The notes beneath the pieces were generated by a model, which made no database searches, had not been told where the DNA came from, and saw nothing but the letters and a program-made list of their open reading frames with translations. Positions 1 to 64,000 of a stretch of 64,000 nt of DNA are shown here, one piece after another. Position 1 is the first letter of the stretch, and each line of letters opens with the position of its first letter. The position numbers were made by a program, and so were the translations under genes. Source of the stretch: Dictyostelium discoideum (lineage: Eukaryota); contig CM000150.2 in NCBI GenBank assembly GCA_000004695.1, positions 1 through 64,000 on the forward strand, written 5' to 3'.

Positions 1-100
1 NNNNNNNNNNNNNNNNNNNNNNNNNNNNNNNNNNNNNNNNNNNNNNNNNNNNNNNNNNNNNNNNNNNNNNNNNNNNNNNNNNNNNNNNNNNNNNNNNNNN
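1..100. other. Run of N (assembly gap or contig edge)
   Basis: 100 consecutive n characters. Confidence 0.95.
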
Positions 101-1034
101 TATAGTTACTATTGTAAATCGATAGATAACTTAATTTCATTAATATTATACATAGTAACATTATAAAAAACTTTTAATTTTTATTTGGGAATTTCAAATT
201 GCTCATTTGGGAAAATTTTTAACTAAGAAAAAATTCAAAAAAAAAAAAAATTTCAAATTTTTAAAATGGGTTCTACTCTCAATACTTGCTATTGACAATC
301 GGTAGGTAACTTAATTTCATTAATATTATCCATAGTAACATTATAAAAAACTTTTAATTTTTATTTGGGAATGTCAAATTGCTCATTTGGGAAAAATTTT
401 TTGACTTGGAAAAATTTTGGAAAAAAAAAAAATTAAATTTTTAAAATGGGCTCTAAGCTCGATACTTGCTATTGACAATCGATAGGTATCATAATTTCAT
501 CAATATCATACATAGTAACATATTAAAAATAGATTAATTTTTATTTGGGAATGTCAAATTGCTCATTTAGGAAAAAAAAAAAAATTTTCAAAATGGACTC
601 TACATTCGATACTTGCTATTGACAATCGATAGGCAAACCCTTTTTATTAATATTATCAATAGTAATGTATATTTTATCTTTTAATTTTTATTTGGGAATG
701 TCAAATTGCTCATTTAGGAAAAAAAAAAAAAATTTCAAAATGGGCTCTAAGTTCGATACTCACTATTGACAATAGTTATATAATGTAATTTTATTAATAG
801 TATACATAGTAACATATTTTCTAAAGAGTAACTATACCTTAAAAAAGTTGTTAATTTAATTGAAAATTTTGAAAAATTAAAATTTTAAAATCGATTAATT
901 AACCTATAGTTACTATTACAAATCGATAGATAACTTAATTTCATTAATATTGTCCATAGTAACATTATAAAAAACTTTTAATTTTTATTTGGGAATGTCA
1001 AATTGCTCATTTGGGAAAATTTTTTAACTTAGAA

Positions 1035-1066
<32 letters not shown>

Positions 1067-1070
1067 TGAG
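101..1070. repeat. Satellite-like tandem array, about 180-bp unit, at least 5 units
   Basis: The motif ttatttgggaat(g/t)tcaaattgctcatttgggaaaa recurs at 181, 361, 541, 688 and 985. Each unit carries ctattgacaatcgatagg and catagtaacat blocks; one unit (780-900) is diverged. Confidence 0.7.
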
Positions 1071-1725
1071 AGCTACCAGTAATTTAATATTTTATAATTT
1101 AAAATTATCTTTAAAACTTATAAATAATATGTCATTAGATTCATATATCGATTTTGAATATATCTATATATTATTTATAATTTTATGAGCTCATTTTATA
1201 ACTTAAAGTACTTAAATAATTTTCAATGAAATCCTATAAAAAATTTCGGAAAAAGTTTTGATACCAATATTTGTTCAATTTAAGTTTTATACATCCATTA
1301 TTTTTTATAATTACTTATAATATACTATTATTTATTTAAAAGGTTAATTTTATATATTTAAAAACTATTTGATCACATTTACCTTACCTAAAAATCATTT
1401 TATACCCTAAAAAAAGAATAATTTTAATTTTAATTTTTATAAATAGCCTATAAATAAATAAATTATATATCAATATACTCCTGCTGAATTTAGACATCGT
1501 TTTATATATAATTAATAAATTTATGAGCTCTTTTCAATCCCTAAAATTAATTTGAAATTTTAAAAAATTGAAATCTTAATCAAAAATCAAAATTTTATAA
1601 CGACTTCCTACAACTTTAAAACTTTTTTATTTAAACTTAAAAACATTGATAACCTATAATTGTATTAGTCAGTTATTGATTTTGAGCATAATTCAAAATT
1701 TTAAATTTATTAATTTTTAATATGA

Positions 1726-1905
1726 TCCCATATTAATTTTTTATATGGACACCCGGCCGCCTGCCCATATTAATTTTTTATATGGCACCTGGCCCTCTGC
1801 CCATATTAATTTTTTATATGGTACCTGGCCCTCTGCCCATATTAATTTTTTATATGGCACCTGGCCCTCTACCCATACTAATTTTTTATATGGCACCTGG
1901 CCCTC
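1726..1905 (+). repeat. 37-bp tandem repeat (gcccatattaattttttatatggcacctggccctct), about 4.7 units, abutting a DIRS-1 fragment
   Basis: Direct reading. The array translates in frame as reiterated MAPGPLPILIFY at the start of ORF 1782..3287. Confidence 0.8.
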
Positions 1906-3403
1906 AGTCGTCTTTCAGAGATGAATCACAAATCATCGACCAGAGTAATCAAGAGTTACAACTGGCAACTGAAGAAGGAAGTGTTCAATCGCATCCAACT
2001 TCAATTCGGTCAAATACAGATGGATCTGTTCGCATCTCACCTCAACCATCAAACGAACAACTATTCAACAATCAGAATGAATGCACTCCACCTCGATTGG
2101 AGTCAATGGAAGCAATGTCTGGCCTTTCCACCACCCATTCTTTTGCCTTCTATCCTGGAGAAGATGAACTCATCCAGTTCGAAGAAGGTTTCTATAATAC
2201 TGATCTTCCCAATCTGGAGATCAGCAACTTGGTATCCGATGATTCAAGCACAAGTTCCTCGTCATCATCGTCACATGTTTCCCCAAGTACTGGGAACATT
2301 CCAAGAAGTATTGACCAAACAATCAGTAGAGTCGATACCAATCCAGATTCAACAACGTTGGAAACTGGGGATTATTCAACTTTCCAATCTCATGTAATGT
2401 CCTTCGCTCGTACAACAAATACAAAAACAGCTGAGCTGTTAATGAAGTCTTGGGAACCTTCCACTCTCAAAGTATATAGCTCCAGTTATACAAGATTCCT
2501 CAATTTCTGTACTTTGAACTCTTTGAATCCAGCAAACATTACCTTAGTTGTTTTCATGGATTATCTTACACATCTGTTCAAACACAAACCTCCGTTAGCC
2601 TTCTCAACAATTAATGGTCATCGCTCTATGTTGAATCAGTTGTTACTCCTTAGGAATCAAACTGATATTGTTAATGATCCATTCATTACAAGAATTATGA
2701 CTGGTATTCACAAATTGCGCCCTTCATCTGCAAAGTATAAAGAGATATGGGATGCAAATCAAGTATTCAAGCACTTATCTACTATCAAAGTTATCCCTAA
2801 GTACACATACACTGCGCTATTAAACAAGACACTTGTACTCTGTAAAATGTTTGGTTTAGCAAGATCATCAGACTTGGTGAAGTGGTCGTTCAAAGGTCTC
2901 ATTATTTCTCTTGACTCAATCAAAGGTCCAGTTATTAATGCTAAAGAACAAAGAAGTGGTGTTGTTTCAGTCTTAGAATTAACTTCGTTAGATGATACTA
3001 ACTCTCAAGTATGCCCTGTTCGCCACCTTGCAACATACCTTAGAGCCTCTAAAGGAAGAAGAAAGCCCCATTCGGGTGACTCTGTCTTTATTAAGAATGA
3101 GGGTGAACCGCTCCAAGTTAATGATATTAACTCAATTGTACTATCAGCACTCTCAAAGTCAGGCATTGATATTGTCAAGTTCAAATCTCACTCTACCCGT
3201 TCCGCTATGGCTTCTCTGCTGTTGTCCAATAACGTTCTATTCCACGTTGTCAAGAAGATGATCGTTGGAAATCAAATGATACTGTAGATACCTTCTACGA
3301 TAAAAGAATCATTGGTGAAAAATCTGGTGGTTTCTTAAATACTGTCGTCCAAATTTCATAATATATATATATATATATGATAATATAAATTAAAAATTTA
3401 TAT
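1906..3403 (+). mobile_element. DIRS-1 copy A: 5'-truncated 3' portion (recombinase C-terminal half plus ICR), no right ITR
   Basis: Near-identical to 6310-7810 of the full copy. Ends in the ICR (3361-3403) and joins directly to the next copy's left ITR. Confidence 0.85.
1913..3287 (+). pseudogene. DIRS-1 tyrosine recombinase ORF, C-terminal half, frameshifted
   Basis: The KFKSHSTRSAMASLL (H..R) box is present. A net 1-bp loss near 3250 turns ...VKKMGRWKSNDTVDTFY into ...KKMIVGNQMIL*, so the catalytic Tyr is lost. Confidence 0.7.
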
Positions 3404-3847
3404 TATCATATATATATATATATTATGAATAACATTTATTTATTTGAATTTCCCAAATATTTAAGATAATTTTTTAGAATGTTCTAGAACATTCGAAGAA
3501 TAAAAAATTTTCGAAAGAAAAGTAAAAATTTCGAACCGGCACAATGACGCGATAATTGCGCAAGGTCGAAAAACTGAAAAATTCCGAACCGACACTATGC
3601 ACAAAGTTGTGAAGGGTCGAAAACTCTTATTTTTTAGAGTTTTGCGAAATTTTTAAGAAAATAAAAACGTATAAATAGTGGCACTAAAAACTAAAACAAT
3701 TTGATTTATTTTATTTGGGAATTCCTCCTATATATATATTTAAGATACACACACATACAAATTTTATACAAATAATTATTTCTCTTTATTAATTTTTAAT
3801 ATTATTATTTTTTCTCATATTATAATTTTAGATATCAACAATAAAAT
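3404..3847 (+). repeat. DIRS-1 left inverted terminal repeat (copy B)
   Basis: Reverse complement present at 7860-8231. The same block recurs at every DIRS copy in the window. Confidence 0.85.
3480..3500. promoter_or_regulatory. Heat-shock-element-like palindrome in the ITR (gTTCtaGAAcaTTCgaag)
   Basis: Three alternating nTTCn/nGAAn pentamers read directly. DIRS-1 ITRs are reported to carry heat-shock promoter elements. The same motif is in every ITR copy (for example 8103-8119). Confidence 0.45.
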
Positions 3848-4855
3848 ATGTCTACCACTGTTAATAATAACGAAGCCTCTAGTAGTAGTACCTCTATCTC
3901 TAATAGCGCTGAATCCTTTGATTTAAGAATGAAATCAATGGAGGATCAAATCAACAACCTTTCTTTAGCCTTTACAAGATTCATGAAAGAACCTATGTTC
4001 TCATCTAATACCAACTCACGTAGCCAACCTTCTCATGATAACTCTGACACTGAGAATGAACAAAGTGAAGATGAATCAAGTAACAATGTCGAAGTTCCAA
4101 CCGATTATCAATTATCCGATACCTTACTTGGTCAGTACAAACATATGGTAAACAATCAAGGTTTACTCGTCGAAGAAGAATGTATCCTCAAGAAAGATGA
4201 GATATCCGAATTGAATAAAGTATTCAACTTTCCATCTAACTTCCAAGTGAATGTCGCTCCATTCGGTACACCTGAAGGTATTACTGTATCATCCAACGTC
4301 AAGAACAATGATACTGACTTGTTGATTGTCGAAAAGCGAATCAACGATAGCTTAAAACCTTTGCTTCTCATATCAAGTATGTTATCATCTGATAGCTCTA
4401 ATGTCGATGTAGAACTTATTAGTTACTTAACTCAGAGTGCAATTGTCTTAGCCGTTAATGCTCAAGCATCGCTTAGTCGTGTCCGTCGTAAAAACATCGC
4501 TAAAGAAATCTATGGTTCTGAAGTACTCTTACCAATTAAGATCAAGGATACACCAAAGATGTTTGATGAAACTGAAACTGAACGTGTAAGAAAGCTAGCC
4601 AAGTCAATCAGAAAGAACAACGAAGCAAAACAATCATTGTTAAAATTGAATTATCATTCCAAGCCCAATGTCAAAAAATTAGTTAACTCAAGTGGTAATA
4701 ACACTACAGGAAACAGTAGTAATAGTAAATCCAGTAGTGGGAGTAATGGCCGATCTAACAACTTCAATGGATCACCAAGTAATGTTGCATCAGGTAGCAA
4801 CAATACCAAGTCTGCCAACGGTACCAACAACCGTTTTCAGAAGAACAAGAAGTAA
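3848..4855 (+). CDS. DIRS-1 ORF1, Gag-like protein (335 aa) with Ser/Asn-rich C-terminus
   Basis: ATG-initiated ORF directly after the left ITR. The same 335-aa ORF is open in copies J and L. Confidence 0.8.
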   Translation: MSTTVNNNEASSSSTSISNSAESFDLRMKSMEDQINNLSLAFTRFMKEPMFSSNTNSRSQPSHDNSDTENEQSEDESSNNVEVPTDYQLSDTLLGQYKHMVNNQGLLVEEECILKKDEISELNKVFNFPSNFQVNVAPFGTPEGITVSSNVKNNDTDLLIVEKRINDSLKPLLLISSMLSSDSSNVDVELISYLTQSAIVLAVNAQASLSRVRRKNIAKEIYGSEVLLPIKIKDTPKMFDETETERVRKLAKSIRKNNEAKQSLLKLNYHSKPNVKKLVNSSGNNTTGNSSNSKSSSGSNGRSNNFNGSPSNVASGSNNTKSANGTNNRFQKNKK

Positions 4856-7769
4856 ACTTACCAGTAGGTGGACGTCTGTTCCACCACAAACAAGTTTGGA
4901 AAGAATTGGGTCTTCCAAACTTTTGTCAAGAGGTCGTAAATGGATTAAAAGTCCATCTACTTCCAAATTTCAAGCCGATGCTAAACCCAATTCCGATTTC
5001 AATTCCAGAGGGTCCGAAATCAGATTGCATCACAAAGGAAGTACAAGACTTGTTATTAGACGATGCCATAGAACAAGTACTTCCAAACCGTTTTTCAAAG
5101 CGCGTTTTTTACTCCAACGTGTTTACGGTTCCAAAACCTGGAACAAATGTACATCGTCCATTTCTAGACTTAAAAAGGTTAAACACTTACATCAACAACC
5201 AATCATTCAAGATGGAAGGAATCAAGAATCTACCATCAATGGTCAAACAAGGTTATTACATGGTAAAACTCGATATCAAGAAAGCTTACCTACACGTGTT
5301 AGTAGATCCACAATACAGAGACTTATTCCGCTTCGTGTGGAAAGGTTCGCACTACCGTTGGAAAACAATGCCGTTCGGGTTATCGACAGCTCCTCGTATC
5401 TTTACAATGCTGTTAAGACCTGTACTTCGAATGTTGAGAGATATCAACGTATCCGTCATCGCTTACTTGGACGATCTATTAATCGTCGGTTCAACAAAAG
5501 AAGAATGTTTATCCAACCTCAAAAAGACAATGGACTTACTTGTCAAACTAGGTTTCAAGTTAAATCTAGAAAAGAGTGTTCTCGAACCAACTCAATCAAT
5601 TACGTTTCTCGGATTACAAATCGATTCGGTATCAATGAAGTTTCTTGTTCCCAAAGAAAAGAAGAAAAGTGTCATCAAGGAAATCAGAAACTTTTTAAAA
5701 CTAGATTGTTGTTCCCCAAGAAAGCTTGCTGGTTTAAAAGGAAAGCTAATCGCACTGAAAGATGCAGTCATCCCATTCAGACTTTACACTCGTCGAACAA
5801 ACAAGTTTCACTCTCAATGTCTGACTCTAGCCAATGGAGATTGGGATCAATCATTCCCCATTCCTCAAGAGGTCAAGTCAGAGATTTCACATTGGTTAAC
5901 AGTTCTAAACCAATGGAATGGAAAAGAAATCAGTCTGTTTCCAAGTTACGACTATGTTCTTACAACCGATGCCTCGGAATCAGGTGCAGGTGCCACTCTC
6001 AAGAAAGGAAACAAGGTAATCAAAACTTGGTCATTCCAGTGGTCAACAACTCAATCAAACATGTCGTCAAATCGTCGAGAAATGCTCGCTCTGCTAATGG
6101 CCTATCAAGCGCTATGTCGGAAACTGAACAACTGCAATCTGAAGATTCAAACCGACAATACTACCACTCTCTCTTACATCAATCGCCAGGGTGGTCAGAT
6201 ACAGGATCTCTCAGTTCTGTTCGAACAACTTTGGAAACAATGCCTCAAGAAGAAAGTGAACTTGATTGGAGAGCATATTCCAGGATTTTTCAATGTAAAA
6301 GCCGACCAACTCAGCCGTCTTTCAGAGATGAATCACAAATCGTCGTCCAGAGTAATCAAGAGTTACAACTGGCAACTGAAAAAGGAAGTGTTCAATCGCA
6401 TACAACTTCAATTCGGTCAAATACAGATGGATCTGTTCGCATCTCACCTCAACCATCAAACGAGCAACTACTCAACAATCAGAATGAATGCACTCCACCT
6501 CGATTGGAGTCAATGGAAGCAATGTCTAGCCTTTCCACCACCCATTCTTTTGCCTTCTATCCTGGAGAAGATGAACTCATCCAGTTCGAAGAAGGTTTCT
6601 ATAATACTGATCTTCCCAATCTGGAGATCAGCAACTTGGTATCCGATGATTCAAGCTCAAGTTCCTCGTCATCATCGTCACATGTTTCCTCAAGTATTGG
6701 GAACATTCCAAGAAGTATTGACCAAACAATCAGTAGAGTCGATACCAATCCAGATTCAACAACGTTGGAAACTGGGGATTATTCAACTTTCCAATCTCAT
6801 GTAATGTCCTTCGCTCGTACAACAAATACAAAAACAGCTGAGCTGTTAATGAAGTCTTGGGAACCTTCCACTCTCAAAGTTTATAGCTCCAGTTATACAA
6901 GATTCCGCAATTTCTGTACTTTGAACTCTTTGAATCCAGCAAACATAACCTTAGTTGTTTTCATGGATTATCTTACACATCTGTTCAAGCACAAACCTCC
7001 GTTAGCCTTCTCAACAATTAACGGTCATCGCTCTATGTTGAATCAGTTGTTACTCCTTAGGAATCAAACTGATATTGTTAATGATCCATTCATCACAAGA
7101 ATTATGACTGGTATTCACAAGTTGCGTCCTTCATCAGCAAAGTATAAAGAGATATGGGATGCAAACCAAGTATTCAAGCACTTATCTACTATCAAAGTTA
7201 TCCCTAAGTACACATACACTGCGCTATTAAACAAGACACTTGTACTCTGTAAAATGTTTGGTTTAGCAAGATCATCAGACTTGGTAAAGTGGTCGTTCAA
7301 AGGTCTCATTATTTCTCTTGACTCAATCAAAGGTCCAGTTATCAATGCTAAAGAACAAAGAAGTGGTGTTGTTTCAATCTTAGAATTAACTTCGTTAGAT
7401 GATACTAACTCTCAAGTATGCCCTGTTCGCCACCTTGCAACATACCTTAGAGCCTCTAAAGGAAGAAGAAAGCCCCATTCGGGTGACTCTGTCTTTATTA
7501 AGAATGAGGGTGAACCGCTCCAAGTTAATGATATTAACTCAATTGTATTATCAACGCTCTCAAAGTCAGGCATTGATATTGTCAAGTTCAAATCTCACTC
7601 TACCCGTTCCGCTATGGCTTCTCTGCTGTTGTCCAATAATGTTCCGTTCCACATTGTCAAGAAGATGGGTCGTTGGAAATCAAACGATACTGTAGATACC
7701 TTCTACGATAAAAGAATCATTGGTGAAAAATCTGGTGGTTTCTTAAATACTGTCGTCCAAATTTCATAA
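4692..7769 (+). CDS. DIRS-1 long ORF (1025 aa) ending in a tyrosine-recombinase domain
   Basis: C-terminal motifs ...CPVRHLATYLRASKGRR..., HSTRS (H..R) and GRWKSNDTVDTFY (catalytic Y). It overlaps the RT ORF in another frame, as in DIRS-type elements. Confidence 0.8.
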   Translation: MVITLQETVVIVNPVVGVMADLTTSMDHQVMLHQVATIPSLPTVPTTVFRRTRSKLTSRWTSVPPQTSLERIGSSKLLSRGRKWIKSPSTSKFQADAKPNSDFNSRGSEIRLHHKGSTRLVIRRCHRTSTSKPFFKARFLLQRVYGSKTWNKCTSSISRLKKVKHLHQQPIIQDGRNQESTINGQTRLLHGKTRYQESLPTRVSRSTIQRLIPLRVERFALPLENNAVRVIDSSSYLYNAVKTCTSNVERYQRIRHRLLGRSINRRFNKRRMFIQPQKDNGLTCQTRFQVKSRKECSRTNSINYVSRITNRFGINEVSCSQRKEEKCHQGNQKLFKTRLLFPKKACWFKRKANRTERCSHPIQTLHSSNKQVSLSMSDSSQWRLGSIIPHSSRGQVRDFTLVNSSKPMEWKRNQSVSKLRLCSYNRCLGIRCRCHSQERKQGNQNLVIPVVNNSIKHVVKSSRNARSANGLSSAMSETEQLQSEDSNRQYYHSLLHQSPGWSDTGSLSSVRTTLETMPQEESELDWRAYSRIFQCKSRPTQPSFRDESQIVVQSNQELQLATEKGSVQSHTTSIRSNTDGSVRISPQPSNEQLLNNQNECTPPRLESMEAMSSLSTTHSFAFYPGEDELIQFEEGFYNTDLPNLEISNLVSDDSSSSSSSSSSHVSSSIGNIPRSIDQTISRVDTNPDSTTLETGDYSTFQSHVMSFARTTNTKTAELLMKSWEPSTLKVYSSSYTRFRNFCTLNSLNPANITLVVFMDYLTHLFKHKPPLAFSTINGHRSMLNQLLLLRNQTDIVNDPFITRIMTGIHKLRPSSAKYKEIWDANQVFKHLSTIKVIPKYTYTALLNKTLVLCKMFGLARSSDLVKWSFKGLIISLDSIKGPVINAKEQRSGVVSILELTSLDDTNSQVCPVRHLATYLRASKGRRKPHSGDSVFIKNEGEPLQVNDINSIVLSTLSKSGIDIVKFKSHSTRSAMASLLLSNNVPFHIVKKMGRWKSNDTVDTFYDKRIIGEKSGGFLNTVVQIS
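4906..6804 (+). CDS. DIRS-1 pol ORF (632 aa): reverse transcriptase, RNase H and methyltransferase-like domains
   Basis: RT motifs PFGLSTAPRIF and YLDDLLIVG, RNase H TDASESGAGA, and DLFAS (methyltransferase-like motif I) near the C-terminus. Confidence 0.85.
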   Translation: MGLPNFCQEVVNGLKVHLLPNFKPMLNPIPISIPEGPKSDCITKEVQDLLLDDAIEQVLPNRFSKRVFYSNVFTVPKPGTNVHRPFLDLKRLNTYINNQSFKMEGIKNLPSMVKQGYYMVKLDIKKAYLHVLVDPQYRDLFRFVWKGSHYRWKTMPFGLSTAPRIFTMLLRPVLRMLRDINVSVIAYLDDLLIVGSTKEECLSNLKKTMDLLVKLGFKLNLEKSVLEPTQSITFLGLQIDSVSMKFLVPKEKKKSVIKEIRNFLKLDCCSPRKLAGLKGKLIALKDAVIPFRLYTRRTNKFHSQCLTLANGDWDQSFPIPQEVKSEISHWLTVLNQWNGKEISLFPSYDYVLTTDASESGAGATLKKGNKVIKTWSFQWSTTQSNMSSNRREMLALLMAYQALCRKLNNCNLKIQTDNTTTLSYINRQGGQIQDLSVLFEQLWKQCLKKKVNLIGEHIPGFFNVKADQLSRLSEMNHKSSSRVIKSYNWQLKKEVFNRIQLQFGQIQMDLFASHLNHQTSNYSTIRMNALHLDWSQWKQCLAFPPPILLPSILEKMNSSSSKKVSIILIFPIWRSATWYPMIQAQVPRHHRHMFPQVLGTFQEVLTKQSVESIPIQIQQRWKLGIIQLSNLM

Positions 7770-8231
7770 TATATATATATATATATGATAATATAAATTA
7801 AAAATTTAATTTATTAAATTATATTTTATATTAAATATATATATATATATTAGTCCCATCCCACCCGCCCTTAGTCGGAATTCCATAAATCAAATTGTTT
7901 TAGTTTTTAGTGCCACTATTTATACGTTTTTATTTTCTTAAAAATTTCGCAAAACTCTAAAAAATAAGAGTTTTCGACCCTTCACAACTTTGTGCATAGT
8001 GTCGGTTCGGAATTTTTCAGTTTTTCGACCTTTCGCAATTATCGCGTCATTGTGCCGGTTCGAAATTTTTACTTTTCTTTCGAAAATTTTTTATTCTTCG
8101 AATGTTCTAGAACATTCTAAAAAAATTATCTTAAATATTTGGGAAATTCAAATAAATAAATGTTATTCATAATATATATATATATATTTAATATAAAAAA
8201 TAATTTAATAAACTAAATTTTTAAATTATAT
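7770..8231 (+). repeat. DIRS-1 right ITR including the ICR (7770-7860)
   Basis: The ICR tcataatatatat...gataatataaattaaaaatttaatttattaaattatatttt matches or complements the outer ITR ends. It is followed by tagtcccatcccacccgcccttagtcggaattcc and then the ITR body. Confidence 0.8.
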
Positions 8232-8347
8232 TTTATCCAACCTCAAAAAGACAATGGACTTACTTGTCAAACTAGGTTTCAAGCTGAATCTAGAAAAGAG
8301 TGTCAACTCAATCAATTACATTTCTCGGATTACAAATCGATTCGGTA
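8232..8347 (+). mobile_element. Short DIRS-1 RT-region fragment (corresponds to about 5506-5640) with a small internal deletion
   Basis: atccaacctcaaaaagacaatggacttacttgtcaaactaggtttcaag... matches the RT ORF. Confidence 0.6.
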
Positions 8348-10035
8348 CTTGAGGAAACATGTGACGATGATGACGAGGAACTTGAGCTTGAATCATCGGA
8401 TACCAAGTTGCTGATCTCCAGATTGGGAAGATCAGTATTATGGAAACCTTCTTCGAACTGGATGAGTTCATCTTCTCCAGGATAGAAGGCAAAAGAATGG
8501 GTGGTGGGAAGGCTAGACATTGCTTCTATTGACTCCAATCGAGGTGGAGTGCATTCATTCTTATTGTTGAGTAGTTGTTCGTTTGATGGTTGAGGTGAGA
8601 TGCGAACAGATCCATCTGTATTTGACCGAATTGAAGTTGGATGCGATTGAACACTTTCTTCTTCAGTTGCCAGTTGTAACTCTTGATTACTCTGGTCGAT
8701 GATTTGTGATTCATATCTGAAAGACGACTGAGGTGGTCGGCTTTTACATTGAAGAATCCTGGAATATGCTCTCCAATCAAGTTCACTTTCTTCTTGAGGC
8801 ATTGTTTCCAAAGTTGTTCGAACAGAACTGAGAGATCTTGTATCTGACCACCCTGGCGATTGATGTAAGAGAGAGTGGTAGTATTGTCGGTTTGAATCTT
8901 CAGCTTGCAGTTGTTCAGTTTCTGACAAAGCGCTTGATAAGCCATTAACAGCGCGAGCATTTCTCGACGATTTGACGACATGTTTGATTGAGTTGTTGAC
9001 CACTGGAATGACCAAGTTTTGATTACCTTGTTTCCTTTCTTGAGAGAGGCACCTGCACCTGATTCTGAGGCATCGGTTGTAAGAACATAGTCGTAACTTG
9101 GAAACAGACTGATTTCTTTTCCATTCCATTGGTTTAGAACTGTTAACACGTTGGAGTAAAAAACGCGCTTTGAATAACGGTTTGGAAGTACTTGTTCGAT
9201 GGCATCGTCTAATAACAAGTCTTGTACTTCCTTTGTGATGCAATCTGATTTCGGACCCTCTGGAATTGAAATCGGAATTGGGTTTAGCATCGGCTTGAAG
9301 TTTGGAAGCAGATGGACTTTTAATCCATTTACGACCTCTTGACAAAAGTTTGGAAGACCCAATTTTTTCCAAACTTGTTTGTGGTGGAACAGACGTCCAC
9401 CTACTGGTAAGTTTACTTCTTGTTCTTCTGAAAACGGTTGTTGGTACCGTTGGCAGACTTGGTATTGTTGCTACCTGATGCAACATTACTTGGTGATCCA
9501 TTGAAGTTGTTAGATCGGCCATTACTCCCACTACTGGATTTACTATTACTACTGTTTCCTGTAGTGTTATTACCACTTGAGTTAACTAATTTCTTGGCAT
9601 TGGGCTTGGAATGATAATTCAATTTTAACAATGATTATTTTGCTTCGTTGTTCTTTCTGATTGACTTGGCTAGCTTTCTTACACGTTCAGTTTCAGTTTC
9701 ATCAAACATCTTTGGTGTATCCTTGATCTTAATTGGTAAGAGTACTTCAGAACCATAGATTTCTTTAGCGATGTTTTTACGACGGACACGACTAAGCGAT
9801 GCTTGAGCATTAACGGCTAAGATGATTGTACTCTGAGTTAAGTAACTAATAAGTTCTACATCGACATTAGAGCTATCAGATGATAACATACTTGACATGA
9901 GAAGCAAAGGTTTCAAGCTATCGTTGATTCGCTTTTCAACAATCAACAAGTCAGTATCATTGTTCTTGACGTTGGATGATACAGTAATACCTTCAGGTGT
10001 ACCGAATGGAGCGACATTCACTTGGAAGTTAGATG
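8348..10035 (-). mobile_element. DIRS-1 fragment (ORF1 3' part through ORF2 5' part) in minus orientation with an internal deletion of about 1 kb
   Basis: Minus-strand ORFs 8308..9576, 8526..9362, 9413..9631 and 9635..10021 match DIRS proteins. A deletion junction is visible (FLLQRV|NSSKPMEWK). Confidence 0.8.
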
Positions 10036-12445
10036 TCTGACTCTAGCCAACGGAGATTGGGATCAATCATTCCCCATTCTCCAAGAGGTCAAGTCAGAGA
10101 TTTCACATTGGTTAACAGTTCTAAACCAATGGAATGGAAAAGAAATCAGTCTGTTTCCAAGTTACGACTATGTTCTTACAACCGATGCCTCGGAATCAGG
10201 TGCAGGTGCCACTCTCAAGAAAGGAAACAAGGTAATCAAAACTTGGTCATTCCAGAGGTCAATAACTCAATCAAACATGTCGTCAAATCGTCGAGAAATG
10301 CTCGCGCTGTTAATGGCTTATCAAGCGCTATGTCGGAAACTGAACAACTGCAAGCTGAAGATTCAAACCGACAACACTACCACTCTCTCATACATCAATC
10401 GCCAGGGTGGTCAAATACAAGATCTCTCAGTTCTGTTCGAACAACTTTGGAAACAATGCCTCAAGAAGAAAGTGAACTTGATTGGAGAGCATATTCCAGG
10501 ATTCTTCAATGTAAAAGCCGACCACCTCAGCCGTCTTTCAGAGATGAATCACAAATCATCGACCAGAGTAATCAAGAGTTACAACTGGCAACTGAAGAAG
10601 GAAGTGTTCAATCGCATACAACTTCAATTCGGTCAAATACAGATGGATCTGTTCGCATCTCACCTCAACCATCAAACGAACAACTATTCAACAATCAGAA
10701 TGAATGCACTCCACCTCGATTGGAGTCAATGGAAGCAATGTCTAGCCTTCCCACCACCCATTCTTTTGCCTTCTATCCTGGAGAAGATGAACTCATACAG
10801 TTCGAAGAAGGTTTCTATAATACTGATCTTCCCAATCTGGAGATCAGCAACTTGGTATCCGATGATTCAAGCACAAGTTCCTCGTCATCATCGTCACATG
10901 TTTCCTCAAGTACTGGGAACATTTCAAGAAGTATTGATCAAACAATCAGTAGAGTCGATACCAATCCAGATTCAACAACGTTGGAAACTGGGGATTATTC
11001 AACTTTCCAATCTCATGTAATGTCCTTCGCTCGTACAACAAATACAAAAACAGCTGAGCTGTTAATGAAGTCTTGGGAACCTTCCACTCTCAAAGTATAT
11101 AGCTCCAGTTATACAAGATTCCTCAATTTCTGTACTTTGAACTCTTTGAATCCAGCAAACATTACCTTAGTTGTTTTCATGGATTATCTTACACATCTTG
11201 TTCAAACACAAACCTCCGTAAGCCTTCTCAACAATTAATGGTCATCGCTCTATGTTGAATCAGTTGTTACTCCTTAGGAATCAAACTGATATTGTTAATG
11301 CTCCATTCATTACAAGAATTATGACTGGTATTCACAAATTGCGCCCTTCATCTGCAAAGTATAAAGAGATATGGGATGCAAATCAAGTATTCAAGCACTT
11401 ATCTACTATCAAAGTTATCCCTAAGTACACATACACTGCGCTATTAAACAAGACACTTGTACTCTGTAAAATGTTTGGTTTAGCAAGATCATCAGACTTG
11501 GTGAAGTGGTCGTTCAAAGGTCTCATTATTTCTCTTGACTCAATCAAAGGTCCAGTTATTAATGCTAAAGAACAAAGAATTGGTGTTGTTTCAATCTTAG
11601 AATTAACTTCGTTAGATGATACTAACTCTCAAGTATGCCCTGTTCGCCACCTTGCAACATACCTTAGAGCTTCTAAAGGAAGAAGAAAGCCCCATTCGGG
11701 TGACTCTGTCTTTATTAAGAATGAGGGTGAACCGCTCCAAGTTAATGATATTAACTCAATTGTACTATCAACACTCTCAAAGTCAGGTATTGATATTGCC
11801 AAGTTCAAATCTCACTCTACCCGTTCCGCTATGGCTTCTCTGCTGTTGTCCAATAACGTTCCGTTCCACTTTGTCAAGAAGATGGGTCGTTGGAAATCAA
11901 ACGATACTGTAGATACCTTCTACGATAAAAGAATCATTGGTGAAAAATCTGGGTTTCTTAAATACTGTCGTCCAAATTTCATAATATATATATATATATA
12001 TGATAATATAAATTAAAAATTTAATTTATTAAATTATATTTTATATTAAATATATATATATATATTAGTCCCATCCCACCAGCCCTTAGTCGGAATTCCA
12101 TAAATCAAATTGTTTTTAGTTTTCAGTGCCACTATTTATACGTTTTTATTTTCTTAAAAATTTCGCAAAACTCAAAAAAATAAGAGTTTTCGACCCTTCA
12201 CAACTTTGTGCATAGTGTCGGTTCGGAATTTTTCAGTTTTTCGACCTTGCGCAATGATCGCGTCATTGTGCCGATTCGAAATTTTTACTTTTCTTTTGAA
12301 AATTTTTTATTCTTCGAATGTTCTAGAACATTCTAAAAAATTATCTTAAATATTTGGGAAATTCAAATAAATAAATGTTATTCATAATATATATATATAT
12401 ATTTAATATAAAATATAATTTAATAAATTAAATTTTTAATTTAAA
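10036..12445 (+). mobile_element. DIRS-1 copy D: 3' part (mid-RT to right ITR), frameshifted
   Basis: Starts abruptly at the RT position (SQCLTLANGDWDQ). There is a frameshift near 11200 (THLVQTQTSVSLLNN*). A complete right ITR lies at 12017-12445. Confidence 0.85.
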
Positions 12446-14207
12446 TCATTTTCATCAAAAGAGTAACTATATAATTTAAAACATATAGTTACCAATTGTT
12501 CCATAATTAAAAAATCATCATTTGATATTTGCTTTTTAATTGATATTAAAAGGTAATATAATATTGATCTACTCTCTCTTCCTTTCCTTGTTTTATTTGC
12601 AAATAGTGAAATTGATGGTTTTGGTTTGTTATCTATTATTTTTGCATTTTTTAAATTATTTAAAAAATTTGCAATTTTATTTTTATATTTATCAAAAATG
12701 TAATATAAACATCTTTGTGCGACACCTAATAAAATATTATGTAATATGTCTGGTTGTGTTTTTAAATAATTAATGGACAAAGGTTCGACCCACCCTCTGC
12801 CCACACCTTTGATACCAATATCTTTTGCTTTTTTTTCCCATATTTTTTTTAATTCTATATCAGCATTTAATTCAGCATAATTTGGTTTGGTGGAGTGAAA
12901 ATTTGTAATATCTTCTTGTTTTGTTAATGTACCTGAATGGCAAATAAATAAACCATCTCTTGGTTTGTCACATGTGTGACATGCATATTCATTTGAATTA
13001 TGTCCATTAAGTTTACACGATGCTCTAAATTCTGGAATATCCATTGTCAGTCCAAACGGTATAACATCTATTTGTTCATTTTCAATAATTAAATTAAAGC
13101 CATTACCAAAAAAGATGAAAACAATGCCCTAATTGTTTGATGAAAATTAAGTAACCAATCATTTGGTACTTCAAATAATAATAATTTATTATTTTTAAAT
13201 TCATTTCCAATATAATTTTCTATATCCAGCATTATAGTATAATCTTTCTTGTTTTGACACTGCATACTATCAGTGAATATTCTAAGTAAAACAATTTTAT
13301 TTTTATTTTTATTTTTTAAATCTTTAAATTGTTGACCACTTTTATAATTTGTATAAATTCCAGTTTCAAAATCTGTATCAAAATCTTTTCTTTCAAAAAA
13401 TTGCTTTGATTATTTGTAATAATTTTACTTTGTTCATTTTTACATTTTTTGGTGTTGAAATGTCCATTTCCATGATAAAATTGTTTATAAGAACGGTAAT
13501 ATGCAAGACAAAATGGACATATATTTTTATGCATAATATAATGAATAAAAATATTTTTAAAATTCTTTAATTTTTCTCTGCAATTAATGCATGATATGTT
13601 ATTTAAATTCATTTTGTTTGCTGGGTGGAAATTAAAAATAATTTTTTTTTTTTTTTTTTTCATTTTATTCAAATTTTAGCAATATAGCATTAAAATAACA
13701 TAATATAAAACCCAAGGCAACTGAAACACTTATTTATGATTAATTAATAAAAATAATAATAATAGAATTCAATTGCCACTGAAACAAATGAATAAAGAAT
13801 TAAAATTAATTTGGTTATCTTTTTAGTTTTTTTTTTTTTAATTTTCTTAATTTTTTTTTTTTTTTTTTTTAATAAATTTGAAATAAATAGTGTAATAATT
13901 GATTTGAAATGCATTTAAAATGTATTTTAAAAAATGTAATTAATAAAAGCTTAAAAAAGATTATTAAGTAATTTTAAATTACATTAAAAATAACTTTTTT
14001 AAATTTATTATAAATTGATTAAAACATTAGTTAAAACGCTTTATAATAAATTTAAAATGTCATTTTTAATTTAATTTTAAATGACCTTAAAAATATTTTT
14101 AAAATTACCTTTTTAAAAAGCATCACTAAAGCCAATTTAAAGCAAATTTAAATTGAATTTGCTTTAAATTGGCTTTAAAAATGCATTTTTCTTCGCTTTG
14201 TAACGTA
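12438..14207 (-). mobile_element. Element X copy (i): 5' portion in minus orientation, truncated by the DIRS ITR
   Basis: Minus ORFs 13316..13672 (zinc-finger-like N-terminus CINCREKLKNFKNIFIHYIMHKNICPFC) and 12436..13044 (MDIPEFRASC...CHTCDKPRDG...PDILHNILLG) are homologous to the 719-aa ORF at 39890. A TIR-like end caaagcgaagaaaaatgcatttttaaagcc lies at 14160-14207 on the - strand. Confidence 0.6.
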
Positions 14208-14589
14208 AAAATTAGCATTTTAATCTCTTTAAAAGCGAGGTCCGGATTTCGAAGCCGTTATTTAACGGATAAATATTTTAAATTTTTTTTTTGAATTTTT
14301 GTAAACTATATTAGGAATAAAAATGAAAATAAAAATAAAAAAAAAATATTCTAAAAGAATTACAAACCTTTTTAAATGGCAATGTTCTTTTTTTTTATTG
14401 GCAATGGTTTATATATATATATTTTTTTTTTTTAGATTTTCTAGATTTTCTAGATTTTACATATTATTCTTTATTGGACCTTTCTGTGAATAATTGAATT
14501 AATTATGAACAAAAAAAGTTATTTTTAAAAAGATAGAGTTACCCCGATCAATCTTTTCACGAATAATTTTTCATTTTTCATATTATTTT

Positions 14590-14900
14590 TTTTTTAAATT
14601 TTTTTCATTTATTCACAATTAAAATAAAAAATATAATAAATAAATAAATAAAATAAATAGTATGATTGACAAAAAAATCAAAAATACCGGGACTCAAATA
14701 AAGGATTTATTTTTTATATGTAGTTTTTTTTTTTTTAAGTTCTTTTTTTTTTCAAGTTCATTTTATTTTTATATTTTGTTTATTTCTCTATAAATACAAC
14801 CAAATTTAAATATACGATAGGTCTTAACAAATATTGTTTAATATTATTTAAAATTTTTGTTTTAAATAATGTGTTTTATTAAAAAAAAAAAAAAAAAAAA
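14590..14900 (+). repeat. Oligo(A)-terminated dispersed repeat (non-LTR retrotransposon 3'-end-like)
   Basis: ...cgataggtcttaacaaatattgtttaatattat.taaaatttttgttttaaataatg.gttttatt(A)21. A second copy lies at 35588-35775. Confidence 0.4.
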
Positions 14901-15213
14901 CATATGAAAAGTGAAAAATTTTTCAAAAAAAAATAAACTTTTCGAAATAACTGAATTTATTCCGGGATAACTCGATCTTTTTCAAAATAACTTTATATAG
15001 AATTAATTCAATTATCCACTGATAGGTCCATTTTAATAATGAATTAATTCTAATTTTTTTTTTTTTTTTATAATTATTATTCGTATTTCTATAATTAAAA
15101 ACATGAATTTTATTATTCTTATTATATAATTAATTTTTTAATGATTTCATATTTGATTTTTGTTATTAATACTGTTTAATTTTATACGACTTGAATGAAA
15201 AGTGTTTTGTGAA

Positions 15214-17011
15214 TTATAAATTTTTTTTTTTTATTTTAATTTTTTTCAATTTTTTAAAATATATTTTTTTTTTTTTTTGGCTAATAATTCCTTTCTTGAA
15301 AATTTTAACTTTTTTTGGTTTTTGAGGGGAGTCATGTTTTAGGGATCTTAGGATGATCTGTTTGTTATGTTGAATTTTGATTGGAGACAACATGGGTACA
15401 ATGACATTATCTGGATGGTTTGAAAGTGTTTGAGTGACAATTGCTGGTGTATTTGATGGTTTCTGAGTGGCAATTGCTGGTGGATTTGATGGTGCTTGAA
15501 TAACAATGGTTGGTGTATATGATGGTGCTCGAGTAACAATGAATGGTGGATTTGATGGTGCTATGGTAACAATGGTTGGTGAATTTGATGGTGTTTGAGA
15601 GACAATATCTGGTGGATTTAAAGTCTGAACAAAAGATGATGATGTTTTTGAAGTTGGTGGTTGTTGCAAAGCATTTGTCAAATGATGAATATTGGATATA
15701 TGTTCAATAGATGACACAAGTTGACGAGCAACATTCAAAGAAGGATTACAGGTAACAGATTTTTAAATAACATATTGGGGTATAGTAAGTAAACCTAATT
15801 CTTTCCTTAATTGGTTAATTAATGTTGGAGATGTCACATTACCATCCATCAATTTCAAACATTCATGTTTTAATTTTTCATTTTTAAAGGTATGGAAACA
15901 AGGATTTGCTTCATTAGGTAAATTATTATTCAATACATTAATTTTGGAAAAAAAGTCTAAAACTTTTAAAGGATCATCTTGAATCGCGATTGCATTAAAA
16001 TTGTAATTATTAAGATCATACCCAATTTTCTTTGTAAAAGAAAATAATATCTCAACAACTTTTCTATGGTTTGATAGGTGCAAATTTGATGTAAAAGAAG
16101 TTAAATCGTTTGAATCATTTGAATCGTTTGAATCATTTAAATCATTGTACTGTGGTTTAAAATCATGGATTCTTTCCTTTGCTTGATTATAATGAACTAA
16201 TTTATTTGGTCCAATACATATCGGTTTTTTGTTTGTTATTACACAGCGAAGAAAAAACCACCTTTAAATTCGCTTTAAATTAAATTTAAATTTGCTTTAA
16301 AGTCCTGAATTAAAGCAATTTTAAAGGTAATTTTAAGGTAATTTTTAAGGTTACTTTAAAATCACCTTAAAAATTACCTTTAAAATTACCTTTAAAATTA
16401 CCTTTTTAATGGCTTTAAAAGCGAGGTCCTGAGTTCGAAGCCGTTATTTAACGGATAAATTTTTTAAAATTTTTTTTTTAATTTTTCAAAAATTACCAAA
16501 AGGGATTCGATCCCCCGACCCTCTATCAAAGGGTAGTCTCATCAACCATTACACCATTTGATTGCTTTGATGAAAAATTTAAAAATGATAGAATATTTTA
16601 TCCCCATTTTTTTTTTCTAAAATTAGATCTTTTTTATTAAAAACCTTAAATTTATGTTTAAAGGAAATTTAAATTCACTTTAAATCTACTTTAAATATAC
16701 TTTAAATCCTATTTAAAATTAATTTAAAATAAATTTTAAAGGTATTTTTAAATATCTTAAAAATTATCTTAAAAATTACCTTAAAAATTACCTTTAAAAT
16801 CACCTTTAAAATCACCTTTAAAATTGCTTAAAAATTTATTTTAAAGCAAATTTTAAAGGCATTTTTAAATATCTTAAAAATTACCTTAAAAATTACCTTA
16901 AAAATGAATTTTTTAAACGCGGCTTTAAATTCAATTTAAATCCAATTTAAATCAACTTTTCTTTAAATTTGCTTTAAAGGTGCATTTTTCTTTGCTGTGT
17001 AATAACATCCT
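15214..17011 (-). pseudogene. Host-like ORF (about 340 codons) with Pro/Thr-rich 12-aa repeats, split by a MITE 3 codons after its putative ATG and carrying one in-frame TAA
   Basis: ORFs 15763..16083 and 15214..15738 share one frame and are separated by a single TAA. The frame stays open upstream to atgttatta at 17003-17011 (- strand), which is split by the MITE at 16242-16999. C-terminal repeats APSNPPxIVT occur five times. Confidence 0.4.
16242..16999. mobile_element. MITE (758 bp), complete, TIR CACAGCGAAGAAAAAACCACCTTTAAA.../...CTTTAAAGGTGCATTTTTCTTTGCTGTG, flanked by TA
   Basis: TIRs read directly. Flanks are gttatTA|...|TAataaca. The core holds a tRNA-like segment and a GAGTTCGAAGCC box. 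Confidence 0.8.
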
Positions 17012-17927
17012 CTAGAAATTGTATCCTATAGGTTTTTTATTGTTTTGATCATCATTATGTATTTCAATAATCTTGTTCTTTACCAATGTTTTCTTTTTAT
17101 TTAATGTTTCTAATAAAAACCTGTATCACCAATTTTAAATTGTTTTTTTGTTGATTTTGATGACCAATTGTTATTATATTTTTCAATATTTTTAAGAATA
17201 ATTTCTTGTCTTTGTTTATATGATATATCTGGTATACTAACTAACATTTTTCTCCTATATTTACATGAAATCCATTATCTAATGTAGCTGTTTGAAATAA
17301 TAATAATAACTGCATTTGCATTATTTGACCCTTCAATTATTATTGTTAAAATTTCGATTTTACAAAATTATAATTTAAATGTTAGAGTAAGTTTTTTTTT
17401 TAAAAAAAAAAAAAATAATAATAATTAATATAAATAACAAAAAAAAAAAAAAAAAAAGAAATAATAAAAAGTTATCTAATTTTCATTTTTTATTTTTTTT
17501 TATAATTTCAAAAAAAAAAAAAAAGAGATGGGAAACAATTTATAAAAAATCTTTTTTATAAATTTTAAGAGTACTCTTCCTTATGAAAAAGTAGTCCAAT
17601 ACCACGCCAAAAACCTAGCAGCTGCTCAAAGGCTACAAACCGCCCAGCAAGTCAACCTCCATACCACCAAAAGACTATTTGAAGATACTGACGATCTCAC
17701 TCAATCCCTCAAGCAAACATTAACAAAGAAGCGTAAGGAGCTAGACCAAGCACTCAACCACACCCAAAAAGAACTACAGGAGCCAAGAAAATCACATGAT
17801 AGTACGCAGAAAATGGCACAAAAGATCACTTAGAGCTGTACTCTTAATGAAGAACTCGCCAAAGAGCTCCTTAACTAAACCAAGCACAATAAAGATACCA
17901 TCGAAAGGATTATACCCGCTAGGCTAG

Positions 17928-18299
17928 ATGCCCCAGCAACGCCTCAAAGAGGTTACTCAACAAATAAAACACGCACAAGCAAAACAGATCGACGTAACAA
18001 AGGGAATTCAAGAACGATCCCAGCAAATAAAACAGCTTCAAGCCCAAATTGATGGAATAAACAAGCAATACCAGCCTTCTAGTCAAACTAGGCCGCTAGA
18101 AGAAGTGGAGCGTGAGCAGCAAGCACTTGAAGCGAAACTACAGCAACTCCTCAACGATTTTAGGAAAAAAAAAACACAGCTTGAGCAAGCCCAGAACCTA
18201 GCTCAAAAGGCCCAAGCAGATTTAGGGCAAGAAATAGCGCAAGAAAAAGCCAAACAAGATCAATTGGAGGCGACACAAAGAGCTAAAGGAACGCATTGA
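17928..18299 (+). pseudogene. Coiled-coil-like ORF fragment (Q/E/K/L-rich heptads) in island I1
   Basis: ...QIKQLQAQIDGINKQYQ...EREQQALEAKLQQLLNDFRKKKTQLEQAQNLAQKAQADLGQEIAQEKAKQDQLEATQRAKG. Surrounding frames are broken. Confidence 0.3.
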
Positions 18300-18751
18300 A
18301 GAAGGTAAAGTACTCAATGAGCAGGAACAAGAAGCTTGATTGATCAACAGCGCACCCCCAGCTGTTCATAGATCTCAAAGCGCCCGAAGTACCGCATTGA
18401 CTGAAAAAAAGAAAAGCTCTCTTGTATCGAAGAAAAGACGATCCGAGGCAGCTAGCCCATATGCGGCAACAGCAGCACCTTAACCTCAAAGAGAGGATGA
18501 TCGTGCTTCAAAATGCACAAACCATGCGTGAGCAAGCAGCTAGAAGAAAGGTAGAGTTTACTAACTCTAACGCTTCTTGCTGTAAAACAAGAAGTACACC
18601 AATCGCAGCAAACATGAGAGCAAGAAAACAAACGCATCATCGAAGAGAATGTTCAGGGTATAGCAGCGCTCACCAAAGAGCCCCACCAGGATAAAGAAAG
18701 GGAGAGCAGAAGAGACCAAGAAGATGTAAAAAATACAAAGAGAAAACAGGA

Positions 18752-19077
18752 GTGGGAAAACAGGGCATGGTATGTAAATTATGGGATTGGGTCAAAAAAA
18801 ATCCCATTACCGCAACTATTGTAGGGATTCTGGCTGTGGATGCATTGGTGTGTCTGGTTTCTTATGTGGTCCTACCATTATTAAAAAGCAGCATCGCGTC
18901 AACAGGAGCTGGTGGCTTTTTTGGTGGTTGTTTTCAACAAAACCCGGCTTATCTGTCTTTGGCTCATTTGCTGGTGGATGGTTAAACAATAATCTACAAC
19001 GGATTAATAATTGGGGCAATGGAAAAGGCTGGAAAACAAATGATGAGCTAAAAGCACCTTCCAAAAAAGAATTTTAG
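18752..19077 (+). pseudogene. Frameshifted ORF pair encoding two hydrophobic lobes (ITATIVGILAVDALVCLVSYVVLPLL and GLSVFGSFAGGWL)
   Basis: ORFs 18752..18985 and 18781..19077 overlap in two frames. The bilobed hydrophobic arrangement resembles membrane-insertion motifs of intracellular-bacterial proteins (speculative). Confidence 0.25.
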
Positions 19078-20254
19078 CATCTAAAAACCAACTTGGATAG
19101 GAACTCCAAGGGATACAACGTGATCTGCAAGAGGCGAAAAGAAAGTACATAGAGGAACGTGAAAAGGAAGCAGAAAAACCTGAGCAGGAGCAGGAAGAAG
19201 TTTCAGGGTAATAGTTAAACATCCTCGCTCAGCAATTCAATGCTTCTTCTGTGCAGCATGAGCCAATGTAAAACGTGACTAATCTGACCAAGCAGACACA
19301 GGAATTGCTAAAACAATGGGATACAAATAGGATGACCCTTCTCTATTCATGCAAAGCAGTGTTTTGCTAGATCAGATGGATCAGCAGATAGCGCAAGTGG
19401 AGGAAGCTAAAGAAGAGGTGTGCTACTTAAGAAGCAACCTGTCTTATCTGGTGAATTTAAAGGGAATTTACCAACTCAGAAAAGCGGCCCCGCAATCTTA
19501 ACTCGATACACTCATACAAGCCAAAGAGCAGCTATATCAAAGATCATTCGAGATACGCAACAAGAAGCCATGGTATTTGAGCAAGACTTTGAAAAAATAA
19601 CAAAGAAGCTCCATGATTTCTTATCCAGTCATGAGTACGTCCAAGAAGAATTTAAACCAACTACAACTGAGCAGCATGAACCTATCCTCACTAGACCTAC
19701 CATCGACTTGACAAACTCCCTCTCCCTAAGGCTTTAGAAGAATCAATTATGCTGCTTGCCGAAAAGATGAGCTATAATGGTTTAAAATTGGATTTTAAAC
19801 AAGCCAAGCAAGCACTAGAGAAAGATCATACTAATGTAGATTTAAAAGCCTTTAATAGGACTAAAATGGAGTTTAGCAATCATCCTCTACATCAAAAAAC
19901 CATTGAAATTGGTATGCAGAGGCAGGTTGTAAAGCTATCACCGGTTGCATTGGATTTATAGCGCAGGGTGTTAAAGTGGTAAAGGGGGCGAAGACGGAAT
20001 TTAAAACTTTGGCTGAACTAGGATTAAAAGATGGAATAAAAATTTCATATAACAGAGCTTTAGAATTAGGCGAATAATTTTTAGGAAATGATATAAAGAA
20101 TTAGTTCTTGGTAGCGGCAGATATATCTCTGTAGATGGTAAAAGAGCTTTTAAAAAGGGAACTAATGATATTATAGGCACTCGCATCAACTTAGAAACAT
20201 TAACTCTAAATCCTATAAAGAAGGGGAAAATGATGGTTGATCATAATTATTATT

Positions 20255-20261
20255 TTAAATT

Positions 20262-20299
<38 letters not shown>

Positions 20300-20551
20300 G
20301 AATAACATTTATTTATTTGAATTTCCCAAATATTTAAGATAATTTTTTAGAATGTTTCTAGAACATTCGAAGAATAAAAAATTTTCGAAAGAAAAGTAAA
20401 AATTTCGAACCGGCACAATGACGCGATCATTGCGCAAGGTCGAAAAACATAAAAAATCCGAACCGACACAATGCAGGAAAATTGTGAAGGGTCGAAAACA
20501 CTTATTTTTTTGAGTTTTGCGAAATTTTTAAGAAAATAAAAAAGTATTCAG
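20255..20551 (+). repeat. Partial DIRS-1 left ITR (variant subfamily aaaaacataaaaaatccg), inner end truncated
   Basis: Matches the ITR from its outer terminus to ...gcgaaatttttaagaaaataaaaa, then switches to element X sequence. Confidence 0.75.
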
Positions 20552-21644
20552 AACAAAAAAATCGGCATTACAGATTATGACAGATCTTGGGTAGAAAAGT
20601 TAAAAATAAATTATTTGTACTTACAACCTGATATTTTACATAACATATTATTGGGTATTGTACAATGGGTTTTAAATTATGTTTTCAAAAAATATAAGGA
20701 TCAATTTACAATTTTTATAGAAAAATTAAAAGAAGCTAAAATTGGGGTGCACCAAAATTTACATCAGCAGAGAGATTTGAAGCACAATTTAGTAAAATTA
20801 AATACCTTTTGACAAACAATACAAACAACCAAGATCAACATAAATTTGTAAGAGTTTCAAAAATATTAATGGCAACATTTTTAGATAATTTTAACAATCT
20901 AAAAGAAAAAGATGATGACAATGATGATTTAATTTTAGGGCAAATAATTAAAAAAAATGAAAATATTTATTTAAAAAATAATATTTTATCAGACATTAAC
21001 TTTCATTACAAAAACATAGAAAATATTCAATTTTATAAATCAATTAAAAATTTAAAAGAAATATATAATGTTGGTGATGGAATTGAAGTTGCCTCAGAAA
21101 ATTCATTAACTGGAAGATGTAGTGCAATAATTATCGCTATTTGTTTAATAGAATTAAAAAATAATAAAAGTGCACATTCAATTTATATACAATACTTTGA
21201 TAAAGATACAGGTGATCAAAATAATAAGCATTTCAAGTATAGTATTTGATAACATAGTAAACACATTAATACCAATACAAATCGATTCGTCCAACTATCT
21301 TATAATTTATAAGTGCCATGACCAATTTTCAATAAGTAAAAAAAAAAATGAAAAAATTTCGTCGAACTTATTTACAAAACTTTTACATTTTTACTTAACT
21401 TTTTGTTTTTTTTTTTATTCCAATTTTCTTTTTTTTTCGGTTGGGAATTATAGGATTTTAAAAAAAAATTTATAAAATATATAAAAAAAATGACTCTCAA
21501 TAATTCTGCATCTTTTGAAACACCAAATAGAAGTGGTAATTATGTAAATAGATCATATATAACTTCACAAACATCACCAATAACACCAATACCATCTCTT
21601 ATTTTAAATCAAACTGATAACTCCATAGATCCACAACGTACTGT

Positions 21645-22423
21645 CACAGCGAAGAAAAAACCATCTTTAAAGCATATTAAAATTTAATTTAAAGCGAATT
21701 TAAAGTCCTGAATTAAAGCAATTTTTAAAGTAATTTTAAAGGTAATTTTTAAGTTTACTTTAAAATCACCTTAAAAATTACCTTTAAAATTACCTTAAAA
21801 ATTAACTTTTTAATCGCTTTAAAAGCGAGGTCCAGAGTTCGAAGCCGTTATTTAACGGATAAATTTTTAAAATTTTTTTTGAATATTTTGAAAAATTACC
21901 AAAAGGGATTCGATCCCCCGACCCTTTATTAAAGGGTAATCTCATCAACCATTAAACTATTTGATTGCTTTGATGAAAATTTAAATATGATAGAATATTT
22001 TATCCCCATTTTTTTGATCTAAAATTAGATGTTTTTTTATTAAAAACCTAAAATTTATATTTAAAGGAAATTTAAATTCACTTTAAATCTACTTTAAATC
22101 TACTTTAAATTCTATTTAAAATTAATTTAAATTCTATTTATAATTAATTTAAAATAAATTTTAAAGGCATTTTTAAATATCTTAAAAATTATCTTAAAAA
22201 TTACCTTTAAAATCACCTTTAAAATTACCTTAAAAATCACCTTAAAAATTGCTTAAAAATTTAATTTAAAGCAAATTTTAAAGGCATTTTTAAATATCTT
22301 AAAAATTACCTTAAAAATTACCTTAAAAATGAGTTTTTTAAACGCGGCTTTAAATTCAACTTAAATCCAATTTAAATCAACTTTGCTTTAAATTTGCTTT
22401 AAAGGTGGATTTTTCTTCGCTGT
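21645..22423. mobile_element. MITE (779 bp), complete, inserted in an element X exon, flanked by GT
   Basis: cgtactGT[CACAGCGAAG...CTTCGCTGTG]GTaagaagac, against the uninterrupted cgtactgttagaagac at 42340. Confidence 0.85.
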
Positions 22424-22545
22424 GGTAAGAAGACAACAAAGACCTCAAAGACCAAATGCAATTCATCCACCAACAACAAATATTATAGAAAAAATATTGG
22501 TGTATGAAACATTGCACAGAAATTGTGTTTCTCAATACTATGCAA

Positions 22546-23291
22546 CTGGTAAGGTCACAGCAAAGAAAAATGCACCTTTAAAGCAAATTTAAAGCAAAGT
22601 TGATTTAAATTGGATTTAAATTGAATTTAAAGCCGCGTTTAAAAAATTCATATTTAAGGTAATTTTTAAGGTAATTTTTAAGATATTTAAAAATGCCTTT
22701 AAAATTTGCTTAAAAATTGCTTAAAAATTTATTTTAAAGGTGATTTTAAAGGTAATTTTAAAGGTAATTTTAAAGGTGGTTTTTAAGGTGATTTTTAAGA
22801 TGATTTTTAAGATATTTAAATAGGATTTAAAGTAGATTTAAAGTAGATTTAAAGTGAATTTAAATTTCCTTTAAATATAAATTTAAGGTTTTTAATAAAA
22901 AAGATCTAATTTTAGATAAAAAAAAATGGGGATAAAATATTCTATCATTTTTAAAATTTCATCAAAGCAATCAAATGGTGTAATGGTTGATGAGACTACC
23001 CTTTGATAGAGGGTCGGGGGATCGAATCCCTTTTGGTAATTTTTGAAAAATTAAAAAAAAATTAAAAAAAATTTTTCCTTTAAATAACGGCTTCGAACTC
23101 AGGACCTCGCTTTTAAAGCGATTAAAAAGGTAATTTTAAAGGTAATTTTAAAGGTAATTTTTAAGGTGATTTTAAAGTAACCTTAAAAATTACCTTTAAA
23201 ATTACCTTAAAAATTGCTTTAATTCAGGACTTTAAATTCGCTTTAAATTAAATTTAAATTTGCTTTAAAGGTGGTTTTTTCTTGGCTGTGG
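22546..23291. mobile_element. MITE (746 bp), complete, opposite orientation to 21645-22423, flanked by GT
   Basis: ggtaagGT[CACAGCAAAG...CTTGGCTGTG]GTaagataa, against the uninterrupted ggtaaggtaagataa at 42470. Confidence 0.85.
22966..23040 (+). other. tRNA-like segment inside the MITE core (not a clean cloverleaf)
   Basis: A perfect 5-bp stem ACCCT/AGGGT encloses the 7-nt loop TTGATAG (GAT in anticodon position, 23005-23007). It is followed by GGGGGATCGAATCCC (T-arm or B-box-like), an acceptor-like 7-mer and a T-run. D-arm and acceptor pairing cannot be completed. Confidence 0.3.
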
Positions 23292-23880
23292 TAAGATAAT
23301 TTTGAAGAAAAAGAATGGTACAGCGGTTCCAAATCTCTTATTTCTTTAATAGTTAAAGCATTGCGTGGTGTTTCTCAAAAGTTCATTGACTCTCCTGATG
23401 AACTTACTTACACTGAAAAGGTTGCTTTTGAATTCACTTCAATACCTCTTTATGCTCCAATAAATTAAATCGTTTAAATAAAAAAAAATTAATATGATTT
23501 CACATACTCAACTTTAATTTTTTCTTTTTTTTTTTAAATCTTTTTTAATTTTTATTTTAAATTATTATTTTTAATTTTTATTTTTAAAGTGATATTATTA
23601 ATATATCTTATCAATTTAACTTTATAATATAAATTTATAAAAGCACTTTTAAATTGAATTTTATAAATATTATTAATAAGAATAATTAATAAGTGTACTT
23701 ATAAAGAGTACATTATAATTATAATTAATAATTACGCTTAATAATTATACTTAATAAGTATACTTAATTAGTATATTTAAAAAGTATACTTTATAATTAT
23801 ACTTATTAAGTACACTTTATAATAGTACTATTTACATTCCTACTTTAAAGATGCTTTAAAGGTTTTTTTTTCGCCCCTGT

Positions 23881-26865
23881 GCAACGGTACCAACAACCGT
23901 TTTCAGAAGAACAAGAAGTAAACTTACCATGGGTGGACGTCTGTTCCACCACAAACAAGTTTGGAAAAAATTGGGTCTTCCAAACTTTTGTCAAGAGGTC
24001 CTAAATGGATTAAAAGTCCATCTACTTCCAAACTTCAAGCCGATGCTAAACCCAATTCCGATTTCAATTCCAGAGGGTCCGAAATCAGATTGCATCACAA
24101 AGGAAGTACAAGACTTGTTATTAGACGATGCCATCGAACAAGTACTTCCAAACCGTTATTCAAAGCGCGTTTTTTACTCCAACGTGTTTACGGTTCCAAA
24201 ACCTGGAACGAATCTACATCGTCCACAATACAGAGACTTATTCCGCTTCGTGTGGAAAGGTTCGCACTACCGTTGGTAAACAATGCCGTTCGGGTTATCG
24301 ACAGCTCCTCGTATCTTTACAATGTTGTTACTTGGACGATCTATTAATCGTCGGTTCAACAAATGAAAAATGTTTAGCCAACCTCAAAAAGACAATGGAC
24401 TTACTTGTCAAACTAGGTTTCAAGTTTAAGCTGGAAAAGAGTGTTCTCGAACCAACTCAATCAATTACATTTCTTGGATTACGAATCGATTCAATATCTA
24501 AGAAGCTTCTTGTTCCCAAAGAAAAGAAAAAAAGTGTCATCAAGGAAATAAGAAACTTTTTAAAACTAGATTGTTGCTCCCCAAGAAAGCTTGCTGGTTT
24601 AAAAGGAAAGCTAATGGCACTGAAAGATGCAGTCATCCCATTCAGACTTTACACTCGTCGAACAAACAAGTTTCACTCTCAGTGTCTAACTTTTAGCCAA
24701 TGGAGATTGGGATCAATCATTCCCCATTCCTCACGAGGTCAGGTCAGAGATTTCGCATTGGTTAACAATTCTAAACCAATGGAAAAGAAATCAGTCTGTT
24801 TCCAAGTTACGACTATGTTCTTACAGTGGTCAACAACTCAATCAAACATGTCATTAAATCGTCGAGAAATGCTCGCGCTGTTAATGGCTTATCAATCGCT
24901 ATGTCGGAAACTGAACAACTGCAAGCTGAAGATTCAAACCGACAACACTACCACTCTTTCTTACATCAATCGCCAGGGTGGTCAGATACAAGATCTCTTA
25001 GTTCTGTTCGAACAACTTTGGAAACAATGCCTCAAGAAGAAAGTGAACTTGATTGGAGAGCCTATTCCAGGATTCTTCAATGTAAAAGCCGACCACCTCG
25101 GCCGTCTTTCAGAAATGAATCACAAATCATCGTTCATAGTAATCAAGAGTTACAACTGGCAACTGAAGAAGGAAGTGTTCAATCGTATCCAACTTCAATT
25201 CGGTCAAATACAGATGGATCTGTTCGCATCTCACCTCAACCATCAAACGACCAACTACTCAACCATCAGAATGAATGCACTCAACCTCGATTGGAGTCAA
25301 TGGAAGCAATGTCTAGCCTTCCCACCACCCATTCTTTTGCCTTCTATCGTGGAGAAGATAAACTCATCCAGTTCGAAGAAGGTTTCTACAATACTGATCT
25401 TCCCAATCTGGAGATCAGCAACTTGGTATCTGATGATTCAAGCACAAGTTCCTCGTCATCATCGTCACATGTTTCCTCAAGTACTGGGAACATTCCAAGA
25501 AGTATTGACCAAACAATCAGTAGAGTCGATACCAATTCAGATTCAACAACGTTGGAAGTTAAGGATTATTCAACTTTCCAATATCATGTAATGTCCTTCG
25601 CTCGTACAACAAATACAAAAACAGCTGAAGTCTTGGGAACCTTCCATTCTCAAAGTATATAGCTCCAGTTATACAAGATTCCGCAATTTTTGTACTTTGA
25701 ACTCTTTGAATCCAGCAAACATTACCTTAGTTGTCTTCTTGGATTATCTTACACATCTGTTCAAGCACAAACCTCCGTTAGCCTTCTCAACAATTAACGG
25801 TCATCGATCTATGTTGAATCAGTTGTTACTCCTTAGGAATCAAACTGATATTGTTAATGATCCATTCATTACAAGAATTATGACTGGTATTCACAAGTTG
25901 CGTCCTTAATCAGTAAAGTATAAAGAGATATGGGATGCAAATCAAGTATTAAAGCACTTATCTACCATCAAAGTCATCCACCAAGTACACATACACTTAT
26001 CTACTATCAAGGTCTCATTATTACTACTGAATCAATCAAAGGTCCGGTTATTAATGCTAAAGAACAAAGAAGTGGTGTTGTTTCAATCTTAGAATTAACT
26101 TCGTTAGATGATAAAAACTCTCAAGTATGTCCTGTTCGCCACCTTGCAACATACCTTAGAGCCTCTAAAGGAAGAAGAAAGCCCCCATTCGGGTAACTCC
26201 GTCTTTATTAAGAATGAGAGTGAACCGCTCCAAGTTAATGATATTAACTCAATTGTACTATCAACACTCTCAAAGTCAGGTATTGATATTGTCAAGTTCA
26301 AATCTCACTCTACCCGTTCCGCTATGGCTTCTCTACTGTTGTCCAATAACGTTCCGTTCCACGTTGTCAAGAAGATGGGTCGTTGGAAATCAAACGATAC
26401 TGTAGATACCTTCTAGGATAAAAGAATCATTGGTGAAAAATCTGGTGGTTTCTTAAATACTGTAGTCCAAATTTCATAATATATATATATATGATAATAT
26501 AAATTAAAAATTTATTAAATTATATTTTATATTAAAAATTAATATATATTATTCCCATCCCACCCGCCCATAGTCGGAATTCCATAAATCAAATTGTTTT
26601 AGTTTTTAGTGCCACTATTTTTATTTTTTTTATTTTCTTAAAAATTTCACAAAACTGTTTTTGCCACTTGGCATAATTATCGCGCCACGTGGAAATTTTT
26701 TACTTTTCTTTCGAAAATTTTTACTTTTCTTTCGAAAATTTTTTTTTCTTCGAATGTTCTAGAACATTCTAAAAAATTATCTTATATATTTGGGAAATTC
26801 TAATAAATAAATGTTATTCATAATATATATATATATATTTTATATAATAAATTAAATTTTTAATT
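23881..26865 (+). mobile_element. DIRS-1 copy F: 5'-truncated at the ORF1 end, heavily degenerate (deletions, stops), partial right ITR
   Basis: Eight short ORFs (23929..26416) all match DIRS proteins in broken frames. The ITR at about 26480-26865 has internal deletions and a duplicated tttcgaaaattttt. Confidence 0.85.
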
Positions 26866-27830
26866 TATGGCTTCACTTTAGCATCTGAGGGAGAAACGTA
26901 ATATTTTTTTATAATATGAAAAGCGTTGGGGCCTTCACAAATAGCAGGTCGATTATACTCTAATTTGCATTGAATGTGGTGCCCAAAACCTACTGGTATG
27001 GGATCGCTCGGTTATCCTTCATGATGTTTTCTGTTCTGGGGTTAATAAGCTGCCTAGCATCCTGATAGGGGGTAGGAATTGACGCTACCTGTTGCGGAGT
27101 TTGGAGGTCAATTTGGACCCGCATCAAATTCAAACATAACTTCGATAGCGATAGATTTAGTTGGTATAGATACACATAAGGTTATGCCAATGTCTGAAGG
27201 AAGTAGGTCGAAAAGTACTCAAAATAGGGTGCTTCCCATAAGCGGTGCAGATAGAGCGCCAATGGTTATTTCCCCATTTTTGTTGATGGTCAATTTGGAT
27301 ATCTTGAAACGGTATCTTCTTCTAGCCATCTAGTACAGGAACGGTGAGTCGATCTATTTGTTGAAAACTTAAAATATAGCAGCGGTTGTTGAAAGTTTGC
27401 TTATGATAATTACGATGTAGGTCCAATATANCTTTATCATAGGCGAGGAGCCAAGTAAAATATTCGATACAAGGCAGATAATGTAGGTCGATGAGAAAGA
27501 TCTTATTGTCCCAATACATGGGGAATTAGTAATTATTGCTTGGCATGTAAATCAACTGAAGTCTCGTCCTAGCTTGGGTTTACAGCCTGTCTATCAATAA
27601 AGCCTTCGAGTCTTGTCAAGGGGTAATGATCAGACAACAAGTCAAATCCTATACTCTATAAGCAGGCTTAGTCTAAGCAAGTAATAAATGAGTTCTTCCC
27701 ATGGACTTATTCGGAACAATGGGTTAATTTTTGTAGTTGTTTATTGAATATAATAAAGGGGATGCCGATCAATAAAGTAACCCAGCTAATAAGTTTAAAC
27801 ACTTCTAGATCTCCTAGGCTAATCGCTTTT
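26866..27830. other. Higher-G+C island I2 of unknown origin (contains one ambiguous base, n at 27431)
   Basis: Composition differs from the flanks. Only short ORFs without recognisable motifs. Bounded by DIRS ITR ends on both sides. Confidence 0.4.
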
Positions 27831-27851
27831 ATATTATCATATATATATATT

Positions 27852-27889
27852 CACAGCAAAGAAAAATCCACCTTTAAAGCAAATTTTAA
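27852..27889. mobile_element. Solo MITE or element X terminus (CACAGCAAAGAAAAATCCACCTTTAAAGCAAATTTTA) inside a DIRS ITR end
   Basis: The 38-bp TIR sequence is flanked on both sides by the ITR end motif attatcatatatatatat. Confidence 0.5.
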
Positions 27890-30800
27890 ATTATCATATA
27901 TATATATATATTATGAATAACATTTATTTATTTGAATTTCCCAAATATTTAAGATAATTTTTTAGAATGTTCTAGAACATTCGAAGAATAAAAAATTTTC
28001 GAAAGAAAAGTAAAAATTTCGAACCGGCACAATGACGCGATAATTGCGCAAGGTCGAAAAACTGAAAAATTCCGAACCGACACTATGCACAAAGTTGTGG
28101 AGGGTCGAAAACTCTTATTTTTTTGAGTTTTGCGAAATTTTTAAGAAAATAAAAACGTATAAATAGTGGCACTAAAAACTAAAACAATTTGATTTATTTT
28201 ATTTGGGAATTCCTCCTATATATATTTAAGATACACACACACACAAATTTTATACAAATAATTATTTCTCTTTATTAATTTTTAATATTATTATTTTTCT
28301 CATATTATAATTTTAGATATCAACAATAAAATATGTCTACCACTGTTAATAATAACGAAGCCTCTAGTAGTAGTACCTCTGCCACTAATAGCGCTGAATC
28401 CTTTGATTTAAGAATGAAATCAATGGAGGATCAAATCAACAACCTTTCCTTAGCCTTTACAAGATTCATGAAAGAACCTATGTTCTCTTCTAATACCAAC
28501 TCTCGTAGCCAACCTTCTCATGATAACTCTGACACCGAGAATGAACAAAGTGAAGATGAATCAAGTAACAATGTCGATGTTCCAACCGATTATCAATTAT
28601 CCGATACCTTACTTGGTCAGTACAAACATATGGTAAACAATCAAGGTTTACTCGTCGAAGAAGAATGTATCCTCAAGAAAGATGAGATATCCGAATTGAA
28701 TAAAGTATTCAACTTTCCATCTAACTTCCAAGTGAATGTCGCTCCATTCGGTACACCTGAAGGTATTACTGTATCATCCAACGTCAAGAACAATGATACT
28801 GACTTGTTGATTGTCGAAAAGCGAATCAACGATAGCTTAAAACCTTTGCTTCTTATGTCAAGTATGTTATCATCTGATAGCTCTAATGTCGATGTAGAAC
28901 TCAGAGTGCAATTGTCTTAGCCGTTAATGCTCAAGCATCGCTTAGTCGTGTCCGTCGTAACAACATCGCTAAAGAAATCTATGGTTCTGAAGTACTCTTA
29001 CCAATTAAGATCAAGGATACACCAAAGATGTTTGATGAAACTGAAACTGAACGTGTAAGAAAGCTAGCCAAATCAATCAGAAAGAACAACGAAGCAAAAC
29101 AATCATTGTTAAAATTGAATTATCATTCCAAGTCCAATGCCAAGAAATCAGTTAACTCAAGTGGTAATAACACTACAGGAAACAGTAGTAATAGTAAATC
29201 CAGTAGTGGGAGTAATGGCCGATCTAACAACTTCAATGGATCACCAAGTAATGTTGCATCAGGTAGCAACAATACCAAGTCTGCCAACGGTACCAACAAC
29301 CGTTTTCAGAAGAACAGGAAGTAAACTTACCAGTAGGTGGACGTCTGTTCCACCACAAACAAGTTTGGAAAGAATTGGGTCTTCCAAACTTTTGTCAAGA
29401 GGTCGTAAATGGATTAAAAGTCCATCTACTTCCAAACTTCAAGCCGATGCTAAACCCAATTCCGATTTCAATTCCAGAGGGTCCGAAATCAGATTGTATC
29501 ACAAAGGAAGTACAAGACTTGTTATTAGACGATGCCATCGAACAAGTACTTCCAAACCGTTATTCAAAGCGCGTTTTTTACTCCAACGTGTTTACGGTTC
29601 CAAAACCTGGAACGACTCTACATCGTCCAGTTCTAGATTTAAAAAGGTTAAACACTTACATCAACAACCAATCATTCAAGATGGAAGGAATCAAGAATCT
29701 ACCATCAATGGTCAAACAAGGTTATTACATGGTAAAACTCGATATCAAGAAAGCCTACCTCCACGTTTTAGTAGATCCACAATACAGAGACTTATTCCGC
29801 TTCGTGTGGAAAGGTTCGCATTACCGTTGGAAAGCAATGCCGTTCGGGTTATCGACAGCTCCTCGTATCTTTACAATGTTGTTAAGACCTGTACTTCGAA
29901 TGTTGAGAGATATCAACGTATCCGTCATCGCTTACTTGGACGATCTATTAATCGTCGGTTCAACAAAAGAAGAATGTTTATCCAACCTCAAAAAGACAAT
30001 GGACTTACTTGTCAAACTAGGTTTCAAGTTAAATCTAGAAAAGATTGTTCTCGAACCAACTCAATTAATTACATTTCTCGGATTACAAATCGATTCGGTA
30101 TCAATGAAGCTTCTTGTTCCCAAAGAAAAGAAGAAAGGTGTCATTAAGGAAATAAGAAACTTTTTAAAACTAGATTGTTGTTCCCCAAGAAAGCTTGCTG
30201 GTTTAAAAGGAAAGCTAATCGCACTGAAAGATGCAGTCATCCCATTCAGACTTTACACTCGTCGAACAAACAAGTTTCACTCTCAGTGTCTGACTCTAGC
30301 CAACGGAGATTGGGATCAATCATTCCCCATTCCCCAAGAGGTCAAGTCAGAGATTTCACATTGGTTAACAGTTCTAAACCAATGGAATGGAAAAGAAATC
30401 AGTCTGTTTCCAAGTTACGACTATGTTCTTACAACCGATGCCTCGGAATCAGGTGCAGGTGCCACACTCAAGAAAGGAAACAAGGTAATCAAAACTTGGT
30501 CATTCCAGTGGTCAACAACTCAATCAAACATGTCGTCAAATCGTCGAGAAATGCTCGCGCTGCTAATGGCTTATCAAGCGCTATGTCGGAAACTGAACAA
30601 CTGCAAGCTGAAGATTCAAACCGACAACACTACCACTCTCTCTTACATCAATCGCCAGGGTGGTCAAATACAAGATCTCTCAGTTCTGTTCGAACAACTT
30701 TGGAAACAATGCCTCAAGAAGAAAGTGAACTTGATTGGAGAGCATATTCCAGGATTCTTCAATGTAAAAGCCGACCACCTCAGCCGTCTTTCAGAGATGA

Positions 30801-32690
30801 ATCACAAATCATCGACCAGAGTAATCAAGAGTTACAACTGGCAACTGAAGAAGGAAGTGTTCAATCGCATCCAACTTCAATTCGGTCAAATACAGATGGA
30901 TCTGTTCGCATCTCACCTGAACCATCAAACGAGCAACTACTCAACAATCAGAATGAATGCACTCCACCTCGATTGGAGTCAATGGAGGCAATGTCTGGCC
31001 TTCCCACCACCCATTCTTTTGCCTTCTATCCTGGAGAAGATGAACTCATACAGTTCGAAGAAGGTTTCTACAATACTGATCTTCCCAATCTGGAGATCAG
31101 CAACTTGGTATCCGATGATTCAAGCTCAAGTTCCTCGTCATCATCGTCACATGTTTCCTCAAGTACTGGGAACATTCCAAGAAGTATTGACCAAACAATC
31201 AGTAGAGTCGATACCAATCCAGATTCAACAACGTTGGAAACTGGGGATTATTCAACTTTCCAATCTCATGTAATGTCATTCGCTCGTACAACAAATACAA
31301 AAACAGCTGAGCTGTTAATGAAGTCTTGGGAACCTTCAACTCTCAAAGTATATAGCTCCAGTTATACAAGATTCCGCAATTTCTGTACTTTGAACTCTTT
31401 GAATCCAGCAAACATAACCTTAGTTGTTTTCATGGATTATCTTACACATCTGTTCAAGCACAAACCTCCGTTAGCCTTCTCAACAATTAACGGTCATCGC
31501 TCTATGTTGAATCAGTTGTTACTCCTTAGGAATCAAACTGATATTGTTAATGATCCATTCATTACAAGAATTATGACTGGTATTCACAAGTTGCGTCCTT
31601 CATCAGCAAAGTATAAAGAGATATGGGATGCAAACCAAGTATTCAAGCACTTATCTACTATCAAAGTCATCCCTAAGTACACATACACTGCGCTATTAAA
31701 TAAGACACTTGTACTCTGTAAAATGTTTGGTTTAGCAAGATCATCAGACTTGGTGAAGTGGTCGTTCAAAGGTCTCATTATTACTCCTGACTCAATCAAA
31801 GGTCCAGTTATCAATGCTAAAGAACAAAGAAGTGGTGTTGTTTCAATCTTAGAATTAACATCGTTAGATGATACTAACTCTCAAGTATGCCCTGTTCGCC
31901 ACCTTGCAACATACCTTAGAGCTTCTAAAGGAAGAAGAAAGCCCCATTCGGGTGACTCTGTCTTTATTAAGAATGAGGGTGAACCGCTTCAAGTTAATGA
32001 TATTAATTCAATTGTACTATCAACACTCTCAAAGTCAGGTATTGATATTGTCAAGTTCAAATCTCACTCTACCCGTTCCGCTATGGCTTCTCTGCTGTTG
32101 TCCAATAACGCTCCGTTCCACGTTGTAAAGAAGTTGGGTCGTTGGAAATCAAACGATACTGTAGATACTTTCTACGATAAAAGAATCATTGGTGAAAAAT
32201 CTGGTGGTTTCTTAAATACTGTCGTCCAAATTTCATAATATATATATATATATGATAATATAAATTAAAAATTTAATTTATTAAATTATATTTTATATTA
32301 AATATATATATATATATTAGTCCCATCCCACCCGCCCTTAGTCGGAATTCCATAAATCAAATTGTTTTAGTTTTTAGTGCCACTATTTATACGTTTTTAT
32401 TTTCTTAAAAATTTCGCAAAACTCAAAAAAATAAGAGTTTTCGACCCTTCACAACTTTGTGCATAGTGTCGGTTCGGAATTTTTTAGTTTTTTCGACCTT
32501 GCGCAATGATCGCGTCATTGTGCCGGTTCGAAATTTTTACTTTTCTTTCGAAAATTTTTTATTCTTCGAATGTTCTAGAACATTCTAAAAAATTATCTTA
32601 AATATTTGGGAAATTCAAATAAATAAATGTTATTCATAATATATATATATATATTTAATATAAAATATAATTTAATAAATTAAATTTTTA
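27890..32690 (+). mobile_element. DIRS-1 copy G: full length with both ITRs; RT ORF intact, ORF1 and recombinase ORF frameshifted
   Basis: ORF1 28333..28920 stops after a 16-bp deletion (DVELRVQLS*). RT 29375..31273 is 632 aa. The recombinase frame is split (29137..30147 and 30175..32238). Confidence 0.9.
29375..31273 (+). CDS. DIRS-1 RT/RNase H/MT ORF, intact (632 aa), copy G
   Basis: Full-length match to 4906..6804. Confidence 0.8.
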   Translation: MGLPNFCQEVVNGLKVHLLPNFKPMLNPIPISIPEGPKSDCITKEVQDLLLDDAIEQVLPNRYSKRVFYSNVFTVPKPGTTLHRPVLDLKRLNTYINNQSFKMEGIKNLPSMVKQGYYMVKLDIKKAYLHVLVDPQYRDLFRFVWKGSHYRWKAMPFGLSTAPRIFTMLLRPVLRMLRDINVSVIAYLDDLLIVGSTKEECLSNLKKTMDLLVKLGFKLNLEKIVLEPTQLITFLGLQIDSVSMKLLVPKEKKKGVIKEIRNFLKLDCCSPRKLAGLKGKLIALKDAVIPFRLYTRRTNKFHSQCLTLANGDWDQSFPIPQEVKSEISHWLTVLNQWNGKEISLFPSYDYVLTTDASESGAGATLKKGNKVIKTWSFQWSTTQSNMSSNRREMLALLMAYQALCRKLNNCKLKIQTDNTTTLSYINRQGGQIQDLSVLFEQLWKQCLKKKVNLIGEHIPGFFNVKADHLSRLSEMNHKSSTRVIKSYNWQLKKEVFNRIQLQFGQIQMDLFASHLNHQTSNYSTIRMNALHLDWSQWRQCLAFPPPILLPSILEKMNSYSSKKVSTILIFPIWRSATWYPMIQAQVPRHHRHMFPQVLGTFQEVLTKQSVESIPIQIQQRWKLGIIQLSNLM

Positions 32691-34921
32691 AACTTTCCAT
32701 CTAACTTCCAAGTGAATGTCGCTCCATTCGGTACACCTGAAGGTATTACTGTATCATCCAACGTCAAGAACAATGATACTGACTTGTTGATTGTCGAAAA
32801 GCGAATCAACGATAGCTTGAAACCTTTGCTTCTCATGTCAAGTATGTTATCATCTGATAGCTCCAATGTCGATGTAGAACTTATTAGTTACTTAACTCAG
32901 AGTGCAATCGTCTTAGCCGTTAATGCTCAAGCATCGCTTAGTCGTGTCCGTCGTAAAAACATCGCTAAAGAAATCTATGGTTCTGAAGTACTCTTACCAA
33001 TTAAGATCAAGGATACACCAAAGATGTTTGATGAAACTGAAACTGAACGTGTAAGAAAGCTAGCCAAGTCAATCAGAAAGAACAACGAAGCTAAACAATC
33101 ATTGTTAAAATTGAATTATCATTCCAAGTCCAATGTCAAGAAATCAGTTAACTCAAGTGGTAATAACACTACAGGAAACAGTAGTAATAGTAAATCCAGT
33201 AGTGGGAGTAATGGCCGATCTAACAACTTCAATGGATCACCAAGTAATGTTGCATCAGGTAGCAACAATACCAAGTCTGCCAACGGTACCAACAACCGTT
33301 TTCAGAAGAACAAGAAGTAAACTTACCAGTATGTGGACGTCTGTTCCACCACAAACAAGTTTGGAAAGAATTGGGTCTTCCAAACTTTTGTCAAGAGGTC
33401 GTAAATGGATTAAAAGTCCATCTACTTCCAAATTTCAAGCCGATGCTAAACCCAATTCCGATTTCAATTCCAGAGGGTCCAAAATCAGATTGTATCACAA
33501 AGGAAGTACAAGACTTGTTATCAGACGATGCCATCGAACAAGTACTTCCAAACTGTTATTCAAAACGCGTTTTTTACTCCAACGTGTTTACGGTTCCAAA
33601 ACCTGGGACGAATCTACATCGTCCAGTTCTAGATTTAAAAAGGTTAAACACCTACATCAACAACCAATCATTCAAGAAGGAAGGAATCAAGAATCTACCA
33701 TCAATGGTCAAACAAGGTTATTACATGGTAAAACTCGATATCAAGAAAGCTTACCTCCACGTATTAGTAGATCCACAATACAGAGACTTATTCCGCTTCG
33801 TGTGGAAAGGTTCACATTACCGTTGGAAAACAATGCCGTTCGGGTTATCGACAGCTCCTCGTATCTTTACAATGCTGTTAAGACCTGTACTTTCTTGAAT
33901 ACCAGAGACTTATTCCGCTTCGTGTGGAAAGGTTCGCATTACCGTTGGAAAACAATGCCGTTCGGGTTATCAACAGCTCCTCGTATCTTTACAATGCTGT
34001 TAAGACCTTTACTTCGAATGTTGAGAGATATCAACGTATCCGTCATCGCATACTTGGACGATCTATTAATCGTCGGTTCAACAAAAGAAGAATGTATATC
34101 CAACCTCAAAAAGACAATTGACTTACTTGTCAAACTAGGCTTCAAGTTAAACCTAGAAAAGAGTGTTCTCGAACCAACTCAATCAATTACGTTTCTCGGG
34201 TTACAGATCGATTCGGTATCAATGAAGCTTCTTGTTCCCAAAGAAAAGAAAAAAAGTGTCATCAAGGAAATAAGAAACTTTTTAAAACTAGATTGTTGCT
34301 CCCCAAGAAAGCTTGCTGGTTTAAAAGGAAAGTTAATCGCACTGAAAGATGCAGTCATCCCATTCAGACTTTACACTCGTCGAACAAACAAGTTTTCATG
34401 GATTATCTTACACGTCTGTTCAAGCACAAACCTCCGTTAGCCTTCTCAACAATTAACGGTCATCGCTCTGTGTTGAATCAGTTGTTACTCCTTAGGAATC
34501 AAACTGATATTGTTAATGATCCATTCATCTCAAGAATTATGACTAATATTCACAAGTTGCGCCCTTCATCAGCAAAGTATAAAGAGATATGGGATGCAAA
34601 TCAAGTATTCAAGCACTTATCTACTATCAAAGTCATCCCTAAGTACACATACACTGCGCTATTAAACAAGACATTTGTACTCTGTAAAATGTTTGGTTTA
34701 GCAAGATCACCAGACTTGTTTAAGTGGTCGTTCAAAGGTCTCATTATTACTCCTGACTCAATCAAAGGTCCAGTTATTAATGCTAAAGAACAAAGAAATG
34801 GTGTTGTTTCAATCTTAGAATTAACATCGTTAGATGATACAAACTCTCAAGTATGCCCTGTTCGCCACCTTGCAACATACCTTAGAGCCTCTAAAGGAAG
34901 AAGAAAACCCCATTCGGGTGA
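32691..34921 (+). mobile_element. DIRS-1 copy H: starts mid-ORF1 directly after copy G's ITR, with internal duplication and deletion, truncated in the recombinase ORF
   Basis: YRDLFRFVWKGSHYRWKTMPFGLSTAPRIFTMLLRP is duplicated at 33780-34010. A deletion joins the RT end to the recombinase middle at about 34395. Ends ...PHSGD at 34921. Confidence 0.85.
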
Positions 34922-35578
34922 TTTGTTTATATTATCATATATATATATATATTATGAATAACATTTATTTATTTGAATTTCCCAAATATCTAAGATAATT
35001 TTTTAGAATGTTATAGAACATTCGAAGAATAAAAAATTTTCCAAAGAAAAGTAAAAATTTCGAACCGGCACAATGACGCGATCATTGAGCAAGGTCGAAA
35101 AACATAAAAATTAAATTGAAACCTTTGATTTAAGAATGAAATCAATGGAAGATCAAATCAACAACCTTTCCTTAGCCTTTACAAGATTCATGAAAGAACC
35201 AATGTTCTATTCTAATAAAAATTCACGTAGCCAACCTTCTCATGATAACTCTGACACTGAGAATGAACAAAGTGAAGATGAATCAAGTAACAATTTCGAT
35301 GTTTCAACCGATTATCAATTATCCGATACCTTACTTGGTCAGTACAAACATATGGTAAACAATCAAGGTTTACTCGTAGAAGAAGAATGTATCCTCAAGA
35401 AAGATGAGATATCCGAATTGAATAAAGTATTCAACTTTCCATCTAACTTCCAAGTGAATGTCGCTCCATTTATTACACTTGAAGGTAATTCTGTATCATC
35501 CAACTTCAAAAACAATGATACTGACTTGTTGATTGTCGAAAAGAGAATCAATGATAGCTTGAAACCTTTGATTCTCTT
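34922..35578 (+). mobile_element. DIRS-1 copy I: partial variant left ITR fused to a diverged ORF1 N-terminal part
   Basis: ITR outer 175 bp (same aaaaacataaaaa variant as at 20440), then ESFDLRMKSMEDQINNLSLAFTRFMKEP... with several substitutions. Confidence 0.75.
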
Positions 35579-35587
35579 TTTTTTATA

Positions 35588-35775
35588 AATTTTTTGATAT
35601 TTATTAACAATTAAAATAAAAAATATATATAAAAATAAATAAAATAAAAGAATGATTTACATACTAAATTTTAATTCTACGATAAGTCTTAACAAATATT
35701 GTTTAATATTATATAAAATTTTTGTTTTAAATAATGCGTTTTATTAAAAAAAAAAAAAAAAAAAAACAAATTTCA
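35588..35775 (+). repeat. Second copy of the oligo(A)-terminated repeat end
   Basis: Shares its first about 50 bp and last about 75 bp plus the A-run with 14590-14900. Confidence 0.4.
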
Positions 35776-35919
35776 TTTTAATTTTAAATCTTATAATTTT
35801 TTTTTTTTTTTTATTATTTTTTTTCACTTGAAAAGGTGTAAACATAGAAGTAGAAGATATCATCTACTTTTCATATTAATTTAATATGAAGTTTTTAACT
35901 TGGAAAAATTAAATTTATT

Positions 35920-37600
35920 GAATATCAAAAAGAGCACCAAAATCAACAAGTTTTGTTTCATTTGATAAATCACTTCTGATTGTTTGGTATTTATTGACTA
36001 AATAGCCAATGACACACCACACATCGTGATGTCTTTCCAAAACTTTATCCATATCTATTGTATCGCTTTTAAATTTATATATAAGTGGTAGACTTGCTAT
36101 TTAAAATTGTTTAATTCTTGTAAATACGTTTTCTATAATTATTCTAATAGATTTTTGATTGTTATCTTTTTATTTTTGGTAATCAGTTCTTTGACCTGAT
36201 GGGATCGTAAATATATTTTTGAAATGTTTTGTTAAACCCCTGAATCTTTTGTCACCAAACACGGAATCAACATTTTCATCTAATGATTTAATAAATTCTA
36301 AATCTCTTTGAAATAAATTAATATCGTTTTTACAACCACCACTTGGGTACCCTATGTGTAATATTTTCCCACTATTAGGACAACAATAAACTAGTAGAGT
36401 TAAAGTTGATTTACATTTTTTACCACTGTATAACATATTTCTTAATTTTTCATTGGTGGGAATAGTTATTTGTTGTTCCGATCCATCCACCACCATTGTT
36501 ACTGTATATTGTTTAACACCATCATTATAGTCACAACTATTTGATTTATCTTTTCTATCATTAAATATTGATTGGAAATTATTAATTGCTAATTGTTTTG
36601 TATATATTATATATTCATCAACATATCTTTTTAAAGTTCTGGTATCAATATTAAAAAGAACTTCCATTATAACAGGTCATGTATAGTGGCGAAAATAAAT
36701 GCAATATAGTTTCTTTCGACCCCTTTTTTCACCATTTTTAACAACCAACTTTTCTAAAATGTAGTCATTGAAATTTTCGTATGATATTCCAATTAAAGAT
36801 AAAAATTTATCCTTTAATTTTTCAATGGATACATTTGTTAAAAATTGTCTTTTATTTTTATTTTTTTGTTTTGATATTTTTGGAATTACCTTTTGGTTTT
36901 CCTTGAACCAACTCTTGTTCATCCTCTTCTTCTTCTTCATCATTTTTTGATTTTGATCTTGTTTTAATTGGTTCTTTTTTATCTTTTGATTTTTCATCTT
37001 TTTCTTCTTTTTCTTTTTCTTTTTCTTTTTCTTTTGGGGAGAATCTTCTTATAATTGTCTCCATGGTTTGTGTATATTGTTTCAATTTTACTGGTGAATT
37101 TACATTTGATATTTGTTTTGTTTGTTGAGTCGATTCTATCTGTTGAATGGGTTCAATGTTTTCAATGGTTTCGATTGGTTGTTTGGACTGATTTTGATGT
37201 TTGAACTAGCTGTGATTCATCTTTGAAGAAATTTAGTTTTAATTCATTTGTTCTTTTTCTTTTCCACCTTTCTTCACTTGAGAGTGAACAATTATTCATA
37301 TTTTATTCAACAAAGTTCAATTTAAAAGTTAATTCTTCAACTTTTTTTGATAATTCTTCTATCTGTTTTTGTTTATCATTAAATTGTTCAATTGTTGGAA
37401 ATCTTTCAATTTCATTTTCATCTAGTTTAACATTTATACATTTATGAACATGTTCTTGAATTAATTCAATCGTTTTGGCTGAAAATTCAATTACACAATT
37501 ACATATAAAACATTCAGTTGTAAACTTTTTCATATTAAATTTTATATTGTAAAACAAAAAAAAAAATTTAACAAAAAAAAACAAATTTTTTTTTTTTTAT
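35920..37600 (-). mobile_element. Harbinger/PIF-like DNA transposon remnant (DDE_Tnp_4-type transposase), degenerate
   Basis: Minus ORF 36170..36667 carries MVVDGSEQQITIP (DG-hip), GYPSGGCKNDINLFQ (pGS-hD) and VFGDKRFRGL (GDsgY) in the order and spacing typical of PIF/Harbinger DDE transposases. The N-terminal piece 36677..36997 is in another frame. A small C2HC-like ORF lies at 37303..37584. Confidence 0.55.
36170..36997 (-). pseudogene. Harbinger/PIF-like transposase, split by a stop or frameshift
   Basis: See parent feature. Two adjacent frames are separated by a stop. Confidence 0.5.
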
Positions 37601-39884
37601 TTTTTTTTGTTTTTTTTTTTTGCGGAAATTTATGATATATTTTTGTTCTTTTTCATTTCCATTAACAATAATATGTTTAAGTTTGATATTATTAATTATT
37701 AATTCAGTCCCAAATAATTCATTATAATCATCATTAAATAAGTTGCTAAATGATTATATTGATTTGGTTTTAAGTTTCTAACAATTATTTGATTGATAAA
37801 ATCTGTGACTGATTTATTTTCTTTTACATGCAACTGATTATCTTCTTTCCTTTGTATATTGGATGACATATCTGGATTAGAAACAAATTTGGAATTGATT
37901 AGACACTTTCGGAGAACATTCGAGACAATTCTGACCATGATTTGAGCTTGACCATTACCATGATGGTGGTAAGGCAGACATGTATTGTGAGTAATATTGT
38001 TGACTTGAATACATTTCTTCCAAGGTGTTGATGTGAACAAAGTATCATTATACTCAACTTGATCAACAGTACAGGCATCCAACCCGGATATAAAGTCCAT
38101 ATTGATTTCCATAAAGCATCAGACAGGTAAATGAGATGGCAAGTATAATCCCATGTTCATCTGTGGCGCATAAACAAACATTGCAACTCTTGCAGTAAAA
38201 TAAGATATATTCCATCATTCCATACCAATAAAAATTTCTCTTGACTAATTCAGAAGTTTTACGATTACTCCAGTGTCCAGCAATAGCAGAATCATGATAA
38301 CTTGAAATGACTAACTGTATGACATCTTCAATCTTGATCCATTCGATACCATTCTGATATGTGATACTTAAACTTTTATACTGGTCGTTGATGGTTTCAG
38401 ATTTAATAAGTTTAGCTTCCAATTCATAACCTTTTAAAATTTCCTTAACGATCTTCATTTCATCAAGAATGATACCTGTATTAAAATAATTTTTATCACA
38501 AAAAGAATTTTTAAGAGAGTTAGTAATTTGAGAGAAGTCCATTTTACTTCGATCGAAGTTATGTGATAAATATTATTATTATAATGTGATCTGAAAGACC
38601 ATCAGCGGCTGAATTGGTGACGCCTTTGATGTATTCAAGTGTGACTTTTCAGGCATCAATCTTCTGCATCCATCTGTTGATTCTTTGATTTAACCCAAGG
38701 ACCCTTTGGTTTCTTAGGAATTAAATATTATTATGATGATTACCTTGAACCCAAAGATATTGAAGTGATGCATTTCTAATGATTTCACGAATAGGCTTCC
38801 TTTTCTAACACATTCAAGGTAGAATGGATACTTGGTATTTGGAAGGTTGAGACTTACCGCATTGGCTACAGCTGATTTAACTTGATCAAAAGCCAATTGC
38901 ACCTCAGTATCCCATGTGAAAGCAGAATTCTTCTTAGTGAGACGATAGAGTGGATCAGCTATAATGGCTAAATTTCGGATGAAATCCTTGCAATAATTAA
39001 CGGTTCCCATAAATTATCTAACGGTAGTCTTATCAATTGGTTCTGGCCACTCGACGATTTGACACGGATGAAGAGTTGTACTACATTACATTGAGGTTAT
39101 GATACTTGAGCTTATTGAATACCTGTGATAAATCTTGTTTATGTTGATCATAATAAAAAGATTTTGTTAGTACTAAAATATCATCGATATAGACCACGAC
39201 GAGTCCTCAATCGATTTCATCGGCCAATATTTGTTACATAAATCTTTGAAAAGTATACGGTGCATTCTTGGCACCGAATGGCATTCCCCTCCACTGGAAT
39301 GTACCAAAAGGTGTATGGAATGCTGTCTTTGACCGATCTCTAGGTTCTACTTGGATCTGGTGGAAACCATCGGCTAAATCGATCCTGGACATTAACTTTG
39401 CACCTTTGGTCTTCTGGATGAGTACCGTTGTATTTGGAAGTGGATAACTATCATAAATAGTAAAGTCATTTAATGAACGGTTATCGATGCACATTCACCA
39501 CTTACCATTTTTCTTCTTTGCGAATATCACTGGTGCACCGAATTCTGATTTGTTTCTTTCAATCCATAACTTCTTTAACCTTTCAGTAAGTTGATCTTTC
39601 AATTCTTGTTATATTGACAATAGTACTGGATAACATCTTGATTTTGGAACTTGTGCACCATATTTTAACTTCACTTCAAAATTGAAACCTTTCCGAGATG
39701 GCGGAACTTGGTCTAATGAATCGAAGACTTCCTTGTAGTTTCCCTTCAGATGTTTGATGATGAATTGATCTTGAACTTCTTTCCATTCTTGGTGTTTTAC
39801 TTCCACTACCTTGTATTTCTCTTGATTTGGCTGATGATTAACTTTGTGAACTTGGTACGTTGGTTGATGATTGAAGACCTCTTG
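37600..39884 (-). mobile_element. Ty3/gypsy LTR-retrotransposon pol fragment (Skipper-like), degenerate, RT through integrase
   Basis: Minus ORFs give the RT block YPLPNTTVLIQKTKGAKLMSRIDLADGFHQIQV...MPFGAKNAPYTFQRFM (39234..39494), the integrase zinc region H..H...C..C (38063..38542) and the integrase core ...HHGNGQAQ... (37699..38112). Multiple stops and frameshifts. Confidence 0.7.
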
Positions 39885-39889
39885 ATCAT

Positions 39890-42049
39890 ATGAGCCAACA
39901 AAATTTAAATGAAAATTTTATAATTGATGAGAATAATAATAATTTAGAAAATGAAAATGAAAATGAAAATGAAAATAATTCATTTGAGGATATAGGAAAT
40001 ATATTAAACCAAAATGGACAAGAAAATGATGATATTGAAATTTTAAAAGAAAAAGAAAATGGAAATTTAGGAAAAGAATTAAATAATTATGAAATTGGAT
40101 TTTTAAAGTTGGGTTTAGAAAATGCTAAATCGTTAAAATTTATGCAACAAATTTTGGATTTTTTTAAAAACAATATAAATGCAATTAATGAAATTAGATA
40201 TACAACAAAGTATATGGATTCTATATTTTTAGCAAATTTACCTATCGATGGTCACTTTTTGAGTTACAAATATTATGAAGAGTCAATTTTTTATTATGAA
40301 ATTTGTTCAGTTGTAAAATTATTAATTGAAAAAAAAATTTTTTTAGAATATTTAGATTTCTCAAAAGACTATGAGCAAGGTATTTATAAAAATTATAAAT
40401 CTGGAGAACAATTCAAAAAAGTAAAAAATTCAATTTCAGATAAATTTATTTTATTAAGAATATTTAGTGACGGAATGAGTCATCAAGGTAGATCAGATTA
40501 TACTATAATGGTGGATTTTGAAAATTATAATGGTCCATTTTTTAAAAATAACAAAATTGTTTTATTTAGTGTTCCAAAAGAAAGGTTTCACAATATACAT
40601 CAAACAATTAAAAAATTATTTTCAGCGCAATTTAATAATAAATTAATAATTAAAGATAATAATGGAAATGATTATGAAATTATACCATATGGATTAACAA
40701 TGGATATACCAGAATTTAGATCATCTTGTAGGATTAACCATTATAATTGCAATGAGTTCTCATGTCATACATGTGATAAAGCAAGAGGTGTCGATTATTT
40801 ATTAAAAGAAGGAAATTATAGAAATCAAAAAGACATTATTGACTTTCACAATTCAAAACCAAATAAACAAGATTTTTTGAATCCTCAAAATAAAATTTTA
40901 AAATTAGAAACAGAACAAAAAATGAAAAAAATCGGCATTACAGATTATGACAGATCTTGGGTAGAAAATTTAAAAATAAATTATTTGTACTTACATACTG
41001 ATATTTTACACAAAATATTATTGGGTATTGTACAATGGGTTTTAAATTATATTTTCAAAAAATATAAGGATCAAATTACAATTTTTATAAAAAAATTAAA
41101 AGAAGCTAAAATCATTCCAGATCATTTACCACCATCAGAATCTTTATTTGGTGTAAAAACAAGAAAAGGTAGAGAGAATAGAAGCATATTATATTTTATT
41201 TTATTTTTTACTAAATCAAATGTATCAAATGATGATTCCTTATTATTAGAAGAAATGGTTCAGATTACTTTTTTATTATATCAAGATTCTTTCGACGAAG
41301 ATGATTTGGATAAAATAAATTATTTAGTTAAAAATTTTAATAAAAAAATATTTATGATAATACCAAATGAACCAATCAACTTTCACCTTTTATTACATTA
41401 TCCTTTATATATAAAAAATTGGGGTGCACCAAAATTTACATCAGCAGAGAGATTTGAAGCACAATTTAGTAAAATTAAAGACCTTTTGACAAACAATACA
41501 AACAACCAAGATCAACATAAATTTGAAAGAGTAACAAAAATATTAATGGCAACATTTTTAGATAATTTTAACAATCTAAAAGAAAAAGATGATGACAATA
41601 ATGATTTAATTTTAGGGCAAATAATTAAAAAAAATGAAAATATTTATTTAAAAAATAATATTTTATCAGACATTAACTTGCATTACAAAAACATTGAAAA
41701 TATTCAATTTCATAAATCAATTAAAAATTTAAAAGAAATATATAATGTTGGTGATGGAATTGAAGTTGCCTCAGAAAATTCATTAACTGGACGATGGAGT
41801 GCAATAATTATTGCTATTTGTTTAATAGAATTAAAAAATAAAAAAAGTGCACATTCTATTTATATACAATACTTTGATAAAGATATAGGTGATCAAAATA
41901 ATAAGTACCACTTTTTAAGAAAAAGCTTTTCAAGTATAGTATTTGATAACATAGTAAACACATTAATACCAATACAAATCGATTCGTCTAACTATCTTAT
42001 AATTTATAAGTGCCATGACCAATTTTCAATAAGTAAAAAAAAAAAATGA
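39890..42049 (+). CDS. Element X transposase-like ORF (719 aa here, N-terminally truncated), CACTA/En-Spm (Tnp2-like) family motif
   Basis: HLLLHYPLYIKNWGAPKFTSAERFEAQFSKIKDL fits the conserved H..l.HL...i..wGP......f..ERf...lK box of Tnp2/TnpD-type transposases. In copy (iv) the same ORF is continuous with an upstream zinc-finger-like exon (63601 onward). Confidence 0.55.
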   Translation: MSQQNLNENFIIDENNNNLENENENENENNSFEDIGNILNQNGQENDDIEILKEKENGNLGKELNNYEIGFLKLGLENAKSLKFMQQILDFFKNNINAINEIRYTTKYMDSIFLANLPIDGHFLSYKYYEESIFYYEICSVVKLLIEKKIFLEYLDFSKDYEQGIYKNYKSGEQFKKVKNSISDKFILLRIFSDGMSHQGRSDYTIMVDFENYNGPFFKNNKIVLFSVPKERFHNIHQTIKKLFSAQFNNKLIIKDNNGNDYEIIPYGLTMDIPEFRSSCRINHYNCNEFSCHTCDKARGVDYLLKEGNYRNQKDIIDFHNSKPNKQDFLNPQNKILKLETEQKMKKIGITDYDRSWVENLKINYLYLHTDILHKILLGIVQWVLNYIFKKYKDQITIFIKKLKEAKIIPDHLPPSESLFGVKTRKGRENRSILYFILFFTKSNVSNDDSLLLEEMVQITFLLYQDSFDEDDLDKINYLVKNFNKKIFMIIPNEPINFHLLLHYPLYIKNWGAPKFTSAERFEAQFSKIKDLLTNNTNNQDQHKFERVTKILMATFLDNFNNLKEKDDDNNDLILGQIIKKNENIYLKNNILSDINLHYKNIENIQFHKSIKNLKEIYNVGDGIEVASENSLTGRWSAIIIAICLIELKNKKSAHSIYIQYFDKDIGDQNNKYHFLRKSFSSIVFDNIVNTLIPIQIDSSNYLIIYKCHDQFSISKKKK

Positions 42050-42192
42050 AAAAAATTCGTTGAACTTATTTACATAACTTTTACATTTTTACGTAACTTT
42101 TTCTTTTTTTTTTTTCTTTTTTTCCAATTTTCTTTTTTTTCGGTTGGAAATTATAGGATTTTAAAAAAAATTAAAAAAATATTATAAAAAAA

Positions 42193-42482
42193 ATGACTCA
42201 CAATAATTCTACATCATTTGAAACACCAAATAGAAGTGGTAATTATGTAAATAGATCATCTTTAACTTCACCAACATCACCAATAACACCAATACCATCT
42301 CTTATTTTAAATCAAACTGATACCTCCATAGGTCCACAACGTACTGTTAGAAGACAACAAAGACCTCAAAGACCAAATGCAAGTCATCCACCAACAACAA
42401 ATATTGTAGAAAAAATATTGGTGTATGAAACATTGCACAGAAATTGTGTTTCTCAATACTATGCAACTGGTAAGGTAAGATA

Positions 42483-42530
<48 letters not shown>

Positions 42531-43179
42531 GACTAATTAAATTAAATAAACAAAAACAATACATAAGATTTCCTCTCGTTTTATTAGGACCTGTATATTA
42601 AATGCTGGCGGTACAAATTCAAATGAAAATAAAGTTGTTCTATCCAAATTGGTTAAATGGGTCAACAATAAACGTGGTAACACACGTATTAAAGCCCTAA
42701 ATACCCTTAGACTTTTAGTTAGAAATAAAGTAGAACAGTTCAGCGAGTTGCTCTCTCAGGTTCCAGCATTAATGGAGTATGAATCGGTATGTAAAAAAAA
42801 AAAAAAATAAAAAAATAAAAAAAAAAAAAAAAATAAAAAAAAAAATAAAAAAAAAAAAAAAAATAAATTATTAATAATTTGTTTTTTTAATTTTTTAATT
42901 ATTATTTAGATAACTCCTTTTGATTTGGCCACTCTTATTATCGATACAGTTACCTTAGAAGCTTTTGACTCCGATCCTTTTGTAAAGTTCTTAGTGTCTC
43001 AATGCTTTACAATTGAAGAAAAAGAATGGTACAGCGGTTCCAAACCTCTTATTTCTTTAATAGTTAAAGCATTGCGTGGTGTTTCTCAAAAGTTCATTGA
43101 CTCTCCTGATGAACTTACTTACACTGAAAAGGTTGCTTTTGAATTCACTTCAATACCTCTTTATGCTCCACTAAATTAA
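42193..43179 (+). CDS. Putative downstream exons of the element X gene (42193-42483, about 42590-42782, 42909-43179), separated by short AT-rich introns
   Basis: GTAAG and GTATGT donors and TAG acceptors were read off. The same linked segments recur in copy (ii). The splice pattern is inferred, not verified. Confidence 0.3.
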
Positions 43180-43975
43180 ATCGTTTAAATAAAAAAAATT
43201 AATATGATTTCACATACTCAACTTTAATTTTTTCTTTTTTTTTTAAATCTTTATTTAATTTTTATTTTAAATTTTTATTTTTAATTTTTATTTTTAAAGT
43301 GATATTATTAATATATCTTATTAAGTTAACTTTATAATATAAATTTATAAATGCACTTTTAAATTGAATTTTATAAATATAATTAATAAGAATACTTAAT
43401 AAGTGTACTTATAAAGAGTACATTATAATTATAAATAGTAATTACGCTTAATAAGTATACTTAATAATAATACTTAATAATAATACTTAATAAGTATACT
43501 TATTAAGTATACTTATTAATTTTACTTAATATGTATACTTATTAATTTTACTTAATATGTATACTTAATAATTATACTTAATAAGTATACTAATTAATTA
43601 TACTTAATAATTATACTTAATAATTATACTTAATAAGTATACTTAATAAGTATACTTAATAAGTGTATTTAATAAGTATACTTAATAAGTATACTTTATA
43701 AGTATATTTAATAAGTATACTTAAAAAGTATACTTTATAACTATACTTATTAAGTACACTTTATAATAGTACTATTTACATTCCTACTTTAAAGATGCTT
43801 TTAAGTATTTTTTTTCGCCCCTGTGAAAGGTATAGACAGGGTCATAGGTTCCCCGTCATTTTTTGAAAATGGGGTATATCCCTCTAAATAAATAAATCTA
43901 AAGCTAAATCCTATATTGACTTGCTATATTGCTAAAATTTGAATAAAATGAAAAAAAAAAAAAAAAATCGTAAAA

Positions 43976-44127
43976 ACTCGAGGAAAAAAAAAAAAAAAAT
44001 ATTATTTTTAATTTCCACCCAGCAAACAAAATGAATTTAAATAACATATCATGCATTAATTGCAGAGAAAAATTAAAGAATTTTAAAAATATTATTATTC
44101 ATTATTTTATGCATAAAAATATATGTC
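43976..44127 (+). mobile_element. Element X zinc-finger exon fragment (subfamily of copy i), interrupted by a MITE
   Basis: atttccacccagcaaacaaaATGAATTTAAATAACATATCATGCATTAATTGCAGAG... matches 13672 to 13560 on the - strand. Confidence 0.5.
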
Positions 44128-44770
44128 CACAGCAAAGAAAAATGCACCTTTAAAGCAAATTTAAAGCAAAGTTGATTTAAATTTGATTTAAATTGAATTT
44201 AAAGCCGCATTTAAAAAATTCATTTTTAAGGTAATTTTTAAGGTTATTTTTAAGATATTTAAAAATGCTTTTAAAATTTGCTTTAAAATAAATTTTTAAG
44301 CAATTTTAAAGGTGATTTTAAAGGTGATTTTAAAGGTGATTTTTAAGGTAATTTTTAAGATAATTTTTAAGATATTTAAAAATACCTTTAAAATTTATTT
44401 TAAATTAATTTTAAATTGAATTTAAGTAGATTTAAAGTAGATTTATAGTGAATTTAAATTTCCTTTAAATATAAATTTAAGGTTTTTAATAAAAAAGATC
44501 TAATTTTAGATCAAAATGGGGATAAAATATTCTATCAATTTTAAATTTTCATCAAAGCAATCAAATGGTGAAATGGTTGATGAGACTACCCTTTGATAAA
44601 GGGTCGGGGGGTNGAATCCCTTTTGGTAATTTTTGAAAAATTTAAAAAAAAAATTAAATAATTTTATCCGTTAAATAACGGCTTCGAACTCAGGACCTCG
44701 CTTTTAAAGCGATTAAAAAGGTTATTTTAAAGGTAATTTTTAAGGTGATTTTAAAGTAAACTTTTAAATT
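44128..44770. mobile_element. MITE, truncated (one arm plus core)
   Basis: CACAGCAAAGAAAAATGCACCTTTAAAGC... through the tRNA-like core (n at 44613), ending near ...gattaaaaaggttatttt. Confidence 0.7.
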
Positions 44771-44789
44771 TTTCAAGTAGCTTTAAACT

Positions 44790-45649
44790 TATTGAGTTTT
44801 CAATTCCCAACATTAAACACCGTCCAATAGCTCGTTAGTGGATATAATTCTTTCGTGGAACGTTTTAATGTGCGGGTGTTTCCGCGCCAATGACGGCTAG
44901 CTGGTGGTCGCTTTTTGTAATAACGAACAAGATTGAACAGAGATATCATCATTTGCGATCAACTTAAATAAATAGTCGACAGTCTGGGGAGTAGTGGGCA
45001 TTTCTGGATCGATAAGGTAAGCGTGACGATCATTTTAAATGGTTTCGCCTAAGCCCTTAACTTTACGTGCAACCATCTCAGTAAATTGCTCTGTGGTTAT
45101 TACACCCGCTGTGAGGTCTTGTTTACAGTTAGCGTACCATTGATCTAATTTTTGATTTGGTGTTTGTTTCATGATTGATACTCACTAATGGCTGATAGTA
45201 TTTAATGGGATGCGTGTTTCTTCAGACGACGCTGTAATACCGAATAGCCTTTGTTGAACCGTTCAGCATATAAATTTGACAAGCCGTTATACTGTATGAT
45301 GCGCCGCCATCCATCCGATGCTTACTGCTCAAATGAGGCTGCTGAACGACACAGTACCTTGAATGCCGGCATTAGATTCGATCACCTCATTGCTGGTTTC
45401 AAATGACACTGGCGCACGTCCGACGACCAGACCATCTTTAAGATTGTCGTAAGCTGTTGCGTACTGTAGCAAAGCACGTTTGAAATATAAATTGATTACC
45501 ACAACTAGAACGTTAGGGTTACGTATAGTATACTCAATTAACCAGCGAGTTTTCCCAGTTTGACGTGAGCCACTGAAGCCAATTGTAAACAACTCTCGTA
45601 AATGACATGCCTTAGTACCGCCAAGATTATTAGCAGCGCTACGCATTAT
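44790..45649 (-). other. Higher-G+C island I3: phage-like DNA with a terminase-large-subunit-type ATPase fragment
   Basis: Minus ORF 45329..45646 contains GFSGSRQTGKTRWL. The SRQTGKT box closely matches the T4 gp17 Walker A box SRQLGKT. Downstream frames are broken. Confidence 0.45.
45329..45646 (-). pseudogene. T4-type large terminase N-terminal ATPase fragment (Walker A SRQTGKT)
   Basis: See island I3. Only about 105 codons are open. Confidence 0.4.
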
Positions 45650-46104
45650 TTAAAAATTTAATTTATTAAATTATATTTTATATTAAATATATATATATAT
45701 ATTATGAATAACATTTATTTATTTGAATTTCCCAAATATTTAAGATAATTTTTTAGAATGTTCTAGAACATTCGAAGAATAAAAAAAAATTTTCGAAAGA
45801 AAAGTAAAAATTTCGAACCGGCACAATGACGCGATCATTGTGTAAGGTCGAAAAACTGAAAAATTCCGAACCGACACTATGCACAAAGTTGTGAAGGGTC
45901 GAAAACTCTTATTTTTTTGAGTTTTGCGAAATTTTTAAGAAAATAAAAACGTATAAATAGTGGCACAAAAAACTAAAACAATTTGATTTATGGAATTCCG
46001 ACTAAGGGCGGGTGGGATGGGACTAATATATATATATATATTTAATATAAAATATAATTTAATAAATTAAATTTTTAATTTATATTATCATATATATATA
46101 TATA

Positions 46105-49100
46105 TTATGAAATTTGGACGACAGTATTTAAGAAACCACCAGATTTTTCACCAATGATTCTTTTATCGTAGAAGGTATCTACAGTATCATTTGATTTCCA
46201 ACGACCCATCTTCTTAACAACGTGGAACGGAACGTTATTGGACAACAGCAGAGAAGCCATAGCGGAACGGGTAGAGTGAGATTTGAACTTGACAATATCA
46301 ATACCTGACTTTGAGAGTGTTGATAGTACAATTGAGTTAATATCATTAACTTGGAGCGGTTCACCCTCATTCTTAATAAAGACAGAGTCACCCGAATGGG
46401 GCTTTCTTCTTCCTTTAGAGGCTCTAAGGTATGTTGCAAGGTGGCGAACAGGGCATACTTGAGAGTTTGTATCATCTAACGATGTTAATTCTAATATTGA
46501 AACAACACCACTTCTTTGTTCTTTAGCATTAATAACTGGACCTTTAATTGAGTCAGTAGTAATAATGAGACCTTTGAACGACCACTTCACCAAGTCTGAT
46601 GATCTTGCTAAACCAAACATTTTACAGAGTACAAGTGTCTTGTTTAATAGCGCAGTGTATGTGTACTTAGGGATAACTTTGATAGTAGATAAGTGCTTGA
46701 ATACTTGATTTGCATCCCATATCTCTTTATACTTTGCAGATGAAGGACGCAACTTGTGAATACCAGTCATAATTCTTGTGATGAATGGATCATTAACAAT
46801 ATCAGTTTGATTCCTGAGGAGTAACAACTGATTCAACATAGAGCGATGACCGTTAATTGTTGAGAAGGCTAACGGAGGTTTGTGTTTGAATAGATGTGTA
46901 AGATAATCCATGAAAACAACTAAGGTAATGTTTGCTGGATTCAAAGAGTTCAAAGTACAGAAATTGCGGAATCTTGTATAACTGGAGCTATATACTTTGA
47001 GAGTTGAAGGTTCCCAAGACTTCATTAACAGCTCAGCTGTTTTTGTATTTGCTGTACGAGCGAAGGACATTACATGAGATTGGAAAGTTGAATAATCCCC
47101 AGTTTCCAACGTTGTTGAATCTGGATTGGTATCGACTCTACTGATTGTTTGGTCAATACTTCTTGGAATGTTCCCAGTACTTGAGGGAACATGTGACGAT
47201 GATGACGAGGAACTTGTGCTTGAATCATCGGATACCAAGTTGCTGATCTCCAGATTGGGAAGATCAGTATTATAGAAACCTTCTTCGAACTGGATGAGTT
47301 CATCTTCTCCAGGATAGAAGGCAAAAGAATGGGTGGTGGGAAGGCCAGACATTGCTTCCATTGACTCCAGTCGAGGTGGAGTGCATTCATTCTGATTGTT
47401 GAGTAGTTGTTCGTTTGATGGTTCAGGTGAGATGCGAACAGATCCATCTGTATTTGACCGAATTGAAGTTGGATGCGATTGAACACTTCTTTCTTCAGTT
47501 GCCAGTTGTAACTCTTGATTACTCTGGTGGATGATTTGTGATTCATCTCTGAAAGACGGCTGAGGTGGTCGGCTTTTACATTGAAGAATCCTGGAATATG
47601 CTCTCCAATCAAGTTCACTTTCTTTTTGAGGCATTGTTTCCAAAGTTGTTCGAACAGAACTGAGAGATCTTGTATTTGACCACCCTGGCGATTGATGTAA
47701 GAGAGAGTAGTAGTGTTGTCGGTTTGAATCTTCAGCTTGCAGTTGTTTAGTTTCCGACATAGCGCTTGATAGGCCATAAGCAGCGCGAGCATTTCTCGAC
47801 GATTTGACGACATGTTTGATTGAGTTGTTGACCACTGGAATGACCAAGTTTTGATTACCTTGTTTCCTTTCTTGAGTGTGGCACCTGCACCTGATTCCGA
47901 GGCATCGGTTGTAAGAACATAGTCGTAACTTGGAAACAGACTGATTTCTTTTCCATTCCATTGGTTTAGAACTGTTAACCAATGCGAAATCTCTGACTTG
48001 ACCTCTTGGGGAATGGGGAATGATTGATCCCAATCTCCTTTGGCTATAGTCAGACACTGAGAGTGAAACTTGTTTGTTCGACGAGTGTAAAGTCTGAATG
48101 GGATGACTGCATCTTTCAGTGCGATTAACTTTCCTTTTAAACCAGCAAGCTTTCTTGGGGAGCAACAATCTAGTTTTAAAAAGTTTCTTATTTCTTTGAT
48201 GACACTTTTCTTCTTTTCTTTGGGAACAAGAAGCTTCATTGATACCGAATCGATTTGTAATCCGAGAAACGTAATTGATTGAGTTGGTTCGAGAACACTC
48301 TTTTCTAGATTTAACTTGAAGCCTAGTTTGACAAGTAAGTCCATTGTCTTTTTGAGGTTGGATAAACATTCTTCTTTTGTTGAACCGACGATTAATAGAT
48401 CGTCCAAGTAAGCGATGACGGATACGTTGATATCTCTCAACATTCGAAGTACAGGTCTTAACAGCATTGTAAATATACGAGGAGCTGTCGATAACCCGAA
48501 CGGCATTGTTTTCCAACGGTAGTGCGAACCTTTCCACACGAAGCGGAATAAGTCTCTGTATTGTGGATCTACTAACACGTGGAGGTAGGCTTTCTTGATA
48601 TCGAGTTTTACCATGTAATAACCTTGTTTGACCATTGACGGTAGATTCTTGATTCCTTCCATCTTGAATGATTGGTTGTTGATGTAAGTGTTTAACCTTT
48701 TTAGATCGAGAACTGGACGATGTAGATTCGTTCCAGGTTTTGGAACCGTAAACACGTTGGAGTAAAAAACGCGCTTTGAATAACGGTTTGGAAGTACTTG
48801 TTCGATAGCATCGTCTAATAACAAGTCTTGTACTTCCTTTGTGATGCAATCTGATTTCGGACCCTCTGGAATTGAAATCGGAATTGGGTTTAGCATCGGC
48901 TTGAAATTTGGAAGCAGATGGACTTTTAATCCATTTACGACCTCTTGACAAAAGTTTGGAAGACCCAATTCTTTCCAAACTTGTTTGTGGTGGAACAGAC
49001 GTCCACCTACTGGTAAGTTTACTTCTTGTTCTTCTGAAAACGGTTGTTGGTACCGTTTGCAGACTTGGTATTGTTGCTACCTGATGCAACACTACTTGGT

Positions 49101-49182
49101 GATCCATTGAAGTTGTTAGATCGGCCATTACTCCCACTACTGGATTTACTATTACTACTGTTTCCTGTAGTGTTATTACCAC
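46105..49182 (-). CDS. DIRS-1 recombinase-containing ORF (1025 aa), copy J
   Basis: Full length with a C-terminal ...GRWKSNDTVDTFY. Confidence 0.8.
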   Translation of the reverse strand: MVITLQETVVIVNPVVGVMADLTTSMDHQVVLHQVATIPSLQTVPTTVFRRTRSKLTSRWTSVPPQTSLERIGSSKLLSRGRKWIKSPSASKFQADAKPNSDFNSRGSEIRLHHKGSTRLVIRRCYRTSTSKPLFKARFLLQRVYGSKTWNESTSSSSRSKKVKHLHQQPIIQDGRNQESTVNGQTRLLHGKTRYQESLPPRVSRSTIQRLIPLRVERFALPLENNAVRVIDSSSYIYNAVKTCTSNVERYQRIRHRLLGRSINRRFNKRRMFIQPQKDNGLTCQTRLQVKSRKECSRTNSINYVSRITNRFGINEASCSQRKEEKCHQRNKKLFKTRLLLPKKACWFKRKVNRTERCSHPIQTLHSSNKQVSLSVSDYSQRRLGSIIPHSPRGQVRDFALVNSSKPMEWKRNQSVSKLRLCSYNRCLGIRCRCHTQERKQGNQNLVIPVVNNSIKHVVKSSRNARAAYGLSSAMSETKQLQAEDSNRQHYYSLLHQSPGWSNTRSLSSVRTTLETMPQKESELDWRAYSRILQCKSRPPQPSFRDESQIIHQSNQELQLATEERSVQSHPTSIRSNTDGSVRISPEPSNEQLLNNQNECTPPRLESMEAMSGLPTTHSFAFYPGEDELIQFEEGFYNTDLPNLEISNLVSDDSSTSSSSSSSHVPSSTGNIPRSIDQTISRVDTNPDSTTLETGDYSTFQSHVMSFARTANTKTAELLMKSWEPSTLKVYSSSYTRFRNFCTLNSLNPANITLVVFMDYLTHLFKHKPPLAFSTINGHRSMLNQLLLLRNQTDIVNDPFITRIMTGIHKLRPSSAKYKEIWDANQVFKHLSTIKVIPKYTYTALLNKTLVLCKMFGLARSSDLVKWSFKGLIITTDSIKGPVINAKEQRSGVVSILELTSLDDTNSQVCPVRHLATYLRASKGRRKPHSGDSVFIKNEGEPLQVNDINSIVLSTLSKSGIDIVKFKSHSTRSAMASLLLSNNVPFHVVKKMGRWKSNDTVDTFYDKRIIGEKSGGFLNTVVQIS
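47070..48968 (-). CDS. DIRS-1 RT/RNase H/MT ORF (632 aa), copy J
   Basis: Carries YLDDLLIVG and TDASESGAGA. Confidence 0.85.
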   Translation of the reverse strand: MGLPNFCQEVVNGLKVHLLPNFKPMLNPIPISIPEGPKSDCITKEVQDLLLDDAIEQVLPNRYSKRVFYSNVFTVPKPGTNLHRPVLDLKRLNTYINNQSFKMEGIKNLPSMVKQGYYMVKLDIKKAYLHVLVDPQYRDLFRFVWKGSHYRWKTMPFGLSTAPRIFTMLLRPVLRMLRDINVSVIAYLDDLLIVGSTKEECLSNLKKTMDLLVKLGFKLNLEKSVLEPTQSITFLGLQIDSVSMKLLVPKEKKKSVIKEIRNFLKLDCCSPRKLAGLKGKLIALKDAVIPFRLYTRRTNKFHSQCLTIAKGDWDQSFPIPQEVKSEISHWLTVLNQWNGKEISLFPSYDYVLTTDASESGAGATLKKGNKVIKTWSFQWSTTQSNMSSNRREMLALLMAYQALCRKLNNCKLKIQTDNTTTLSYINRQGGQIQDLSVLFEQLWKQCLKKKVNLIGEHIPGFFNVKADHLSRLSEMNHKSSTRVIKSYNWQLKKEVFNRIQLQFGQIQMDLFASHLNHQTNNYSTIRMNALHLDWSQWKQCLAFPPPILLPSILEKMNSSSSKKVSIILIFPIWRSATWYPMIQAQVPRHHRHMFPQVLGTFQEVLTKQSVESIPIQIQQRWKLGIIQLSNLM

Positions 49183-50026
49183 TTGAGTTAACTAATTTCT
49201 TGACATTGGACTTGGAATGATAATTCAATTTTAACAATGATTGTTTAGCTTCGTTGTTCTTTCTGATTGACTTGGCTAGCTTTCTTACACGTTCAGTTTC
49301 AGTTTCATCAAACATCTTTGGTGTATCCTTGATCTTAATTGGTAAGAGTACTTCAGAACCATAGATTTCTTTAGCGATGTTGTTACGACGGACACGACTA
49401 AGCGATGCTTGAGCATTAACGGCTAAAACGATTGCACTCTGAGTTAAGTAACTAATAAGTTCTACATCGACATTAGAGCTATCAGATGATAACATACTTG
49501 ACATGAGAAGCAAAGGTTTTAAGCTATCGTTGATTCGCTTTTCAACAATCAACAAGTCAGTATCATTGTTCTTGACGTTGGATGATACAGTAATACCTTC
49601 AGGTGTACCGAATGGAGCGACATTCACTTGGAAGTTAGATGGAAAGTTGAATACTTTATTCAATTCGGATATTTCATCTTTCTTGAGGATACATTCTTCT
49701 TCGACGAGTAAACCTTGATTGTTAACCATATGTTTGTACTGACCAAGTAAGGTATCGGATAATTGATAATCGGTTGGAACATCGACATTGTTACTTGATT
49801 CATCTTCACTTTGTTCATTCTCGGTGTCAGAGTCATCATGAGAAGGTTGGCTACGTGAATTGGTATTAGATGAGAACATAGGTTCTTTCATGAATCTTGT
49901 AAAGGCTAAGGAAAGGTTGTTGATTTGATCCTCCATTGATTTCATTCTTAAATCAAAGGATTCAGCGCTATTAGAGACAGAGGTACTACTACTAGAGGCA
50001 TCATTATTATTAACAGTGGTAGACAT
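49019..50026 (-). CDS. DIRS-1 ORF1 Gag-like (335 aa), copy J
   Basis: Full length. Confidence 0.8.
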   Translation of the reverse strand: MSTTVNNNDASSSSTSVSNSAESFDLRMKSMEDQINNLSLAFTRFMKEPMFSSNTNSRSQPSHDDSDTENEQSEDESSNNVDVPTDYQLSDTLLGQYKHMVNNQGLLVEEECILKKDEISELNKVFNFPSNFQVNVAPFGTPEGITVSSNVKNNDTDLLIVEKRINDSLKPLLLMSSMLSSDSSNVDVELISYLTQSAIVLAVNAQASLSRVRRNNIAKEIYGSEVLLPIKIKDTPKMFDETETERVRKLAKSIRKNNEAKQSLLKLNYHSKSNVKKLVNSSGNNTTGNSSNSKSSSGSNGRSNNFNGSPSSVASGSNNTKSANGTNNRFQKNKK

Positions 50027-50486
50027 ATTTTATTGTTGATATCTAAAATTATAATATGAGAAAAATAATAATATTAAAAATTAATAAAGAGAAATAATTA
50101 TTTGTATAAAATTTGTGTGTGTGTGTATCTTAAATATATATAGGAGGAATTCCCAAATAAAATAAATCAAATTGTTTTAGTTTTTTGTGCCACTATTTAT
50201 ACGTTTTTATTTTCTTAAAAATTTCGCAAAACTCAAAAAAATAAGAGTTTTCGACCCTTCACAACTTTGTGCATAGTGTCGGTTCGGAATTTTTCAGTTT
50301 TTCGACCTTACACAATGATCGCGTCATTGTGCCGGTTCGAAATTTTTACTTTTCTTTCGAAAATTTTTTTTTATTCTTCGAATGTTCTAGAACATTCTAA
50401 AAAATTATCTTAAATATTTGGGAAATTCAAATAAATAAATGTTATTCATAATATATATATATATATGATAATATAAATAATCGCAA

Positions 50487-51585
50487 TACTTTTCTCAAGT
50501 TCTTGAACTATCGCATCATAATCAATGGTAGAAGTCATGATTTTTTACCTCATTTATTTAAGTGGTTGTATGAACCCACAGGGTTATAGTCCTCATAAAC
50601 AGGAAGTAGTAGACCAGGTGCATTAGGCATTATTATTAATACACGCTGACCACGCACATAAGGTTGGTTGTTAACATATTTAAAATCAGTTGCCACATAG
50701 CCTTTTGGAATTTCCATGTTAAACTAATCCTCTTAATAGGTGACCGATGGCGGGGTTGACCGTCAGACTTCTACAACACCCAACCACGTAATATCGGAAG
50801 TGCTTCTGTCATTGTTCTTTTATTTTTAGATGCTACGCGGTTGATTGTGGTTTACTTACACCAAAGTGTAAGCGTCGGTTATTTGCTGGCATACTTTCAG
50901 ACACGTCCCAAGTCTCCAATTCACCGCCTTCCGCTATTAAGGGTGCCTAATGACGGACATTCATCTCAAAATAAAACCAGGAGGGGTAAAACCATCCTAT
51001 ATACTAATCTTACGGACGTGGTGATATCGAATACCACATTCTGTAATTTAGATCATGATCGGTGTTATTTATTTAATGTTTTGGCTATTGCTATAACCGA
51101 CCAAGCTACTGTGTTTCCACAGAAATGACTCGAACCATCGACCCACAGCGTGTATATAGTGAGCTGGTGGTTTAACCTCCCAAGGGCGGTGTTCGACTAT
51201 TCGTCAAACGATGACAAGCTTTTTAATTTAATTAAACTACCACACCATCTACAATTTCGATTTTGGTAGAAGAGTTAGATTCAGTTAACGCGTAATCAAT
51301 GTTGGCTTCGAAATCCAGAATCTCTTTTTCCTACTGCTTGATTACTTTGCTGATCTCCAGCGGATACAGCACGCCTGGCTGATAACGTTCGATAACTGGA
51401 TTAACGAACGCAGCAATGGAAGCTTCATCGGCTTTCTTAGTACCGTTGAATGCTTCGGTGCGCGCGATATTTTCACGCTGGTCAAAATTGGAGTTACCGT
51501 TGTGACGAGATATCGATTCGTAGTTCGCTTTCAAAGCTTTGACAATATCGCGTTTCTCACCTAATGCATTATGTGCATGTGCAGC
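50487..51585 (-). other. Higher-G+C island I4: bacterial or phage-like operon fragment
   Basis: The minus strand has a small ORF (MEIPKGYVATDFKYVNNQPYVRGQRVL...NHLNK*) whose stop overlaps the next start in a taaATGa arrangement, preceded by gaggtaaaaaatcATG (Shine-Dalgarno-like). That next gene (MTSTIDYDAIVQELEK...) is cut by the DIRS ITR. A further ORF lies at 51331..51534. Confidence 0.45.
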
Positions 51586-51987
51586 AAAGAAAAATCCACA
51601 TTTAAAGCAAATTTAAAGCAAAGTTGATTTAAATTGGATTTAAATTGAATTTAAAGCCGGGTTTAAAAAATTCATTTTCAAGGTAATTTTTAAGATAATT
51701 TTAAGATATTTAAAAATGCTTTAAAATTTATTTTAAAATAATTTTAAAGAGGATTTAAAGTTGATTTAAAGTAGATTTAAAGTGAATTAAAATTTCCTTT
51801 AAATATAAATTTAAGGTTTTTAATAAAAAACATCTAATTTTAGATCAAAAAAATGGGGATAAAATATTCTATCATTTTTAAATTATCATCAAAGCAATCA
51901 AATGGTGAAATGGTTGATGAGACTACCCTTTGATTGATGAGACTACCCTTTTGGTAAATTTTCAAAAAATTTAAAAATTTAATTTAT
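51586..51987. mobile_element. MITE fragment (one arm plus a partly deleted tRNA-like core)
   Basis: gtgCAGCAAAGAAAAATCCACATTTAAAGCAAATTTAAAGC...tgatgagactaccctttgat|tgatgagactacccttttggtaa. Confidence 0.65.
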
Positions 51988-52424
51988 TAAATTATATTTT
52001 ATATTAAATATATATATATATATATTATGAATAACATTTATTTATTTGAATTTCCCAAATATTTAAGATAATTTTTTAGAATGTTCTAGAACATTCGAAG
52101 AATAAAAAATTTTCGAAAGAAAAGTAAAAATTTCGAACCGGCACAATGACGCGATCATTGCGACAGGTCGAAAAACTGAAAAATTCCGAACCGACACTAT
52201 GCACAAAGTTGTGAAGGGTCGAAAATACTTATTTTTTTTGAGTTTTGCGAAATTTTTAAGAAAAGAAAAACTTATAAATAGGGCACTAAAAACTAAAACA
52301 ATTTGATTTATGGAATTCCGACTAAGGGCGGGTGGGATGGGACTAATATATATATATATTTAATATAAAATATAATTTAATAAATTAAATTTTTAATTTA
52401 TATTATCATATATATATATATATA

Positions 52425-55400
52425 TTATGAAATTTGGACGACAGTATTTAAGAAACCACCAGATTTTTCACCAATGATTCTCTTATCGTAGAAGGTATCT
52501 ACAGTATCGTTTGATTTCCAACGACCCATCTTCTTGACAACGTGGAACGGAACGTTATTGGACAACAGCAGAGAAGCCATAGCGGAACGGGTAGAGTGAG
52601 ATTTGAACTTGGAAATATCAATACCTGACTTTGAGAGTGTTGATAGTACAATTGAGTTAATATCATTAACTTGGAGTGATTCACCTTCATTCTTAATAAA
52701 GACAGAGTCACCCGAATGGGGCTTTCTTCTTCCTTTAGAGGCTCTAAGGTATGTTGCAAGGTGGCGAACAGGGCATACTTGAGAGTTAGTATCATCTAAA
52801 GATGTTAATTCTAAGATTGAAACAACACCACTTCTTTGTTCTTTAGCATTAATAACTGGACCTTTAATTGAGTCAGGAGTAATAATGAGACCTTTGAACG
52901 ACCACTTCACCAAGTCTGATGATCTTGCTAAACCAAACATTTTACAGAGTACAAGTGTCTTGTTTAATAGCGCAGTGTATGTGTACTTAGGGATAACTTT
53001 GATAGTAGATAAGTGCTTGAATACTTGATTTGCATCCCATATCTCTTTATACTTTGCTGATGAAGGACGCAACTTGTGAATACCAGTCATAATTCTTGTA
53101 ATGAATGGATCATTAACAATATCAGTTTGATTCCTAAGGAGTAATAACTGATTCAACATAGATCGATGACCGTTAATTGTTGAGAAGGCTAACGGAGGTT
53201 TGTGCTTGAACAGATGTGTAAGATAATCCATGAAAACAACTAAGGTAATGTTTGCTGGATTCAAAGAGTTCAAAGTACAGAAATTGCGGAATCTTGTATA
53301 ACTGGAGCTATATACTTTGAGAGTTGAAGGTTCCCAAGACTTCATTAACAGCTCAGCTGTTTTTGTATTTGTTGTACGAGCGAAGGACATTACATGAGAT
53401 TGGAAAGTTGAATAATCCCCAGTTTCCAACGTTGTTGAATCTGGATTGGTATCGACTCTACTGATTGTTTGGTCAATACTTCTTGGAATGTTCCCAGTAC
53501 TTGAGGAAACATGTGACGATGATGACGAGGAACTTGTGCTTGAATCATCGGATACCAAGTTGCTGATCTCCAGATTGGGAAGATCAGTATTATAGAAACC
53601 TTCTTCGAACTGGATGAGTTCATCTTCTCCAGGATAGAAGGCAAAAGAATGGGTGGTGGGAAGGCCAGACATTGCTTCTATTGACTCCAATCGAGGTGGA
53701 GTGCATTCATTCTGATTGTTGAGTAGTTGTTCGTTTGATGGTTGAGGTGAGATGCGAACAGATCCATCTGTATTTGACCGAATTGAAGTTGGATGCGATT
53801 GAACACTTCTTTCTTCAGTTGCCAGTTGTGACTCTTGATTACTCTGGTCGATGATTTGTGATTCATCTCTGAAAGACGACTGAGGTGGTCGGCTTTTACA
53901 TTGAAGAATCCTGGAATATGCTCTCCAATTAAGTTCACTTTCTTCTTGAGGCATTGTTTCCAAAGTTGTTCGAACAGAACTGAGAGATCTTGTATCTGAC
54001 CACCCTGGCGATTGATATAAGAGAGAGTGGTAGTGTTGTCGGTTTGAATCTTCAGCTTGCAGTTGTTCAGTTTCTGACATAGCGCTTGATAGGCCATTAG
54101 CAGTGCGAGCATTTCTCGACGATTTGACGACATGTTTGATTGAGTTGTTGACCACTGGAATGACCAAGTTTTGATTACCTTGTTTCCTTTCTTGAGAGTG
54201 GCACCTGCACCTGATTCCGAGGCATCGGTTGTAAGAACATAGTCGTAACTTGGAAACAGACTGATTTCTTTTCCATTCCATTGGTTTAGAACTGTTAACC
54301 AATGTGAAATCTCTGACTTGACATCTTGAGGAATGGGGAATGATTGATCCCAATCTCCATTGGCTAGAGTCAGACACTGAGAGTGAAACTTGTTTGTTCG
54401 ACGAGTGTAAAGTCTGAATGGGATGACTGCATCTTTCAGTGCGATTAGCTTTCCTTTTAAACCAGCAAGCTTTCTTGGGGAGCAAAAATCTAGTATTAAA
54501 AAGTTTCTTATTTCCTTGATGACACTTTTCTTCTTTTCTTTGGGAACAAGAAGCTTCATTGATACCGAATCGATTTGTAATCCGAGAAACGTAATTGATT
54601 GAGTTGGTTCGAGAACACTCTTTTCTAAGTTTAACTTGAAACCTAGTTTGACAAGTAAGTCCATTGTCTTTTTGAGGTTGGATAAACATTCTTCTTTTGT
54701 TGAACCGACGATTAATAGATCGTCCAAGTAAGCGATGACGGATACGTTGATATCTCTCAACATTCGAAGTACAGGTCTTAACAACATTGTAAAGATACGA
54801 GGAGCTGTCGATAACCCGAACGGCATTGTTTTCCAACGGTAGTGCGAACCTTTCCACACGAAGCGGAATAAGTCTCTGTATTGCGGATCTACTAATACGT
54901 GGAGGTAGGCTTTCTTGATATCGAGTTTTACCATGTAATAACCTTGTTTGACCATTGATGGTAGATTCTTGATTCCTTCCATCTTGAATGATTGGTTGTT
55001 GATGTAAGTGTTTAACCTTTTTAGATCGAGAACTGGACGATGTAGATTCGTTCCAGGTTTTGGAACCGTAAACACGTTGGAGTAAAAAACGCGCTTTGAA
55101 TAACGGTTTGGAAGAACTTGTTCGATAGCATCGTCTGATAACAAGTCTTGTACTTCCTTTGTGATGCAATCTGGACCCTCTGGAATTGAAATCGGAATTG
55201 GGTTTAGCATCGGCTTGAAATTTGGAAGTAGATGGACTTTTAATCCATTTACGACCTCTTGACAAAAGTTTGGAAGACCCAATTCTTTCCAAACTTGTTT
55301 GTGGTGGAACAGACGTCCACCTACTGGTAAGTTTACTTCTTGTTCTTCTGAAAACGGTTGTTGGTACCGTTGGCAGACTTGGTATTGTTGCTACCTGATG

Positions 55401-55520
55401 CAACACTACTTGGTGATCCATTGAAGTTGTTAGATCGGCCATTACTCCCACTACTGGATTTACTATTACTACTGTTTCCTGTAGTGTTAATACCACTTGA
55501 GTTAACTGATTTCTTGACAT
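52425..55520 (-). CDS. DIRS-1 recombinase-containing ORF (1031 aa as called), copy K
   Basis: C-terminal HSTRS...GRWKSNDTVDTFY is present. Confidence 0.7.
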   Translation of the reverse strand: MSRNQLTQVVLTLQETVVIVNPVVGVMADLTTSMDHQVVLHQVATIPSLPTVPTTVFRRTRSKLTSRWTSVPPQTSLERIGSSKLLSRGRKWIKSPSTSKFQADAKPNSDFNSRGSRLHHKGSTRLVIRRCYRTSSSKPLFKARFLLQRVYGSKTWNESTSSSSRSKKVKHLHQQPIIQDGRNQESTINGQTRLLHGKTRYQESLPPRISRSAIQRLIPLRVERFALPLENNAVRVIDSSSYLYNVVKTCTSNVERYQRIRHRLLGRSINRRFNKRRMFIQPQKDNGLTCQTRFQVKLRKECSRTNSINYVSRITNRFGINEASCSQRKEEKCHQGNKKLFNTRFLLPKKACWFKRKANRTERCSHPIQTLHSSNKQVSLSVSDSSQWRLGSIIPHSSRCQVRDFTLVNSSKPMEWKRNQSVSKLRLCSYNRCLGIRCRCHSQERKQGNQNLVIPVVNNSIKHVVKSSRNARTANGLSSAMSETEQLQAEDSNRQHYHSLLYQSPGWSDTRSLSSVRTTLETMPQEESELNWRAYSRILQCKSRPPQSSFRDESQIIDQSNQESQLATEERSVQSHPTSIRSNTDGSVRISPQPSNEQLLNNQNECTPPRLESIEAMSGLPTTHSFAFYPGEDELIQFEEGFYNTDLPNLEISNLVSDDSSTSSSSSSSHVSSSTGNIPRSIDQTISRVDTNPDSTTLETGDYSTFQSHVMSFARTTNTKTAELLMKSWEPSTLKVYSSSYTRFRNFCTLNSLNPANITLVVFMDYLTHLFKHKPPLAFSTINGHRSMLNQLLLLRNQTDIVNDPFITRIMTGIHKLRPSSAKYKEIWDANQVFKHLSTIKVIPKYTYTALLNKTLVLCKMFGLARSSDLVKWSFKGLIITPDSIKGPVINAKEQRSGVVSILELTSLDDTNSQVCPVRHLATYLRASKGRRKPHSGDSVFIKNEGESLQVNDINSIVLSTLSKSGIDISKFKSHSTRSAMASLLLSNNVPFHVVKKMGRWKSNDTVDTFYDKRIIGEKSGGFLNTVVQIS

Positions 55521-56811
55521 TGGGCTTGGAATGATAATTCAATTTTAACAATGATTGTTTTGCTTCGTTGTTCTTTCTGATTGACTTGGCTAGCTTTCTT
55601 ACACGTTCAGTTTCAGTTTCATCAAACATCTTTGGTGTATCCTTGATCTTAATTGGTAAGAGTACTTCAGAACCATAGATTTCTTTAGCGATGTTGTTAC
55701 GACGGACACGACTAAGCGATGCTTGAGCATTAACGGCTAAGACGATTGCACTCTGAGTTAAGTAACTAATAAGTTCTACATCGACATTAGAGCTATCAGA
55801 TGATAACATACTTGACATGAGAAGCAAAGGTTTCAAGCTATCGTTGATTCGCTTTTCGACAATCAACAAGTCAGTATCATTGTTCTTGACGTTGGATGAT
55901 ACAGTAATACCTTCAGGTGTACCGAATGGAGCGACATTCACTTGGAAGTTAGATGGAAAGTTGAATACTTTATTCAATTCGGATATCTCATCTTTCTTGA
56001 GGATACATTCTTCTTCGACAAGTAAACCTTGATTGTTTACCATATGTTTGTACTGACCAAGTAAGGTATCGGATAATTGATAATCGGTTGGAACATCAAC
56101 ATTGTTACTTGATTCATCTTCACTTTGTTCATTCTCGGTGTCAGAGTTATCATGAGAAGGTTGGCTACGTGAGTTGGCACGATTAAGCGATGCTTGAGCA
56201 TTAACGGCTAAGACGATTGCACTCTGAGTTAAGTAACTAATAAGTTCTACATCGACATTAGAGCTATCAGATGATAACATACTTGACATGAGAAGCAAAG
56301 GTTTCAAGCTATCGTTGATTCGCTTTTCGACAATCAACAAGTCAGTATCATTGTTCTTGACGTTGGATGATACAGTAATACCTTCAGGTGTACCGAATGG
56401 AGCGACATTCACTTGGAAGTTAGATGGAAAGTTGAATACTTTATTCAATTCGGATATCTCATCTTTCTTGAGGATACATTCTTCTTCGACAAGTAAACCT
56501 TGATTGTTTACCATATGTTTGTACTGACCAAGTAAGGTATCGGATAATTGATAATCGGTTGGAACATCAACATTGTTACTTGATTCATCTTCACTTTGTT
56601 CATTCTCGGTGTCAGAGTTATCATGAGAAGGTTGGCTACGTGAGTTGGTATTAGAAGAGAACATAGGTTCTTTCATGAATCTTGTAAAGGCTAAGGAAAG
56701 GTTGTTGATTTGATCCTCCATTGATTTCATTCTTAAATCAAAGGATTCAGCGCTTTTAGAGGCAGAGGTACTACTACTAGAGGTATCATTATTATTAACA
56801 GTGGTAGACAT
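55333..56811 (-). CDS. DIRS-1 ORF1 with internal in-frame duplication (492 aa)
   Basis: ...AQASLNR|ANSRSQPSHDNSDTENEQ... repeats the block NSRSQPSHD...AQASL. Confidence 0.7.
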   Translation of the reverse strand: MSTTVNNNDTSSSSTSASKSAESFDLRMKSMEDQINNLSLAFTRFMKEPMFSSNTNSRSQPSHDNSDTENEQSEDESSNNVDVPTDYQLSDTLLGQYKHMVNNQGLLVEEECILKKDEISELNKVFNFPSNFQVNVAPFGTPEGITVSSNVKNNDTDLLIVEKRINDSLKPLLLMSSMLSSDSSNVDVELISYLTQSAIVLAVNAQASLNRANSRSQPSHDNSDTENEQSEDESSNNVDVPTDYQLSDTLLGQYKHMVNNQGLLVEEECILKKDEISELNKVFNFPSNFQVNVAPFGTPEGITVSSNVKNNDTDLLIVEKRINDSLKPLLLMSSMLSSDSSNVDVELISYLTQSAIVLAVNAQASLSRVRRNNIAKEIYGSEVLLPIKIKDTPKMFDETETERVRKLAKSIRKNNEAKQSLLKLNYHSKPNVKKSVNSSGINTTGNSSNSKSSSGSNGRSNNFNGSPSSVASGSNNTKSANGTNNRFQKNKK

Positions 56812-57225
56812 ATTTTATTGTTGATATCTAAAATTATAATATGAGAAAAATAATAATATTAAAAATTAATAAAGAGAAATAATTATTTGTATAAAATTTG
56901 TGTGTGTGTGTATCTTAAATATATATAGGAGGAATTCCCAAATAAAATAAATCAAATTGTTTTAGTTTTTAGTGCCACTATTTATACGTTTTTATTTTCT
57001 TAAAAATTTCGCAAAATCAAAAAAATAAGAGTTTTCGACCCTTCACAACTTTGTGCATAGTGTCGGTTCGGAATTTTTCAGTTTTTCGACCTTGCGCAAT
57101 GATCGCGTCATTTTGCCGGTTCGAAATTTTTACTTTTCTTTCGAAAATTTTTTATTCTTCGAATGTTCTAGAACATTCTAAAAAATTATCTTAAATATTT
57201 GGGAAATTCAAATAAATAAATGTTA

Positions 57226-60200
57226 CAGTATCGTTTGATTTTCAACGACCCATCTTCTTGACAACGTGGAACGGAACGTTATTGGACAACAGCAGAGAAG
57301 CCATAGCGGAACGGGTAGAGTGAGATTTGAACTTGACAATATCAATGCCTGACTTTGAGAGCGTTGATAATACAATTGAGTTAATATCATTAACTTGGAG
57401 CGGTTCACCCTCATTCTTAATAAAGACAGAGTCACCCGAATGGGGCTTTCTTCTTCCTTTAGAGGCTCTAAGGTATGTTGCAAGGTGGCGAACAGGACAT
57501 ACTTGAGAGTTTGTATCATCTAACGAAGTTAATTCTAAGATTGAAACAACACCACTTCTTTGTTCTTTAGCATTAATAACTGGACCTTTGATTGAGTCAG
57601 GAGTAATAATGAGACCTTTGAACGACCACTTCACCAAGTCTGATGATCTTGCTAAACCAAACATTTTACAGAGTGCAAGTGTCTTGTTTAATAGCGCAGT
57701 GTATGTGTACTTAGGGATAACTTTGATAGTAGATAAGTGCTTGAATACTTGGTTTGCATCCCATATCTCTTTATACTTTGCAGATGAAGGACGCAACTTG
57801 TGAATACCAGTCATAATTCTTGTGATGAATGGATCATTAACAATATCAGTTTGATTCCTAAGGAGTAACAACTGATTCAACATAGAGCGATGACCGTTAA
57901 TTGTTGAGAAGGCTAACGGAGGTTTGTGCTTGAACAGATGTGTAAGATAATCCATGAAAACAACTAAGGTAATGTTTGCTGGATTCAAAGAGTTCAAAGT
58001 ACAGAAATTGCGGAATCTTGTATAACTGGAGCTATATACTTTGAGAGTGGAAGGTTCCCAAGACTTCATTAACAGCTCAGCTGTTTTTGTATTTGTTGTA
58101 CGAGCGAATGACATTACATGAGATTGGAAAGTTGAATAATCCCCAGTTTCCAACGTTGTTGAATCTGGATTGGTATCGACTCTACTGATTGTTTGGTCAA
58201 TACTTCTTGGAATGTTCCCAATACTTGAGGAAACATGTGACGATGATGACGAGGAACTTGAGCTTGAATCATCGGATACCAAGTTGCTGATCTCCAGATT
58301 GGGAAGATCAGTATTATAGAAACCTTCTTCGAACTGGATGAGTTCATCTTCTCCAGGATAGAAGGCAAAAGAATGGGTGGTGGAAAGGCCAGACATTGCT
58401 TCCATTGACTCCAATCGAGGTGGAGTGCATTCATTCTGATTGTTGAGTAGTTGTTCGTTTGATGGTTGAGGTGAGATGCGAACAGATCCATCTGTATTTG
58501 ACCGAATTGAAGTTGGATGCGATTGAACACTTCCTTCTTCAGTTGCCAGTTGTAACTCTTGATTACTCTGGACGATGATTTGTGATTCATCTCTGAAAGA
58601 CGACTGAGGTGGTCGGCTTTTACATTGAAGAATCCTGGAATATGCTCTCCAATCAAGTTCACTTTCTTCTTGAGGCATTGTTTCCAAAGTTGTTCGAATA
58701 GAACTGAGAGATCTTGTATTTGACCACCTTGGCGATTGATGTAAGAGAGAGTGGTAGTGTTGTCGGTTTGAATCTTCAGCTTGCAGTTGTTCAGTTTCCG
58801 ACATAGCGCTTGATAGGCCATCAGCAGCGCTAGCATTTCTCGACGATTTGACGACATGTTTGATTGAGTTATTGACCACTGGAATGACCAAGTTTTGATT
58901 ACCTTGTTTCCTTTCTTGAGAGTGGCACCTGCACCTGATTCCGAGGCATCGGTTGTAAGAACATAGTCGTAACTTGGAAACAGACTGATTTCTTTTCCAT
59001 TCCATTGGTTTAGAACTGTTAACCAATGTGAAATCTCTGACTTGACATCTTGAGGAATGGGGAATGATTGATCCCAATCTCCATTGGCTAGAGTCAGACA
59101 TTGAGAGTGAAACTTGTTTGTTCGACGAGTGTAAAGTCTGAATGGGATGACTGCATCCTTCAGTGCAATTAGCTTTCCTTTTAAACCAGCAAGCTTTCTT
59201 GGGGAACAACAATCTAGTTTTAAAAAGTTTCTTATTTCCTTGATGACACTTTTCTTCTTTTCTTTGGGAACAAGAAGCTTCATTGATACCGAATCGATTT
59301 GTAATCCGAGAAAAGTAATTGATTGAGTTGGTTCGAGAACACTCTTTTCTAGATTTAACTTGAAACCTAGTTTGACAAGTAAGTCCATTGTCTTTTTGAG
59401 GTTGGATAAACATTCTTCTTTTGTTGAACCGACGATTAATAGATCGTCCAAGTATGCGATGACGGATACGTTGATATCTCTCAACATTCGAAGTACAGGT
59501 CTTAACAACATTGTAAAGATACGAGGAGCTTTCGATAACCCGAACGGCATTGTTTTCCAACGGTAGTGCGAACCTTTCCACACGAAGCGGAATAAGTCTC
59601 TGTATTGTGGATCTACTAACACGTGTAGGTAAGCTTTCTTGATATCGAGTTTTACCATGTAATAACCTTGTTTGACCATTGATGGTAGATTCTTGATCCC
59701 TTCCATCTTGAATGATTGGTTGTTGATGTAAGTGTTTAACCTTTTTAAATCTAGAACTGGACGATGTAGATTCGTTCCAGGTTTTGGAACCGTAAACACG
59801 TTGGAGTAAAAAACGCGCTTTGAAAAACGGTTTGGAAGTACTTGTTCTATGGCATCGTCTAATAACAAGTCTTGTACTTCCTTTGTGATGCAATCTGATT
59901 TCGGACCCTCCGGAATTGAAATCGGAATTGGGTTTAGCATCGGCTTGAAATTTGGAAGTAGATGGATTTTTAATCCATTTACGATCTCTTGACAAAAGTT
60001 TGGAAGACCCAATTCTTTCCAAACTTGTTTGTGGTGGAACAGACGTCCACCTACTGGTAAGTTTACTTCTTGTTCTTCTGAAAACGGTTGTTGGTACCGT
60101 TTGCAGACTTGGTATTGTTGCTACCTGATGCAACACTACTTGGTGATCCATTGAAGTTGTTAGATCGGCCATTACTCCCACTACTGGATTTACTATTACT

Positions 60201-61510
60201 ACTGTTTCCTGTAGTGTTATTACCACTTGAGTTAACTAATTTCTTGACATTGGGCTTGGAATGATAATTCAATTTTAACAATGATTGTTTTGCTTCGTTG
60301 TTCTTTCTGATTGACTTGGCTAGCTTCCTTACACGTTCAGTTTCAGTTTCATCAAACATCTTTGGTGTATCCTTGATCTTAATTGGTAAGAGTACTTCAG
60401 AACCATAGATTTCTTTAGCGATGTTGTTACGACGGACACGACTAAGCGATGCTTGAGCATTAACGGCTAAGATGATTGCACTCTGAGTTAAGTAACTAAT
60501 AAGTTCTACATCGACATTAGAGCTATCAGATGATAACATACTTGATATGAGAAGCAAAGGTTTCAAGCTATCGTTGATTCGCTTTTCGACAATCAACAAG
60601 TCAGTATCATTGTTTTTGACGTTGGATGATACAGTAATACCTTCAGGTGTACCGAATGGAGCGACATTCACTTGGAAGTTAGATGGAAAGTTGAATACTT
60701 TATTCAATTCGGATATCTCATCTTTCTTGAGGATACATTCTTCTTCGACGAGTAAACCTTGATTGTTTACCATATGTTTGTACTGACCAAGTAAGGTATC
60801 GGATAATTGATAATCGGTTGGAACATCGACATTCTTACTTGATTCATCTTCACTTTGTTCATTCTCGGTGTCAGAGTTATCATGAGAAGGTTGGCTACGT
60901 GAATTGGTATTAGAAGAGAACATAGGTTCTTTCATGAATCTTGTAAAGGCTAAGGAAAGGTTGTTGATTTGATCCTCCATTGATTTCATTCTTGAATCAA
61001 AGGATTCAGCACTATTAGAGGCAGAGGTACTACTACTAGAGGCATCATTATTATTAACAGTGGCAGACATATTTTATTGTTGATATCTAAAATTATAATA
61101 TGAGAAAAATAATAATATTAAAAATTAATAAAGAGAAATAATTATTTGTATAAAATTTGTGTGTGTGTGTATCTTAAATATATATAGGAGGAATTCCCAA
61201 ATAAAATAAATCAAATTGTTTTAGTTTTTAGTGCCACTATTTATACGTTTTTATTTTCTTAAAAATTTCGCAAAACTCAAAAAAATAAGAGTTTTCGACC
61301 CTTCACAACTTTGTGCATAGTGTCGGTTCGGAATTTTTCAGTTTTTCGACTTTGTGCAATTATCGCGTCATTGTGCCGGTTCGAAATTTTTACTTTTCTT
61401 TCGAAAATTTTTTATTCTTCGAATGTTCTAGAACATTCTAAAAAATTATCTTAAATATTTGGGAAATTCAAATAAATAAATGTTATTCATAATATATATA
61501 TATATGATAA
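57226..61510 (-). mobile_element. DIRS-1 copy L: minus orientation, 3'-truncated (no right ITR); ORF1 and RT intact, recombinase ORF ends before the catalytic Tyr
   Basis: ORFs 60063..61070 (335 aa), 58114..60012 (632 aa) and 57242..60226 (994 aa, ending ...VVKKMGR then a TGA). Left ITR (reverse complement) 61071-61510. Confidence 0.85.
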
Positions 61511-62255
61511 TATAAATAAATTAAATTTTTAATTTATATTATCATATATATATATATATTATGAAATTTGGACAGTATTTAAGAAACCACCAGATTTTTC
61601 ACCAATGATTCTTTTATCGTAGAAGGTATCTACAGTATCGTTTGATTTCCAACGACCCATCTTCTTGACAACGTGGAACGGAACGTTATTGGACAACAGC
61701 AGAGAAGCCATAGCGGAACGGGTAGAGTGAGATTTGAACTTGACAATATCAATACCTGACTTTGAGAGTGTTGATAGTACAATTGAATTAATATCATTAA
61801 CTTGGAGCGGTTCACCCTCATTCTTAATAAAGACAGAGTCACCCGAATGGGGCTTTCTTCTTCCTTTAGAGGCTCTAAGGTATGTTGCAAGGTGGCGAAC
61901 AGGGCATACTTGAGAGTTTGTATCATCTAACGAAGTTAATTCTAAGATTGAAACAACACCACTTCTTTGTTCTTTAGCATTAATAACTGGACCTTTGATT
62001 GAGTCAATAGTAATAATGAGACCTTTGAACGACCACTTCACCAAGTCTGATGATCTTGCTAAACCAAACATTTTACAGAGTACAAGTGTCTTGTTTAATA
62101 ACGCAGTGTATGTGTACTTAGGGATAACTTTGATAGTAGATAAGTGCTTGAATACTTGGTTTGCATCCCATATCTCTTTATACTTTGCTGATGAAGGACG
62201 CAACTTGTGAATACCAGTCATAATTCTTGTAATGAATGGATCATTAACAATATCA
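61511..62255 (-). mobile_element. DIRS-1 copy M: 3' fragment (recombinase C-terminus plus ICR) abutting copy L's ITR and cut by the element X TIR
   Basis: ORF 61559..62221 (220 aa, one codon deleted). The ICR is fused directly to copy L's left ITR terminus. Confidence 0.8.
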
Positions 62256-62514
62256 CACAGCGGCGAAAATCAACACTTTAAAGCACCTTTAAATCCAAGT
62301 ACTCTTTTTAATATATATTAATAAGTATACTTAATAAGTAATACTTAATAAGTACACTTAATAAGTATACTTAATAAATATACTTTATAAGTACTACTTA
62401 ATAAGTACACTTATTAAGTATACTTATTAAGTATACTTATAAAGTATTACTTTTTAAGTATACTTATTAATATATATTAATAATTAATTATTTTTATTTT
62501 TTTTTTTAAAAAAT

Positions 62515-62660
62515 GTTTTGTGTGGGAATTGAACCCGTGACCTCCCTTCCTGAAGTTCCGTGGAAATGTTTTATGTGGGAATTTAACCATGACCTCCCTT
62601 CTGGAAGTTCCGGGGGAAAAAATGTTTTATATGGGAATCGAACCCTTGACCTCTACCTTA
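62515..62660 (-). repeat. Three tandem units of about 48 bp resembling tRNA 3' halves (T-arm or B-box GGGTTCAATTCCC / GGGTTCGATTCCC, then an acceptor-like 7-mer and a T-run)
   Basis: The minus strand reads ...GAGGTCACGGGTTCAATTCCCACACAAAACATTTTTT, ...GGTCATGGTTAAATTCCCACATAAAACATTT and ...GGTCAAGGGTTCGATTCCCATATAAAACATTTTTT. No 5' half or anticodon arm is present. Confidence 0.45.
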
Positions 62661-62759
62661 TTAATTTATCGTATTTCTATGTAAGCTATAGACACTTTGA
62701 TAATTTTCATTGAAAATAGCTATAATATGAATGTTAAAAAACTTCCAAGTAAAAAAAAA

Positions 62760-63289
62760 AAGAATGTGAAATAACTCTGTGGTTGTTGTATTATTGATAT
62801 TGCTGTATGTAATTTCTATTGCTGTTGCTGTATTAGTGATGTTGTATTATTATTGTTGCTTTATTATTGCTGTTGTTGTACTATTGATGTTGCTGTTTTA
62901 TTGATGTTGCAGTCCTAACTGTTGTTGTGTTGTTATTATGTTGTAATTATTGTTGTTGTCGCACCTGTTGTGTTCAGCTACAGTGTTGTTATTGTGTTGT
63001 TATTGTGTTGTAATTGATTTTGAAGTTGTTTTGTTATTGTGTTGTTATTGTGTTTGTTGTGTTGTTATTGTGTTGTTATTGTGTTTGTTGTGTTGTTATT
63101 GTGTTGTTATTGTGTTTTTTGTGTTGTTATTGTGTTGATTTCATTTTTCAATTGATTTTGCAGTTGTTGTTGTACCTGTTATTGTTTTATTGTTTTATGG
63201 TTGCACCTGTTGTGGTTTTTATTATTGTTGCTAAAATTGTTGGTGTGTGTTGTAGTTGTTTGTTCTGTGTATATATTCATAAAATTTTC

Positions 63290-63290
<1 letters not shown>
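62760..63290. repeat. GT-rich minisatellite (tgttgttattgtg-type units), then a poly-T tract at 63290-63340
   Basis: Direct reading. It produces the artefactual Cys/Val-rich ORFs 62950..63138 and 63014..63577. Confidence 0.8.
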
Positions 63291-63334
<44 letters not shown>

Positions 63335-64000
63335 ACTTTTTTCAATTTTTTCATTTTTTATTTTTTTTTTGCCGAAAAGGGAAAACATGCATGTTTAATT
63401 TTTAATTTTATTTTTTTTAATTTAATTTTATTTAATTCTTTTTTTTTTTTTGTATTTTTTTTTTTTTTTCATTTTTTTATTTCACTTTTTTATTTTTATT
63501 TTTTCATTTTTCATTTTTTTTTTTTCGCTTTTTTATTTCACTTTTTTATTTTTATTTTTTTAATTTATTTATTTTAAAAACATATTTGAAATGGATTTAA
63601 AAAAAGTGGATTGCATTATTTGTAAACAACCAATTAAATGTTTCAAAGATATAGTTATACATTTTATTAAACATAATGATCGTTGCCCAATTTGTTTAAG
63701 CAAATATACATCATTTTCAAAAATGTATGCTTTAACAGGTCATTATTATTCACAAGGTTGTAATAATAAAAAAAATAATATAAAGGGTGAACAAAAATTG
63801 CAAGATGAATTTTATCAGAGGTTATCAAAGATTACAGGCGATAATATTATATACCCAACCAACTTATCCGATGACCCTTTCAATCATATGAGCCAACAAA
63901 ATTTAAATGAAAATTTTATAATTGATGAGAATAATAATAATTTAGAAAATGAAAATGAAAATGAAAATAATTCATTTGAGGATATAGGAAATATATTAAA

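Follow-up and report, generated by a model that had tools for sequence, protein, structure and literature searches.

A decayed multi-gene fragment, very probably of phiKZ-like jumbo-phage origin, in the chromosome 1 centromere region of Dictyostelium discoideum

The entry of foreign DNA into eukaryotic genomes is known from endogenous viral elements and from Wolbachia-to-insect transfers; for phagotrophs it is described by the 'you are what you eat' model. To our knowledge, transfer of phage DNA into eukaryotic nuclear genomes is rarely documented and usually concerns single functional genes. The locus analyzed here lies in the DIRS-1-rich centromere region of chromosome 1 of Dictyostelium discoideum AX4, within a stretch of 64,000 nucleotides (contig CM000150.2, positions 1 to 64,000; hereafter the window). 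Very probably, its G+C-rich island is a piece of a collinear, decayed phiKZ-like jumbo-phage fragment of at least 2.8 kb that is resident in this centromere region. No description of such a multi-gene, collinear fossil of a lytic jumbo phage in this bacteria-eating model organism, where a paralog keeps a phage tRNA, was found in the literature on the gene model, on gp297 or on phage DNA in Dictyostelium.

The G+C content over 44750-45650 is 0.38-0.44, compared with 0.15-0.26 in the left flank and 0.23-0.27 in the right flank, which bears out the raised value that an earlier note on this DNA had reported for an island at 44790-45649. This first foreign block (44791-45650; overall G+C about 0.41-0.42) is single-copy within the window, and its edges, set by comparison with an uninterrupted paralog, fall at most 1-2 bp from the limits given earlier. 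As that note also described, the island stands between a MITE and a DIRS ITR, more specifically between a multi-copy MITE-like repeat (44128-44790) on the left and a DIRS-1 ITR from about 45651 on the right. The two minus-strand ORFs quoted for the island are present (105 aa at 45329-45646 and 45 aa at 45035-45172), and its remaining frames are interrupted, so the frames downstream of the 105-aa ORF are broken as described. A second block (50478-51581), beyond the view of the earlier note, belongs to the same foreign segment. Two copies of the segment, L010 and L009, occur in a separate assembly, GCA_054883475.1 (JBTAPE010000022.1, JBTAPE010000037.1), and differ in transposons and deletions. 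The features of the locus are as follows.

44128-44790, plus strand: MITE-like element in full length (about 663 bp), found by self-BLAST; left bound of the foreign DNA.
44791-45650, minus strand: foreign block 1, the island of the earlier note; holds two-thirds (the 3' part) of a P-loop gene, now decayed, from the phrog_2586 / phiKZ gp297 family.
44917-44982, minus strand: LSTIYLS*SQMMISLFNLVRYY, at about profile positions 150-170; in another frame and containing a TGA stop.
45035-45172, minus strand: 45-aa ORF, MKQTPNQKLDQWYANCKQDLTAGVITTEQFTEMVARKVKGLGETI, at family profile positions 115-144; collinear with the 105-aa ORF, whose frame it shares.
45329-45646, minus strand: 105-aa ORF, gene model DDB_G0267234, starting MRSAANNLGGTKACHLRELFTIGFSGSRQTGKTRWLIEYTI; identical to P0009 / XP_647778, chromosome 1.
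45548-45568, minus strand: Walker A box (P-loop) SRQTGKT, read from the sequence; family consensus G-x-RQ-x-GKT.
45651-50477, minus strand: complete DIRS-1 (4827 bp), inserted in the P-loop gene after codon 20-21.
50478-51581, minus strand: foreign block 2; first 20 codons of the P-loop gene and 1.1 kb of further phage DNA.
50478-50538, minus strand: start of the P-loop gene, 20 codons, MTSTIDYDAIVQELEKSIAI, at family HMM positions 1-19; cut off from the rest by DIRS-1.
50550-50717, minus strand: 55-aa ORF, MEIPKGYVATDFKYVNNQPYV..., with a canonical bacterial ribosome-binding site, AAGAGGA, upstream; kept in L010 (11739-11906).
50874-50972, minus strand: intergenic element of about 100 nt, TTTTGAGATGAATG...CACC..TAAT.GC...GGCGG.GAAT.GGA.ACTTGGGA...TGAAAGTA.
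51232-51581, minus strand: part of a phrog_1491 gene coding for the C-terminal half, interrupted by an in-frame TAG (51331-51333); the 5' half is removed from the window copy.
51582-51993, plus strand: second MITE copy, inside the phrog_1491 gene; matches 44130-44664 at 84-85% in the same orientation.

The two blocks hold the parts of a single P-loop gene that is split in the window. In tblastn the 105-aa ORF is 46% identical to a protein of Salmonella phage SA002 over residues 23-89 (E 9e-13); it matches phrog_2586 at E 1.2e-7, and block 1 matches a family HMM built in this study at E 3e-24. By sequence similarity, the ORF is a member of phrog_2586, the phiKZ gp297 family of P-loop proteins, in whose alignment R49, Q50 and G52 are invariant. 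Its ATG looks fortuitous, since it reads across AATAATGCG where a paralog's protein has ...INNERSAANN.... The start of the gene lies on the other side of the DIRS-1 element, where the N-terminal motif of the family, I-x-YDAI-x-QEL, is present as MTSTIDYDAIVQELEKSIA at 50482-50538. These 20 codons match the family HMM at E 5.8e-4 over the whole window (21.7 bits, a score reached by none of 2000 shuffles), are 76% identical to residues 1-17 of P0008, follow a Shine-Dalgarno-like TGAGGT by 8 nt, and adjoin block 1 without a break in L010.

Downstream of the P-loop the gene is far less well preserved. The earlier note had described the 45-aa ORF as a separate small ORF; the ORF is there, but its separateness does not hold up well, as the ORF probably represents a decayed central part of that P-loop gene, to judge from its frame, its collinearity and a weak, post-hoc match to the family profile (hmmsearch domain E 0.059; 6.1 bits, reached by 0 of 2000 shuffles). 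It has no independent homolog in phages by tblastn. The collinear piece at 44917-44982 probably derives from the Walker-B strand and the next helix, again on a weak, post-hoc profile match (hmmsearch E 0.08; 3 of 2000 shuffles reach the score). At the position of the family's invariant Asp it has a Ser and then the stop, and this TGA is also found in L010. Of the C-terminal motifs of the family (h-h-h-D; KYY-x-WLA...TW-x-I-D/N), no more than a weak, frameshifted probable trace, TIYLS*...VRYY, is left, and the final motif is not recognisable. If the 45-aa ORF and the piece at 44917-44982 are parts of the P-loop gene, the variable region of the family would have to be about 50 residues longer here. 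A stretch in minus frame 1 at about 45190-45290 (QIYMLNGSTKAIRYY...LVSIN) was also considered as the family C-terminus; it gives no family-HMM score, and the collinear frame-2 and frame-0 pieces are preferred. A 73-aa downstream frame has no phage match by tblastn.

The distribution of the P-loop family is narrow. With the 105-aa ORF as query, tblastn returned 66 phage records, all of them jumbo phages, including SA002 and phiKZ (PHIKZ297). HMMER, run exhaustively against 1.84 billion representatives, recovered eight proteins, two of them Dictyostelium models and six of 168-194 aa. The genomic source was looked up for four of these six: two have phiKZ inner-body and tubulin-like genes as neighbors on contigs of 280-288 kb, a third belongs to Serratia phage Totoro (279 kb), and the fourth comes from 2-4 kb contigs alone. 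All eight full-length phage homologs match phrog_2586 ('unknown function'; best E 6.6e-48), and their genes follow a phrog_1491 'tail fibre' gene downstream, with tRNA genes and small hypothetical genes around them. Outside Dictyostelium the family was found only in phiKZ-like jumbo phages in these searches; since the donor is known no more closely than about 45% protein identity, the attribution to a 'jumbo phage' holds at the family level. The 105-aa fragment has no Pfam match, and for the family there is no Pfam family; searching PDB sequences with its profile gave no relative. The homologs form a single domain in the AlphaFold model, without a nuclease domain. Foldseek against the PDB matched generic RecA-like domains only, the best being a DEAD-box RecA-like domain 1 (E 1e-3, TM about 0.4), and no terminase was among the top 50 matches; the model derives from a shallow 6-sequence alignment and has a mean pLDDT of 80, so this fold result is not decisive.

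The second block extends the resemblance from one gene to a gene neighborhood. The piece at 51232-51581 matches phrog_1491 at E 9e-20 over profile positions 104-209 of 211, and in tblastn is 45.5% identical (E 2e-22) to Erwinia phages Ea35-70, RAY and Desertfox and 42% identical to SA002; phrog_1491 is annotated 'tail fiber protein' in RefSeq jumbo phages. The TAG at 51331-51333 reads TTG (Leu) in L009. The intergenic element is 76% identical at the DNA level to jumbo phages, where it likewise lies just upstream of the P-loop gene; its counterparts are SA002 176586-176684 (blastn), where no feature is annotated, L003 5612-5706, and L011/L012. The 55-aa ORF has no detectable homologs, its PHROGs and Pfam matches being insignificant. 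The reconstructed phage segment measures 2820 bp, with a G+C content of 0.41. Its phrog_1491 and P-loop genes are collinear with those of SA002 and of a metagenomic phage of 288 kb (L006), its phrog_1491 gene and the DNA downstream of it with Erwinia phage Desertfox, and its intergenic 100 nt with the SA002, L003 and P0002 contigs, SA002 and L003 sharing the P-loop gene as well. Prokaryotic gene signals are retained in the form of AAGAGGA and GAGG ribosome-binding sites. In L010 the segment also includes a bacterial-type tRNA-Leu(UAA) with encoded CCA (ARAGORN; Rfam 50.7 bits), 76-86% identical to phage tRNA genes; in the window ARAGORN found no tRNA, and 44700-51700 has no Rfam match at E up to 1. 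This homology and synteny agree with the view of the earlier note that the DNA is of phage origin and not native to Dictyostelium.

At the level of DNA no close donor emerged. Block 1 has no match in 50,697 phage records or in 5,426 complete E. coli genomes, and an exact 48-mer scan of IMG/VR gave none. Protein-seeded scans of IMG/VR and of GTDB (185,579 prokaryotic species genomes) found no relatives, and a motif scan of IMG/VR returned further SA002-like contigs only, at about 43% identity; no near-identical phage was found in INPHARED, IMG/VR, the GTDB genomes or a 5.8-billion-protein collection. The other unique G+C-rich segments of the window were considered as parts of the same phage and rejected, having no phage match or weak ones to unrelated contigs. 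Elsewhere in the window are a WbqC-type bacterial fragment (26870-27828) and a 2.7-kb block of 40% G+C (17509-20239).

Two kinds of transposon interrupt the phage genes. The complete DIRS-1 element has ITRs (45677-45991 and 50477-50162) that are 99.4% identical and a 1025-aa ORF (46105-49182) with a tyrosine-recombinase domain (PF00589, 36.7 bits against a gathering score of 27.1); many further copies of its ITR lie across the window. Its insertion made no target-site duplication and removed no target bases, with a junction overlap of 0-1 nt: the window reads GCGATTA|DIRS|ATAATGCG where L010 has the uninterrupted GCGATTAATAATGCG. The MITE-like element at 44128-44790 matches 16999-16317 (92%), 22425-21724 and 22556-23165 by self-BLAST. 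Its terminal inverted repeats, read in the L010 copy (10273-10895), are CAGTGAAAGAAAAACCACCTTTAAAGC ... GCTTTAAATGTGGATTTTTCTTTGCTG, and its interior holds a tRNA-B-box-like GAGTTCGAAGCC. The second MITE in the window has its far end cut off by a further DIRS ITR; the complete copy in L010 (10273-10895) parts the two halves of the phrog_1491 gene, and L009 is without the MITE. The L009 site is not clean, having 18 nt where other copies have 4 nt and the MITE.

The copies of the segment record a shared and then a separate decay. Three AX4 gene models (DDB_G0267234, DDB_G0267284 and DDB_G0267318) encode diverged copies and are best read, from their sequences, as open fragments of pseudogenes. 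Block 1 is 98.3% identical to L010 11985-12414, one of the GCA_054883475.1 copies encodes a product identical to that of DDB_G0267284, and identities between copies are 98% and 91-92%. The copies have in common a TAG, a TGA and a 2-bp frameshift; deletions of 400, 46 and 15 bp and one further TAG are private. The tRNA, absent from the window copy, is structurally intact in L010. The physical continuity of the locus rests on two assemblies, both maybe of NC4-lineage laboratory strains. The DIRS-1-split gene, the paralogs with shared and private lesions and the empty site together indicate a genuine, old and non-functional transfer from phage to amoeba that was later duplicated.

These observations are best explained by the following history, which we consider very probable. 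The source would be the genome of a phiKZ-like (nucleus-forming 'jumbo') bacteriophage, from which a fragment with the order tRNA-Leu(UAA), phrog_1491 'tail fibre' gene, intergenic element, small ORF and phrog_2586 P-loop gene entered the nuclear genome of D. discoideum and settled in the chromosome 1 centromere region, formed by a transposon-rich DIRS-1 cluster. We infer that the direction was from phage to amoeba; the route may have been phagotroph uptake of DNA from phage-infected prey or of ingested virions, followed by end-joining into heterochromatin. There the fragment would have been neutral, segmental duplication giving at least 3-4 copies. Stops, frameshifts and deletions would have accumulated, a MITE would have entered the 'tail fibre' gene, and a full DIRS-1 the P-loop gene of the window copy.

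An alternative, which we consider very unlikely, is that the segment has been domesticated or is functional, as a P-loop protein, as an expressed phage tRNA-Leu(UAA), or as a site in centromeric chromatin that binds Pol III or TFIIIC. UUA is the commonest Leu codon in Dictyostelium, three of the ORF fragments are annotated as genes, the L010 tRNA is intact in structure, and the non-coding element is unusually well conserved with respect to phages. However, no coding part is free of stops, frameshifts, deletions or transposons, the copies differ in their lesions as neutral decay predicts, the tRNA is missing from the window copy, and the Walker-B relic has lost the invariant Asp to a Ser and a stop. 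The lesions suggest that the segment has no present function, though a role at the RNA level, through the tRNA or small RNAs, may exist.

Hardly more or less probable is a different source, namely a bacterium, plasmid or giant virus of amoebae with jumbo-phage-like genes, or spread of the DNA as cargo of a Dictyostelium transposon. The best identities are about 45%, so the true donor is unsampled, and the WbqC relic in the same window is of bacterial type; the foreign DNA is moreover bracketed by MITE copies. Against another donor, the two gene families in this order, together with the intergenic element, occur in phiKZ-like phage genomes alone, and the prokaryotic species genomes of GTDB yielded no relatives. 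Against transposon cargo, the copies have different outer limits but an internal MITE in common; duplication, with independent insertions afterwards, accounts for this better than a defined unit that transposes. A phiKZ-like jumbo phage is the preferred donor.

The earlier note had offered two explanations, contaminating phage DNA mis-joined into a repeat-rich contig and a genuine captured fragment. The chromosome 1 centromere region was rebuilt manually from shotgun reads (PMC2665215), which would leave room for an assembly chimera carrying phage DNA from a food bacterium or a cloning host, and the window contains Ns and a foreign segment of prokaryotic composition and gene signals. Yet DIRS-1 splits a phage gene at two junctions that fit to the base, a MITE sits within the neighboring phage gene, and at least 3-4 copies with identities of 91-98% have disabling mutations, some in common and some private. 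The separate assembly contains these copies again, the ORFs are broken, unlike those of a live phage, and the searches of E. coli genomes and phage collections gave neither a match nor a near-identical phage. Contamination or mis-assembly is effectively excluded, and it is the second explanation, a genuine captured fragment, that the transposons inside phage genes, the diverged paralogs and the second assembly favor.

The weakest reading is the one from which the island was first recognized, as a fragment of the N-terminal ATPase domain of a T4-type (Tevenvirinae) large terminase. T4 gp17 does carry SRQLGKT at residues 161-167, identical to SRQTGKT at 6 of 7 positions, so the motif given in the note was right; RQxGKT is a P-loop form typical of gp17-like terminases, and the predicted ASCE / RecA-like P-loop fold of the family belongs to the broad class that includes terminase ATPases. 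The form S/G-RQ-x-GK-T/S is nevertheless common to many P-loop proteins and insufficient alone, and the similarity ends with the 7-residue P-loop (BLASTP E 0.49; hhalign probability 1.5% over 17 columns). No terminase Pfam was found for the fragment or the eight full-length homologs at E up to 10. The Tevenvirinae relatives expected from a translated phage search did not appear, tblastn returning jumbo phages alone, and neither DNA nor protein matches any T4-like phage. At 168-194 aa, with the P-loop at residue ~50, the homologs differ from the two-domain terminases of ~500-700 aa, and around the phage homologs the packaging-module context (small terminase, portal) is absent, tRNA and 'tail fibre' genes standing in its place. 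With no terminase among the top fold matches either, this reading is extremely improbable.

The phage fragment provides internal timestamps of long residence in the form of transposon insertions, one of them with an empty site in a paralog, and of diverged paralogs. The annotation of DDB_G0267234, DDB_G0267284 and DDB_G0267318 in dictyBase/RefSeq should be changed to pseudogene fragments. The locus offers a DIRS-1 insertion/empty-site pair for integration studies, together with a MITE-bearing/MITE-free pair in which the latter site is not clean. As the segment has no evident function, its biological weight is moderate. A wider and rather speculative proposal, less probable than not by a good distance, is that the centromeric DIRS cluster acts as a standing sink for prey DNA that holds independent prokaryotic and phage relics, among them the present block with its apparently intact tRNA-Leu(UAA) in one paralog, the WbqC-type fragment and the 2.7-kb block of 40% G+C; if so, the material that feeds the 'you are what you eat' transfer ratchet could be seen there directly. 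In a bolder form of this proposal, the phage tRNA gene or the intergenic RNA-like element may be transcribed or bound by TFIIIC, aiding centromeric chromatin or transposon targeting. The G+C-rich unique blocks of the Dictyostelium centromere merit screening for foreign DNA.

Placed beside known systems, the P-loop protein has in common with T4 gp17 the 6 of 7 alike Walker A residues and membership of the general ASCE P-loop NTPase class; its homologs are one third as large, lack the nuclease domain, and belong to another genomic context and another phage group. With the phiKZ gp297 family it shares the I(N)YDAI.QEL N-terminus, the G.RQ.GKT Walker A and the next helix, at 36-46% identity over about 70-90 residues, as well as the place downstream of the phrog_1491 gene and the conserved intergenic element. 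In contrast to the phage genes, the Dictyostelium copies are pseudogenes, DIRS-1-split, frameshifted and with stops, mostly without the conserved KYY-WLA...TW-I-D/N end and maybe with about 50 more residues mid-protein. The inserted element resembles DIRS-1 of Dictyostelium in its ITRs, tyrosine recombinase, length of about 4.8 kb and lack of a target-site duplication, and is here the interrupting element, of interest as a timestamp and as one half of a clean insertion/empty-site pair. Like the Wolbachia-to-insect and endogenous viral cases, the locus combines prey- or associate-derived DNA in gene-poor repeats with neutral decay and duplication; unlike them, its donor would be a lytic jumbo bacteriophage and its site is a DIRS-1 centromere cluster.

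The foreign segment is larger than the island at window positions 44791-45650 (block 1), and the missing start of its gene is on the far side of a DIRS-1 element, in block 2 (50478-51581). The window belongs to AX4 chromosome 1 of Dictyostelium discoideum. The earlier note had described the island as richer in G+C than its flanks, had placed it between a MITE and a DIRS inverted terminal repeat (ITR), and had quoted minus-strand ORFs, one with an SRQTGKT box. All of this is borne out. G+C is 0.38-0.44 over ~44750-45650, compared with 0.15-0.26 in the left flank and 0.23-0.27 in the right; both ORFs are present, with the other frames broken; and self-comparison of the window reveals that 44792-45643 is single-copy, with a MITE-like repeat on its left and the DIRS-1 ITR, which has many copies in the window, on its right.

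Features of the two blocks and their neighbours
44128-44790, left flank of block 1: MITE-like element of ~660 bp, one of several copies (self-comparison)
45035-45172, minus: 45-aa ORF (sequence as quoted in the earlier note)
45329-45646, minus: 105-aa ORF with the SRQTGKT box (read from the sequence)
45651-50477, between the two parts of the P-loop gene: complete DIRS-1, 4827 bp (ITRs and recombinase ORF)
50482-50538, minus, block 2: start of the P-loop gene (family HMM)
Block 2, minus: 55-aa ORF with a canonical ribosome-binding site, AAGAGGA, in front
Block 2, minus: ~500 bp of non-coding DNA holding a 100-nt conserved element (DNA identity)
Block 2, minus: C-terminal half of a phrog_1491 gene, RefSeq label 'tail fiber protein', with an in-frame TAG
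51582-51993: further copy of the MITE-like element, adjoining the far end of block 2 at 51582

The 105-aa ORF corresponds exactly to XP_647778 / DDB_G0267234, on a 4,923,596-bp contig, and matches phrog_2586, a family labelled 'unknown function' (E 1.2e-7). The earlier note had expected terminase hits among the Tevenvirinae; the phage origin held, and the relatives proved to be jumbo phages. More specifically, tblastn against 50,697 phage records matched 66, all of them jumbo phages (hosts Salmonella, Erwinia, Serratia, Klebsiella and Pseudomonas), with Salmonella phage SA002 at the top (46% identity, E 9e-13) and phiKZ ORF PHIKZ297 included. Across 1.84 billion representative proteins, scanned exhaustively with HMMER, only eight matched: two are Dictyostelium models, and the other six are 168-194 aa long. 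Two of these six lie on 280-288-kb contigs beside genes for the phiKZ inner-body protein and tubulin-like genes, Serratia phage Totoro (279 kb) encodes another, and a fourth is seen in 2-4-kb contigs only. All full-length phage homologs tested (8/8) fall in phrog_2586, and they extend ~22 residues N-terminal of the ORF start, which coincides with the DIRS junction. A literature search found no publication on the function of gp297, the phiKZ member.

The product of this gene is a predicted small ASCE-type P-loop NTPase. SRQLGKT is indeed found in T4 gp17, as the earlier note had it, and occupies residues 161-167 there, but the note's reading of the ORF as a T4-type large terminase fails because the likeness ends at this 7-residue box. 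BLASTP against gp17 gives E 0.49 for the 7-mer, and profile-profile comparison of the family with gp17 gives a probability of 1.5% over 17 columns. Pfam had no match to the ORF fragment and no terminase family in the eight full-length homologs (E up to 10), and the family profile matched no PDB sequence. An AlphaFold model of one full-length homolog (pLDDT 80, pTM 0.80, six-sequence alignment) gave only weak structure matches (E at least 1e-3, TM ~0.4), to generic RecA-like domains from DEAD-box helicases; its top 50 included no terminase.

A family HMM was run over all six frames of the whole window. It placed the N-terminus, MTSTIDYDAIVQELEKSIA, at 50482-50538 on the minus strand (profile positions 1-19, E 5.8e-4, 21.7 bits, 0/2000 shuffles scoring as high; 76% identity to one phage homolog). 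Three pieces in block 1 are collinear with the profile.

Block 1 pieces matched by the family HMM, all minus
Profile 27-121: 105-aa ORF, E 3e-24
Profile 115-144: 45-aa ORF, in the frame of the 105-aa ORF, E 0.059
Profile ~150-170: LSTIYLS*SQMMISLFNLVRYY, in a different frame, E 0.08

In post hoc tests, shuffles reached the observed score in 0/2000 cases for the 45-aa ORF and in 3/2000 for the IYLS* piece. Because of these scores and the collinearity, it is fairly likely, on weak post hoc profile matches, that the whole island is a single decayed gene with a short 3' flank. The small ORF taken earlier as separate exists, and probably represents the middle of the P-loop gene. The ATG of the 105-aa ORF appears fortuitous, since the ORF reads across AATAATGCG, where the protein of a paralog has ...INNERS....

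Single-copy, G+C-rich DNA runs on past the P-loop N-terminus to 51581. The phrog_1491 ('tail fibre') piece matches its profile at E 9e-20 and Erwinia phages Ea35-70, RAY and Desertfox at 45.5% identity (E 2e-22); in Desertfox the similarity extends across this gene into the DNA downstream. The intergenic element (~100 nt, 50874-50972, minus) has 76% DNA identity to SA002 and metagenomic jumbo phages. It recurs in L010, a paralogous Dictyostelium copy (11480-11580), in L001 (2776-2874) and in L003, a P0002-type contig (5612-5706). Between relic and jumbo phages it is more conserved than the flanking genes; it has no match in Rfam, and RNAalifold on 5 sequences gives a few compensatory pairs in a 3' hairpin, too little (single-sequence z-score 0.4) to establish a structure. 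SA002 and a 288-kb metagenomic phage carry the phrog_1491 and P-loop genes in the same order and orientation, ~0.9-1.9 kb apart, and in SA002 and P0002-type contigs the element directly precedes the P-loop gene. As reconstructed, the Dictyostelium segment spans 2820 bp at G+C 0.41 and aligns collinearly with jumbo-phage genomes, and the donor is therefore, on sequence comparison, a putative phiKZ-like jumbo phage known at ~45% protein identity only; INPHARED, IMG/VR, GTDB genomes and a 5.8-billion-protein collection held no closer relative.

The 'tail fibre' fragment, used as query, matched two proteins encoded in a second, separate assembly of D. discoideum (GCA_054883475.1). In one copy (L010), block 2 (97.9% identical by substitutions) is followed directly by block 1 (98.3%) without DIRS-1, and the P-loop ORF equals DDB_G0267284 exactly. 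L010 reads GCGATTAATAATGCG where the window has GCGATTA, DIRS-1, ATAATGCG, and so preserves the empty site, with target bases neither duplicated nor lost. The absence of a target-site duplication is in keeping with DIRS elements generally. The element itself has ITRs 99.4% identical and a tyrosine-recombinase ORF (PF00589), and the two copies form a clean DIRS-1 insertion/empty-site pair.

In L010 the 'tail fibre' gene is also interrupted by a complete MITE (10273-10895) that has terminal inverted repeats; past it lie the N-terminal half of that gene and another 856 bp of foreign DNA. This extra block holds an apparently intact bacterial-type tRNA-Leu(UAA) with CCA encoded (ARAGORN; 9780-9869 of contig JBTAPE010000022.1; Rfam 50.7 bits, gathering score 29), whose identity to tRNA genes from jumbo phages and other large ones is 76-86%. 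The tRNA block is absent from the window copy; tRNA genes also adjoin the homologous P-loop gene in SA002 and phiKZ. The MITE-like element has ~27-bp terminal inverted repeats (CAGTGAAAGAAAAACCACCTTTAAAGC ...), tandem AAGGT(G/A)ATTTTTA-type repeats and a tRNA B-box-like GAGTTCGAAGCC; a TACA duplication apparently flanks the L010 copy. A third copy (L009), 91-92% identical, lacks the MITE, so that a MITE-present/absent pair is available, but its MITE site is not cleanly empty (18 nt, versus 4 nt plus MITE in the other copies).

The window and L010 share the TAG in the 'tail fibre' gene (TTG, Leu, in L009), the TGA in IYLS* and a 2-bp frameshift after SIAINN, inferred against the DDB_G0267318 protein. 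Private lesions are 400-bp (L010), 46-bp and 15-bp deletions, an extra TAG (L010) and DIRS-1 (window). Neutral decay following duplication leaves such a pattern. The AX4 models DDB_G0267284 (61 aa, 97% identical, stopping earlier) and DDB_G0267318 (48 aa, 93% identical, its phage-like N-terminus fused directly to the rest) are, together with DDB_G0267234, open fragments of one decayed phage gene in different copies on chromosome 1. They are probably not real genes, and the three models are corrected by this finding.

Of the two origins proposed earlier, a genuine captured fragment is upheld by the several decayed copies, the DIRS-1 empty site in L010 and the second assembly. Contamination mis-joined into the contig is rejected: live phage would show intact genes in a single sequence version free of host transposons, whereas the copies are diverged, recur in a separate assembly, have shared and private lesions, and carry DIRS-1 and a MITE inside phage genes.

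Other parts of the window also stand apart. A single-copy block in the DIRS cluster (26870-27828, 37-40% G+C) has a broken minus-strand frame (27325-27525) of the bacterial WbqC family (PF08889, E 7.6e-9, 36.2 bits versus gathering score 21.3) and is apparently a second, independent prokaryote-type relic; its phage matches are just two unannotated faecal 'Bacteriophage sp.' contigs, weak. A 2.7-kb single-copy block (17509-20239, 40% G+C) has broken plus-strand frames of Q/A/E-rich coiled-coil sequence (e.g. 17928-18296, MPQQRLKEVTQQIKHAQAKQ...), differs in composition from Dictyostelium coding sequence and has no match in Pfam, PHROG or phages. By eye, two segments single-copy in the window look like other mobile elements, 37659-39884 with frames like LTR retroelement reverse transcriptase and integrase and 35826-37535 with frames like a DDE-type transposase. 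A run of ~100 Ns (1-100) and isolated single Ns within repeats (44614 and ~27431) fit the manually reconstructed Sanger-era assembly of the region (PMC2665215).

The analysis establishes that the DNA is of phage origin and that it was integrated, duplicated, invaded by transposons and left to decay. Its source may have been prey bacteria infected by phage, or virions that were ingested, and the DNA would have joined a centromeric cluster that is rich in transposons and tolerates insertions; segmental duplication inside that cluster could then have spread the copies. We infer that the segment has no present function. The chromosome-1 centromere region consists mostly, though not entirely, of transposon sequence (PMC2665215), and the WbqC-type relic and the other 40% G+C block in the same window hint that the centromere may collect prey-derived DNA. 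The searchable literature gave no description of a multi-gene jumbo-phage fragment in a Dictyostelium centromere; fossils of foreign DNA in eukaryotic genomes are of a known kind.
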